A DNA stretch of 63,621 nucleotides, filler included, from Octopus bimaculoides (taxonomy: Eukaryota): NCBI RefSeq assembly GCF_001194135.2. It is 6 parts of 5 records of this genome, joined end to end, with 100 filler letters (N's around TTAATTAATTAA, not from the genome) between each part and the next. Parts side by side here need not be neighbours in the genome. Positions count along the whole stretch, not along the records: positions 28,531 to 53,206 come from NC_068990.1; 5 more parts are not named here. One strand, given 5' to 3'. The notes beneath the pieces are model-generated. The model did not search any database, was not told the DNA's origin, and worked only from the letters and a program-made list of their open reading frames with translations. Positions 1 to 63,621 of the stretch are shown here, piece by piece (the first letter of the stretch is position 1; the number at the start of each line of letters is the position of its first letter). Position numbers and translations under genes: made by a program.

Positions 1-55
<55 letters not shown>

Positions 56-76
56 TAGATATAGATATAGATATAG
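1..76. repeat. (GATA)n/(TA)n microsatellite
   Basis: Direct reading of tandem atag units. Representative of dozens of (TA)n, (CA)n, (TATG)n, (GAAA)n and (ATT)n tracts across the window. Confidence 0.95.
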
Positions 77-283
77 AAGGATGCATACATACATGCAAAC
101 ATTTGTAAAAATGGCGAAATGCGCATTTGTGAATTTCACAGTCACTTCTGAGACGATTTCGTATATTGTATTTCTTAACACACAGCGTCTTTAAAGAGAT
201 CTTTCTCGAAACTATTACTGCATCTGACCTTCTAGCGATATGCATAAGTTAATATATCTTATAGATAAATGTTACATGCTTAC

Positions 284-344
<61 letters not shown>

Positions 345-409
345 NNNNNNNNNNATATATATATATATGTATGTATGTATGTGTGTATGTATGTATGTAT
401 GTATGTATA

Positions 410-715
410 CAGCCTTGTCCAAAATTATGGAGCAAGTATGAAAAATGTGAGGATGCACAAATGTTCTTCAAAAAGCGAATTAGAAGCTAAAATTCATGAA
501 GAGTGGCAAAAAATTGACCCAGCCACATCCGCCATCTGAAGAATGCAAAAATGCATGAAAGCGGTTATAAAAACAAAAGAAGGACACATAAAACACTAAT
601 CATTGATGGGATAGACTCTAGAGTGTTTATTACACTGTTTTCAATTGTGAAGTAAATGGGTTTCACTCATGTTCTCTATTTTTCCATACCTGCTCCATAA
701 TTTTGACCAAGACTG
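410..715 (+). mobile_element. Internally deleted Tc1-like element (MITE-sized)
   Basis: TA|CAGCCTTGTCCAAAATTATGGAGCAAGTATG at the left end and CATACCTGCTCCATAATTTTGACCAAGACTG|TA at the right end form about 36-bp TIRs with TA duplication. The interior encodes a transposase C-terminus (ELEAKIHEEWQKID...MKAVIKTKEGH). Confidence 0.85.
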
Positions 716-1387
716 TATATAGATACATATAGAAATGCGTTTGTGTGTGCATGTGTGTGTGTGTATGTGTATCTCTCCATATGCATACATATATATATAC
801 ATATATATATATTATTTATACATACGCATATATATATACATATATATATATGTGCATACATATATATATATATTTATATATCAGCCCACCATGTGTGCGT
901 GTATATATATATATATATAAATATATGTGTGTGTGTGTGTGTGTGTATAGATACACATATATATATCAGCTTACCCTGTATATATATATATATGCGTATG
1001 TATATGTATATGTATGTTTGTATATGTGTGTGTGTATTTATTTGCATGTATGTATGTATGTATATAAAGTTCACGGGGTTGGCTGAACGTTGTAAAAACT
1101 ATTATCGGTGGTGGCTGTGGGCGTGGTTAGGATAATTACAGGCATGCGTAGTGGAATTAAATAATGGATGGGATGTCGAAAGTTGTGGCGAATCGGAGGG
1201 CGGGATTATGGGCGGTTGTGCACGACGGAAAAAAATATAACAAAAAATTTTTTTTAAATAACGAAAAGAAACAAAAGAAAAGCTTGTTGAACAGAGACAA
1301 TGTCGGGTGTGTGTGAATTTAGCCGTAAGATGTTTGTGGCGACACCTGAGACAATAACCAGGACGTAAAACATAATGATAATAATAA

Positions 1388-2019
1388 TTTCAAATTTTGG
1401 CACAAGGCCAGCAAGTTCGGGGGAACGGGATAAGTCGATTAGATCGACCCCAGTGCTTAACTGGTACTTATTTTATCGACCTTGGGAAGATTAAAGGCAA
1501 AGTCGACCTCGGTGGAATTTGAACTCAACGTAAAGACGACCGATATGCCGCTAAGCATTTCGACCGGTGTGCTACCGATTCTGCCAGCTCGCGGCCTTTA
1601 ATAATACTAATAATCCTTTCTATGAAAGGAGCAAGGCCTGAGATTTTGGAAGAAGGGACGAGTCGATTACATCGACCCCAGTGTTTCACTGCTACTTAAT
1701 TGATCGACCCCGAAATGACCTCGGCTGAATTTGAACTCAGAACAAAAAGATGGACGAAATACTGCTAAGCATTTAGTCTGGTGTGCTAACGATTCTTATT
1801 TCTTTATTGCCCACAAGGGGCTAAACATAGAGGGGACAAACAAGGACAGACAAATGGATTAAGTCGATTACATCGACCCCCAGCGTAACTGGTACTTAAT
1901 TTATCGACCCCGAAAGGATGAAAGGCACAGTCGACCTCGGCGGAATTTGAACACAGAACGTAACGGCAGACGTCCATCATTTTGCCCGGTGTGCTAACGA
2001 TTCTGATAGTTCGCCGCCT
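1388..2019 (-). mobile_element. Three tandem copies of tRNA-headed SINE family A
   Basis: Each copy has the block ATCGACCCC...TGAAAGGCAAAGTCGACCTCGGCGGAATTTGAACTC...GCTAAGCATTT. The same family recurs at least 12 times in the window. Confidence 0.85.
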
Positions 2020-2612
2020 GACAACACCAATAATGATAATAACAATAGAAATAATAATTGTCGTCCGATGTTAGGAATTTCCTTTTCCAACAGTCTAATC
2101 TGTTCTGTGTATATGAACAATAATAAGAAGAATTACGACAATAATAGTTGTAATGACAAGGGATGGCAGGCGATAATTTTTGGTCGCTGGAGTAATTGGT
2201 ACGTTTTAGTAAAGAGCTTAAAACAACAGTAAAAGGCCTTGTTCCGGCCAGTGTAATCGAGTCGCGCCAAGCACGTGTCGTGGTCACGTGTCGTCTTTGT
2301 TATGGTTTGTAATTTTGTAATCACGACATTAGTTTGAAAGCCTGTTATTTATAGTTGTTTTTTTGTTGTTATTGTTGCTTTTGCTATATGCCAGAACGGT
2401 CTATATCCTATGATATAGATCTATGACGAGACACAGGTCTATGATGAGCAGATCTATGATGTGACACATTCCGGATCAAGCTGGAATGTGTCTCATCAAT
2501 GTACCATTGTAATACATATACAGTATATAAGAAGAAAATGGAGAGGTTTAATAGATAAGCATCCCTTTTAAAATGTATCTACATCCTCAAAATAACATAT
2601 ATATATATATAT

Positions 2613-3015
2613 ATCGCCCAAAACCACTCCCAAATTATTACTGCTACTAATTCCTTCTACAACGTTAAGCGACACACATACACACACAAACACACACACA
2701 CACTAATAAATAAACAGCCAAACCACACACACACACACACACACACACATACGCACATACACGTTCTGTTATTACACACACACACACGGACCCGCGCGCA
2801 CGCACACATACTTACCTCCCTCTCTTGCACTCTCCTTCCGGTCATTCCACAATGTATCCTCGTGGATATCGTTGGCGATTTTTTCTTCCTCCGTCTTCCC
2901 TTCTTTGGACTGTCCTATGTTTCCGACGAAGCGCTCCGCTCGAAACGTCAAATTCTCTTTCTTTCCTTTCCTGAGCGTCCAGTAACACAATATCTGTATC
3001 ACGTCCTCGCGTTGT
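2613..3015 (+). mobile_element. Penelope-related non-autonomous repeat (subfamily H1) with minimal hammerhead-like motif at 2919-2953
   Basis: Colinear homology over about 400 bp with the reverse complement of 49400-49850. Contains ttt-CCGACGA-A-GCGC..GCTC-GAAAC-GTC-aaa. Confidence 0.6.
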
Positions 3016-3056
3016 TTTTTTTTTTGTTGTTTTTTGTCGTTTTTCTTTTTTGAACT

Positions 3057-3095
<39 letters not shown>

Positions 3096-3169
3096 GTATA
3101 TATATATATGTGCGTGTGTATGTATGTGTTTGTGCGTGCGTGTTTGTGTGGGTATGTGTGTGTGTATCT

Positions 3170-3415
3170 TTTACCTTTTATTTGTTTCAGTCATTAGATT
3201 GCGGCCATGCTGGGGCAACTCCTTGGGGGTATTTTAGTCGAACTAATCGACCCCAGTACTTATTTTCTTTTTAAACCTGACACTTATTCTATCAGTCTCT
3301 TTTGTCGAATTGCTGAGTTACGTGGATGCAATCACACCAACACCGGTTCTCAAGCGATGATGGGGTGCAAACACACACACAGACACATTTATATGAACGA
3401 CGTGCTTCTTTCCTA
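3170..3415 (-). mobile_element. SINE family B tail module
   Basis: Reverse complement of ...GATAGAATAAGT...ACTGGGGTCGATT..TTCGACTAAAA...CCCCAGCATGGCCGCA...ACTGAAACAAATAAAAG, a block seen many times in the window. Confidence 0.75.
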
Positions 3416-5489
3416 TTAACCGCTTATCCCTTATAAATTGTTATTTTTCTTGTACTTCAATACATATTTTTCAGTTACTTAAGTCTACGTGAAATGGTTA
3501 TTCTATATCCATATAAACGTATAAATATTTGTGTATGTGTATATATGCCTATATACACATATATAAATGTGTGTGTGTATCTGTATGCATCTTCACTTTT
3601 TTCTGATTCATGGCTTAAAATTAATAGATAGCATGTATATCTTTCAAGTTATTCCGTAAGTAAACGCGCTGAGCAGTCTTTATAGAAACCACCTAATAAG
3701 TAATTAATTAAGTACATGAATGAATATTAAACTAATTCTATGTAATCTTTCCTTTTTTAATGTTTATAATGGATATACACACCCCTTTTACCTATTTTAG
3801 TTACGATATAATTTTTGAAATTCTTAAATTTTATTTTTATACAACATAACAATATTGTTTATAAGCAATTACCCATAGTGCCCCCAAATAAAATTTCCTC
3901 TGTATTAGCATCTTAGGTTTCTTAGCGTCTCGTCCCTTTAACTGGTAATTAACATCATGATTTAAAGTTTACTCTTATCCTGCCTCTTTTTTTATAGACA
4001 ACCTCTTTTATTATAGACAGCCTCTTTTTTATAGTCAGTACATCTGACTACTCCTAATGCCTTATTTCCTCCCTGAGGAAAAGGGATACATATGATAACA
4101 TTTATAACCATAACTAGCCATGAGCTGTCAACTCACTCTTGTCCTTTATTCAAAATAGACACAGTCTTCTAGTCTTAGATTTAGTAGTTGATTAAGAGAT
4201 AAATGAATTAGAAATGAATTACAATCCCTTACAATACTATGATCTCATTAGGCTTCGTGCGATTCTTGGAAGTGTAGTCTATTCTTAGCTACAATAGCGA
4301 CAACATGAATGTCTTCCATCTTCTTGCTCTCTTAAAATATTTGAGAAAAATTATATGAATGTGTACTACTTGTTAAAATTCTATTTATTTATTTGTGCAG
4401 CTGAAGATGGCACTGCATTTAAATTGAATGTAATGATTGCAATGTTTAATTAAATTGAGCCGCTTGAAACGGTCGTACTGCATCACTATTTGATATCCTG
4501 CTACTTATTTTGATTATATATATATATCGTAGATTTATAAACACGGCTAATTTCTGAAGAGTGAAAAAAAATGACAACGTTAATCGATTTTCGAATCTTA
4601 TTGGATTCTCATCAGAGGCACCTACCTCAATCTCACCAATCCCAGAGAAACAAGCTAACATTATGTTTATATACTCAACAATTTCAGCAGCCACAGGAAA
4701 CTGGGGCTACTAATTTGCATACCGTAAGCCGTAAGTGTGAACAATTTACTTCACATCCAGTTCCTGTGGAAGGAACTGACTTCTTACAAACGTACAAAGT
4801 TCCATCGTTGAAGTGTTATAACAAATACAATGCCACATTTTGAACTTGAAGAAAGTTTTGCATATCTTTACCATTCCACTTACAAATTATATTTACAATG
4901 TACGTTGTAAGCTGGCTGATTTCTTTTTCTGAAAACCGAAGCTTATCCTAACTGTCTTTTAGGCATTTACTCACAAAACCAAGTGCCCACCTTTTATAAT
5001 TAGCATAAATGTAAATTTATAATCTGGGTATAGAATCTTGAGGCTTCAGAGCTGTTATCCATAGTTATTTTCTTTCACCTTGATTTTCAAAGAGATATTC
5101 ACATCGGCTGACCTCTCTGACGGTAGATACTTTTTTCTTTTTTTATGCAACCTACATGATGTCAAGGTTGTGAAGGAAAGTATCTTGTTTTAACTTCCAT
5201 TCTTTAAAATTAAAGGGTTTGCAGATTTTTATAGTCCCGGATATTGTGATCATTTGTAGCATATGGATTAAGGATTTGAATTTTCTCCCACAAGAACCCA
5301 ACTTTGCTCAAGACGGGTTAGTCTGCATCTTGTTGTTCGAATGATAATAGGTATGAAGCCGAAAGTGTATCTTGGGTGCTGGATATGCAAACTCCTTATC
5401 AATGGTCCATAAATGTTTTCTTTCTCTTGTATTTTTCTCACGACATTGGTGTCTATGTATGTACAAGCGTAAAGTTCAAATTTACAGTA

Positions 5490-5660
5490 AACGGGAGACG
5501 AACGCAGGTGAAGGAACAATAAGCAGGTGTATTAGTTTGACGCTCGGGAAGAATGGAAAAGTCTTTGACGTTTCGAGCTTACGCTCTTCGACAGAATGAA
5601 TTGAAAGGCAAAAAATGGAGAGAGAACGAAAAAAAAAAAGGAAGAAAACGGAGAAAGAAA
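5490..5660 (-). mobile_element. Penelope-related repeat (subfamily H2) with hammerhead-like motif at 5562-5600
   Basis: Reverse complement reads CTGTCGA-A-GAGC-GTAA-GCTC-GAAAC-GTC-aaagac. Homologous to 21040-21275 and 60503-60700. Confidence 0.6.
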
Positions 5661-5729
5661 AACATATGTAGAGATTAATCATTTAACATGATGAAATTAT
5701 ATATGTATATACGTGTTTCTTTGTGCATG

Positions 5730-6250
5730 TATTTGCCCCATCACCATCGCTTGACAACCGATGTTGGTGTGTCTAACCGGTATTGGTGTGTTTATGTCAC
5801 TATGATTTAGCGATTCGGCGAAAGAGACTGATAGAATAAGTACCAGGCTTTAACAATAAGTACTGCGGTTAATTTGTTCGACTAAACCAGAGGTTCTCAA
5901 CCGGGGCCCACAGAAGCTTTAAGGTGGTCCACGAGTAAAAGATTGTAATTTGTGGGTCCCTATATAAATTTTGTTTACTAGGAGAGGTACCCCTGTATTA
6001 ATTGAAATTTTCACGATTTGTATTTGGAATTTATGTTAAGAATATAAGGAAATTGTTTCGTTGTTAGTTTTTACTAACCTACAAACATATTTGATTTCAA
6101 AAATTTACATGAGCACATATGGGGCTCCACAGATGATGAGATAGTTCTCAGGTGGGGGGGGGGTCCACAAGCAAAATGAGGTTGGGAACCCCTGAACTAA
6201 ACCCTTCAAGGTTTAGTCGAACATATCGCCACAACACAAGGCCCGAAACA
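5730..6250 (+). mobile_element. SINE family B tail interrupted by a hAT-type MITE
   Basis: ACCATCGCTTGACAACCGATGTTGG...TTCGACTAAAC, resuming as AACTAAACCCTTCAAGG after the insert. Confidence 0.7.
5888..6194. mobile_element. hAT-type MITE (307 bp)
   Basis: TIRs CAGAGGTTCTCAACC / GGTTGGGAACCCCTG and an 8-bp TSD gactaaac/aactaaac (1 mismatch). Related fragments near 18292, 26650, 27600-27757 and 27850-28103. Confidence 0.8.
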
Positions 6251-8665
6251 TGTAAAAGGTATGTATGTATATGTATGTATGTATGTATGTAGGTAGGTAT
6301 GTATGTATGTATGTATGTATGGGTGTGTGTGCATGTATGTATGTGCGCATATATGTACATATGTATATATATATATATTTTTTCTTTTACTTGTTTCAGT
6401 CAAATGACTGCAGCCATGCTGGAGCACCGCCTTAGATACACACACACACACACACACATATGTATGTATGTATGTATGTATGTGTGTGTGTGTGTGTACA
6501 TATCTCCAATGTTACCGAGACGCAGCTAGCTGTTGTAGGGGTGGTTTATTTCGAAATGGGAGGAGGCGGGGGTGACTGTTATTTGTGGAAACATCTCCAC
6601 TTAGAGGGGATGGGTGGAGCGAATCAATGGGAGAGCAAGAGAGACAGAGGAAGAGGGAGAGAGAAAGAGAGGAAGGCGAGTGCTTGCATGTGTGGAGNNN
6701 NNNNNNNNNNNNNNNNNNNNNNNNNNNNNNNNNNNNNNNNNNNNNNNNNNNNNNNNNNNNNNNNNNNNNNNNNNNNNNNNNNNNNNNNNNNNNNNNNNNN
6801 NNNNNNNNNNNNNNNNNNNNNNNNNNNNNNNNNNNNNNNNNNNNNNNNNNNNNNNNNNNNNNNNNNNNNNNNNNNNNNNNNNNNNNNNNNNNNNNNNNNN
6901 NNNNNNNNNNNNNNNNNNNNNNNNNNNNNNNNNNNNNNNNNNNNNNNNNNNNNNNNNNNNNNNNNNNNNNNNNNNNNNNNNNNNNNNNNNNNNNNNNNNN
7001 NNNNNNNNNNNNNNNNNNNNNNNNNNNNNNNNNNNNNNNNNNNNNNNNNNNNNNNNNNNNNNNNNNNNNNNNNNNNNNNNNNNNNNNNNNNNNNNNNNNN
7101 NNNNNNNNNNNNNNNNNNNNNNNNNNNNNNNNNNNNNNNNNNNNNNNNNNNNNNNNNNNNNNNNNNNNNNNNNNNNNNNNNNNNNNNNNNNNNNNNNNNN
7201 NNNNNNNNNNNNNNNNNNNNNNNNNNNNNNNNNNNNNNNNNNNNNNNNNNNNNNNNNNNNNNNNNNNNNNNNNNNNNNNNNNNNNNTATTTACGCCTACA
7301 TATACATACATACGGATATACAGATATATAGCACACAAACACACATACACATATATATATATAGATAGATGTAGATATATATTACGTTCGCACGTGCACA
7401 CAAAAGCGTACACAAACACACCCATACGCACATACATACATGATTAAAAACAAAATAAATATAAAAACGAAAAAGGCAAAAGAAAGGATTGAAAAAGAAA
7501 AAGATTCTTTTTTTCTAAAAAAAGCAGAAAGAAAAGAAAAGAAGGAGAAAAAAGAAAAATATATAAAGACAACTGGGCAACAACATTTTATTTTAAAAAA
7601 ACGTTTATTTCGAGTTTTTCAACATCATTTTAACAACTTTTCTACATTTTTAATATATTTTTATATCGTTTTTACCTTTTTTACTTCATCGTTTATATAT
7701 TTTTCTACATATTTTTTTTTTAATTCATCTTTTGTACACTTAATTATTTTCATTTGTCTAAATCTTAAAGCGGCATTTTTTCGAATTATTCTCTGCTGTT
7801 TCGAATACTGTTTGGGTACGACGGCTTCAAATGTTTTAGCAATATATCCTTTGAAAAGTGCCAGAAAACTAAGTCTTCAAATTCTTCCCAAGCAAAATAT
7901 AATTCTCTCCCTCTCTTTCTCTTTCTCTCTATTTCTCTCTCTTCTCCTCTCTCTCTCCCTCTCTTTCTCTTTCTCTCTATTTCTCTCTCTTCTCCTTACT
8001 CTCTCTTTCTCCCTCTATAACACAAATTACACAAAACAAAATATTTTTCTTTATGGCCAATTAAACCTAATTAGGATTTAATTAGCTATTGTTATTTTTC
8101 ATACAATCTTAATTACATCTTAATCACGACGAACAGATGAAAGAAAAGCGAAAACAAACTTACTTCCAGATTGAGACAGCAAGATATCGGGTTCGATTCT
8201 CGATTGAAATCAAATCACTTCAATTACGACACATTATTATTATTATTATTATTATCATTATTATTATTATCGATATCATTAGTTGTATTAGTATTCTAAT
8301 CCATCTATATATTCAGTATTTATATTTATTGATTTATTTTTCACAGAAAACTATTAATTAAACTCGAAAAGAAAGAAGAAAAAATTTAAAGAAAATCAAT
8401 TTCAAAAAGGGAGAAAAAAAATCATATTTCATATATTAAAATATAAAGAAATCAATTTGATAAATCGGGAGTTTATCAAATTGTTGAAGGACAGAAGGAA
8501 AACAGAAAGAAGAACAACATAACAAAGAAAGAAAGAAAAAAGAAAGAAAGAAAAAAGAAAGAAAGAAAAAAGAAAAAAAGAAAGAAGAAAAGAAGAAATA
8601 AAACGTTTTATTTCGAACAATCATTATAAGGATCGGTTTATATGGGCCTTCATCGATCGGATCTA

Positions 8666-8915
8666 CACTCACTGGAGTTTCACTCACTTGATCTTCCCTC
8701 ACTGGAGTGTCACTCACTGGATTTTCTTTACTTCTCATCACTAGACCTTCCTGCATTGGAACCGTCATTCATTCGTTTTTCACTCATCGGACCTCAACTC
8801 ACTGGTGTTTCACTCATTTTGGTCCAATAGACCTACGAACTTGCATTCACAGGACTTTCACACGTTCGAGTTTCACCTCGTTGGATAGCTTCATTCTCTG
8901 GATTTCCGTTCGTTA
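8666..8915. repeat. Degenerate 15-bp minisatellite (cactcactggagttt-like)
   Basis: Units cactcactggagttt, cactcacttgatctt, ccctcactggagtgt and cactcactggatttt at exact 15-bp spacing, decaying rightwards. Confidence 0.75.
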
Positions 8916-10314
8916 GATGTTGCCTTAATCTAAAGGATTCAACTGTGTAACCACACACACACACACACGATACGTGTCATTGGATTTCTTTCATCATTAA
9001 CGTACTATCATCAGTATTATCGCCTTGTGCTGAAGACTGGGTTTTGGATCTGTATATGCCATATCCTTGGCAACGCTGTCCATCCATCTGGTAATACCTT
9101 CGGGTCAACTTTCATTATTTTGTTTGCTCTATTTTTTTTGTTTTTTATTCATTGTACCTGAATATTGAAACTAATTCAAAGAAGTAAATTTATACATTAA
9201 TTTACATTTATTCTTACACATGATATAATATGATATATATATATGATATAATAATAATAGTATATATATAATATGATATAATGATAATATATATATAATA
9301 TGATATAATATAATATATGATGTCATATTTTATATAGATAGATAGAGGGAGAGAGAGATTACGTGTGTGTGTGTATTTTTGTATGCGTAGTTTTATCAAA
9401 ATTAAAGAAGTCAATACATTGGCTTCTTTGTGATTTAAAATTTTCAAAAATAACAATAAACTAATTAACAAACAAAAACTCTAATTTAAAAACAATAATT
9501 CATTTATTTATTCATTCATAAGCTCATAACCGTATTTACTTCAGACAAAACAAATTAAATTCTTCAAATATATTTTCATCGCTTCATTCTTCGTAGGTTA
9601 AAAAAAAAAAAAAAAAATTTCTATTCTTTATACTATACAGAAAGGAAAAAAACAATTTGAACAAAAGTATATTTTCAAAAATTCGCAACCTGTCCACCTA
9701 TCCATCCCTATTGTTCAAAATGGTTTTATTCCATTTCAGAACATATATTTTTTATATATTTATATAATTCCTCGATGTTTTCCTTTTATATTTTTTAAGG
9801 TGACGAAATATATTATCAAATCTATGTGTGTTAATATTCATTTACGTACACATTTAACATAGATTATATATATTTTTATTTATATATACATACTTATATT
9901 TTTATATAACTGTGCTTTTATATATGTATGCATATACATGCATTTACTGTACTCTTTTGTGAATACAAACGGGGAGAAGAGTACTCAGAAAAATATCCAA
10001 CTGGCGGAGCATTCACTTCATTCATCCTTTTGTCTCCTGAACGAATGCATGAAGTCCAAGAACTCTGAGTAGTGACTGAGTGAAACATCATTTGCTTGTA
10101 AAGACACACACACGAAGGCGGAAAAATAAAACCAATAACATACATGCATACATAAATACTTATATACAGTTATACATACATATATGCAAACATTCATATA
10201 TACATATTTGTGTATGAAATTTGCAGCGTCATTTCTTATATATACGAATATTGTATCATGTTTGCCTTCCATAGATTTCTTTAAAAAAAATAATTAAAAC
10301 TATAAACAAACAAA

Positions 10315-11502
10315 ATGAAATTCCATGCTTTTTCACAAAACTGTTATAATTCTTCATATCATGAAGTAGAAGAAGAAGAAATCATGTGCGAAGCAAACGA
10401 TATTCCGCGAGATTACACGTGGTTAGAACTCAAAGAATCGGATAGCTTTTGGGGAGAGAACCTCGATATGGTTGCCTGCTTTTGCAACTGCCAAGATATC
10501 TGTTCTGGTGACTGCAACAAATACAACGAAATTTATTGCACAAATGATTACGACAACAATAACAACAACAATGATAACGTTAACAACAGCAACTGCAAAA
10601 ATACCAATAAATTTATCACGAATAGTTCTGAAGACAGTGTGTCAATAGAACTTAATGGAAGCAACAGAATTAGTCATCATGCTTTGACGACAATGTCTAA
10701 AGGACATTCTACTCCGAGTGATGCGTTTAACTCGGTGTTATTGGAAAAAAATTATCCGGTCTTTTTTTATAAGAAATCTTCCCCGGTTAAATGGGGATCA
10801 GAAAGTACGGTTTCTCCTGGTAAACCATCGTCTGTCGACCAATCAAAGGTTACAGCGAATACGCAACCTCAACGAGTTCGTCACATCAAACAACGATTTC
10901 AGCAACATCACTGCAGCCATTGCCCAAAAAACGTTGAAACTATAACCACAGCAGCAAAAACAACAGTAACAACAACTACAGCAGCAACGACAACAATAAC
11001 AACAACAGCAGCAGCAGCGACGACGACGACGACGACTGCAGCAAAGGCAACAGCATTAACACCTAAACGCCAATCTTCAGTTCTTCCAAAGACGTATGCT
11101 TCGGATGAAGCTAACATTGTTGAAAATAGGCTCGTCAAGGATGTTACGCGTACAAATTCATCGTCGCTGATCAAGACCGGAACTACATGTGTGAGTAAAC
11201 GGAAGTATGTAAGTATAGTGCCAAACAATACCGTACCGATGAAATCTGGTGCCAGTGACGAGAAACTAGTTAAGTCTTGCAATTCTTCCGGAGACAACGA
11301 AACATTTGAGGGAGGAAAAGACGTGTTGAAAAAGCGTAGAATCGCGGCCAACGCTCGTGAACGACGGCGCATGAGCAGTTTGAATGTGGCTTTCGACAAC
11401 CTGCGAGCTGTGGTACCGGCTCACGGGAAAATGTCCAAGTATGATACGTTGCAATTGGCGCAGGTTTACATAATGAAACTTCGCGAAATTCTTGAAGTGT
11501 GA
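10315..11502 (+). CDS. ato: Atonal-family proneural bHLH transcription factor, intronless, 395 aa, C-terminal bHLH (11329-11490)
   Basis: [44 protein letters not shown] matches the atonal/amos/Atoh1 signature ([13 protein letters not shown], SKYxTLQxAQxYI). CAAAATG start context, in-frame TAA 12 nt upstream, long ORF in AT-rich DNA. Confidence 0.93.
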
Positions 11503-12082
11503 AAAAAAATTGTCAGCTAAAAACGGTAAGGAATACGAAAACAGCAGCAAGAACAATAGCACCAACAGCAGCAACAACATCAGCAACAGCGGAAGGTAAG
11601 TTGCATGAAGTGACTGTTAACTAAAGTATATTTATCACCATGCCCATCACACTGACATTGGATTGGCAGTGAGACTAACAGCAATAACAACAAAACTCAC
11701 TGATGGAAAGAAAGAAGGAAAGAAAGAAAGAAGGAAAGAAAGAAAGAAGGAAAGAAAGAAAGAAAGAAAGAAGGAAAGAAAGAAAGAAAGTATTATACAA
11801 TATTAATGTGTACAAAAAAATTTGCTTTGTTTTAACGATGAAAGGACGATAAATCAACGGAATCGGTTGACCATCGAGCAAAATACTTCACGGGTATATC
11901 CGTATATATTTTTAGTTCAGTTTCTGCCAGAAGTGATTTTCTCCCTTTCATCCTTCCTTGGTCAATAATCTAAAGAACAATCAAGTTACCGAAGAGGCAA
12001 TCCTCTTAAAAATGTGCGGTCTTGTGCTTATAACAAAAGTTACTATTTTTAAGGATTAAACAAAGACATTCACAAGCAATCA

Positions 12083-12612
12083 TTGACCTTTTGTCACCAT
12101 ATTTCTGTTGAAATAGACTGCCTTTGTTTCGATTGATTTTTGAAAATGAAGAAGAATTTAGTTAAATAACTTTCTCGATATAACACTTGTGTTTGAAAGG
12201 AACATATCAGGATGAAATTTTGATGGAAAATTTTTTATTTTGGATCACTTAAACCATTTTGTCATTATATTTCTGTTTGAAAAACACTGCCTTTGTTTCA
12301 ATGAAGTTTGATAATAATGAACAATTTAGTAAAATAATTTTGTCATTATTAAACTGGAGTTTAAAATCTAAATTAACATGAAATTTTGATGGAAGAAGCT
12401 TTTCATTTAGATCGCTTTAACTTTTTTGTTAGCATATTTCTGTTGAAATACGCTGGTTTTGTTTCAATTAATTTTGAAAATAATGACGACTTCAGTCAAC
12501 GTAAATTCATCGTCATTAGGTTGGTATTTGGAACATAAAGTAACATGAAATTTTGATGGAAGCTCTTTAGATCACTTAAAAACAGGAACTTTGTATCATA
12601 GAACCAGAGAAT
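12083..12612. mobile_element. Three tandem ~167-bp segments of a TTAA-associated (piggyBac-type) MITE
   Basis: Repeated unit catatttctgttgaaata..ctgcctttgtttc...atgaaattttgatggaa...gatcacttaa, with junctions at TTAA (12249, 12417). A degenerate inverse copy of the terminal part lies near 35013-35125. Confidence 0.6.
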
Positions 12613-14135
12613 GTTATCAGGTGAATTACAGATCACATGAGACTGATAGTTATATGATATTCAATAAATGCTCAACTGCGTGTATGTCTCCCAGAAACCT
12701 CTATAATTCGTCCAAACAGTTCACATATGGAATATGATATATGCGATATGGGATGTGTGCAACCTGACTTAATCTGATATCTAGAGATTCGATTAATTAT
12801 TCAACATGAAGTTTATCTGATATTCTAACTAATAATGGACTTCAGTGGAATAACCAACGTACTATACTCTGTATAACTCGCAGTGATGATTAATATTCAC
12901 TTTGGCCTCCTATTCAGCAATGTTGTAAATATTTCAACAGTGACCACATGGTGTACATCAGTCTAAGCTATGATAGTAACTAAAATAACAATGAAGCATT
13001 AGCTACATGAAGAGACCATTATCACCAAGCTAACTTTTGTGACACCATGTGAGACAGTTTTTTTCTGCCGCAGTCTGTACATCAGTTTCAATCAAATAAT
13101 GTTCAACATAAATCGTATCCAATATGAACTAATCTCATATCCTATTCAACGTAGATCTTTGTGGAATGACCAATGTCTTATATCAATTTATATAATTTGC
13201 AGTGATAATGGATATTCAATATGGCCTAAGTGTGATAATAAATATACAGGTTGTAGCAACATAAAAAAAACCCCTCCTTTCCGCCATTCTCGATCATTGT
13301 TTCAATAATAAGCACATGATGTACCTAAAAAGACAACAAAAAAAAAGATAAAATATTAGCTACATGAAAACACCATTCCTGTCTACCGAACTTCATTACC
13401 GCCACATCAATGGCCTTGCAAAATATGGGAGGAGAATTGTCTGTCGCGCCCTGTAAGTTGATCCGGATCGAATGTATCAAAAAAAAAAAAAAAGAAAGAA
13501 AAGAAAAAGAAATTACTCGCCGTAATTTCATATTGTAAATGGACTAATCCTAATCTCATACGCTGCTCAACGAGTATTGTCTTGAAACGTGTTATATCCA
13601 AACGTGATATATCTTATATAGTTCCTTCAGTGTGATATTTAATATAACAAACTCAACCAAGTATTGAACTTCTCTCATTAAGAGGACAACATTCATCAAT
13701 GACTTACTTTTGTATTCAACATGACTCGATACAATGATATGCAGCGAGTTCAAATTACAGAGATCCTTTCTCCCCCATACAAATCGATGTGGTATCTAGA
13801 TTGGACAGTAAACACTCCTCCCCTCCATATAATACTATATACTGATATCTGTCATATCAGATATATTCATCAATTTGATATCCAATTTCAGGGCAGTTAT
13901 TTAATCCGAAAATGTTATACGGATATAGTTACATCTCTTTATTTTCTACTGAGTTCAAATCTTAACAAAGGTCAATTGTATTTTTCAATTTTCAGAAGAT
14001 CCATGAAATATAGTACTAGTTATACACCAGGAATGTTATTTATAATAGACTATACTTTCCACTCTCCACCTCCACCGTTAAATCTGTGGCGTTGCACCAT
14101 TGTTTGAAATCATTAAATTAATATTCAATGTCACT

Positions 14136-14350
14136 AAGGCAGCGACCTGGCAAAGTCGTTAGCACGCCGGGCAAAATGCTTAGCGGCATTTCGTCCGTCA
14201 TTGCGTTCTGAGTTCAAATTCTGCCGAGACCGACTTTGCCTTCTATCAGTTCTGTGTTGATAAAATAAGTACCAGTTAAACACTGGAGTCGATGTAATCA
14301 ACTTACCCCTACCCCGAACTTTCTGGTCTTGTACCAAAATTTGGAATCAA
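14136..14350 (+). mobile_element. SINE family A, near full length
   Basis: AGGCAGCGACCTGGCAAAGTCGTTAGCACG head with GAGTTCAAATTC B-box-like motif, central GACTTTGCCTT...ATAAAATAAGTACCAG, tail TTGTACCAAAATTTGG. Confidence 0.85.
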
Positions 14351-15740
14351 TATTCAATGTCATAAGCTAAAGACAACGAGGAAAACAAAGCAACAACAAC
14401 AATAACAAGAACAGCAAAAAGAAAAAAATACTTGGCTGGATTGACTGTTAAGTATTGTAGAGCTGTCAATATGGCGACGAAGATAACGCTGGATCGAAAG
14501 TGAGGCTAACAATAAGAATAACAAAAGTTACGTGAGCTCAGAGGCAGAATAAAAAGGAAGTAAAGATTGATTGAACAACATTCTATCCGTTAAAACAATA
14601 AAGAAACAAAATAACATTTTGAGAAGAGTGATAGATTGGCAAAATCGGTTGAGTGTCAAAGAAAATGCGCTACGTTAATTATTATTTTTTTTAACTGCGT
14701 CCTTTAAATGTACTCAGTTTAGTATGACAGACTAATCATCACCATCATAATTATCACAGCATATTTCATATCATTAAACTGGACTTTTTGTAGGGTGGGG
14801 TAGTTTGTAAAGAGTGAAAAAAACATATCACCCACTTTTGAAAGCTATTTATAAAAAAGTAAAAATTGTTCAACCATTTTTAAATTATATTATTTGTAAA
14901 AAGAAAAAAATATAATGATCTGACATTTTTATAAAAAATTTATTATTTGTATAAAGAGAAAATAAATATATGAGCCATTATAAAGTTTATTATTTGTAAA
15001 AAAAAAAAAAAAGAACAAGTAATTCAAATTTCACCAAGGTCTCAACTTTGGTGAAGTTCTCAACTTTTATCCTTNNNNNNNNNNNNNNNNNNNNNNNNNN
15101 NNNNNNNNNNNNNNNNNNNNNNNNNNNNNNNNNNNNNNNNNNNNNNNNNNNNNNNNNNNNNNNNNNNNNNNNNNNNNNNNNNNNNNNNNNNNNNNNNNNN
15201 NNNNNNNNNNNNNNNNNNNNNNNNNNNNNNNNNNNNNNNNNNNNNNNNNNNNNNNNNNNNNNNNNNNNNNNNNNNNNNNNNNNNNNNNNNNNNNNNNNNN
15301 NNNNNNNNNNNNNNNNNNNNNNNNNNNNNNNNNNNNNNNNNNNNNNNNNNNNNNNNNNNNNNNNNNNNNNNNNNNNNNNNNNNNNNNNNNNNNNNNNNNN
15401 NNNNNNNNNNNNNNNNNNNNNNNNNNNNNNNNNNNNNNNNNNNNNNNNNNNNNNNNNNNNNNNNNNNNNNNNNNNNNNNNNNNNNNNNNNNNNNNNNNNN
15501 NNNNNNNNNNNNNNNNNNNNNNNNNNNNNNNNNNNNNNNNNNNNNNNNNNNNNNNNNNNNNNNNNNNNNNNNNNNNNNNNNNNNNNNNNNNNNNNNNNNN
15601 NNNNNNNNNNNNNNNNNNNNNNNNNNNNNNNNNNNNNNNNNNNNNNNNNNNNNNNNNNNNNNNNNNNNNNNNNNNNNNNNNNNNNNNNNNNNNNNNNNNN
15701 NNNNNNNNNNNNNNNNNNNNNNNNNNNNNNNNNNNNNNNN

Positions 15741-15897
15741 GGAGAATAAAATAAGTGGCACTGGGGTTGAGGCAATCGACCTACCACCTCCCACCAAATT
15801 GCTAACCTTGTACCAAACTTTGAAATCATTATCATCTTTATCATCATCATCATCATCATTATCATCATCATCATCATCATCATCATTATTATCATCC

Positions 15898-15952
<55 letters not shown>

Positions 15953-16150
15953 GACAGGGAGCTGACAGAATTGTTAGCGCGTCAGCATTTTTTGAGGCTC
16001 TTTACGTTCTGAGTTCAAAATCCGCCGAGGTCGACTTTGCTTTACATCCTCTCGTGGTCGAAAAAATAAGTGCCAGTTGAACACTGGAGTTGACATAAAC
16101 AACTAAACCTTTACACCTAAAATTGCTGACCATGTACAAAAATTTGTAAC
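15741..16150 (+). mobile_element. Two SINE family A copies separated by an (ATC)n(ATT)n tract
   Basis: Tail fragment at 15741-15830 and a second copy from about 15952 containing GTTCTGAGTTCAAAATCCGCCGAGGTCGACTTTGC. Confidence 0.8.
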
Positions 16151-17675
16151 TATTACCAGTAAAAAAAATAATAAAACACACACATATATCATTCAACTAC
16201 GGTAGTAGCTGAATAATATTGTTAAGGCCGCAATTTACTCACATGCACCATCTTTCAGAGCTTGTCGCTAATTCAGTTCTTAACCAAATTGAAAACCGTT
16301 AACATTTTTGAAGAGGATTGGTCCCTAGCTACATTTTGGCATTAAAAAAATTGAGATTTGATCCAGTAGAAAATGTTTACATCAAAATTTGTAGCAGCAT
16401 TATAAGGGAGTAAGTAACGCCACCAATCAAGTTTAGATCTAAATAACTTTTATATTTTAAAAGCAAAATGTATTTATCTTAGTTTCAGTGATAGAAGAAA
16501 GCATGAAGAGTTTCATAGTTTTGATCCCATGCAACAAAAATGTGTATCAAAAAAGTTGTGAGGTAAAATATCATGAAAAAATAGAAGTAAGGCAAAAAAT
16601 TGGATTTAAGTATAATTAACGTTTTATTTTAAAAACAAACTATGTTTTAAATAAGCTTAAATGATAGAACTCAATTCGAGGAGTTTCGTGCAATGAAGTT
16701 TTAAAAGAAAAGAGTTATAGATGTTTGTTTCTCAAATTTGAGGGTGATAATATAGTTCTATACATTTTTATGAATATAGTGCTATATGTAAATTTTAATA
16801 TATGCCACCGGCATCATTAAGGTAAGGAAAAAATTATCAACGACACTGCTAATTGACACATTTGACACATTTTTAATTAGCATAATAGTATAGCCTGGAA
16901 AAAATATGGATTACATGGAAAAATGCGAGCAAGAAAAATAATATTCTTAAGATAATAAACCTGGAAAATTACAGGACGAGTTATTACACTTGGAAAAGTT
17001 CAGGACAACTTATTACATCTGCTAAAGTACAGAACAAGAAAATTTTTACTTAGAATATTGCATCTAAGGATAAAATTTGAATATTAAAAATCATTTGATT
17101 TTAATTTACAAAGTAACATTATAATTAAAAAAAAGTACCATCATTTTGTTAAGATATTGACACACTAGAATACTTTAAAAAATGAGTGCCAGATGTATCG
17201 ATATAGCTAAAGTTTTATGCAAAGTAGAATAGTATATATAGAAGGTAAATTCATTATGTAAAAAATAGGCATTGCGTTAAGACTCAAAATGTGAAGACTT
17301 AGCAATAACTGAGGCAACAACTCAAGCAAATTTTACTGTGAATTTGTTGTTATAGGTAGATTTTACTGTAATATATGACTAATCTTTGTATTATTCTATT
17401 TATTGTTGTAACTAATTATGTACTACTGTTATTTTTATAACCTATTAACAAATTTCTAATTATTAATCAATAATTAAAAAATGATTTTTTTTTAAGTGAA
17501 AAGATATTTTAATAAAGTTATTTTTTTATTTTTCATAGAAGCAACAAGAAATAACAAATAGAAGTAATAATTTGTCATTAAATTTTTAGTCTTAATAAAA
17601 GCTAATATTTTCTAAATCTAAATATATATTTGAAATTTTATCCTTAGCTGCGATATTTTAAGTAAAAATTTTCTT

Positions 17676-17812
17676 GTAACTTAGCGGTTCGGCAAAAGTA
17701 ACAGGTAGAATAAGTACTGGGTTTACAAAGAGTAAGTCCTGAGGTCGATTCGTTCGACTAAAGGCGATGCTCCAGCATGGCTACAGTCAAATGACTGAAA
17801 CAAGTAAAAGAA
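17676..17812 (+). mobile_element. SINE family B tail module
   Basis: GTAACTTAGCGGTTCGGCAAAAG...GTCGATTCGTTCGACTAAAGGCGATGCTCCAGCATGGCTACAGTCAAATGACTGAAACAAGTAAAAG. Confidence 0.8.
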
Positions 17813-18949
17813 TGTATTCTTTTAAGAATAAGAATTTATTATTTAACACACACGCGTGAAATTTGACTGGTGACCGCCGTTACTGCGGCTGCAGCCATCT
17901 GTGACAGTTTTCTGAGAGAAATAGGTTTTTAAAGAATAGAAGATGGGGACGAAATTTCTCTCAAGGGGAGAGAATCGCTGAGAGAGAGAGATTTTATTTC
18001 TATTTTTTATACGCTTATTTTATTATGCGAGTAAATATTTCTATTTAATTCATTTTTACTTATTATGTTTTGGTTGGCCTTGTAGCTGCAAGTAGATGCA
18101 GATAAATTTATTTTGTTCTGATATCGAGTTTAGGTCCGCCATTTTGTAAACTTTATTATTTGTGAAAGGAGAAACTATAAATGAACTATTTAAAAATTTT
18201 AAACCCTTAAAACAAATTTGAATTTAGACGTGTTGGCACTTTCTTAAGGATTTTAACTGTAAACTACAATAGAGACCTTGGGCTTATACATCAGTGGTTC
18301 TCAATCGGGGTCCATATCAACCCTGGATGTCCACGCAAGCAAAATGGTAAATTGGGTAAAATGGTATTATTTTAAAGGTCCATGATAAAACTTTGCTTTA
18401 GATAGCAAGAAAACAGTTAGGTTTCTTTCTCTAATTTTTGACATAGATTAATATGTTTCCGGCAACTGAAACATGTTCTCTCGGGGCCTACCTCTCGGGG
18501 CCGTCGAGAGGTAGGCCCCGAAACGGCGTGCATTCTCTAGCTAATAACTCCCATGACCTTGCTAGCATCCGGTATGCGGAGCTTTCAACTGGTTGCACTT
18601 ACATCTGCAAATTGTTTGCAAACAATCTCACTGGCTAATAGCGATATCAGCGCCTGTTCTGACACTCTTATTCATCGTTGGCGAAGGATGAATCGCTGCT
18701 ATATGTAGCAGTCAAGCGTCTATCATTGACAAGACCAAGGAAGGTTGAAGTCACGTGATCTGGTGGTCTCATCGCTGGATGTGGCGGGAAATTATCTCTC
18801 CGCTCACCAATATGAGAATTTCTCTTGTGATAACAATCGCAGTACAGTTTGTTCTTACAGAACATCTACTTCTATGTGAGCATAAATATTACTCCTGGAA
18901 CGGTTATATGGTAAATTCGTATTATTGATATTGGATAGTAAGTTGAAGT

Positions 18950-19400
18950 AGGTCATCATCAGTTAAACTGAGAGCTGAAGGAAAAGAAGGAAGGTGTGTA
19001 GGTGTACAACTGCTTCAAGAATGGATGCACAGTTGGTGCAATTCCTGTCAGGTAATCTCCGACTAGCATTTTAGTATGTCTGTGTATCATCTGCCACGGC
19101 ACATCCAGTTTTCCACACAGCGAGTGCTGACAACAAATGGAGCATCTGACTATTGATACGTATGCCTGCCACAGAAAAGGGAAGCGTAGGTACCCCAGTC
19201 TGGCCACACGTGAACTGGGGCAAGGCACGATGGCTAGGCAGTAATATATGACGGATGCAATGTATATATGCTACACCTCTGCCCGATCTTTCAGGGATAA
19301 CTGTCTCCCGGCTCATTTCTGTTGCATGTAGGATGGATCTAACTATCGGCTGAGTTCATTGTGAAGAAAATCTCGCCACCTTCCTTTAACTGAGCAGATA
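18950..19400 (-). mobile_element. Highly degraded non-LTR reverse transcriptase remnant
   Basis: Minus-strand translation gives ADDTQTY (YADDTQ-like) preceded by VIPERS (weakly GVPQGS-like). Multiple frame breaks. Confidence 0.35.
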
Positions 19401-19719
19401 AGGCAATTTAAGTTTGGTGGCTATGGCGAAAGAGGTTGTATGCTTTTGACCGATACAAACAAGGAATATTTCCCTGAGGTTCTAGATTTTGACCGAGACA
19501 AACAATACTTATCTCCCCTGGAGTCTAGCTTCTGGTCATACACAAACAATAATTACATCTTGTGTTCTTACTTTTTATACTTAGTTTCCTAGGGCTTATA
19601 TTGTTCAAAGTATCATGCAGAGGCTGAACCTGGACACCGTGTGGTCGGGAAGCAAGCTTCTTACCATACAGTCATTCCTTTTTTGTTTATGTCACCTATT
19701 CATTTTTTTTTCTTTTCAT

Positions 19720-20033
19720 GAGGGTGCGTGGCTTAGTGGTTAGGGTATTCGGCCCACGATCATAAAATCGTGAGTTCAATTCCTGGAGGTGGGTTGTGTC
19801 CGTGAGCAAAACACTAAATTTCACGTTCCTCCAGTCCTTAAATGAGTTATACCTGTATTTCAAAGGGGTCAGATTTGTCACATTCTGTATCGCACTGTAC
19901 CTCCCTGAGATCTACGTTATGGGTATGCATGTCTGTGGAGCACTCAATCACTTGCACATTAATTTCACGAGCAGGCTGTTCCGCTGATCGCATCATTTGG
20001 AACACTCATCATCGCAACCGACGGAGTGCCTGT
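19720..20033 (+). mobile_element. tRNA-headed SINE family D
   Basis: A-box-like TGGCTTAGTGG and B-box-like GAGTTCAATTCC. Body GTCTGTGGAG.ACTCA..CACTTGCAC.TTAATTTCACGAGCAGGCTGTTCCG is shared with 55690-56056. Confidence 0.8.
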
Positions 20034-20966
20034 TTTTTTCATGAAGATTCCTGTATCTCACTTGTCCCTGTCTATCTTTGATTAAATGGGTCAGACGAAG
20101 CTCATACACCACCACACCCTACCGCACCCTCAGCTGCTTAGCCTCCCGACCCCCCACCGGTGAGGTTCGTTAACCGCGGTTTGGCTTTCATATTGATTGA
20201 TAGGTGGTCTTGTATATATGTATGTGTGTGTGTATGTATATGTATATGCATATTATGTATGTGTGTGTAGTGGGGGTTATGTATGTGTTTACGTGAGCGT
20301 GTATGTGTATATGTATGTGTGTATATCATGTTGATTGATAGGTGTTTAAACATATAATATATGTATGTATGTATGTATGTTTGTATGTATGTATGTATGT
20401 ATGTATGTATATATATGTGTGTATGTACGTAGGTATGTGTGGGAGGAGAAACACGCGAAAAAGAAAACTTTGAAGAGGAAAGAAATAGAATAACAGACAG
20501 ACAGACAGACAGACAGGGATGAAACGAGACAGAAATAAGTAAATAAATAAATAAATAAATAGAAGCCTTGAACGCTATATTGTTATCATAAATGAAATGA
20601 TACGTTATTAGATTCAGAAAGATAAATTATTTATCGAAATAAATTAGCATAATTAATTACCGATATGATAATTGATTAGATATTTTGGGGTGGATGAGGT
20701 TGTATGTGGGTGCAAGGCAGCTTTGAATATATTAAGGGTCTTAATTTTGTACTTCGTAGCTGTTGCCTTCTACATAGGGGTTTGCTGCATCACAGACTGT
20801 GTGAGTGGGTGGGAGGACTATTTGTACGTGTGTGTGATGCGTGGATGAGTATTATAACACAAACACAAAGACACACGTACACACATCATACGACGGGCTT
20901 TCAACATAGTTTCTGCCAACCAGGTTCACTCACAAGGCATTGGCGGAGGTTAAAACAGAAGATACT

Positions 20967-21003
<37 letters not shown>

Positions 21004-21039
21004 TATATACATATATATATACATAGCTCTCCTGAAATA

Positions 21040-21275
21040 AGAATTTCTAACTTCCGGTCAGCCATTATTATGATTGACCGTTGACTGAACACTATTCAAT
21101 TTTTTTTCTCCGTGTTTTTCTCCTTGTCTCCGTATTCTTTCTGTTGAAGAGCGTAGCTCGAAACGTCAAAGACTTTCCGTATTCCCGAGCGTCATACTAA
21201 TATATACTTTTGTTATTTACACCACCTGTCCTCGTCTGTTGTTAATTTTTGTATATTCTCCCATATACATATATA
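21040..21275 (+). mobile_element. Penelope-related repeat (subfamily H2) with hammerhead-like motif at 21136-21172
   Basis: tcttt-CTGTTGA-A-GAGC-GTA-GCTC-GAAAC-GTC-aaaga. Ends in ttctccca followed by (TA)n, like the 60503 copy. Confidence 0.6.
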
Positions 21276-21338
21276 TATATACTTTATTCAAAAGCAGCAA
21301 AAATATCACCAAAAACTATTACTCAGAGTATATATATA

Positions 21339-23150
21339 CCGAATATTTCCGTGTACAAGATGACCTTTAGATAAGACGAGGTCAAAATTTATAAAAAATT
21401 TCATGAATTTCTTTCATATCTGTAGTATAAGACGACTGCTAGATTAGAAAACCATCTGTGTACAGGCTAGCTTTTGCAGGTACCTTTAGAAATATTGGTC
21501 ATGTAAAGATGATGTTATTTCATGTCTTTTGCTTTTGTTTTTATTTACTGTATCCTTAGAAATTAAAATAAACGAAATAACGAATTCGTTTTTATATCAT
21601 GTTGTTTTCATACACGCGTCACCTAAAAAAAACCTGATTCTTTTTCTTCTTTATCAAAACTTTATCGCTATCATAACAACCGCTAACAACAATACGATAA
21701 TAGTGGTTCATATGACTGAAATGTTATAAACAGTTACAGTCAGCCTGGAGTATCGATAACCATTTACCTATACTTCATATAAAATCACAGACTGTCTAGT
21801 CAAGTGAAATTTATAATTATTTTATGCCCATACCAATATGTAACCACCAACAAAAAGAAAATATGAGGTTTCAAATTGGAAGTTATAGAAGTAGCCAAGA
21901 GTTCGAACAATTGGGTAATGATGTAGCTGAATGAGCACTCTAGCAGAGACAAGATGGCTACATTGTAACATGAAATATAAGACCTTATGCCCTAAAATGG
22001 GATAAATCATATAAAGAAGAAAGTAAAGATTTTAAAGCAGCAGTAGGCTGGTGCAATCGTTTTATGAACAGAAAAAATCCGGTAATAAGGGAGAAAACAA
22101 AAATCGCCCAAAAACTCCCAAGAGATCTCGATCACAAAGTAACCAGTTTTCACCAGTTCATCATCCAGCAGAGAAAAAGGCATCAGTTTCCATTGTCTCA
22201 TTGGAAATATGGATGAACTTCCATTAAATTTTGACATGTAGGGTAACAAAATGGTTGATTTGAAAGGAGTAAAGACAGTGCACGTTAAAAACACAGGATA
22301 TGAGAAAACGAGTTTTACGGTGGTATTATCCTACATGGTTGACAGTACAAAATTAAAACCCATGATTATTTTTAAACGTAAAACAAAGCCCCAAATAGAT
22401 TTTCTTCCTAGCGTTTTTGTTCATTTTCACGAGAATAGGTGGATGGACGAGAGTGGTGTGAAATTATGGATTGAGAATATTTGGAACAGGCAGCCGGGTG
22501 GCATACAAAACGAACGCAGTTTATTGGTTTGAGATATATCTCGTAGCCACGTAACAGCAAATACTAAAACCCGGTTATTCAAAACCGATACTGATATTGC
22601 CGTTATGCCTGGTAGTTTGACTTCTATACTGTTGCCGCTCGATGTCAGTTTAAACAAACTATTTAAAGATAATGCGAGAGAGCAATGGAATAACTGGATG
22701 ATGAATGGAGAAATATCTTCTACAAAAGGGGGAACTATGAATGCTGCCTCACTTGATGTTCTCTATGATTTTGTTATAAAGGCATGGGACAAAGTCAAAG
22801 TAGAAAATGTAATAAAATCATATTTAAAATGCGGTATCTCTAATGCCATGGAAGGGACCGATGATGATATTCTGTCCAATAGCGACGACAAAGTCGAGGT
22901 CGATTCATCAGAACCAGATTGGAATCCTTACAATGACGGCATATGTGATGAATCTAGTGATATATATGAGAAACTTTTAGAAACAGATAGTGATAACTGT
23001 GAGGAATTTGATGGGTTTTAGATAAATGCATGTGGCAGGTTTGATGGTTTATTAATATTATTTATCTTGATAGGAAATAAAAAAAGTTTATAATGTCTTA
23101 TGTTTTAAATGCAACTACTGTAAAATAATTTTATTGAAAAATAAAGGTTG
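21339..23150 (+). mobile_element. Degenerate pogo/Tigger (POGK-like) DNA transposon
   Basis: TA|CCGAATATTTCCGTGTACAAGATGAC left end with repeated ATAAGACGA motifs. Broken ORF: FKLEVIEVAK (Brinker-type DBD), NMDELP, TGYEKTSFTVVLS...KLKPMIIFK, WMDE, LLV*D, PGSLTSILLPLDVSLNKLFK (DDE_1-like). No right TIR found. Confidence 0.9.
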
Positions 23151-23479
23151 TATGTAATCCAAATTGTGTTATTTACCACCAAATGATAAAAGATATTTTA
23201 TAAAAAATATAAATATGTTATTCTAAATGTTATTACTACAGTTATACATCACCGTTTTTTGAAAGGTTAGCGAAATATAAAAGTTGCTATGAGCGCAACC
23301 ATAACTCGATGTTTATATTTTCTCAGCCGAGCTCGCATAGAGAGAAGTTGATTTCAATGATATAGAGTTATCTTTCGAATAGGCTATTTACTATGAAGAT
23401 ATGTTAATAATATATAAAGTAAAAATGTTTTTATTTTCTATATTTGAAAATCTTTGGCGCATACTAGATAGAGCTATAC

Positions 23480-23727
23480 AAAAAAAAAACTTGATAGAAA
23501 CCTAAATCTGAAGATGAATTGTTTCGATTGTTGAGTGAAAAGTGGGCAGAAATTCCACAAGAGACAATCACAAAGCTCATCAGTTCAATGCCAAAAAGAG
23601 TTTCTGAATTAAAAACTGCAAAGGGAATGTCAACTAAATGCTAAAGTATATAGTCCTACCTATCGATTACATTTCAACTGTTCGCTTTGAAAATTAAAGG
23701 TGTCTATTTACTTTCTGCATGTCTGTG
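23480..23727 (+). mobile_element. Tc1-like transposon 3' fragment
   Basis: Translation KPKSEDELFRLLSEKWAEIPQETITKLISSMPKRVSELKTAKGMSTK, followed by a TIR-like end ...GGTGTCTATTTACTTTCTGCATGTCTGTG|TA. Confidence 0.75.
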
Positions 23728-23756
23728 TATATATATATATATACATATATATATAT

Positions 23757-24097
23757 AGGCGCAGGTGTGGCTGTGTGGTAAGAAGTTTGCTTCCCCACCA
23801 ACCAACAACATGGTTCTGGTCTGGGCAAGTGTCTTCTACTATAGTTTCGGGCCGATCAAAGCCTTGTGAGTAGATTTGGTAAAGGAAACTGAAAGAAGCC
23901 CGTCATGTGTGTGTGTGTCTGTCTGTCTGTCTGTCTTTGTGCCTGTATATGACCTCCACCACCGCTTGACAACCGGTGTTGGTGTATTTACGTCCCTGTA
24001 ACTCGACGGTTACCGATAGAATAAGAACCAGGATTTAATAAAAATTAACTACTGGGGTCGATTCATTCGTCTAAAAATCCTGCAAGACCGTGCCCCA

Positions 24098-24100
<3 letters not shown>
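23757..24100 (+). mobile_element. SINE family B, head plus tail (CORE-like centre)
   Basis: GGCGCAGGTGTGGCTGTGTGGTAAGAAG head, CTGGGCAAGTGTCTTCTACTATAG CORE-like block, then the tail module. Other copies at about 26150-26395(-), 33920-34260(+), 37740-37880(-), 38140-38510(-), 44080-44250(-) and 62205-62375(+). Confidence 0.85.
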
Positions 24101-24128
<28 letters not shown>

Positions 24129-25586
24129 NNNNNNNNNNNNNNNNNNNNNNNNNNNNNNNNNNNNNNNNNNNNNNNNNNNNNNNNNNNNNNNNNNNNNNNN
24201 NNNNNNNNNNNNNNNNNNNNNNNNNNNNNNNNNNNNNNNNNNNNNNNNNNNNNNNNNNNNNNNNNNNNNNNNNNNNNNNNNNNNNNNNNNNNNNNNNNNN
24301 NNNNNNNNNNNNNNNNNNNNNNNNNNNNNNNNNNNNNNNNNNNNNNNNNNNNNNNNNNNNNNNNNNNNNNNNNNNNNNNNNNNNNNNNNNNNNNNNNNNN
24401 NNNNNNNNNNNNNNNNNNNNNNNNNNNNNNNNNNNNNNNNNNNNNNNNNNNNNNNNNNNNNNNNNNNNNNNNNNNNNNNNNNNNNNNNNNNNNNNNNNNN
24501 NNNNNNNNNNNNNNNNNNNNNNNNNNNNNNNNNNNNNNNNNNNNNNNNNNNNNNNNNNNNNNNNNNNNNNNNNNNNNNNNNNNNNNNNNNNNNNNNNNNN
24601 NNNNNNNNNNNNNNNNNNNNNNNNNNNNNNNNNNNNNNNNNNNNNNNNNNNNNNNNNNNNNNNNNNNNNNNNNNNNNNNNNNNNNNNNNNNNNNNNNNNN
24701 NNNNNNNNNNNNNNNNNNNNNNNNNNNNNNNNNNNNNNNNNNNNNNNNNNNNNNNNNNNNNNNNNNNNNNNNNNNNNNNNNNNNNNNNNNNNNNNNNNNN
24801 NNNNNNNNNNNNNNNNNNNNNNNNNNNNNNNNNNNNNNNNNNNNNNNNNNNNNNNNNNNNNNNNNNNNNNNNNNNNNNNNNNNNNNNNNNNNNNNNNNNN
24901 NNNNNNNNNNNNNNNNTTATTATTATTATTATTATTATATGATTGAACGCCACGCATCCTCTTCCAAGTAAGTTTATATATAGATATAGATATATACGCA
25001 CGCACACACAAAACCAGTGGTCTAGGAGCGAACGTATCCCTTTTCTCTCCGTCACACTCAGCGCTCTGTCTGCCCCACCCCAATTCTCCTCAAACCCTCC
25101 TACACCCCTGGACCTGCCGCTGCGCAACAACAACTTGACAACGGAACCGCCATTGTTGTGGAATCAACTTAACTCCCCTATTCACAGAATCATACACCAG
25201 CACACACACACCAGTATAGGTGGACAAATATAGATACGCATCTACACACACTTCCAGTATACAGATACGACACGAGATCATAATATTTACACTGTATATA
25301 TGTATGTATATACGTGTGTCTATTCTGTAAATATGCGTGAGTGTGTGCGTATGTGTGCATCTATCTATCAATCTCTCTCTCTATATATATACGTATGTAT
25401 GTATGGATGGATGGCTGGATGGATGGATTATACAATCGCACACACACACACAATAAATATACTCAATATACATATGTAAATGCATATATGTGTGTGTACG
25501 TATAAACGTTCACACTCTTTACAAACACGTACTCTATATACATTTATAAAACATATACTTACACACGATGCATAACACAGCACACA

Positions 25587-25617
<31 letters not shown>

Positions 25618-26409
25618 TCACACACACACACAAACAAACAAATACGCACATTTCCAGCGAAACAGCTGGCACGCGACTATAATTAGAGAGGAAGGCGGAG
25701 CAGGTGAGGTGAGAGGGGGAAATGAAGAAGGGAGTAGAGTGAGTAGTAGGCAAAGAAATGGTGGTAGTGGGAGGAAGAAGAGAGGGAGAGATAGACAGTC
25801 TTGAGAAGAAGGAGCCGGTTGTTGTTTAGAGCCTAGTTCATCCTTGATCAAGCAGACCTATTTTCAAGGCCATTCCAACCGTGACAATCCCACCTTTGTA
25901 TTCAGACAATGCATCAAGGACTACATTTTCCCTAAAACAAGTTACTATTAAAACATAGTATTTTGAGGGAGATTTGGTTCTATTTCCTACAGGTTGTCTA
26001 ACCCTAGGTCAGTCCAGGTCCAGCAGAACTATGACATTCAATTCCATTGTAACCGAAACTCACCTGACATTTTATTCAGATACAAAGTACTTATTTTATC
26101 GTCTTTCATTGTCGAACCACTAAGTTACGGGGATATAAACAAACCTGTACCGGTTGTCAGGCGATGGTGGGGGACAAACACAGACTCAAACACACACACA
26201 CGCGCGCGCGCACATATATGTATATATACGAGGGGCTTCTTTCACTTTCCCCCTACCAAATCTACTCACAAGGCTTTTGTCGGCTTGAGGCTACAGTCGA
26301 AGGCATTTGCCCAAGGTGCTACGCAGTAGGACTGAACACGGAACCATGGGGTTGTGAAACAAGCTTCTTACCACAAACCCATGCCTGCGCCTATAACTAT
26401 AAAATATTT

Positions 26410-26640
26410 TGTGAAAGGACGTGGTACAGGTGTTGGACTCACGTTCCTAAGGTCGTGGTTTCGATTCCAAGGCTAGACAGCATGTTCTGTATCATGTTCA
26501 CTCAGTTACAAAACGTGAAGCAGTAACAGATAGGGGAAGTTAACCCTGAGGTGGACTGGCGTTCCGTTTAGGGAGAAGTGTTGTACACTTCGTTGATTAT
26601 ACATCGGAAAATCTAGGTTGCGGTCCTACCTTATGATGGA
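26410..26640 (+). mobile_element. Old SINE with V-domain-like centre
   Basis: GTGGTTTCGATTCC B-box-like motif and TAACCCTGAGGTGGACTGGCGTTCCGTTTAGGG, resembling the V-SINE conserved block as recalled. Confidence 0.45.
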
Positions 26641-26924
26641 TGCTGTACGGTAGAGGTTCTCAATCAGAGTCCATATGATATAAGATTTTATGTCTATATG
26701 ATATATTATGAGTGTGTGTTTGTTTCACAATCGGTATTTGGATGTTTACGTCCCTGAAACTTAGCGGTTCGGCTAAAGAGACTGATAGAATAAGTACCAG
26801 GATTTTTAAAAACGTACTGAAGTCCATTCATTCGACTGAAAAGCCTTCAATGGCGTACCTCACCATGGCCGCAGTCAAATGACTAGAACAAATAAAAGGT
26901 AAAAGAAAAAGGTATGTATATATA

Positions 26925-27450
26925 CAGGATGCGGATGGTATTTGAGGATAGATGCATTTTTAGTCGTTATTTTATTTAACTAATTTTTATTGAACTTCTT
27001 TTTCAGAAAATAACAATGACAGGCATTAAGCTTACTAATGAAATGAAAAGACATGCTGTAATTGTGGTGGTTTTGAAGGCTAAGCAGGGTGATTTAGAAA
27101 TTTCTCGTTTCCTGAAAGTTGTAAAATCTTTTTCCAAAAGATTCGGTGTGAGTTAGAGAAGGAAGACGGAAGCATATTACCTGTACCGAAACGTAAAAAA
27201 TATTCCAAATGTTCTTATTCTATAAGGATGCCTGAATTTATTCAGGAAGTTAAGCAAAACATTGAAGTCAGTCCAGGAAAGTTAATAAGGTCAATTGCAA
27301 AATAATTTCTTGTGTCAGAAAAAACAATCAGAAATGTGCAAGGAGACATCAGGTACAAATCTTACATAATAAGAGATAAATTCATGTCAGAAAAAAAAAA
27401 AGAAAACCGTTTAATCAGATCCAATGGACTTTTGAACAAACTTAAAAATC
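26925..27450 (+). mobile_element. mariner/maT-like transposon 5' half, degenerate
   Basis: TA|CAGGATGCGG start. Broken ORF MKRHAVIV..DLEISRFLK...IRMPEFIQEVKQNIEVSPGK.IRSIAK...DIRYKSY...ENRLIRSNGLLNKLKNP. Confidence 0.75.
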
Positions 27451-28530
27451 CATCCTACAATTTTTTAATTCTTTTATGCGTTTCAACCTAAAGGCTGTGG
27501 CCATATTGGGGCACTGTCAATAAAAGTGGTCAGCAAGCCTCTACAGAGATTCGAACTTTGTATGTCTCAAATTCTGGCTGAACGATCTCTACCGTTAATC
27601 TAGGGGACCCCCGACACAAAATATTTTTATAATTTTATTTTATAGAATTCCTAATATTTAATTCTAAAAATATAAGATCTTTTAAACATCGAATGGCTAG
27701 GAGCAAATTAGGAGTCAAACGGAGTCCATAGGAAAAACTGGTTGAGAAAGGCTACTGTAAGGTCAAGACGACAACCCAAGAACTCCTTAGAAGATTTAAG
27801 CATGAATAGTTTCAGATCTTGGGGTTATAACAGATCCTTAGTAAAGCCTTTGACCCGGAATCTCAACATGGGTACATATTGCTCTTGGGGTTCTATATAA
27901 GATTTTCTTGTAAAAATTTATACGCAATAAATTTCTTCTACTTCTCCAATACACAATTTTTTTTTATACAGTTCCTTAGAATATTTACTTATACAAAGCA
28001 GAAGGGTGTTTCTTTATATACAGTGAATGGTTATGGGGATCCAGTAGAGTAAAATAGGGGTCAAAGGGGACCCTAAGCAAAAAATGGTTGAGAAAACCTG
28101 CCTTAGACGAAAATATATTTTGAGGAAGATTTCGTAGCTATTTCAAGCAAGTCGATCAACTGTGTGAAGGCTCCTTGTTTAGAATATGTACTGTTGTTTG
28201 GTGTTAAGTGATCAAAGCCATTCCAGCCGTGACTATCCTGTCTCTTTAAACTGATATTCTGTATCTAGTACTATATTGATTTCTGATTTTACACACAGAA
28301 AACCAAGGTTTCTCATACTTGGTGGGAACTGACCCGGGGCCATTGGCAGGATTGAAAAGTAGGGACTGTTTAAACAAATTGCTGTGTTTAAAAAAATTGG
28401 TGGTGATGGTGGTGGTGGTGGTGGTGGTGGNNNNNNNNNNNNNNNNNNNNNNNNNNNNNNNNNNNNNNNNNNNNTTAATTAATTAANNNNNNNNNNNNNN
28501 NNNNNNNNNNNNNNNNNNNNNNNNNNNNNN

Positions 28531-28575
<45 letters not shown>

Positions 28576-30060
28576 ATGTAAACATTTTTCTTCAAACTAC
28601 TACCCCATTTAAATTAAACACTTAATTCAATAATTTAATACTATAACACAGTGCCATCCATTTAATACTTTATATCCATTATTCTATATTTTACCAGTAT
28701 AGGTTTTAGCAATAAATAACTATAACTTAGAAAAACAAGCAATCGATCTGGTCCGGTCCATCTGTTGTCCCTTGTCATGAAATCCTCCTTCTTCTGCCTT
28801 CTGACAACAATGAATCCCCTGCCCAACTCCTATATTACATTTAACAAAATAGCTGATTCCCCTGATAGGTAGATACATGTTTTACATTTTTATTTTTATA
28901 CGTTTGCAACAATAATTTATTTTCTTATGCTGTCCCTTAAGATCATATCCCCTTAGTCATATTGTTTTAGTTATCGTACTCACTCATTTATTTATTTATT
29001 TACTTGTCTTAATTTAATTTAGTTTAATCTAGTTTTAGTTTTACTTTGCTCTTCTACTTGCCCATAGCAGCCATGATTTTTTTATTCATTTATTTATTTA
29101 TTTACTCATTTATTTATCTGATTTGTTTTTGTGTTATCTGTTAACCATCAACGAACTGGAACCGCGTCATGGTTTTCAAAAAAATAGCTGACCAATTAGG
29201 TTGCAGGACTGACCATGACCCCCCACCCCACTGCACACAAGGATTCAGGGACCTGTTAATCGAAACAATAACAAACACGAACACTGTACTTTGGTCACCA
29301 CCTGGTGCCATACTCTCTTTAGTACCAGCTGCCATCCTACATATAAACTTCCACCTCCGAAACACAGACCATACTTTCAAACCCACCACAGTAAACATAA
29401 TGTGTATTTATATGTAAACAAAATAAGAACCACTCCCTAAATTCACCCTTCCTAAAAAATTCCTCCTAAGAACGACTATATCCACCTATCCACCACTAGA
29501 CGAAATAACATGAATCTTGGAAGGCAACACTGGAAGTCTATGACTTACTTCCTTTTCCGATACCTAATCCATCTTACTAAGTTGTACTCCTCTCACACTC
29601 TAAATTTTGCTCCTATTCTTCTTATGCCCTCTTCAATAAGAAAAATATACTGTACCTATTGGTAATTGATTCTTGTATGTATTGGCTCTCCTAACCCTCT
29701 GAAGAAGCCTAGAGGCACACTCAACATCCAAACTTTATTAACCCATCCCGACAGAATACTGAAGGGATGGAGATAGCATGGAGGATATTATGGCCTCTTG
29801 GCAAAAACGGCTTTAATGAACTGATCTTTTACTCTATTATGTATTACTAGTACATATGTGTGTAACACACAGTCTTTGCATGTGTATGTATTCTTATAAT
29901 ACTTCCTTATGTTTTAGAATAGATAGACATAATAGAATGACTACCGACTGATGTCATTTTTGTATCCCTCCATTTTCTTTTTTACTATATATATATATAT
30001 ATTCACACACATACACACATATATATACATACATACATACATGTGTGTGAGTATATATAA

Positions 30061-30091
<31 letters not shown>

Positions 30092-31099
30092 AATATATAT
30101 ATGTATGTCTGTGTGTACATACATGTACACACAACACACGTTATCCAAATACCCTACATATGTTTCCTGATAACCCATTGTGGTTGAGCATTAAAATGAA
30201 CTTAGAACTGCTGGACTCCAAACAACCATAAAGGAGAAAAGCATACAGGAACTATAAGATAAACTTGTGTTTATTCTTATTTCTGAGATTATATATATAT
30301 ATTCAAATAAAGTACATAAAAATTACACTGTGTGTGTGTGTGTATGTGTGTATGTGTGTGTGTGCATGTGTGTGTGTGTGTGTGTGTACCACAATCAAGT
30401 TGAACCACCACTGCCACAACTACCACAATCCTCCCTCCCCCACACAACACACACCACCACCACCATTTTAGGTTTACACACTTTTCTCTGTTGAGAGATT
30501 TCCCTAGCTCACACTGTTCCTACTAATCTCTCCTCCTCCTCTCTCTCTCTATCTCTCTCTCTCTCTCTCCTTCTCTTAGTTAGTTCCTACTAATCTCTCC
30601 TTCTCTGCAATTATAGCACATGATCTTTTGCTTCTCAACTAATTGTGTATGTTGGCATACAGCTGTGCATGAATTAGCTTGTGTGTGACTGTGTGAGGGA
30701 GGGGGATGCACTGTGTATGTGTGTGTGTGTGCGCGCACACACACAGGTGCCCAAGAGTATTTGCAAGAACATGATATAACAATTGGATTTTTGCTATTTC
30801 TATTTTATATATTGCAGTGGCTTATTTAGAGGAGGAAAGTTGGTGCATCTGACATTTTTTTTCAGCACTTTCAAAACTGATGGAGAGGGGCAAGGAAAAA
30901 AATAAATAAATAATAACTCCCCCCCCCCCCCCAAAAAAAAAACACAACAGTAAAAATAGCTGGCTGTAGTAATAAAAGACAGAACACCAAGATACTAAGT
31001 TATACTCACACAACAGACCTGGACTTGGTCAGAATAACTACAACAGAACAGATTCTATTAACACCACCAAAGAGTTAGATGCTGCTGCTAAACACTGTA

Positions 31100-31117
31100 T
31101 CAGATTAAATCTGCAGC
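31100..31117 (-). CDS. Candidate terminal coding exon of the ADP-ribosylglycohydrolase-like gene (AADLI*)
   Basis: Strong acceptor cttctaatgtttattgcttaccctttag|G with a ctaat branch-like motif, phase-0 compatible with 31330-31435. No homology support. Confidence 0.4.
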   Translation of the reverse strand, partial: AADLI

Positions 31118-31329
31118 CTAAAGGGTAAGCAATAAACATTAGAAGAAAGAGCAAGAGATATAAAAAGAAGGTACAACACCTTGGGCAAGAGCCTTTAACT
31201 GTAATACCAAACTGACAAATGCCTTCCTTTGTTTAACATTTGTTTTGGCAAACATGCATGGGCTTGGACAAATATATTATTTGTGACACTGCTTTAGTGC
31301 TAGATGCCCTTCTTAACATTAACCTTTAC

Positions 31330-31435
31330 CTGTTTTTCTTGTAAGGGATCACTTATTTCACATGACTTGAAAGACATAAGTGGCTGGATGATTTGTTGAC
31401 AGGGGAAACTGATACCACCACCACCTGCTGCATAT
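31330..31435 (-). CDS. Candidate penultimate exon of the ADP-ribosylglycohydrolase-like gene (E-YAAGGGGISFPCQQ...LQEKQ)
   Basis: AG acceptor and CAG|GTAAAG donor. The 1+105 nt length completes the phase-2 end of exon 34686-34816 with no stop codon. Confidence 0.4.
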
Positions 31436-31480
31436 CTATATGACCAATTAAACACATAAAAAACAATCACACACATACAC

Positions 31481-31509
<29 letters not shown>

Positions 31510-31519
<10 letters not shown>

Positions 31520-32060
31520 TAGACAAGCTGAAGATTTATGCTAAAAGTGTTAACAATGCCAAAAAAACAACTGGAATTAATAACAACATTTTCAGCTGAT
31601 ATAGGCATGGAATTTGGCCAAAAGAAATGTTCATATTTGGTTATAGAACGAGGAAAGTCAGTCCCTTAAACCCAAAACCTATGCATCGACTGTCACTCTA
31701 TCTCCCTATTTCACACAAAGAATGCTAAAAGTACCTAGGCATAGACAAAAATGTATCATATGAAGGCACTGTGAATAAAGATAGAGTGACCCGAGAATAT
31801 TACACCAGACTTAGGAAAATATGGCAGTCAGAACTCTCCTCTAACAACAAAACAATATCCCACAATGCATTTCCAGTACCAGTGCTAATCCCAACATTTG
31901 AGATACTTGATTGGTCTGTAGAGGAAATCCACTCCATAGGTATCAAAACCTGCAAAATCCTGACAACAACTGGGAACTTCCACAGAAACAGTGATGTTGA
32001 CAGGCTCTACCTAAGAAGAAGTGAAGGTGGTAGAGGCCTTTGAATGCCATATGATATCAC
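31510..32060 (+). mobile_element. R4/Dong-clade non-LTR retrotransposon RT fragment
   Basis: DKLKIYAKS (YMDDLKLYAK-like), TFSADIGMEFGQKKC and NFHRNSDVDRLYLRRSEGGRGL, with frameshifts. Confidence 0.8.
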
Positions 32061-32239
32061 TCAGGCAGCAGCTGCTGAACAACAGCAGCAAAAATAAAGT
32101 ATGACAGCGGGATGGAAGATTCAAAACAAATACTAATATTAAAACAGCACAAGAACTGAGCAGCAGATGGAACATTTAAGTGCTGCTTTTTCAGTTATAC
32201 ATGCTTCACATCCAAATTGATAATTTTAATGCCCCACGA

Positions 32240-32880
32240 TTGTTCGCATTGCTCTCTGATAAAAGTCAAGACACATATAGTAGACTTTTTGTCAAAATAA
32301 ATGAATGAGGGACCTGATAATATAATTATCGATTTTGAAAAAGTAGCCCATAACGGATTTCTGGAATCCTGGGTCATATTTGGCATGTTGCTTGTTTCAT
32401 TTAGGACAAAATGTGTACAAGCATGTTTTACAAGAAAGACTAAAATGCAGATATCACGAAGATGACAGTTTTAGTCTAAAAATGCAGTGTTTTGTTGCCC
32501 TTGCTTTCTTGCCGGTTGATGATATTGTAGATGGATATGAACAACTTGTAGATGATGATTATATTCACAGTCAATGGTATCCTATTTTGAAAATACTCAT
32601 ATAGGACCACCGAGAAGAAGAGGAGGCGACACCTTGAGTCTCCATTTCCACCACCTATATAGAATGCCTGGGATCAATGTATGATGGGGATTCCTCATAC
32701 TACAAATAGTTTAGAAGCCTACCACAGCATGCTGAAAAACACAGTAAATATTAGTCATCCAAGTATTTGGAAACTTATTGATGTGATTAAATGTGAGGAC
32801 AGGTTTGCCAGTACCAAATTGCAGAAGTTTATGCAAATACTAAGATATGAACCTACATATAAAAAATGTCATGGAAAAAT
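32240..32880 (+). mobile_element. MULE (Mutator-like) transposase fragment
   Basis: CLFHLGQNVYK...ALAFLPVDDIVDG...TTNSLEAYH...SHPSIWKLI motifs, with frameshifts. Confidence 0.8.
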
Positions 32881-32904
32881 ATGATCCAAGCCAAAAAATT
32901 ATTC

Positions 32905-33258
32905 ATAGCTGTAGCCAGTTCCCCCTGACTGGCTCCCATGCAAGTGGCACATAAAAAGCACCATCCAAACGTGGTCGATGCTAGTGCTCTCTGACTGGCA
33001 CCTGTGCCGGTCGCTTGTAAAAAGCACCATCTGAACATGATTGATGCCAGGCCTGCCTGACTGGCTCCTGTGGCAGTGGCACGTAAAAAGCACCCACTAC
33101 ACTCTTGGAGTGGTTGTTGTTAGGAAGGGTATCCAGCTGTAGAAACATTGCTAGATCAGATTGGAGCCTGGTGCAGCTGCTGCCTCTCCAGACCTCAGTC
33201 AAACTGTCCAACTCATGCCAGCATGGAAAATGGGCGTTAAACGATGATGATGATGATG
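32905..33258 (+). mobile_element. SINE-like family C: ~66-bp tandem units followed by an RTE-type tail ending in (GAT)n
   Basis: Three units GCCAG...CTGACTGGC...TAAAAAGCACC, then AGGAAGGG.ATCCAGCTGTAGAAAC...CATGGAAA..GG.CGTTAAACGATGATGATG. Copies also at 40130-40317 and 47290-47569. Confidence 0.8.
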
Positions 33259-34399
33259 AATTACACACAATCTTAAATTTTAAGAAAAAATAAATATGCA
33301 ATACAGCAAACCTTAAAATAATTTTTAATTCAGATATTCATTCTTCCATTTTCCCTATGATCTCAATGGATTTACCTGGGGATGAATTGATCAACAACAA
33401 ATTGACTGGAGACAAATTAAATGAGGACAAATTGCCATTGACAAGTTGACTGGACACTGTTTCCAAGCAAGGTAATATTTTCTCCTAGTCTTTCAAACAA
33501 GAACAAATCAATGTCAGCACATGTTTTCAGAGATTACAAATAAAACAGTGTTTTAGTATTGTCTACATTCAGCACAAGATGTATAGGCAAGGAGATACAA
33601 AAGCACACAGACACAAAACAGTTTTCTTTCAGTTTCTATCTACCAAATTCACTCAATAGATTTGGTCAGCCTGGGGTGCTGTACAGCAGGACTGAACCTA
33701 AAACCGTATGGCTGTAACCCTTTTTAATAGAGGTTTATAGCCAGAAATTTGAGGAAGAGAACACTGGATTATATCAATTCACAATACTTGTTTAGTACTT
33801 TATTCTGTCAACCCAAAAGATATAAAAAAAAGGTGATGTAAGGTAAATTTTACAAGTGTTTATTAACTAAAAGCACATACTTGTAATTTTACTGCATATC
33901 TATAAATGTACAAATATACAAGGCGTGGTGATAAGAAGTTTGCTTCCCAACCACATGGTTCCAGGTTGAGTCCCACTGCATGACACTTTGGACAAGTATC
34001 TTCTGCTATAGCCTCAGATTGATCAAAGCCTTGTAAGTGAATTTGATAGACAGAAACTGAAAAAATAGCATTGTGTGTGTGCGTGTGTGTCGGCATTTGT
34101 GCCCCGTCACCACCTGTCAACTGGTGTTAGTGTGTTTACATTCCCGTAACTTACTAGTTTGACAAAAGAGACTGATAAAGTATCAAGCTTAAAAAAAATA
34201 AGTACTGGGGTCAATTTGTTCAACTGAAAACACTTCTTTACTGAAAGCAGTAAAAGATACATATATACACATATGTATGTATAGATACACACATATATGG
34301 ATACATTTTTTTTTCTTGAGCCCTAAGACTCACCAAGCTGGTTACCCAGTCACTATGATGTATAAGTGAACAACCAAAATTACAACATTCCCACTTGAG

Positions 34400-34620
34400 A
34401 CACTGATTTATCGGAGGCTACAAAGCCAGTAATTTTGAGGGGAGGGGACAAGTTGACTACACTGAACCCCAGTACTTGATGGTACCTTATAGATACCCCC
34501 TCCCAAAAGAAATGAAAGGCAAAGTTGACTTTGGCAGGATTTGAACTCAGAACATAAAGAACCAGATGAAATGCCACTAAGCATTTTATCCAACATGCTG
34601 GTTCTACCAGTTTGCTGCCA
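34400..34620 (-). mobile_element. SINE family A copy, fully CpG-decayed
   Basis: Alignable to the 1388-2019 copies, with consensus CpGs replaced by TG or CA. Confidence 0.8.
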
Positions 34621-34685
34621 TATACACACATAGACATAAGAACAAAATATTTATTACATAAACTTTAAATATAATGATAACTAAC

Positions 34686-34816
34686 TCATCTAAAATTGAA
34701 TCAAGCCATGTTCTGTGCAGCAGACTGTCAATCCATGATTTAGGAATGGCATCAAGGCCCATTTTACATCCAAGAACAGCTCCAGCTGCAGCAGCATTAG
34801 CATCAGCATCTCCTCC
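34686..34816 (-). CDS. ADP-ribosylglycohydrolase-like gene, exon e (GGDADANAAAAGAVLGCKMGLDAIPKSWIDSLLHRTWLDSILD)
   Basis: Acceptor ttctctattgatttcag, donor GA|GTTAGT, 131 nt (phase 0 to 2). Matches the GDxDTN-x-A-x-AGAxLG C-terminal motif of the ARH family. Confidence 0.9.
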
Positions 34817-35129
34817 CTGAAATCAATAGAGAATAACATTTCTCATACATTTCAAAAGTCAGCCATTGTAAATATTTGGGACAGAGTTTTTTTAGGATAA
34901 CTATAACCAGCTGGTATTAAGTAGAGGATAAAAAACTTTGAATAAACTGTATAAATATCTTTTTGTAAATATCTCAAACGTTTATGTATATGACTGTTAT
35001 TCCATTTAGGGCTTTAACTCCTTCAATACCGAACCACCTGAGACTACCACTGGTTTTGCCACAAAATTCTTTCATTTTAAACTGTTCACATTAGAGTGAA
35101 GAGCTTTCATCATAATTTAATAATGAGTG

Positions 35130-35380
35130 CTCCTCTGAAATTTTATCAAGCAGGTAATCATGCTAGGATTATGTGTTGGGAAAAAGCACTGAAGAGGCTC
35201 AAGAGAGAAAGCTTGTTGAATACCAAGAGCTAGTAGAACAATGCAGAGCTGAGGCTGGTAGGATTACTGCAAGCCAATTGAAGTGGATTGCATGGGGTTT
35301 GTGGGGTAATCATTCTACGGAGCACTAATTGGGCTTGGAATCATTAATGCAGCAAAAAGGTGGGGGAAATCTTGAAACCT
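35130..35380 (+). mobile_element. Restriction-like-endonuclease domain fragment of an R2/HERO-type LINE (intronic)
   Basis: Frameshifted VCWE..EEAQERKL..YQELVEQCR...PIEV.C.GFVG..LGI resembles the RLE C-terminus. Confidence 0.65.
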
Positions 35381-35736
35381 TTGTGAAACAGTTTTTTAAA
35401 TTTATGTTCTAAGCAACAATTTAATGAAAAGAAGCTAACCTTTTCATTAAATCCCACCAAATTATTATTTCCTCCAAGTCATTTGAAACAGAGGTAATAT
35501 ATATCATTAAATATGTGGTCAAGAAAAGGTAAAATTCAAAAATCAATGATTGGATTTCTTTACCAACATATAGACTGTACCTGTAGCATGTACACAAACA
35601 ATGGTACAGTTTCCATGCTTAATTAGTATTTATTTACTGACTCAGCATACAAAAGGAGAGAAACAGAGAGAGGTGGAGAACAAGGTAGAGAAAGTAGACA
35701 GATTTGAAACATTCAATCAAATGTTGGCATGCTTAC

Positions 35737-35895
35737 TTCCATTACTATCTCTTGTAGTGCTTTACGGAAGTCTTTCTGCTTCAGTGCCCACATGGCAACA
35801 CCAACTGTTTTAAAAATATACCGAGTTTTGCCAGGTTCATTTAATTGTAGTTGTTTCAAAGATGAGTTGTACATGTAAGATTGCAACTCACGAAC
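35737..35895 (-). CDS. ADP-ribosylglycohydrolase-like gene, exon d (VRELQSYMYN...PGKTRYIFKTVGVAMWALKQKDFRKALQEIVME)
   Basis: Acceptor aatgttttctctag, donor GAA|GTAAGC, 159 nt, phase 0-0, no stops. Confidence 0.9.
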
Positions 35896-37044
35896 CTAGA
35901 GAAAACATTAAAACACAAATTAAACAGCAGAATATAAAGTGTTAAACATAAAACATATTTTTCCAAGTTAGAATTAATCACATAAATTCTTGTTTGCTGA
36001 TAGAAAAGTATGTTTTTTGACAATATCATACAATGATAGAGAGAATGAATGTTGAGAAGAGCAAGAAATATGAAGAGAAATGAATTCATGATTTTCGAAT
36101 CAATAATCCAGTATCTAAATCACATAAAACCCATGTATTTATGATAGAGTGCCATTGTAACAGTGAAATTCAAAGCAAATGAATTGTATATATTGGGTAG
36201 AAATATACCCTTTGGATTGAAAAAAAAAATCAAAGGCTGCCAAAATAGAATTACTTCATATTTTCTCTCAAAGTTTCTAACTTCATATGATGCCAACATC
36301 TGAATTGGTTTTATTATGAAGACTACACAATGTTGTTTGAAGGAAGATTTAGTTGCTTGTATAGAATTTATATAAAAGTTCCTTTGCTAGTTTCTTTCGT
36401 TTTATAGTTGTAAATTTTATTATTCTACATAGAAATTACATTTCTATGTTTCTAAAATGTAGCATTAATACATTGATAGGGGTTAGCTTCTCTCATCTGT
36501 TCACAATTACCATTTACACACTCTTTTGATCAGTATATTTCATCTTATGTAGCCATTTAGAAACATAAAAAAAAGCACTCAATATATATATTGGGCTGCA
36601 ATAAATATTTTGTGACTTCAGTTATAACCCATGAAAGATTAAAGAAGAAACACTTGAGATTAGAACCATTTGTCTGTCTCTTTTAATTAAAGCCCAAAAC
36701 TATAAAAACCATCAAACCAACAATGAAAAAATAACATCAACAACAAAACCTGGAAATATAACTTTAAACCAAACAAGACAATGGCACTTCTTGTAAGTTG
36801 GATTTCTAGATCAGCTCCAAGGAGTTATATTTGTATTACTGGTGCTGAGGAAGTGAATTGGAAAAGTTGTTGGAGTATCAAATAGAATGCAATGTGATAT
36901 TTATTCTGATCATTTGCGTTTTGAATTTAAATCCCAACAAGGTCAATTTTGTCTTCCATGTTTTTAGGATCAATAAATAAAGTACCATCCGATAACTGGT
37001 GCAAATCTCTGTCTCCCCAGCAGTCACATCCAGGATGCTCTAGT

Positions 37045-37114
37045 GGGTCCAGAGTTGGAGGGTCCAGAGTTGGAGGGTCCAGAGTTGGAGGGTCCAGAGT
37101 TGGAGGGCCCAGAG
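37045..37114. repeat. 15-bp tandem repeat (gggtccagagttgga) x4.7
   Basis: Four perfect units plus a partial unit, directly after a + strand SINE A fragment (about 36900-37015). Confidence 0.9.
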
Positions 37115-37318
37115 CATGTCTGTGTCAGTTCATGACTATGTATACACCTTAATAAGCAAAAGCATGCTACTAAGTCATCCTGAGCTACAAGTGATGGCCA
37201 AAATATTTAGCTTATTACTCATGCTAAACTGAATAGAACAGTACACACACCCAAAACTGGAGCAGTTACATAATGAGAAAGAATCCAAAGTTTAGAAAAG
37301 AAAATAAATTTAACAAAC

Positions 37319-37472
37319 CTCTGCATCAAGGGAGAGTAATTTTGATGCATAATCGAAAACATCAGAGATGATGGCATTAATATTATATTCTCCAGACTTT
37401 TTCAGATGTTTTGGATCTCGCTGAATCAACATGGCTAATGTTACCGACAGAGCAACACCTCCTGCTTGACAC
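37319..37472 (-). CDS. ADP-ribosylglycohydrolase-like gene, exon c (R-CQAGGVALSVTLAMLIQRDPKHLKKSGEYNINAIISDVFDYASKLLSLDAE)
   Basis: Acceptor ttttcttctaccctag, donor GAG|GTTTGT, 154 nt (1+51 codons). Completes the Arg codon split from exon b. Confidence 0.9.
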
Positions 37473-38859
37473 CTAGGGTAGAAGAAAACTGCAGGTAAAT
37501 ATTTACTAAAAACTGATAGCAGTAGTAGAGAAATCATCATCATTGCTTCAATATCTACTTTTCGATGCTTACATAGATCAGATAGAGTTTACCAAGTTAG
37601 ATGTTCTTAGGCAGGATGCTCTTCCTGTCATCAATGCTTACCTGTTTCCAAGCAAGGTAATACTTCACCATGTTTTTGTAGAAAATTGAAAATGAATGAC
37701 CTTCATTTACAACAATCATATGTTGTCTAAACATCACAGATGTCACACACATAAAACAGTGTCTGTCTACCAAATCTACTCACAAAGCTTTAATCAGCCT
37801 GGAGTCTATAGTAGTAGACACTTGCCCATGATATCACACAGTGAGACTAAACCTATGTGGTTTGGAAGTGAACTTCAAAACAAATAAGACTGGGACAACA
37901 GTTGTGCCAAATGTATTTTGATGGATGTTATAAATACACTTTTCTATGCTGAATCTAAATAAGTAATCAAGTTTTCTCTATCAGGTTTAGATTTCTAGTG
38001 ATAATATGTTTGTTTTACATTATTTAGCTGAATGACTGAATAAAAAAAACAATATATTAACATAAATGTGATTAAAATTTTTAATAGTAATATAGACATA
38101 TTAATTTTTATGTACAATTAGTACAATTTATTACTTTAATTTTTTGCTTGTTTCAGTCATTAAACTGCAGCCATGCTGGGGCAACTCCTTGAAGAATTTT
38201 AGTTGAATGAATTGACCCCAGAACATTATTTTAAAGTCTAGTACTTATTCTATTGGTGTCTTTTGCCAAACTGCTAAGTTACAGGGACATAAACACACCA
38301 ACACTGGTTGTCAAGCAGCTGTGGGAAGACAAACAGACGTACACACACATATATATGTGATGGCTTCCTTCAGTTTCTGTTTATCAAATCCATTCACAAG
38401 GCTTAGGTCAGCCCGAGGCCATAGTAGAAGACACTTGCCCAGGGTGCCACACAGTGGGACTGAACCCAGGACTATGTGGCTGGGAAACAGTCTTCTTACC
38501 ACACAGCGACTCCTGGGTAGAAAGTTGAAATATATTTAGACCTATTCAGACACAGCCTAATGTATGTGCATAACAGCACCAACTCACTCTCTTTGTAAAA
38601 GCCAGTGTTAACAGCAGGTGTGTCTGCCTCTCATTGATTTTACACCAGAATTTTGTTCAGGGAGATGTTTAGTCATGCCATGGAACTGTCTGAATTATCA
38701 TAATTCCTATCTGCTATGTATGTGATGATCTAACTTTAAAACAATAAAAATTAATACAACACAAACATATATTTGTCAAATGTAACAATCATCATCATCA
38801 TCATCATCATCATCATTTAGCATCCATTTTCCATGCTGCTACCAGGACAATATGAGAAT

Positions 38860-39715
38860 GGTCTCCTCATGTTAACAAGTCTACTAACAGGATGACTAAC
38901 CAGTTCACATCACATGCCATTTGATATTCTAATGATTTGGAAGGAACCTAAAAATCACACAATAGAAGAACAGGCCTGAGCATACATCATTTGTTCCAAG
39001 GAAGAAAAATGTTTTGAAAGGTTCACTTGCTGACCTGAGAAAAGGTTCCTCCCTTCTTTACACATCAAGCAACTTATGAAAAACTTTGTTAAAGCAATGG
39101 ATTAATTACAAACTGGTTTCAAAAACTTGAAAAACAATTGTTCTCAGATCAATGATGCAAAGATTTAAGAAGGCATTTTTGTAAACCCTCATATTAATGA
39201 ATTGTTAAGAGATGCAAGTTAAATGAAGTTGAGAAATCTGTGTGAAGTTTCAAAAAGAGTCTGAACTTTTTAGGAAGTCATAAGTCAAAAATTATTCAGA
39301 AATAATGTAACCTATGTCACATAAGTCATAACAATGTGTCAAACTTTTTTTCTGGAAAAACTCAGGCAATGAACATGGCAAGAATTTTCATCAGGATATT
39401 TCAACTATTGAAATGTGTTACCATGACAACTGGAGTGCCCAGTATGTTTGCTGGCAAATGATGGACTTTAAAAGGAGATATGTCTGAAGCAAAACACAGT
39501 AGAAAATCAAATGGAGATACTTTTTAAACTACATGTATGTGTTTTTGACATTAAGTTTTGTACAGATCTTCAAAAATTAAGTTGCTTGCCACACAATAGC
39601 CTGACTAGACAGAGACATGTTACAAACTTATTTGAATTCAGCACCTAAAACTATTAAAAGAATCATATTTTCACAAACCCTTTTTTCTCTCTCTTTTTTT
39701 TTTTTGTTCCCCAAT
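38860..39715 (+). mobile_element. Degenerate Chapaev3-type (CMC) transposase remnant (intronic)
   Basis: MPFDILMIWKEPKNH, LHIK.LMKNFVKAMD, KEGIFVNPHI, NFLGSHKS, EHGKNFHQDIST and WTLK motifs. The superfamily label is recalled, not searched. Confidence 0.7.
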
Positions 39716-40596
39716 TCTATAGTCTATTTCATTCAAATACTTATAGACCAAACATAAACACATCCATGCAATGTGCTTGCATGTATACATATATGTACAT
39801 ATACTCAGATAAATGAAGATAAAGTCTGTTCCAAAGCATGCCAAATGTAAGAAAATAATATGATGATAAGTAGAACAATAACAAAAACGAGCGATAAATC
39901 ATTTTAAAATTGCTCAAGAAAGAGAAACAGTATGATAAGTTTTTATTCATTTATCAATTTCAAATGGAAGAGTCTCAATGGCCAAATGAATGAAGAGTTT
40001 CCTTTTAGTTTTATGAGTTCATATCCTGTTTGTGTTCAACACTGGATTTTTGACAATCTCAGTCTATTTGAGTACAGATTAGCGATGAACACAAAGCTGT
40101 TTTAACAACATATATTAAATTAGAAAGTGGCACATAAAAGCACCTACTACACTCTCAGAGTGGTTAGCATTAGGAAGGGCATCCAGCTGTAGAAACTCTG
40201 CCAAATCAGATTGGAGCCTGGTGTAGCCATCTGGTTTCACCAGTCCTCAGTCAAATCGTCCAACCCATGCTAGCATGGAAAGCGGACGTTAAACGACGAT
40301 GATGATGATGATGATGAAAGTAATGAGCAGTCAGATAGGTTATATATATTTGAGATGAAGTTATGTCAAACCAGCTTTTAGCTTTGATGCAGACAAATAC
40401 ATAACCAAAACCCCAGGACGTATGACAAATATATATAGCATACAAAGAACAGCGCAGCTAGGAACCAAACACAGCCTACATAGATCACTTTCAATACAGT
40501 AAAAATAATAACAAAACAAACTGTAGCAGACAGAACTATGCTCACCATTGCAAGGAAAGCATGCAATAAAAATAAGACAACTGAGTAGAAGTATTA

Positions 40597-41180
40597 AGTT
40601 CAAATTTTGACACAAAGCCAGCAATTTTGGGAGAGGTAAGTCAATTACATCAACCCCAGAGCTCAACTGGTACTTATTTTATCGACCCTGAAAGAATGAA
40701 AGGCAAAGCCAACCTTGGCGGAATTTGAACTCAGAATATAAAGAAATGGATGAAATGCCGCTAAGCATTTTGTTTGGCATGCTAACAATTCTACTAGCTC
40801 ACTGCCTTAATAATAACAATAATAATCCTTTCTGTGATAGGCACATGGCTTGAAATTTGGCAGGAGCTAATCAGTTACATCAACCCCAGCACTTGACTGA
40901 TACTATATTTTATCAACCCTGAAGGGATGAAAAGAAAAGTTGACCTTGGCAGAATTTGAATCCAGAATGTAAAGACAGATGAAATGCCGCTAAGCATTTT
41001 GTTTGATGTGCAAATAATTCTGCCAGCTCACTACCTTAGTAATAATACTGGTTTCAAATTTTGTCACAAGGCCAGTAATTTTGGGGGTGGGGGTAAGTTG
41101 ATTATGTCAACTCCAGTACCCAACTGGTACTTATTTTATCGACCCCAAAAGGATGACAGGCAAAGTCAACCTCATCAGAA
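40597..41180 (-). mobile_element. Cluster of three SINE family A copies; a fourth at 41445-41660 lies on the other side of exon b
   Basis: Repeated GGCAAAG..AACCTTGGC.GAATTTGAA..CAGAA..TAAAGA...GATGAAATGCCGCTAAGCATTT, separated by TAA-rich spacers. Confidence 0.85.
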
Positions 41181-41230
41181 AATAACAATAATGCAACATT
41201 AATAATTAAATGTCTAAAATTTATTTTTAC

Positions 41231-41385
41231 CTTGAATCTGGTATTAAAATATCACATACAAGTAACGTGTTCTTGATAACTTTTCCAAGAATATTGTAAT
41301 AATGAATTCCAAGAATAGGAGAAAATGCTAAAATTGCATTACTGGCTACATAATTGCCTTTCATTCGCCACACTATTTCTGCTGC
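41231..41385 (-). CDS. ADP-ribosylglycohydrolase-like gene, exon b (AAEIVWRMKGNYVASNAILAFSPILG...KNTLLVCDILIPDS-R)
   Basis: Acceptor ttttcttttctttcttgaatacag, donor AAG|GTAAAA, 155 nt (51 codons + 2), no stops. Confidence 0.9.
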
Positions 41386-42249
41386 CTGTATTCAAGAAAG
41401 AAAAGAAAATAAAACTAATAAAAATTATACAAGTAGTCAATGGTTTCTGATTTAGGCACAAGGCTAGCAACTTTGAGGGAAGTGGGGTTAGTCAATATTA
41501 TCAACTCCAGTATTTGACTGGTACTTTATTTTACTGACTCCAGAGGGATGAAAGGCAGAGTTGGCCCAAATGGGATTTGAACTCAGAACATAAAGAGTTA
41601 GAAGAGATACAGTCAAGCATTTCTTTCACTGCTCTAATAATTCTGCCAGTTAACTGTCCTATTATATGGTAATTAATGAAAATAAAATAAATTTTAAGAG
41701 AAAAGTGGAGGAGAAAATTGAAAAACTGGAAAGAAAATAGATTGTTACTTCAAATGTTGTTACTTCAAATTTTTTTCTAGACACACAAATAGTACGATGA
41801 AGATTAGAAAAAAAGGGGGTTGTGTGTTGGAGTAATGAGATTGTTGCATAGGTCCAGACATCCCTTATTATTCTACAAGCATAGTATGGTGAGGAAGAGA
41901 GATCCACCACCACCCTTAGTCACACTGACAGCATAGCACAGTGAGAATAAAAATACTGATTAATGTTGAATCTATTCAACAGGAAAAGTTTAACAATTTT
42001 TTAATTTGTGGATTCTATATGAGTTTGTCAAAAGGAAGTGAGGTTCTAGAGCAGGATGTACATACTTAACATTATGTCCTATCTTAAAACTGCATCAATT
42101 TCTGAATTGATGTCAAGATGAGGAACCTAAGTCATATACAGTAATATGCCTTATCCAAAGACATAATTTAGTGCCAGTGGAGAATTTTGAAACCAAAACC
42201 TGTGGTCTGTGAACTCAGCCATATTAACTTACATTTTAACAGAAAATGA

Positions 42250-42620
42250 TGTAACAATTTGTCTCTGAAAAGCATGGACTGTTCTTGATGGCATTAGCAA
42301 TATCTGAAAGTCATCTTTCCAAGATGATCTAAAGAAAAGTTACTTCTCAGCCCCAGTAGAATCAGTACTATTGGATGGATCCCTTGGTTGGACACTCACT
42401 AAAGACCTCAAGGTAAGATTAAATGGGTTATATTTCCACATTATAGGCTATTCTGAAAACTAGCAGGGAAAGCATTCATACAAACAGGGACTTCTTGCAA
42501 TCACTGATATTATTAGAGAGGCACATGTATTTTGTAGGACATTGATTCAAGAAAAATCTGATTGTGATACACATCTATGAACACCTCAACATGGATATGC
42601 ATAAGTTAGCTATCCAACAA
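42250..42620 (+). mobile_element. RTE-clade LINE RT C-terminal fragment (intronic)
   Basis: AWTVLDGISNI*KSS..DLKKSYFSAPVESVLLDGS.GWTLTKDL...MYFVGH resembles the RTE 'VESVLLYG.E.WTLT' and 'FAGH' motifs. Confidence 0.65.
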
Positions 42621-42845
42621 AAACTTTCATCAATTAGCTTTGTATGGACATAGAATGTTACTCTGTTGACTACCTGACACTGAACAGAACTGTGATAGAG
42701 TGGTGGTGGTGGTGGTAGAGGAGGGGGAGTTTTCAAGTTGGGTGAATCCAAGCAAGCTTGACCAGATGATTAAATGAAAGGAAAGAAAAAGAAAAGGAAA
42801 AAAATAAATGAGTTAATGAACAAAAATTGAATTACATTAACTTAC

Positions 42846-42989
42846 TTTTTCTGGTTGTTCTGAAAATTGCGGGTGATTGATCACAGACTTGAAATGAGGA
42901 CAAAGACCTTTTGCCACTTTGTCTCCTAATTCAGGGAACCCAGATTCTGACCATTCCATCATCATCTTAGCAAAATTAACAGAAGGAAT
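42846..42989 (-). CDS. ADP-ribosylglycohydrolase-like gene, exon a (IPSVNFAKMMMEWSESGFPELGDKVAKGLCPHFKSVINHPQFSEQPEK)
   Basis: Acceptor tttctttactccttttag, donor AAA|GTAAGT, 144 nt, phase 0-0. The FA..W...GFPELGD motif is typical of invertebrate/fungal ARH (J1-crystallin-like) proteins as recalled. Confidence 0.9.
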
Positions 42990-44262
42990 CTAAAAGGAGT
43001 AAAGAAACAAAAACAAATGTGAATGTAAATTCTACCTCATGTTTTCCACTAAATTGAAGAACATAAACATTTCATTGCTTATAATAAAAACCAAACACTA
43101 TTTTTTTTATCAAAGAAAGCCTCATATTATGCACTCCAACTACATATTACAAGTCAAAATCACTAAAACACCATACAGAGCACTTGTGGGATGATTACAG
43201 CTGTATGGTTTACCAAATAATAAGCTTCTACCATCATTATTTCCATGCGAGCATGAATTGGACAGTTCTGGCAAGCCAGAAGACTGCACCAAGCTCAACT
43301 GTCTGTTTTGGTATGATTTCTACTGCTGGATGCCCTTCATAATGCCTACAACTTTACAGAGTTTACTGGGTGCAGTATATTTAGTTAGTAATCAGGAGCA
43401 GTATAGAGACTGCTCTTCCTTCTTTCCCCCCAACTATCTATACTGCTCCTGACTACTAATTAAATATAAACACTTCATCTAAATGTAAAATTTGTGTCAT
43501 TTAATTTCTCTGAAAAATTTCTAATAGGAATTTCCTTATATGGCTACCTAACATGTAAAACTGTAATTCTTATTAGCAAATGAAACATGCGTAATGGTGA
43601 GCTTGGTGCAGTCTTCTGACTTGCCAGAACTGTCAATTCATATCAGTAATTTTTTCAATTTCCTGTTTTGTTATACAATAAATCTGAAAATAATATTTCC
43701 ATAATTTTTAACTTTGATATGTACTTTGCACATACACAGTAACAACTTATTGGATTGTAATAATGGAATAAGCAGATGTGCTTCAAGAGAAAACAGCTGG
43801 AATTTTACCCTATCAACCTATAGTGTGTGTGTGTGTCATCATCACTGTTTTTATGTTCACTTTTCCATGTTCACATGGCTTAGACAGAAATTTGTTGAGG
43901 TGGATTTTTCTATTGCTATATGCCCTTCCTGTCACCAACCCTCACCTATTTCCAAGTAATGACCAGATATATTTCCGCAGAGGACTGAGGATGGACAAAA
44001 ACCACTTGCATGATGGTGGCATTTGTTTACAACTCACACATAATTTCAAGGCAAGGAGAGTGACACATAAATATATATGTATGTATGACAGGCTTCTTTC
44101 AGCTTCTGTCTACCAAATCCACTCATAAGATGTTGATTGATCTGAGGCAATAGCAGAAGACACCTGTCCAAGGTGTCACACACCAGGACTGAAACTAAAG
44201 TCATGTGGCTAAGAAGGAAACTTCTTCGCCACACAGCCACTCCTACACCTATCAAATACATA

Positions 44263-45502
44263 CCGTAAAAACCCATGTAATTTATGCACTTTTTCGCAAA
44301 AATAAAAATGAACTTTAGGAGTGCATAAATTATGTGAGTAGATCATTTCCAGAATTCTTTTGAAATTTATTTTGTTGAAAAGAGATGTACAAAACGTAAA
44401 CATTCATACTGGAAGTTGACTCACTTAATGTCAGAATAGGTTTTTACAGAAAAAAATAATGGCTTAAATGTAATGAAGTTAACTTTTATTTATGCTGGAC
44501 TGTATAATGCTTACTTTTTCTGTATAAATTTACTAAAACCATTAAATGGTTAACTACTTTTTGAAGTCTGGCATTCATACTGGTAAACACGGTCTGGGCC
44601 ATATTTTACACTGCTTGGAGTTTCTACCTATCGCAACAGAGCACCATGGACATACATAATGATATGGATACTTCTAACTGAAAAAAATGTAATGATATGG
44701 ATAATCTTGATTGTATGTTTTTATTTTTGTCTGTTTATCACTAGGCACAGTTTTAAGTTTGTCATACTGCTCACACCAATTTTGAACACTGGCTTCATTA
44801 ACATTAAAATACCTTCTGGCAGCTCTATTATCACTTTCAAATGCATATTCAACATATTTAATTTCTCCTTCGCAGTAAATGATTCATAAGTTCTGCCCAT
44901 ACTGAGAGTAATGGTAATGACAAATTTTTAAGTTTGCTTAAAATTTTATAAGTGTGAAAGAGATTAAAAATTCGATACTCAAAGGTTCTGACAAGAATAG
45001 GAGGAAAAGAATTCTGTTTACATAATCAGTTTGATTCGTCACCCTCCTCTGTCGGTTGGTAATTAAACTTAATTTGCAACACCTGTGCAGATTTATCAGC
45101 TTTGTTTTTGTTAGTAATTCTTATCAACAACTTTTCCTGTGATTGTGATTTGAGAAGACATACAGCAGTATGCTAAAGATTGGACATAATCTCTATTGGG
45201 CAAGAAATATAAAATAAAGTTTATTATAAACAACACAAACATTTTGTATTTTAATAGCTTTCAATGTGATACCTGTTAAACAGAAATCATTTTTATTTAT
45301 TGAAAATTTAATAAAATCTTATCATAAGTGAAATTAGGCTAAATACAACTAAGTTGAAAACTTTTTTCTCTTGGCTATATCGGCAATTCTGAAAACTTTT
45401 GGGTGCGAATTTTACATGAGTAGAAACTTTTTTTAACAAATTTTATCCTGAAAATCACCTGCGTAAATTACACAGGTGCACAAATTACATGGGTTTTTAC
45501 AG
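44263..45502 (-). mobile_element. Internally deleted pogo-type DNA transposon (1240 bp)
   Basis: TA|CCGTAAAAACCCATGTAATTT and AAATTACATGGGTTTTTACAG|TA TIRs. Minus-strand remnant MGRTYESFTAKEKL..YVEYAFESDNRAARRYFNVNEASVQNW resembles a Brinker-type DBD. Confidence 0.85.
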
Positions 45503-45845
45503 TATATGGTAAAACAAGGCCTAGAAGGTTGAAAAATCATTTCTATACATAGTGGTAATCTATAAAAAATTATAACTCCATATGCTTCTCTAGATTATGC
45601 CTGCAATAGGAGTTAAAATCAAGAGTTGAAAGACACCTATTTTACAACTACTGATTATTACAAAACTAAGTTGTTCAACGCTAAAAAGAAGTATCCACTT
45701 GACAGAACAAGTCAAACTACACCTTATACTCTTTTTAAGGGGTATAAGGTGTGATTTGACTGGGCTCATTTGGGAGTCAAACATGGGCAGACAGAGCTTA
45801 GTACCATTTATGAAATTTAAATAATTTCATTGTCTTAGAACTTAC

Positions 45846-45879
45846 CCAATTAACCACCAACTCAGATATGATGACTTTG
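45846..45879 (-). CDS. Weak candidate upstream exon of the ARH-like gene
   Basis: Perfect TGG|GTAAGT donor and AG acceptor. One frame (KVIISELVVNW) is phase-0 compatible with exon a. Homology is marginal. Confidence 0.3.
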
Positions 45880-48800
45880 CTATATATCAAAATAAAAATA
45901 ACAGATAAATAGTGACAGTGCACATTAGTCATTTAATGGATGGTCCTAGTAGTATATCAATTTTTTTATATGGGAAGTGGTTGCAAGACCCTTGGTCAAC
46001 CCTTTCCCTTTTCTTTGGAAAGGAACACTGTGAGTGGCCTCTCACAACATTTTCTCAACGTGTAGCCTAGTTAACTCAGAGGGAGAGAGGCAGACAGAGA
46101 AAAGAAAAGAATCAACCCCAGCACTTGACTGGCAATAAATTAATTTGTTCACCCAAAAGAAGATAAAGCAAGTTTGACTCCAATGGAATTTGAACAAGGA
46201 GGCAGAACAAATACTACAAGGTATTCTATCTGACTCAGCCAATTTGCTTTCTGTGTGTGTGTGTGTGTGTGTTTGTGTGCGTGCGTGTGCGTGCGTGTGT
46301 GCGTGTGNNNNNNNNNNNNNNNNNNNNNNNNNNNNNNNNNNNNNNNNNNNNNNNNNNNNNNNNNNNNNNNNNNNNNNNNNNNNNNNNNNNNNNNNNNNNN
46401 NNNNNNNNNNNNNNNNNNNNNNNNNNNNNNNNNNNNNNNNNNNNNNNNNNNNNNNNNNNNNNNNNNNNNNNNNNNNNNNNNNNNNNNNNNNNNNNNNNNN
46501 NNNNNNNNNNNNNNNNNNNNNNNNNNNNNNNNNNNNNNNNNNNNNNNNNNNNNNNNNNNNNNNNNNNNNNNNNNNNNNNNNNNNNNNNNNNNNNNNNNNN
46601 NNNNNNNNNNNNNNNNNNNNNNNNNNNNNNNNNNNNNNNNNNNNNNNNNNNNNNNNNNNNNNNNNNNNNNNNNNNNNNNNNNNNNNNNNNNNNNNNNNNN
46701 NNNNNNNNNNNNNNNNNNNNNNNNNNNNNNNNNNNNNNNNNNNNNNNNNNNNNNNNNNNNNNNNNNNNNNNNNNNNNNNNNNNNNNNNNNNNNNNNNNNN
46801 NNNNNNNNNNNNNNNNNNNNNNNNNNNNNNNNNNNNNNNNNNNNNNNNNNNNNNNNNNNNNNNNNNNNNNNNNNNNNNNNNNNNNNNNNNNNNNNNNNNN
46901 NNNNNNNNNNNNNNNNNNNNNNNNNNNNNNNNNNNNNNNNNNNNNNNNNNNNNNNNNNNNNNNNNNNNNNNNNNNNNNNNNNNNNNNNNNNNNNNNNNNN
47001 NNNNNNNNNNNNNNNNNNNNNNNNNNNNNNNNNNNNNNNNNNNNNNNNNNNNNNNNNNNNNNNNNNNNNNNNNNNNNNNNNNNNNNNNNNNNNNNNNNNN
47101 NNNNNNNNNNNNNNNNNNNNNNNNNNNNNNNNNNNNNNNNNNNNNNNNNNNNNNNNNNNNNNNNNNNNNNNNNNNNNNNNNNNNNNNNNNNNNNNNNNNN
47201 NNNNNNNNNNNNNNNNNNNNNNNNNNNNNNNNNNNNNNNNNNNNNNNNNNNNNNNNNNNNNNNNNNNNNNNNNNNNNNNNNNNNNTAGGATTTTCGAGCG
47301 AGATCGTTGCCAGTGCCCCTGGACTGGCTTGTGCGGGTGGCACATAAAAGACACCATTTCGAGCGTGGCCGTTTTCGTGCGGGTGACACGTAAAAGCACC
47401 CACTACACTCTCTGAGTGGTTGGCGTTAGGAAGGGCATCCAGCTGTAGAAACTCTGCCAAATCAGACTGGAGCCTGGTGTTGCCATCCGGTTTCACCAGT
47501 CCTCAGTCAAATCATCCAACCCATGCTAGCATGGAAAGCGGACGTTAAACGATGATGATGATGATGATGCCCTTCCTAACACCAATCATTCCACAGAGTG
47601 GACTCAGTGTTTTTTACGTGGCACTAGTACAGGCGAAGTTAGTTTTGGCATGATTTTTACAGCTGGATTGCCCTTCCAAATGCCAACCACGTTAAGTATG
47701 GACTGGATGCTTTTAACATGCCACCAGCACTGGCAGGGTAACCAAGTAACTTACAAGACAAGAGAGGGGCAGGGCATTTGAGGAGAGTAACTTGTGTCAG
47801 AAGATGAAAAAATAGAGTGTGACAAAGACACAGAAGCAGGTGTCTTTCCACAACAGAGGAGGTGATCATTTGAGGGGGTGATCCAGTATCAAATGATGAA
47901 AGGTTAGAGTGTAATAGAGAAATAGAGAGGCAGAAATAGGTGTCTTGCTATAAAGGAGGTACATGGTTACCCAGTGAGAGAGAGGAAAGAGATATAGAGT
48001 AAGAGAGAGGTACAAGAAAGTGTGCTGATGTAAAGGAGATACTTGGTTACCTATTCAGAGGAAAAACAAGAAACTAATAAATTATAGTAACTAATGAATT
48101 TATATACAATTATAAATATTCAGGAGTGAAAAAAGTATTCATACAGAATAAATTATGAGTTTCTATGCCACAAAATATTGTTAAAATAATTTTTTTCTTT
48201 ACTAGAACTTTCTCGTTTGTTCCAATAACCTTATCAGTGGTCATTTTTAAGTGTCAAAACGCCAGCTTCTTCATTCAGCACTGAGACAACATCATAAAGT
48301 ATCTACCTATCTATCTTTCTTCTTACCCCTCTCCCCCTCTTGCTCTNNNNNNNNNNNNNNNNNNNNNNNNNNNNNNNNNNNNNNNNNNNNNNNNNNNNNN
48401 NNNNNNNNNNNNNNNNNNNNNNNNNNNNNNNNNNNNNNNNNNNNNNNNNNNNNNNNNNNNNNNNNNNNNNNNNNNNNNNNNNNNNNNNNNNNNNNNNNNN
48501 NNNNNNNNNNNNNNNNNNNNNNNNNNNNNNNNNNNNNNNNNNNNNNNNNNNNNNNNNNNNNNNNNNNNNNNNNNNNNNNNNNNNNNNNNNNNNNNNNNNN
48601 NNNNNNNNNNNNNNNNNNNNNNNNNNNNNNNNNNNNNNNNNNNNNNNNNNNNNNNNNNNNNNNNNNNNNNNNNNNNNNNNNNNNNNNNNNNNNNNNNNNN
48701 NNNNNNNNNNNNNNNNNNNNNNNNNNNNNNNNNNNNNNNNNNNNNNNNNNNNNNNNNNNNNNNNNNNNNNNNNNNNNNNNNNNNNNNNNNNNNNNNNNNN

Positions 48801-49399
48801 NNNNNNNNNNNNNNNNNNNNNNNNNNNNNNNNNNNNNNNNNNNNNNNNNNNNNNNNNNNNNNNNNNNNNNNNNNNNNNNNNNNNNNNNNNNNNNNNNNNN
48901 NNNNNNNNNNNNNNNNNNNNNNNNNNNNNNNNNNNNNNNNNNNNNNNNNNNNNNNNNNNNNNNNNNNNNNNNNNNNNNNNNNNNNNNNNNNNNNNNNNNN
49001 NNNNNNNNNNNNNNNNNNNNNNNNNNNNNNNNNNNNNNNNNNNNNNNNNNNNNNNNNNNNNNNNNNNNNNNNNNNNNNNNNNNNNNNNNNNNNNNNNNNN
49101 NNNNNNNNNNNNNNNNNNNNNNNNNNNNNNNNNNNNNNNNNCAACATAAAAAGTATATCCCTTCGTCAGTTGTCCCTGTTCCATGTACTCCAAGTTTCGA
49201 AGGCAAGGACAATATGCAAATTCATTGGAACAGTCCTTCCCACAAAGCAAATTAAATAAAATTTGGAATTTTTTGCGGAGGGTGAAAGTGTTAACAAGAA
49301 CAGGACAGTGAGAACAAGACAGTAAAAACAAACAGTGAGGGCTGTTGAGCCAAGACGATAGAAATATTATTATGAACACTAACTACCATGATAGAAGAG

Positions 49400-51915
49400 A
49401 CAGAAATAAGTACAGTGGAATAAGTACAGTGCTATTGGATGCTCAGGAAAGGAAAGAAAGAAAGAGGATTTCACGTTTCAAGTAGAGCTCTTCATCAGAA
49501 ATATAGGAAAAGTCCAAAGAAGGGAAGACAGACAATGAAAATCGCCAACAATACATACACGATCACATATTGAAATGACTGGAAGGGAATGGGTGAAGAA
49601 AAATTTCTTTCAAAGACAGGAGAGTGCAAGAGAAGGAGGTATGTGTGTGTGTATGTGTGGGTATGTATGTGCGCGCAGGTCTGTGTGTGTGTGTAATGAT
49701 AGCACCTGTAAGTGCATGTGTGTGTGCGTGTGGTTGTGGCTGTTTATGTATGTGTGTGGTTGGACTTAGTGTCGTTTAAGGTTATAGGAAGAATTTATAG
49801 TAAGAATTTTGGTAGGAGTGGCTGTCTGTTGTGTGTCTAGTAGGAAAATATTCAGTAGAAAGGTGTTTAACTGGTAGTTTGAAGTATGTGTGTGTGTGCA
49901 TGTATGTATATGAAATGTGTGTGTTTTCTTTGCAGTGTGGGTATGTGTGTATGTGTGAGGTTGTCTGTGGAGTAAATGTACGTTACTGTGTGTGTGATTG
50001 TGGGTGCTTGTATGTGCATGTCTGTGTGTCCATGTATGTATAATTGTGTGCATGTATGTATGAGTGTGCGCTGTGTATGAGAGGTATGTGTGGGTTCACT
50101 CACATGTGCGTGTGTGTATGTGAGTGCATGTGTATATTGGTATGCATGTGAATGTATGTGCATGTGTACGTGTGTGTATTTGCATGCGTATTTTGTGTGA
50201 ATGAGGGGTTGTGTAGGGAGGTATATGTGCGCATTTTGCATGTGTATGCATGTTCATGAGTGTGTGCGTGTGTATGTGTATGTAGTTGTGTGTGCACGTG
50301 TGTGTATGCGGATGTGTATATGTGTATGTGCGGGGTGGTCAGTGTTAGGCATGTGTGCATTCATATTCATGTGTGCACGTGCGTGTATGCATGTGTATGT
50401 GCGTCTATGTGTATGCCTATGCATATGCATGTGCGTGTATGTATATATATTGTGTATATGAATGTATATGTATGCGTGTGTATGTGAGTTAGTGCATGCG
50501 TGTGGGGTTTGTGAATGGGTATATGTGCATTCCTGTGTGTATGTGCGTACGTGCGTGTGTGTGTGTATATGCATGTGAGCTTATGCCCATGTGTGTGTAA
50601 TTGTGTGCATGTCTGTATGAGTGTGTCTTGTGTGTTTTGGAGGTATGTGTGCGTACATATGTGAGTGTGTGTATGTGTATGTGTGTATATTGTGTGTGTG
50701 CGTGTATGTGCATGTGGATAAGTGTGTGCGTGTGTATGTGCGTGTGTGCATGTGTGTATGTGCGTGCATGCATATACCTGTGTGTGAACATGATGTGTGT
50801 TGAGGTATGTGTGCGTTTTGTTGCGTATATGTATGCGTGCTTGAGTATGTATGTGGTTGTATGTACATGAGTACGCTTGTGTGTGTGTGTGTGTGTATAT
50901 AAGTATGTGTGTCTGTGTGTGCATAGCGTTGTGTGGGTTAGGTATCTGTGCATTCCTGTGCATGTGTATGTGTGTGGAAGTATGTGTGTGTGTGTGTATA
51001 TGTGTGTGGTGTGTGTGGGAGATTATTGTGTGTTCATGTGTGTGCATGGGTGCATGTGTTTTTTCGTGTGTGTGGATATATATGTGTGTGCATGTATATA
51101 GTAATAAAAATAATAATAAATTATAAAAAGTAACGTTCACATGGGATAAAGAAGTTAATGCAATATAAAATGGCGCAATTAAAAACAAAAAACAAAAACT
51201 GGAAAATGAAATAAGGTTGCTATGTTGCAGGAGGCGTAAAGGCAGTCAATAGGAGGACGGGGTTGTGTTTAGTCTGAAGGAGACAGTTGTTCGTAAATTA
51301 AAAATATACCGCTGTTCCACCTGGGGTCACAAGCATGTGAATCTGTGGTGCAGAGTGAGGCCAAAGACAGAGATATTAGAGGGGGAGTGGTTGGCCAAGT
51401 AGAGGTGAAGGGCAACAGGGGTGTTCGAACGTAGCCGAACATCCCTTAGATGTTCAGTGAACCGGTCAGCCAGTCGGCGGCCTGTCTGACTTACATATAG
51501 TTTACCACAGAGGTTGCATCTAATGAGGCTAGAAAAGGTGCAACAGGAGGAATTTGTTATGCAAAGAGTGTGCTGATTGGAACCAGTGAGAGAAGTAGTG
51601 TTGGTGATGAAAGGGCAGGTGTGACAGCAGGATCAGGAGCATGGGAAGGATCCAGGTGGGGCTGGGGAGAAGAGGAGAAGGTACTACAGACCAGAAGATA
51701 GCGTAGGTTCTGGGTGTGTTTAAAGGAGGACAAGGGTTGGGGAAAATGGGACAGGTGGTGGAATCAAGATGGAGATGACACAAGGCCCGTAGGATCCTCT
51801 GACGCAGGGGTAGGATAGAGGGGTGGAAAACGAGGGGAATGGGGGTGCGGTTAGGGGGTTGGTGTGGTGAAGGAGAAAGGGCGGTGGTGCGATCGATTCG
51901 ACGAGCATGGGCGAT
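49400..51915 (-). mobile_element. Penelope-like element 3' portion: GIY-YIG endonuclease remnant (about 51250-51780), long CA/TG-rich tract, H1 terminal repeat with hammerhead-like motif (49468-49502)
   Basis: Minus translation LIRCNLCGKLYVSQTGRRLADRFTEHLRDVR...PVALH...EQRYIFNLRT is a GIY-YIG of PLE type. The terminal block is homologous to 2613-3015. Continuity across the simple-sequence tract is inferred. Confidence 0.75.
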
Positions 51916-51975
51916 ATATATATATCATATAAATATATACATAGTATATATATATATTAGATAAATATATACAAA

Positions 51976-52007
<32 letters not shown>

Positions 52008-52009
<2 letters not shown>

Positions 52010-52500
52010 TAGCAGTATAGCCCGCCGCAGCCTGGGATTAAGCTAGGATTATTAAGTGATCAAGTGCTTTATTTCAAACCGAAATAAGTAACAACGACAT
52101 CAGATTTGAGCAAAATCCGTTGAAATTGGTTTAGCTGAAAATGGTTTGCTGGCAATTTGATTGGGAAATCCCATAAGGAATCAGTTTATTGGTTATTTCC
52201 ACTCATTGGCTGTTTTTTTTAAAGTTGCATTAGAGATCTGCATAGGAGAAGGTTGATCTGAAGGTTTGCATTGGGGATCTGGATTGGAGTAACTTAGGAA
52301 AACTTACCAACAGCATTAACCAAAAAATAAGGGGCCTGTCACTTCTAGGTTAACTCTAACCCTAACCCTAAAATCCTAACCGTAACACCCTAGTGGAAAT
52401 CGTGCGGGTGTTAATCTGAAAACTTACCAAACCCTTTTTGTGGTCCGAAAAACGGGTTGGGGGGGTAGAGTGGAAGCCTCAGAAATTTTACCCGTTTATA
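52008..52500 (+). mobile_element. Putative Helentron/HINE-type non-autonomous element with internal (TAACCC)-like repeats
   Basis: Starts ACTAGCAGTATAGCCCGCCGCAGCCTGGG after (TA)n and contains taactctaaccctaaccctaaaatcctaaccgtaac. Classification is from recalled terminal patterns only. Confidence 0.4.
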
Positions 52501-52889
52501 TTGTGTAATTCACTGACAAATTGTTACATACTTCTTTGTTTCATAGTTGTTGTGAAACATAAACAAAACTCTTTCGCTGCCAAAGTAGTATATGTGCGTG
52601 TGTATGAGAGTGAGAGGGGGGGAGAAAGATGAACGATTTAAAATAAATTGCNNNNNNNNNNTTTCGTTACTTTCCTTTTTGTTAGACGCTGGCAAACAAA
52701 CTCTGTCTTGCTTACAAAAATTTTCTTTCCTTAGACGCTTTTTGTCTCCCTCTCCCACTTTTTCTTTACTTTTTTTTGTTAGACGCTAGCAAACACTCTT
52801 TATCACCCACTGTCACAAACACACTATTTCTCTCTCTCTCTCTCTCTTTCCTTCATGCGCGTACGTGCAGTTTGACTTCGCCATGTCAA

Positions 52890-53205
52890 CAAACTTCAAA
52901 ATTGGTAAAAGTTATGGTTGGAGGTACTGCAATCCCAGAACCACAAACAGTAAGAGACCTGGGCATCAACATGTGTAGTGATGCATCATTTCACATGCAC
53001 ATTGTCAAGTTGATAGCAAAGTGCAGACAACTGGCAAGGTGGATACTGAGGACATTCCGAACAAGGGATCAAAAAGTCATGTTGACTCTATGGAAGACAT
53101 TTGTTCTGAGCCGCCTAGACGATTGCTCTCAGTTGTGGTCACCACACAGTGTCAAGCAGACAGCAGAACTCGAGGCAATTCAGCGTCACTATAAGAAAAG
53201 ATCGC
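52890..53205 (+). mobile_element. CR1/L2-group LINE RT C-terminal fragment
   Basis: VRDLGINM...FHMHI...WILRTFRTRDQKVMLTLWKTFVLSRLDDCSQLWSP...LEAIQR. Confidence 0.85.
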
Positions 53206-53345
53206 CNNNNNNNNNNNNNNNNNNNNNNNNNNNNNNNNNNNNNNNNNNNNTTAATTAATTAANNNNNNNNNNNNNNNNNNNNNNNNNNNNNNNNNNNNNN
53301 NNNNNNCATATATTCACATACATATATATATATATACGTGTATGC

Positions 53346-53402
<57 letters not shown>

Positions 53403-55093
53403 TACATTTGAAGGAGTGTGAGCATGCGTGCAGGTATAATTGCTTGTATATGAATGTGTTGGCATGTCTGATGTGTTCTGTATTGCAGGATTCATGAGTA
53501 TGTATATGTAAGCGCGTCTACGTGTGTGTATGAGTGTGTTTGTGTGGGAGTGTGGGTGTATGGGCATGTGTATGTGAGTATGAGAATGTTAGTGTGTGTG
53601 TGTGTGTGTGTGCATGTGTGTGCGTGTGTGTAAGTGCACCTCAAAGACTAAGTGTCAGAATTGTCCACAGATAACTCCATGTGACACCCCACCGCCACCA
53701 CCACCAGTACCTTCCCTTCGCTCTACGGCTCCGTTTCAGACGTGAAGGTCATATATTTCGGTGCCTGGCTTGACACGGAGAGATGATGATAGAATATCTG
53801 TAAACAATGTGTCACAGGAGAATAACTTTTGACAGTTGCAGAGGAAGTGTTCGTCGCACACACACACACGTGCACGCACACACACACATCACATCATAAA
53901 CACTTGCAAAGTACAAAAACGCATATACTCAATAACACAACATATATACACAGGCACATGCAAACGCACATACACTATTCGATATGCTACACACACTCAC
54001 ACACACACATACAAGCCATAGAAACGTACACACACTCTAGGCATCCACGCATACACATATACTCAATACCACAACATACACATTTCATTATACAATTTAC
54101 TATATACATACCCATAAACACACACACCGCACACATCACAGATACGCACATACAAGTTACACAAACACATACACTCAGTAACACAACACATACACACAAT
54201 ATACCATACACATACATAAATATATACAATCACACAACATACACAATAACACCACATATTTACAAATACATACATGTATACACACACACGTACTCTCTAC
54301 AACATTCTGTTCACACACTCTACACACCATACATTATACCTGCATCCATTATATATATTTTTGTTAAAAACCTTTAAAAATAACGATATTAATGCTAGGG
54401 TTGCTACACTAATTTCTGCCTTAAACTTAGAAGATCGTACGGAAACCCTCCAGCTTGGGGACCCCCCCATTTTACATTTAAAGACCACACACCAGATTTG
54501 TTGCTTAAACCCACGATTAGATTCGTCTGCCCCTCTAAATCTAACCTAGGTAGGGGTAATTAAGCTTCTGAAAGCCTGAAAGAGAAAACCGATTCGAAGA
54601 CTACAGATCCAATTCATCACTGGAACTGTAAAATTTGTTTAAAACTTTCCAGAAGTTTATCATTTAAGCATATATGAGCATGTCTAGACATGCGACTATA
54701 TGCATGAGAATGCATACATAAAACAAAAGTTACAAATCTGCACATATATATATATATGCATGCATATATAAATGTGTCTATTTTATAAACGGACTTATGA
54801 TATTATATGTGTGTGTGCGCGCGTGTGTAAATGACGTGGGGATGTGTAAACGAGAGCGTGTATGTATGTGCAAGTGTTTGCATATGTGTGCGCGAGCGTA
54901 TACGTGTATGTGTTTGCGTGAGTGTATGTGCTATGTGATTTGCGTGTGTGTAAGTATATGCATAATCTATTAGCGTTTCAAAAAAAAATGTGGTCTAAGG
55001 GAGGTAACTCGCATTGCCCTACCTCAGCTTTCTCAACTCGTATTTAATATTCGCACAAAATTATTTGTTTCGAGGTGTTTCTTTTCTTCTTAC

Positions 55094-55324
55094 CGTTATA
55101 AATTTTATTATTTTTGCTCTAATCTATTTATTAGAAGGGCAAGGGACAACAATCGGGGTCTTTTCGGGGCTTCTACAGATTGTTGAGGTCGATGCAGCTG
55201 ATGAAACAGATATCGTGTTACCAACCCGAAGGGAAAACACCGCTGCAAGACAAATCGAAGCACAACAATCTAAACTGTCGTTAACAAGAACAACCACGCG
55301 TTGAATAATAAATAGTCTTTTATA
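55094..55324 (-). promoter_or_regulatory. Candidate TATA promoter plus non-coding first exon of the minus-strand gene
   Basis: TATAAAAG at 55324-55317 (minus), then about 200 nt of CpG-containing, ATG-free unique sequence ending in an ACG|GTAAGA donor at 55094. Confidence 0.35.
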
Positions 55325-55556
55325 CAGAGTGTTCAAAAAGTCTCTCTGCTGTGAATTCTTTTTTCTCCAAGATGTATTTCAAAACGTGTGGAAGAGTAAA
55401 CTTGTGTATTGAAAATGACGGACGACACTTTCAACATCTCTTATAAAGTTTTTTAAAGTCTCGTAAAGTCTAATATATTCTGTTGTAGTCTTATACCATC
55501 TTATAAATATTTATTTTGCAATGAAATACTTACTGCCCTAGATTATCCTAAAAACA

Positions 55557-56122
55557 AGGCGACGAGCTGGCAGAATCGTTAGCACGCAGGGCAAAATGCT
55601 TAGCGACATTTCCTCCGTTTTCACGTTCTGAGTGCAAATTCCGCTGGGGTCAACTTGACTTTCATCCTTTTGGGGGTCAATGAAATAAGTAGTGGAGGCG
55701 CAATGACCCAGTGGTTAGGGCAGCGGACTCGCGGTTTCGATTCCCAGACCAGGCGTTGTGAGTGTTTATTGAGTGAAAACACCTAAAAGCTCCAGCAGGG
55801 GATGGTGGCGAACCCTGCTGTACTCTTTCACCACAACTTTCTCTCACTCTCACTTCCTGTTTCTGTTGTGCCTGTAATTCAAAGGGTCAGCCTTGTCACA
55901 CTGTGTCACGCTGAATATCCCCCGAGAACTACGTTAAGGGTACACGTGTCTGTGGAGTGCTCAGCCACTTGCACGTTAATTTCACGAGCAGGCTGTTCCG
56001 TTGATCGGATCGACTGGAACCCTCGACGTCGTAAGCGACGGAGTACCAACAACAGCGAAATAAGCACCAGTTGAATAGTGAGGTCAATGAAATCGTTGAC
56101 CTTGTGCCAAAATTTGAAACTA
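55557..56122 (+). mobile_element. SINE family A interrupted by a nested SINE family D (55690-56056)
   Basis: The host halves rejoin as ...GAAATAAG|(T/C)ACCAGTTG. GAAATAAG is duplicated at 55682-55689 and 56057-56064. Confidence 0.85.
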
Positions 56123-56527
56123 ATATCCTAAAAGCAAATGAGGTGGTTACACATTTGGAATGCTTCTTTTCTGCCCGACCAAGAATGATCTGAGATTAAA
56201 CAGAAAACGAAGATGATGAACAGGCAAAATCGACTCCGACAGGATTTGAACTCGAAACACTAACCAGCATATCTATATATGATCTATTTTAATATTGCCC
56301 ACTCTCATGTCGTTTGCAAGTTGATATGTTCCAAAATGCCTGCTAACATACTCGATGTGGAATCTTGTATCTGTTTCAGGCATTGGACTGCGGACATGCT
56401 GGTGCACCAATTTGATGGATTTTAGTGAAACAAATTGATCTCAATACTTTTGCTCTCTTAAGCTAGGTACTTATTCTATTGGTTTCTTTTACTGAATCGC
56501 AAAGTTACAGGGGCATGCATGTGTGTG

Positions 56528-56560
<33 letters not shown>

Positions 56561-57239
56561 NNNNNNNNNNNNNNNNNNNNNNNNNNNNNNNNNNNNNNNN
56601 NNNNNNNNNNNNNNNNNNNNNNNNNNNNNNNNNNNNNNNNNNNNNNNNNNNNNNNNNNNNNNNNNNNNNNNNNNNNNNNNNNNNNNNNNNNNNNNNNNNN
56701 NNNNNNNNNNNNNNNNNNNNNNNNNNNNNNNNNNNNNNNNNNNNNNNNNNNNNNNNNNNNNNNNNNNNNNNNNNNNNNNNNNNNNNNNNNNNNNNNNNNN
56801 NNNNNNNNNNNNNNNNNNNNNNNNNNNNNNNNNNNNNNNNNNNNNNNNNNNNNNNNNNNNNNNNNNNNNNNNNNNNNNNNNNNNNNNNNNNNNNNNNNNN
56901 NNNNNNNNNNNNNNNNNNNNNNNNNNNNNNNNNNNNNNNNNNNNNNNNNNNNNNNNNNNNNNNNNNNATCCTAAAATTTTATTAAAAATAACTATCAATG
57001 GTGGTGAGTCTGATCTTCGCAGCACAGCAAGTAACAAGCCCAGGTATATTTTGGCTATATTAAATTCCATCAGAGAAATATAGTCAGCATGTAACTCAAT
57101 TTTAGCTGTCTATAGAAATATCTTTTCAGTCTTTAGACTGCAGCCATACTAGGGAACCTCCTTGAAGACATTTTAGTCAGATAAATATTTTCTTTTACTT
57201 AAGCTTTATTTTATTAGTCACTTTTTGCCAAACACAATA

Positions 57240-58216
57240 CAACACGAGCATGATAGAGTGAGTAGTATTTGAAGACTTATTTGGTAATTTAATAAAACCA
57301 AAGGTATTTCAATAAAAAATTGTGCATACATGTTCCTGATAAACTTTCTGATAGGATTATCCTGTGAATCCACCATAAACTTTGATGACTGCTTTAATGC
57401 GAGACATGCCTACACTAAATGATTCTTATTCATTTGGGACATCACCTGGACAATGGTAGTCTTCAGCAAAGCTGTGGGTTGGGAGGATGTCGATTAGTTT
57501 CCTTTTACACAACACTCCAGAAGTACTCATCTATGAAATTTAAATCTGGTGAGTTTGGAAGCCCCAAATTTGAAGTTACTTGATCATAACGATTGACTGA
57601 CATCCAATCTTGGATTTAATGAGATTTGTAAGAAGGTACTGAGTTTTTAACATATGACCTTTCAGTACATATTTCATCCACCCAGCACTCAACAAATTTT
57701 CAATGCAGTCTGCAGCATCGAGTCTAAAGATCTCGGTTGCGAGGTGGCATGGTATGATTTTCATTATTCACCATCTTCCAAAACCATCACAATTACTGGG
57801 AACTTGTTCATCAATCTGAAGACATCAGAAGGTTCTGTACATAATAATCTGTCATTTTTCATATTAAGCTTTTGGTCAGTTATACTCAAAAAAGAATCAA
57901 ATCATGCCATTTTTTTGGTAGATCAGTTTTCCAGTGTCTTTGCAAACACGAATTGGCCTCTCTTTATTACATGCAATTTGTATTGAATGTCCACATACAC
58001 CACTGTTCTTATAATCACATGAAACTCTTTGGCGATGGTCCTCATTGTTTTTCTGGGATCATCATAGGTAATGTTTTGAACTCGCTGGATGAACTGTGGT
58101 GTCCAAACGTTTAGAACTTCTTTTTTTATACACGTGGACCATTCCCACCAGCAGCTTCCAATTCCATCCGAACTTTGTGCACAAAAGATTTCGCAATATC
58201 TTTTAGAAGGTGGCAA
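57240..58216 (-). mobile_element. mariner/maT-like transposon, degenerate
   Basis: TPQFIQRVQNITYDDPRKTMRTIAKEFHV...DIQYKLHVIKRGQF..KTLEN and WSVV.KETNRHP are homologous to the 26925-27450 element. Confidence 0.75.
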
Positions 58217-59394
58217 TTTCTAAATTGTTGTGTTCCTCTATATCTGGCATCTAACAACCGGGAACCATTCCTTCCAGACCTTCATACCAACTGGTATGGC
58301 TTTATCTGCCGTACTGTTCCTCTCTTTAGTCAACCCTGTCTACAACTCTCACAGAACATCTGACATAGTTTCGTAGCTCCTACTCTCTCTTGTCATAGGG
58401 CACTGCATATCTTTCCAGTTCATGTATTAACATCTATCAGCCATGGTTGGGATCTAAAAGAAATATAAACCTTTTAATTGGTTAGAAGTAATATACTGAT
58501 AATTAGGTGTCCTCAAATAACCCCTCACACACTGGGAACAACAGCAGCAGTTCTTAGTCCACTTTTCCAGGTGTTTTCCAGGCTGAATAAGTTAGTTTCA
58601 ATGTGGTGCCTCACTGTTTACCTTGGTACTTCGTCATCCTCTTCAGCATCTTGTCTCCAGCCTTCTTCTCTCAATACATTATCATTTCTTTAGTATTCTT
58701 ACTGCAAGTAATCCTGAACTTCCATTCCACATGAAATCCATTTTTATCCGCACTTTTTGTATACCCATAATCAGCATTGGGTGCACATCACATTCCTTCC
58801 TACTCCCCTTCCACATATTGGACGGGACCAACCCACTTCTAGTCTTGCTGTAACTCTACCCCTGCTACTTTCATAACCAGGTCCATCAATTCAATTACCT
58901 CTGTAGTTATTCCCTTCTATAACATCTCATTTAGCAGTTGACAGTGTTATGTGAAACATTAAAGATAACACATCCCTGTACAAGACTGGCCATGTAATGA
59001 ACCATGCAAATTATCCAGCTTACTTTGCTACACATTCTCAATACCTCAACATTTATTAAACCTACTGAGCCTTTCCATGTAATGTCAAACTCAAAAACTG
59101 ATCCCTCTGCTGGATTCACTTGAGGTAACCTTTTTTTCCTTATGCATTCTTGTCATTCAAGATAATTGCTTCTTGGTAATGGTGAATGTGTCAATCATTC
59201 CACGCACATTTTCTACTAATGCTTATTTACTCGCATTGCTTTCAAGGAGTCATGCATTATCCTGTAGCTTCAAAATTGTGATGATGTGATTGCATATTCT
59301 TAGAACGACATTTTAGGCTAGACGTGAGAGGCCACATCTCGCTGGTTTGAATACAAAACATGTAGAATATTTGCGCTGGATAGACTCAGTTTAA

Positions 59395-59604
59395 CCCTTT
59401 AGCATTTAGATAATTCTATCTGTTGTTATCTATATTGGTTTGAATTAATCATGTATCATCTCGTAGCTTTGAGATTTTGATGATGTGATAGTATATCCAT
59501 AGAAAGACATTGTAGGGTAGGTGTGAAAAGTCGCATCTGGCCAGTTTGAATATGAAACAGTTAGAATATTTGAGCTGGATATGGCTGGTTTAAATGTTAA
59601 AGGG
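59395..59604. mobile_element. piggyBac-type MITE (210 bp)
   Basis: TTAA|CCCTTTAGCATTTA and TAAATGTTAAAGGG|TTAA give 14-bp TIRs (1 mismatch) with a TTAA duplication. Confidence 0.85.
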
Positions 59605-60469
59605 TTAAATTTAATTTTCACGAAAAGCAGCCATACTGGATTGACTGGCTAGGTTTCCAGCAAGCAATATATATTCTCTCTCTTTCCCTCTCTTTGATAC
59701 AAAGAAAACTGATGCCCCCTAAAGTTTCAAAAGTGAAGAAACATTGATGTGGAGGATGGTTCAACAAAATTATAGCCCATATACTATGAAAACGAACCAC
59801 AGATGTAACTTAGGTACATCAAAGACAGCCAAAATTGCAAAGACAATCTGAAACTCGGTTGTCCCTTTTTTTGTATCAGTTGTCTGGACGTTTTGCGTTC
59901 TTGTCCCATATTTGTATTTTATTGATATATATATATATATATATATATANNNNNNNNNNNNNNNNNNNNNNNNNNNNNNNNNNNNNNNNNNNNTTAATTA
60001 ATTAANNNNNNNNNNNNNNNNNNNNNNNNNNNNNNNNNNNNNNNNNNNNGATAGATAGATAGATGGCTAGATGGTTTGATAGATACATGGACGGATGGTT
60101 ACATAGTTCATTGGTAGGCTGGTATGTACGTAGATAGGTAGATGGATAAATAATTAAATAGATAAATAGATACATTGTGATATAGATTGATTAACAGATC
60201 AATAACTAAGTAAATAATTTAATTATAAATGGGCATTGACCGCAAATTGGTTTTGCTAATTATAATTATTTCTGCTGTTCTCAATATCTCAAATAACCAC
60301 AGTAAGATTAACTGCGGTGATTGGGTGAAATATATATTAAGAGTTAACTGACATTATTTCTATGCCAAGAAAGAAAGGGAGACAAATCGGAACGTTTCTA
60401 TTCTTAACTATTGTCAGCGGAGGATATAGCCCTCGTCATTGCTTGGTGGCATTGGTGGTAAATAATTTG

Positions 60470-60502
<33 letters not shown>

Positions 60503-60505
<3 letters not shown>

Positions 60506-60700
60506 GAGAATTTACGAAGACAGGTGGTGTAAACAACAAATGGATGTATTAGTATTTACGCTCGGAAATAGAGAAAGTCTTTGACGTTTCGAGCCTACGC
60601 TCTTCAACTGAAAGGAACACAGAAAGAAAGAAGGAGAGAAACAAGGAGAAAAAATAAATAGAAATGTAGTGGTCAGCGATCTAACATGGCGAATGCCGGA
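60503..60700 (-). mobile_element. Penelope-related repeat (subfamily H2) with hammerhead-like motif at 60578-60615
   Basis: Reverse complement reads ccttt-CAGTTGA-A-GAGC-GTAG-GCTC-GAAAC-GTC-aaagac and abuts (TA)n. Confidence 0.6.
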
Positions 60701-60719
60701 CATATGTTTGCATAAGCAT

Positions 60720-61150
60720 TCAGTGAAGCTGGTAAATAGTTTCAGATCTAGGCAATGGTGAGCAGTTTTGAAGAGAGAGGATTAATTGACATCATGGACC
60801 ACAGTATTTCACTGGTACTTTATGTTATCAACACCGGAACGACGACAAGTATAACTGACCCCGGCGGGAATTGAACTCAAAATATAAAATGCTGTAAGAA
60901 ATGCCCTAAGCCATTTTCCCCCTTTGAGTACAGGCGGTACGTGAGATTAATATATTTTTTTTAATCCGAGCACAAGGAGGGGAGGAGGTTAGTCAACAAC
61001 ATCGATTCCTGTCCTCGATTAATGCTTATTTTACCGACTCCGGACTGAGGAAAGGTAAAGTTGACCCCAGGGGAATTTGAACTCAAAACTGAACGAATCG
61101 GAAGAAATGCCGCTAAGCAATTTGTCCGAAACACTAACGATTCTACCAGC
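60720..61150 (-). mobile_element. Two SINE family A copies with CpGs largely retained
   Basis: GACCCCGGCGGGAATTGAACTC and GTTGACCCCAGGGGAATTTGAACTC...GAAATGCCGCTAAGCAA. Confidence 0.75.
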
Positions 61151-61339
61151 CAGCCAGACAGACAGCCAGCCGTTTTACGTGAGATTAATTTCTAATTTAA
61201 TTATAGCGGGGTGTTGGCCCAAATTTTTATGTAACATANNNNNNNNNNNNNNNNNNNNNNNNNNNNNNNNNNNNNNNNNNNNTTAATTAATTAANNNNNN
61301 NNNNNNNNNNNNNNNNNNNNNNNNNNNNNNNNNNNNNNG

Positions 61340-61434
61340 GAAGATAGGAACTACCGGTACTGGTGTAGAAGATAGGAACTTCCGGTACTGGTGTAGAAGA
61401 TAGGAACTTCCGGTACTGGTGTAGAAGATAGGAA
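61340..61434. repeat. 28-bp tandem repeat (gaagataggaacttccggtactggtgta) x3.4, abutting a gap
   Basis: Direct reading shows near-identical units. Confidence 0.9.
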
Positions 61435-62523
61435 ATATTGAATGGTAGAAATATAGGATAGAGAGATAAGGGTTTTCGGCCAGCTAACTCTATGACAGAG
61501 TTATAGAGATAAGTGACTATGTGAGAAAATAAAAACTGAAAACCTGAAACTTGAATAAATGAGTGAATGAATTTGGTGACATCGTTTTGGATAACAGAAA
61601 TAAGCAATGTGTAAGGTATTTATGGATCAGGGCATAAATAAATAGAAAGTATAAGCGTGGCTAGAAAGACAGAGAAACTTATCTGATCATCGTTCTATGG
61701 TCGTATTAATTCGGCAGAGAATTCTAGGACCATATATACACATATTCCACACAGATGCATGCACACAAAGACATGCATACACAACAGGTAGACATACACA
61801 CTCACACAAACTCAGACGCATAGACAGTATTACATACGCATACATACACAAGCACTCAGGTATGTACACACACACACATGAATTTGTAGAATATAATGCA
61901 TATGTGTAGAATATACAGATATACATGCAATCATACATACATACACAAGCACACATGTACACTGGCATGCACACATGCAACAAGATCCCAAAGAAACAGA
62001 CACAGCCTCTATAATGGACTAAGTCTATAATCACTGTAAAGGTTGCAAGTAGCAATGAAAGAACTTTGACAAACAAAAACAAGATGATTGGATATTTAAC
62101 CATTTGACTAATAATAAATGAGTGGAATTGAACCAGTGTGGGTGTGTTAATTATATTAGCATAATGACTCTCCCTGCACACAATATATATACACGCACAT
62201 ATACATGCATATGTGGCTGTGTGGCAAGAAGCTTACTTCCCAACCACATGGTTCCCAACAACATGGTTTAGTCCCACTGCATGGCACCTTGGGTAAGCAA
62301 GTGTCTTCTACTATAGCCTTGGGCCGACCAAAGCTGTGTGAGTGGATTTGGTAGACAGAAACTGAAAGGAGCACATTGTGTGTGTATATATATATATATA
62401 TATNNNNNNNNNNNNNNNNNNNNNNNNNNNNNNNNNNNNNNNNNNNNTTAATTAATTAANNNNNNNNNNNNNNNNNNNNNNNNNNNNNNNNNNNNNNNNN
62501 NNNATATATATATATATATATAT

Positions 62524-62583
<60 letters not shown>

Positions 62584-62585
<2 letters not shown>

Positions 62586-62985
62586 CCTGAGGGATGTGGT
62601 CGGATCCGTTAAAATTTTGGCCTTGACGGTATTGATGAAGTCTTGATTCCGCTTCGTGTTGCTTCCACCACTACCAGACTTCCTCAAAATGCTATTGCTC
62701 ATGGCCATTCTTTTCATGATGTTATAAACTGTGTTTAAAGATACTCCAACTATGCTTGAGATCTTCTTTAAAACGATTTGTGCACGGACCAAATCACACG
62801 CTTTTTGGCGTTTGTTTTCCTGAGCAGACATATTCTTCAATATTCCTGCAAAAATGAGTTTATAATTAGCTGACAATGTATTCTGTGTTCTGCATTAGGT
62901 TTCATATCATTTGGTATAGTGCTTGCTGTGAACATTTGTGTAACTTTTAATGCAAATTATGCTTCCCACACCATACACAATGCTG
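62584..62985 (-). mobile_element. mariner/maT-like transposon 5' fragment (HTH region) truncated at (GATA)n
   Basis: MSAQENKRQKACDLVRAQ...ISSIVGVSLNTVYNIMKR...RKSGSGGSNTKRNQDFINTVKAKILTDPTTSLR. Confidence 0.8.
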
Positions 62986-63570
62986 TAACTACAGTCACAT
63001 GATCAATTTTGCTCTCTCGAGTCACGGAAATCTTGTGAGATCTCAATAGGAATATATAGTTGTGCTTATTACATATCTTTGCATCTTTAATGTCGAATGA
63101 TTTAAACGTTGACTATTGTTACTAGCAGAAGAAATATTGTTCTGTTCCATCACAAGCTGTTTCCCTTTTGAGAACATTACAGAATGAAAAGAAATCACTC
63201 AAAATAACATTTAAACACTTCAAATTATATTCCAAGATGGACGTGGCAATATCAATCCACAAAAGAAGCTTCTCCTCATCAACGTGTTATTTAACATGCA
63301 CAAACTCAATCAAGAAACAAGAGCAATATCGTCACAGCTACAATGAAATGGGACGTAAGCCGTACATATAGAGATACTTACATGTAAAAAGTGTACGTTT
63401 CTTTCCAAGCAAGCGTGCATTTCTGATAGCAACATACAGCTGACCCGTAGGATGCATCTATCATGCACAGAAACATATAAGTCTTCCCTTAATTAATTTT
63501 CTTTGTACCGTTAAATAGGTGATAAACACACAAAAGGTTTATACTGGAAGTAAATGCAATTGAGAATATA

Positions 63571-63621
<51 letters not shown>

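What the first reader, a model, noticed from the sequence alone, without database searches (positions are those of the whole stretch)
34686..42989. Hidden five-exon ADP-ribosylglycohydrolase-fold gene that looks like an intact pseudo-enzyme
All five exons are stop-free and phase-compatible (about 247 aa), implying selection on the protein. Family motifs are nevertheless altered: NGAxMR becomes NAILAF (Gly and Arg lost), THxDPR becomes LIPDSR (Thr-His lost) and GDxDTN becomes GDADAN. Members of this fold have been recruited as structural proteins (cubozoan J1-crystallins, related to SelJ). A catalytically dead cephalopod paralogue could be an ADP-ribose reader or decoy, a structural protein, or the degenerate half of a tandem-domain protein.
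Basis: partly seen in the sequence, partly recalled or inferred. Interest (0 to 1): 0.7.

Follow-up and report, generated by a model that had tools for sequence, protein, structure and literature searches.

The report
Divergent octopus ADP-ribosylhydrolase-fold gene, exons 4-8
The five exons are real, but they are the middle of a nine-exon, already annotated octopus gene for a strongly conserved ADP-ribosylhydrolase-fold protein that keeps its metal-binding acids and has lost residues that hold ADP-ribose in every studied relative, so it is probably not a normal ADP-ribose-removing enzyme.

Summary
Five minus-strand exons at 42846-42989, 41231-41385, 37319-37472, 35737-35895 and 34686-34816 total 743 nt, all have AG/GT borders, and match Pfam ADP_ribosyl_GH.

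The gene is not hidden. These are exons 4-8 of Octopus bimaculoides RefSeq XP_052826920.1, named 'ADP-ribosylarginine hydrolase Tri1'. Exons 1-3, about 30 kb upstream and outside the piece, carry an intact catalytic Glu and TDDT motif.

The protein has a single domain. It is the cephalopod orthologue of a single-copy clade found in chitons, gastropods and bivalves. dN/dS is about 0.05.

GDADAN is shared by the whole mollusc clade. Arg181->Phe and Thr207->Leu occur in all three cephalopod lineages. His208 is Ile in Octopus, Gln in Sepia and still His in Argonauta. Among 145 representative domains of the wider subfamily, His208 is never replaced and Arg181 is missing in only 2.

All acidic metal ligands are kept, unlike the known pseudoenzyme ADPRHL1.

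Best reading: a folded, selected protein that no longer grips ADP-ribose in the usual way. It could be catalytically dead or an enzyme with a new substrate; the tools here cannot decide. No read evidence was available for this window. Interest is moderate.

The parts
42846..42989 (-). Exon 4 (144 nt), residues 113-160 of P0002. It encodes FPELGD, which holds the DraG-type extra Asp135, and the remodelled Gly-rich loop (canonical GxGxGxTT, here AKGLCPHF).
   Evidence: Exact spliced match to P0002 with AG/GT borders. Column analysis. DraG alignment.
41231..41385 (-). Exon 5 (155 nt). It encodes NAILAF (41323-41340; canonical NG[AG]VMR) and LIPDS(R) (41231-41247; canonical THxDPR).
37319..37472 (-). 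Exon 6 (154 nt), a helical core segment (RCQAGGVALSV...).
35737..35895 (-). Exon 7 (159 nt). It encodes KTRYIFK, where the canonical sequence is KIGYTYK: Ile287->Thr, Gly288->Arg, Thr290->Ile.
34686..34816 (-). Exon 8 (131 nt). It encodes GGDADAN (34796-34813; canonical GGDAD[T/S]N) and the conserved LGCK.G..AIP.SW segment.
31010..31037 (-). A 28-nt exon used only in the RefSeq model P0002. It shifts the frame of the last exon and replaces the conserved C-terminus. It is probably a minor isoform or an annotation artefact.
   Evidence: The octopus, Argonauta and Sepia orthologues all end ...EYL[HY][VL]LEG.G.PRVKYE[ST]VV.
42990..53206 (-). Part of intron 3, which is 30,054 nt in this assembly. 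It contains two assembly gaps, TG-rich low-complexity DNA and a LINE fragment. Exons 1-3 lie beyond the edge of the piece.

Best explanation
Shown:
- The five exons are exons 4-8 of a nine-exon Octopus bimaculoides gene.
- The gene encodes one single-domain ADP-ribosylhydrolase (ARH) fold protein of about 392 aa, of the DraG-like type.
- It is the cephalopod orthologue of a single-copy clade present in chitons, gastropods and bivalves, and it evolves under strong purifying selection.
- The acidic metal-binding cluster is kept: Glu53, Asp94, Asp95, Asp135, Asp319 and Asp321.
- The whole clade has lost the Thr/Ser metal ligand of DxD[T/S] (Ala322 in octopus). It has also lost the Phe after the catalytic Glu, the Gly of 'NG' and the Met of 'MR'.
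- Cephalopods additionally lost Arg181 (now Phe) and Thr207 (now Leu).
- The otherwise invariant His208 became free to vary: Ile in Octopus, Gln in Sepia, still His in Argonauta.

Inferred:
- In ARH1 and ARH3 the Gly and the His hold the ADP-ribose pyrophosphate, and the Thr/Ser binds a metal.
- The octopus protein therefore probably still folds and binds at least one divalent metal, but no longer grips ADP-ribose in the canonical way.
- It is then not a normal ADP-ribosyl-arginine or -serine hydrolase.
- My preferred reading is a pseudo-enzyme-like protein whose selected function is binding or scaffolding through a conserved surface and a structural metal site.
For: - Gene structure: exact splice solution equal to RefSeq P0002. 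The same exon lengths (120, 150, 144, 155, 154, 159, 131, 58) occur in O. sinensis, O. vulgaris and Argonauta.
- Fold: Pfam PF03747 at 149 bits over the full length. The AlphaFold2 model has pLDDT 92.7 and pTM 0.90. Foldseek's best hits are MJ1187, Tri1, DraG and ARH3.
- Selection: O. bimaculoides vs O. sinensis gives dN 0.006, dS 0.096, ratio 0.06. Against Argonauta the ratio is 0.05. The window exons alone give 0.053-0.055.
- Orthology: the clade of 29 sequences is monophyletic and follows the species tree, with 60/60 bootstrap support.
- Motif states. Octopus keeps 59 of the 80 positions that are at least 95% conserved in 86 canonical relatives. Most of the 21 departures fall in or next to the conserved motif segments.
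- Rarity: among cluster representatives of the wider subfamily, His208 is kept in 145/145, Arg181 in 143/145, Gly177 in 143/147 and Thr/Ser322 in 135/141.
- Residue roles: the pyrophosphate is held by the buried Gly130/His163 of ARH1 and Gly138/His168 of coelacanth ARH3, described as 'absolutely conserved'. The metal motifs are E..SDDT..DSDS and E..[T/S]DDT..DTDT, and mutating even a single metal ligand abolishes activity (PMC6309922).
- Relaxation at former pocket positions: Phe54 -> T/G/N/S, Gly177 -> S/A/C/T, His208 -> I/H/Q.
- Few new invariants: only five clade-specific invariant residues were found.
- Transcription: the Sepia esculenta orthologue is assembled as one continuous ORF in 41 RNA-seq assemblies.
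Against: - All acidic metal ligands and the DraG-like E-D-D set (PMC8120803) are strictly kept. Cephalopods even have the canonical Asp-Asp where other molluscs have Asp/Glu-Glu. True ARH pseudoenzymes such as ADPRHL1 lost three of four Asp residues (PMC4990356).
- Tri1 also has Ala in place of the 'NG' glycine.
- Argonauta still has His208.
- I could not confirm that the Thr/Ser ligand itself was among the residues mutated in the cited study.
- Residue roles were mapped by motif order and spacing, not by superposition, because model coordinates are not returned.
- There are no expression or splice reads for this octopus and no biochemistry.
Confidence: 0.5

Rival explanations
1. It is still a working metal-dependent glycohydrolase. 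Either ADP-ribose binding is rescued by other residues, or the remodelled pocket accepts a different substrate, such as another nucleotide-sugar or glycosylated target.
For: - Glu53, Asp94, Asp95, Asp135, Asp319 and Asp321 are invariant in cephalopods and nearly so across the clade.
- dN/dS is very low.
- The clade has as many positions that are at least 90% conserved as the canonical group: 106 against 96.
- Tri1 tolerates Ala at the 'NG' glycine.
- A missing hydroxyl ligand can in principle be replaced by water (general knowledge).
Against: - The lost His and Arg are essentially invariant in the subfamily.
- The His is described as an absolutely conserved pyrophosphate contact in ARH1 and ARH3.
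- Former pocket positions vary among clade members instead of settling on new residues. A new, specific small-molecule site would be expected to show new conserved residues.
- His208 differs among three cephalopod lineages.
Confidence: 0.33
2. It has been recruited as an abundant structural protein, for example a lens or skin crystallin, as the cubozoan J1-crystallins of the same fold were.
For: There is only precedent: SELENOJ and the J1-crystallins belong to the ADP-ribosylation/crystallin J1 fold (PMC13134290; PMC7050489).
Against: - Tissue expression could not be read.
- The clade is single-copy and conserved in chitons, bivalves and gastropods, which lack camera eyes.
- A conserved metal cluster is not needed for a bulk structural role.
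- No protein named crystallin or selenoprotein J appeared in the best 120 hits of either family search.
Confidence: 0.04
3. It is a decaying pseudogene, or the exons are a chance or mis-joined reading frame.
For: The active-site motifs are altered. The RefSeq model has an odd 28-nt exon and a non-conserved first exon.
Against: - The ORF is intact in O. bimaculoides, O. sinensis, O. vulgaris, Argonauta and Sepia, with identical exon structure in the four genomes.
- dN/dS is about 0.05.
- The structure model is high-confidence.
- Sepia mRNA is assembled in 41 runs.
Confidence: 0.01
4. It is the degenerate half of a tandem two-domain ARH protein.
For: Two-domain relatives of 724-746 aa exist in bivalves, a hemichordate and an annelid.
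Against: The octopus, Argonauta and Sepia proteins are 381-393 aa and carry a single PF03747 match covering profile positions 2-286. The exons missing from the window encode the N-terminal third of that same domain.
Confidence: 0.01

Closest known systems
MJ1187 of Methanocaldococcus jannaschii (PDB 1T5J), an uncharacterised ribosylglycohydrolase
   Same: It is the best sequence match (E 1.7e-19 with the single protein, 2e-34 with the profile) and the best structural match (Foldseek E 1e-11, target-normalised TM-score 0.81). The alignment covers the whole domain.
   Different: MJ1187 keeps the CG-AAMR, TH and DTDS motifs. Its function is unknown, so it says nothing about activity.
DraG (dinitrogenase reductase-activating glycohydrolase) and DraG-like immunity protein Tri1 (PDB 2WOC, 6DRE)
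   Same: The fold is shared, as are the E-D-D set including the DraG-specific extra Asp (Asp97 in DraG, Asp135 here) and the DAD core of the C-terminal metal motif. Tri1 also has Asn-Ala where others have Asn-Gly.
   Different: The protein scores 66.5 bits against a cut-off of 337 for the DraG model, and 47.2 against 490 for the Tri1 model. It lacks Tri1's N-terminal toxin-occluding extension role. DraG and Tri1 keep the Arg, Thr-His and final Thr/Ser that octopus has lost. The RefSeq name 'Tri1' reflects a best hit, not tested equivalence.
Canonical metazoan 'DraG-like / YegU-like' paralogues (for example Haliotis P0016, and proteins of cnidarians, echinoderms, hemichordates and amphioxus)
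   Same: They are 38-46% identical to the octopus protein, with the same domain and length and shared conserved core residues.
   Different: They carry the near-invariant motifs TEF, DWTDD[S/T]D, APNG[AG]VMRT, THxDPRC and GGDAD[T/S]N. The octopus protein departs at 21 of 80 such invariant positions. None of these proteins has been characterised, to my knowledge.
ADPRHL1 (ARH2), the vertebrate cardiac ARH-fold pseudoenzyme
   Same: It is an ARH-fold protein with an altered active-site cleft that is nevertheless essential and conserved. It is the precedent for a non-catalytic role in this family (PMC4990356; PMC7050489).
   Different: ADPRHL1 lost three of the four metal-binding aspartates. The octopus protein keeps them all and instead lost ADP-ribose contacts and one neutral metal ligand. 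The two belong to different subfamilies (ARH1-like against DraG-like).
J1-crystallins and SELENOJ
   Same: They share the superfamily.
   Different: No protein with these names appeared among the best hits, so no close relationship is shown.

Membership tests
Pfam PF03747 ADP-ribosylglycohydrolase (ARH fold) | Score above the Pfam gathering threshold across the domain | tested here: met
   The full protein scores 149 bits against a cut-off of 26.2, over profile positions 2-286 of 287. The five window exons alone score 73.6 bits.
Pfam PF03747 ADP-ribosylglycohydrolase (ARH fold) | All-alpha orthogonal-bundle fold | tested here: met
   The AlphaFold2 model has pLDDT 92.7 and pTM 0.90 and consists of helices only. 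Foldseek matches MJ1187, Tri1, DraG and ARH3 at probability 1.00.
Catalytically active ARHs (ARH1, ARH3, DraG, Tri1) | Catalytic Glu plus vicinal Asp-Asp ([S/T]DDT) | tested here: met
   GDALGLLTES and DWTDDTD are present in exons 2-3, outside the window piece.
Catalytically active ARHs (ARH1, ARH3, DraG, Tri1) | Complete C-terminal metal motif DxD[S/T] | tested here: not met
   The octopus motif is D319-A-D321-A322. The fourth position is Thr or Ser in all 86 canonical relatives and in MJ1187, Tri1, DraG and 2CWC. Among wider representatives it is Thr/Ser in 135 of 141.
Catalytically active ARHs (ARH1, ARH3, DraG, Tri1) | Buried Gly and His that bind the ADP-ribose pyrophosphate | tested here: not met
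   Gly177 is Ala and His208 is Ile in Octopus. Residue roles come from PMC6309922 and were mapped by motif, not by superposition. Two caveats apply: Tri1 also has Ala at the Gly position, and Argonauta keeps the His.
Catalytically active ARHs (ARH1, ARH3, DraG, Tri1) | Measured hydrolase activity or ADP-ribose binding | not testable with these tools
   This needs recombinant protein assays.
Tri1 (NCBIfam NF041672, equivalog) | Score above the curated equivalog cut-off | tested here: not met
   47.2 bits against a cut-off of 490.
DraG (NCBIfam TIGR02662, equivalog) | Score above the curated equivalog cut-off | tested here: not met
   66.5 bits against a cut-off of 337.
DraG-like class of ARHs | Extra conserved Asp near metal I (Asp97 of R. 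rubrum DraG), which completes the E-D-D set | tested here: met
   Asp135 in FPELGD aligns with the DraG Asp that is changed in the D97N crystal variant. It is conserved in 99% of canonical sequences and in all clade members.
Mollusc-wide divergent clade (the 'GGDADAN' group, defined here) | Monophyly with the chiton, gastropod and bivalve members, and shared derived residues | tested here: met
   The neighbour-joining clade has 29 tips and 60/60 bootstrap support. Shared residues include Ala322, Gln153, Ser155 and Ile164.
ADPRHL1-type pseudoenzyme | Loss of the metal-binding aspartates | tested here: not met
   All four Asp residues and the Glu are retained. ADPRHL1 lost three of four.
J1-crystallin / SELENOJ subfamily | Closest relatives are J1-crystallin or SELENOJ proteins; high expression in lens | tested here: inconclusive
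   No such names occur among the best 120 hits of two searches. No sequences of these proteins were compared directly, and expression could not be tested.

The most novel reading that the evidence does not exclude
Cephalopods may have no canonical paralogue of this DraG-like subfamily; none was seen in two best-120 hit lists. They would then retain only this remodelled copy. Its strictly conserved metal cluster, combined with a rebuilt pocket, would serve a new metal-dependent function: either chemistry on a substrate other than ADP-ribose, or reading of a modification. That would make the mollusc clade a previously unrecognised functional class within the ARH superfamily.
Probability: 0.2. 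Interest if true: 0.6.

Novelty: new member of a known kind. Interest (0 to 1): 0.35.

Why it matters
ARH-fold proteins reverse ADP-ribosylation, and only one pseudoenzyme (ADPRHL1) is well known in the family. This gene belongs to an ancient single-copy mollusc clade. The clade keeps the metal-binding acids under strong selection while dismantling the ADP-ribose contacts step by step, and cephalopods have gone furthest. That pattern is the reverse of ADPRHL1. It gives a natural series for asking which residues the fold needs for ADP-ribose binding and which for other roles: canonical paralogue, then bivalve or gastropod orthologue, then Argonauta, then Octopus or Sepia. It also shows that the RefSeq name 'Tri1' is not supported for this protein. 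The practical importance is modest until activity and expression are measured.

Tried and rejected
- N-terminal exons in the piece: peptide and tblastn searches found none. They lie upstream in the chromosome locus L001.
- Conserved first exon (MASGG...) in O. bimaculoides: not found in L001, which holds 24 kb of N.
- Link to SELENOJ or J1-crystallin: the 2005 SelJ paper is not held. A search with the only fish member, P0115, returned invertebrate proteins only and no such names.
- Literature on this protein in cephalopods or molluscs, or on ARH pseudoenzymes beyond ADPRHL1: nothing relevant found.
- DraG His mutant data: I recall an inactive H158N mutant, but could not find it in the library, so I did not use it as evidence.
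- Which metal ligands were mutated in Rack 2018: the main text does not list them.
- Pocket-level structural analysis: not possible, because the model's coordinates are not returned.
- Restoring His208 by A-to-I RNA editing: rejected, because the codon is ATA.
- Pseudogene and tandem-domain readings: rejected (see the rival explanations).

Full report
**What is in the window**

The usable piece (28531-53206) is AT-rich animal DNA with two assembly gaps. A crude join of them hits Pfam ADP_ribosyl_GH (PF03747) at E=2.9e-20, covering profile positions 72-286 of 287. The N-terminal quarter of the domain is therefore missing from these exons.

A protein search returned Octopus bimaculoides XP_052826920.1 (P0002, 381 aa), named 'ADP-ribosylarginine hydrolase Tri1'. 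It also returned an older UniProt model, A0A0L8FZJ1 (P0003), which starts at a Met inside the first of the five exons. The gene is therefore annotated, not hidden.

**Gene structure**

The chromosome locus L001 (CM046610.1) shows that the window piece is a 24.7-kb slice of a 67-kb gene. An exact splice solution, whose translation equals P0002 with GT-AG at every junction, places the exons as follows:

| Exon | Window coordinates (minus strand) | Length |
|---|---|---|
| 4 | 42846-42989 | 144 nt |
| 5 | 41231-41385 | 155 nt |
| 6 | 37319-37472 | 154 nt |
| 7 | 35737-35895 | 159 nt |
| 8 | 34686-34816 | 131 nt |

- These total 743 nt, or 247 full codons.
- Exons 1-3 lie about 30 kb upstream, outside the piece. 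They encode GHAVGDALGLLTES, which holds the catalytic Glu, and DWTDDTD.
- The last exon lies about 9 kb downstream of the piece.
- O. sinensis, O. vulgaris and Argonauta hians have the same exon lengths: 120, 150, 144, 155, 154, 159, 131 and 58.
- The RefSeq model for O. bimaculoides adds a 28-nt exon (window 31010-31037). It shifts the frame and replaces the C-terminus ...EYLHVLEGGGPRVKYESVV, which is conserved in the other octopods and nearly so in Sepia. The conserved ending is present in the last exon in the other frame.

**Is the protein under selection and expressed?**

| Comparison | Region | dN | dS | dN/dS |
|---|---|---|---|---|
| O. bimaculoides vs O. sinensis | exons 2-9 | 0.006 | 0.096 | 0.06 |
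| O. bimaculoides vs Argonauta | exons 2-9 | 0.057 | 1.16 | 0.05 |
| O. bimaculoides vs O. sinensis | window exons 4-8 | 0.0052 | 0.098 | 0.053 |
| O. bimaculoides vs Argonauta | window exons 4-8 | 0.061 | 1.11 | 0.055 |

- In the window exons, O. bimaculoides and O. sinensis differ at 18 nucleotides but only 3 residues.
- The orthologue P0005 is assembled as one continuous 393-aa ORF in 41 RNA-seq assemblies. One of those runs belongs to a Sepia esculenta larval study (PMC11917092). The gene is therefore transcribed and spliced in a decapodiform.

**Fold**

- The full protein matches PF03747 over profile positions 2-286 at 149 bits. It is one domain, not a tandem.
- An AlphaFold2 model built from 115 homologues has pLDDT 92.7 and pTM 0.90 and is all-helical.
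- Foldseek finds MJ1187 (1T5J; target-normalised TM-score 0.81), then Tri1, DraG, Lmo0067 and ARH3.
- Sequence searches of the PDB give the same order.

**Family placement**

A profile search found about 2,000 relatives. The best 120 fall into two groups.

- **Canonical group (86 sequences).** These come from sponges, cnidarians, echinoderms, hemichordates, amphioxus, annelids, nemerteans, brachiopods and molluscs. Their motifs are almost invariant: GDAIGLLTEF, DWTDD[S/T]D, APNG[A/G]VMRT, xTHxDPRC and GGDAD[T/S]N.
- **Mollusc clade (29 sequences).** It holds one chiton, gastropods, bivalves and the cephalopods.
  - It is monophyletic in a neighbour-joining tree with 60/60 bootstrap support and follows the species tree, so it is a single-copy orthologue set.
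  - Cephalopod branches are about 30% longer than the rest: 0.48-0.51 against 0.38 +/- 0.05.

The octopus gene is thus the orthologue of a mollusc-wide gene, not a cephalopod-specific paralogue. No cephalopod member of the canonical group appeared in two best-120 lists that do contain canonical gastropod and bivalve paralogues. This is only a weak hint that cephalopods lack a canonical copy.

**Motif changes, and when they arose**

- **Changes shared by the whole clade:**
  - Phe after the catalytic Glu -> T/G/N/S.
  - Gly of 'NG' -> S/A/C/T.
  - Met of 'MR' -> A/S/T.
  - Thr/Ser of DxD[T/S] -> Ala.
  - Changes in the Gly-rich loop and in the IGYT loop.
  - GDADAN is therefore old and shared with all molluscs.
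- **Changes specific to cephalopods:**
  - Arg181 -> Phe and Thr207 -> Leu in all three lineages.
  - His208 is Ile (ATA) in Octopus, Gln (CAG) in Sepia and still His (CAC) in Argonauta.
  - So the His became free to vary after the other two changes. A-to-I RNA editing cannot restore it.
- **How unusual this is:**
  - Octopus keeps 59 of the 80 positions that are at least 95% conserved in the canonical group.
  - Among 50%-identity cluster representatives of the wider subfamily, His208 is kept in 145/145, Arg181 in 143/145, Gly177 in 143/147 and Thr/Ser322 in 135/141.

**What the lost residues do**

- In ARH1 and ARH3 the pyrophosphate of ADP-ribose is held by a buried Gly and His that are 'absolutely conserved': Gly130/His163 and Gly138/His168 (PMC6309922).
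- The metal motifs are E..SDDT..DSDS and E..[T/S]DDT..DTDT. [quoted passage not shown]
- I could not confirm that the Thr/Ser itself was among the mutated residues.
- From memory, not tested here: the final Thr binds the labile, catalytic metal II. The paper describes metal I as mainly structural.
- I mapped residues by motif order and spacing, with support from the DraG, Tri1 and MJ1187 alignments. This is not a structural superposition.

**What is kept**

- Glu53, Thr93-Asp94-Asp95, Asp319 and Asp321 are all retained.
- The DraG-specific extra Asp (Asp135 in FPELGD) is retained too. It aligns with the Asp changed in the D97N DraG crystal variant.
- These make up the DraG-like E-D-D set (PMC8120803; PMC7050489).
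- This is the opposite of ADPRHL1, the known pseudoenzyme of the family, which lost three of four aspartates (PMC4990356).
- Tri1, whose DraG-like domain reverses ADP-ribosylation, has Asn-Ala like octopus. The Gly loss alone therefore proves nothing.

**Interpretation**

- The protein is folded, selected and probably metal-binding. Its ADP-ribose pyrophosphate grip and one metal ligand are gone.
- Former pocket positions vary among clade members rather than settling on new residues, and only five clade-specific invariants exist: Tyr32, Gln153, Ser155, Ile164 and Ala322. This fits loss of the old ligand better than a precise new small-molecule site.
- I therefore favour a pseudo-enzyme-like protein with a non-catalytic role and a structural metal site, at confidence 0.5.
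- The main rival is a working metal-dependent hydrolase with compensated or changed substrate binding, at 0.33. The perfectly conserved acidic cluster supports it.
- The crystallin, pseudogene and tandem-half readings are unlikely or refuted.

**Names and membership**

- The protein is a member of PF03747.
- It fails the curated equivalog cut-offs for Tri1 (47 bits against 490) and for DraG (66.5 against 337). The RefSeq name should not be read as a function.
- A link to J1-crystallin or SELENOJ is not shown.

**Verdict**

This is an annotated gene, a new member of a known kind (an ARH-fold protein with a degenerate active site), with an unusual pattern of what was kept and what was lost. Interest is moderate. 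Biochemistry and expression data would decide the question.

Noticed in passing
window 31010-31037 (minus strand); L001 65536-65563 and 76945-77002: The RefSeq model includes a 28-nt exon with AG/GT borders. It frameshifts the last exon and gives a non-conserved tail (YSDQVQVCCVLACFRRRWSQS) in place of the conserved EYLHVLEGGGPRVKYESVV, which is encoded in the other frame of the same last exon. It is probably a minor isoform or an annotation artefact.
   Followed up: partly
L001 10001-10066 (outside the window): Exon 1 of the O. bimaculoides model (MARKPDIDLRVW...) differs from the N-terminus MASGG.LKRKLN... conserved in O. sinensis, Argonauta and Sepia. The conserved exon 1 was not found in L001, which contains about 24 kb of N.
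   Followed up: partly
window 42990-53206, part of L001 23530-53583: Intron 3 is 30,054 nt in O. bimaculoides and includes two assembly gaps. It is 1,133 nt in O. sinensis and 147 nt in Argonauta. This is either a large lineage-specific intron expansion or an assembly problem.
   Followed up: no
window 34502-34599, 40686-40783, 40978-41045, 41538-41635; inverted pair 33928-34061 / 38369-38502: Introns contain several copies of a short dispersed repeat, 60-87% identical and SINE-like. These copies account for many of the small spurious ORFs in the region.
   Followed up: partly
window 31771-32043 (+) and 52776-53206 (+): The translations of these ORF fragments look like the C-terminal parts of non-LTR retrotransposon (LINE) reverse transcriptases. 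This was judged by eye only.
   Followed up: no
window 49500-51200 and 28531-30600: TG/CA-rich low-complexity DNA shows strong GC skew, up to +0.58 and down to -0.38, with many short tandem arrays. A clean 15-nt x 4.7 tandem repeat sits at 37045-37114 in intron 6.
   Followed up: no
protein P0115 (Thalassophryne amazonica, fish): This is the only vertebrate member among the hits. Its best relatives are all invertebrate (hemichordate, nemertean, cnidarian; 55-59% identity), with no fish relatives. That suggests contamination of the assembly or horizontal transfer.
   Followed up: partly
proteins P0127, P0271-P0274 and P0287: The family includes tandem two-domain proteins of 724-824 aa in unionid bivalves, Saccoglossus and Dimorphilus. 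It also includes a Crassostrea fusion with adenylosuccinate lyase domains.
   Followed up: no
alignment A2, P0002 residue 95: Cephalopods have the canonical Asp-Asp (DWTDDTD). In 25 of 26 other members of the mollusc clade, including the basal chiton, the second position is Glu. This is an apparent reversal in cephalopods and remains unexplained.
   Followed up: partly
representatives P0153, P0157, P0223 and P0228: Four other, unrelated representatives of the subfamily also carry Ala at the DxD[T/S] position. Some also have changed aspartates. Degeneration of this metal site has therefore happened more than once.
   Followed up: no
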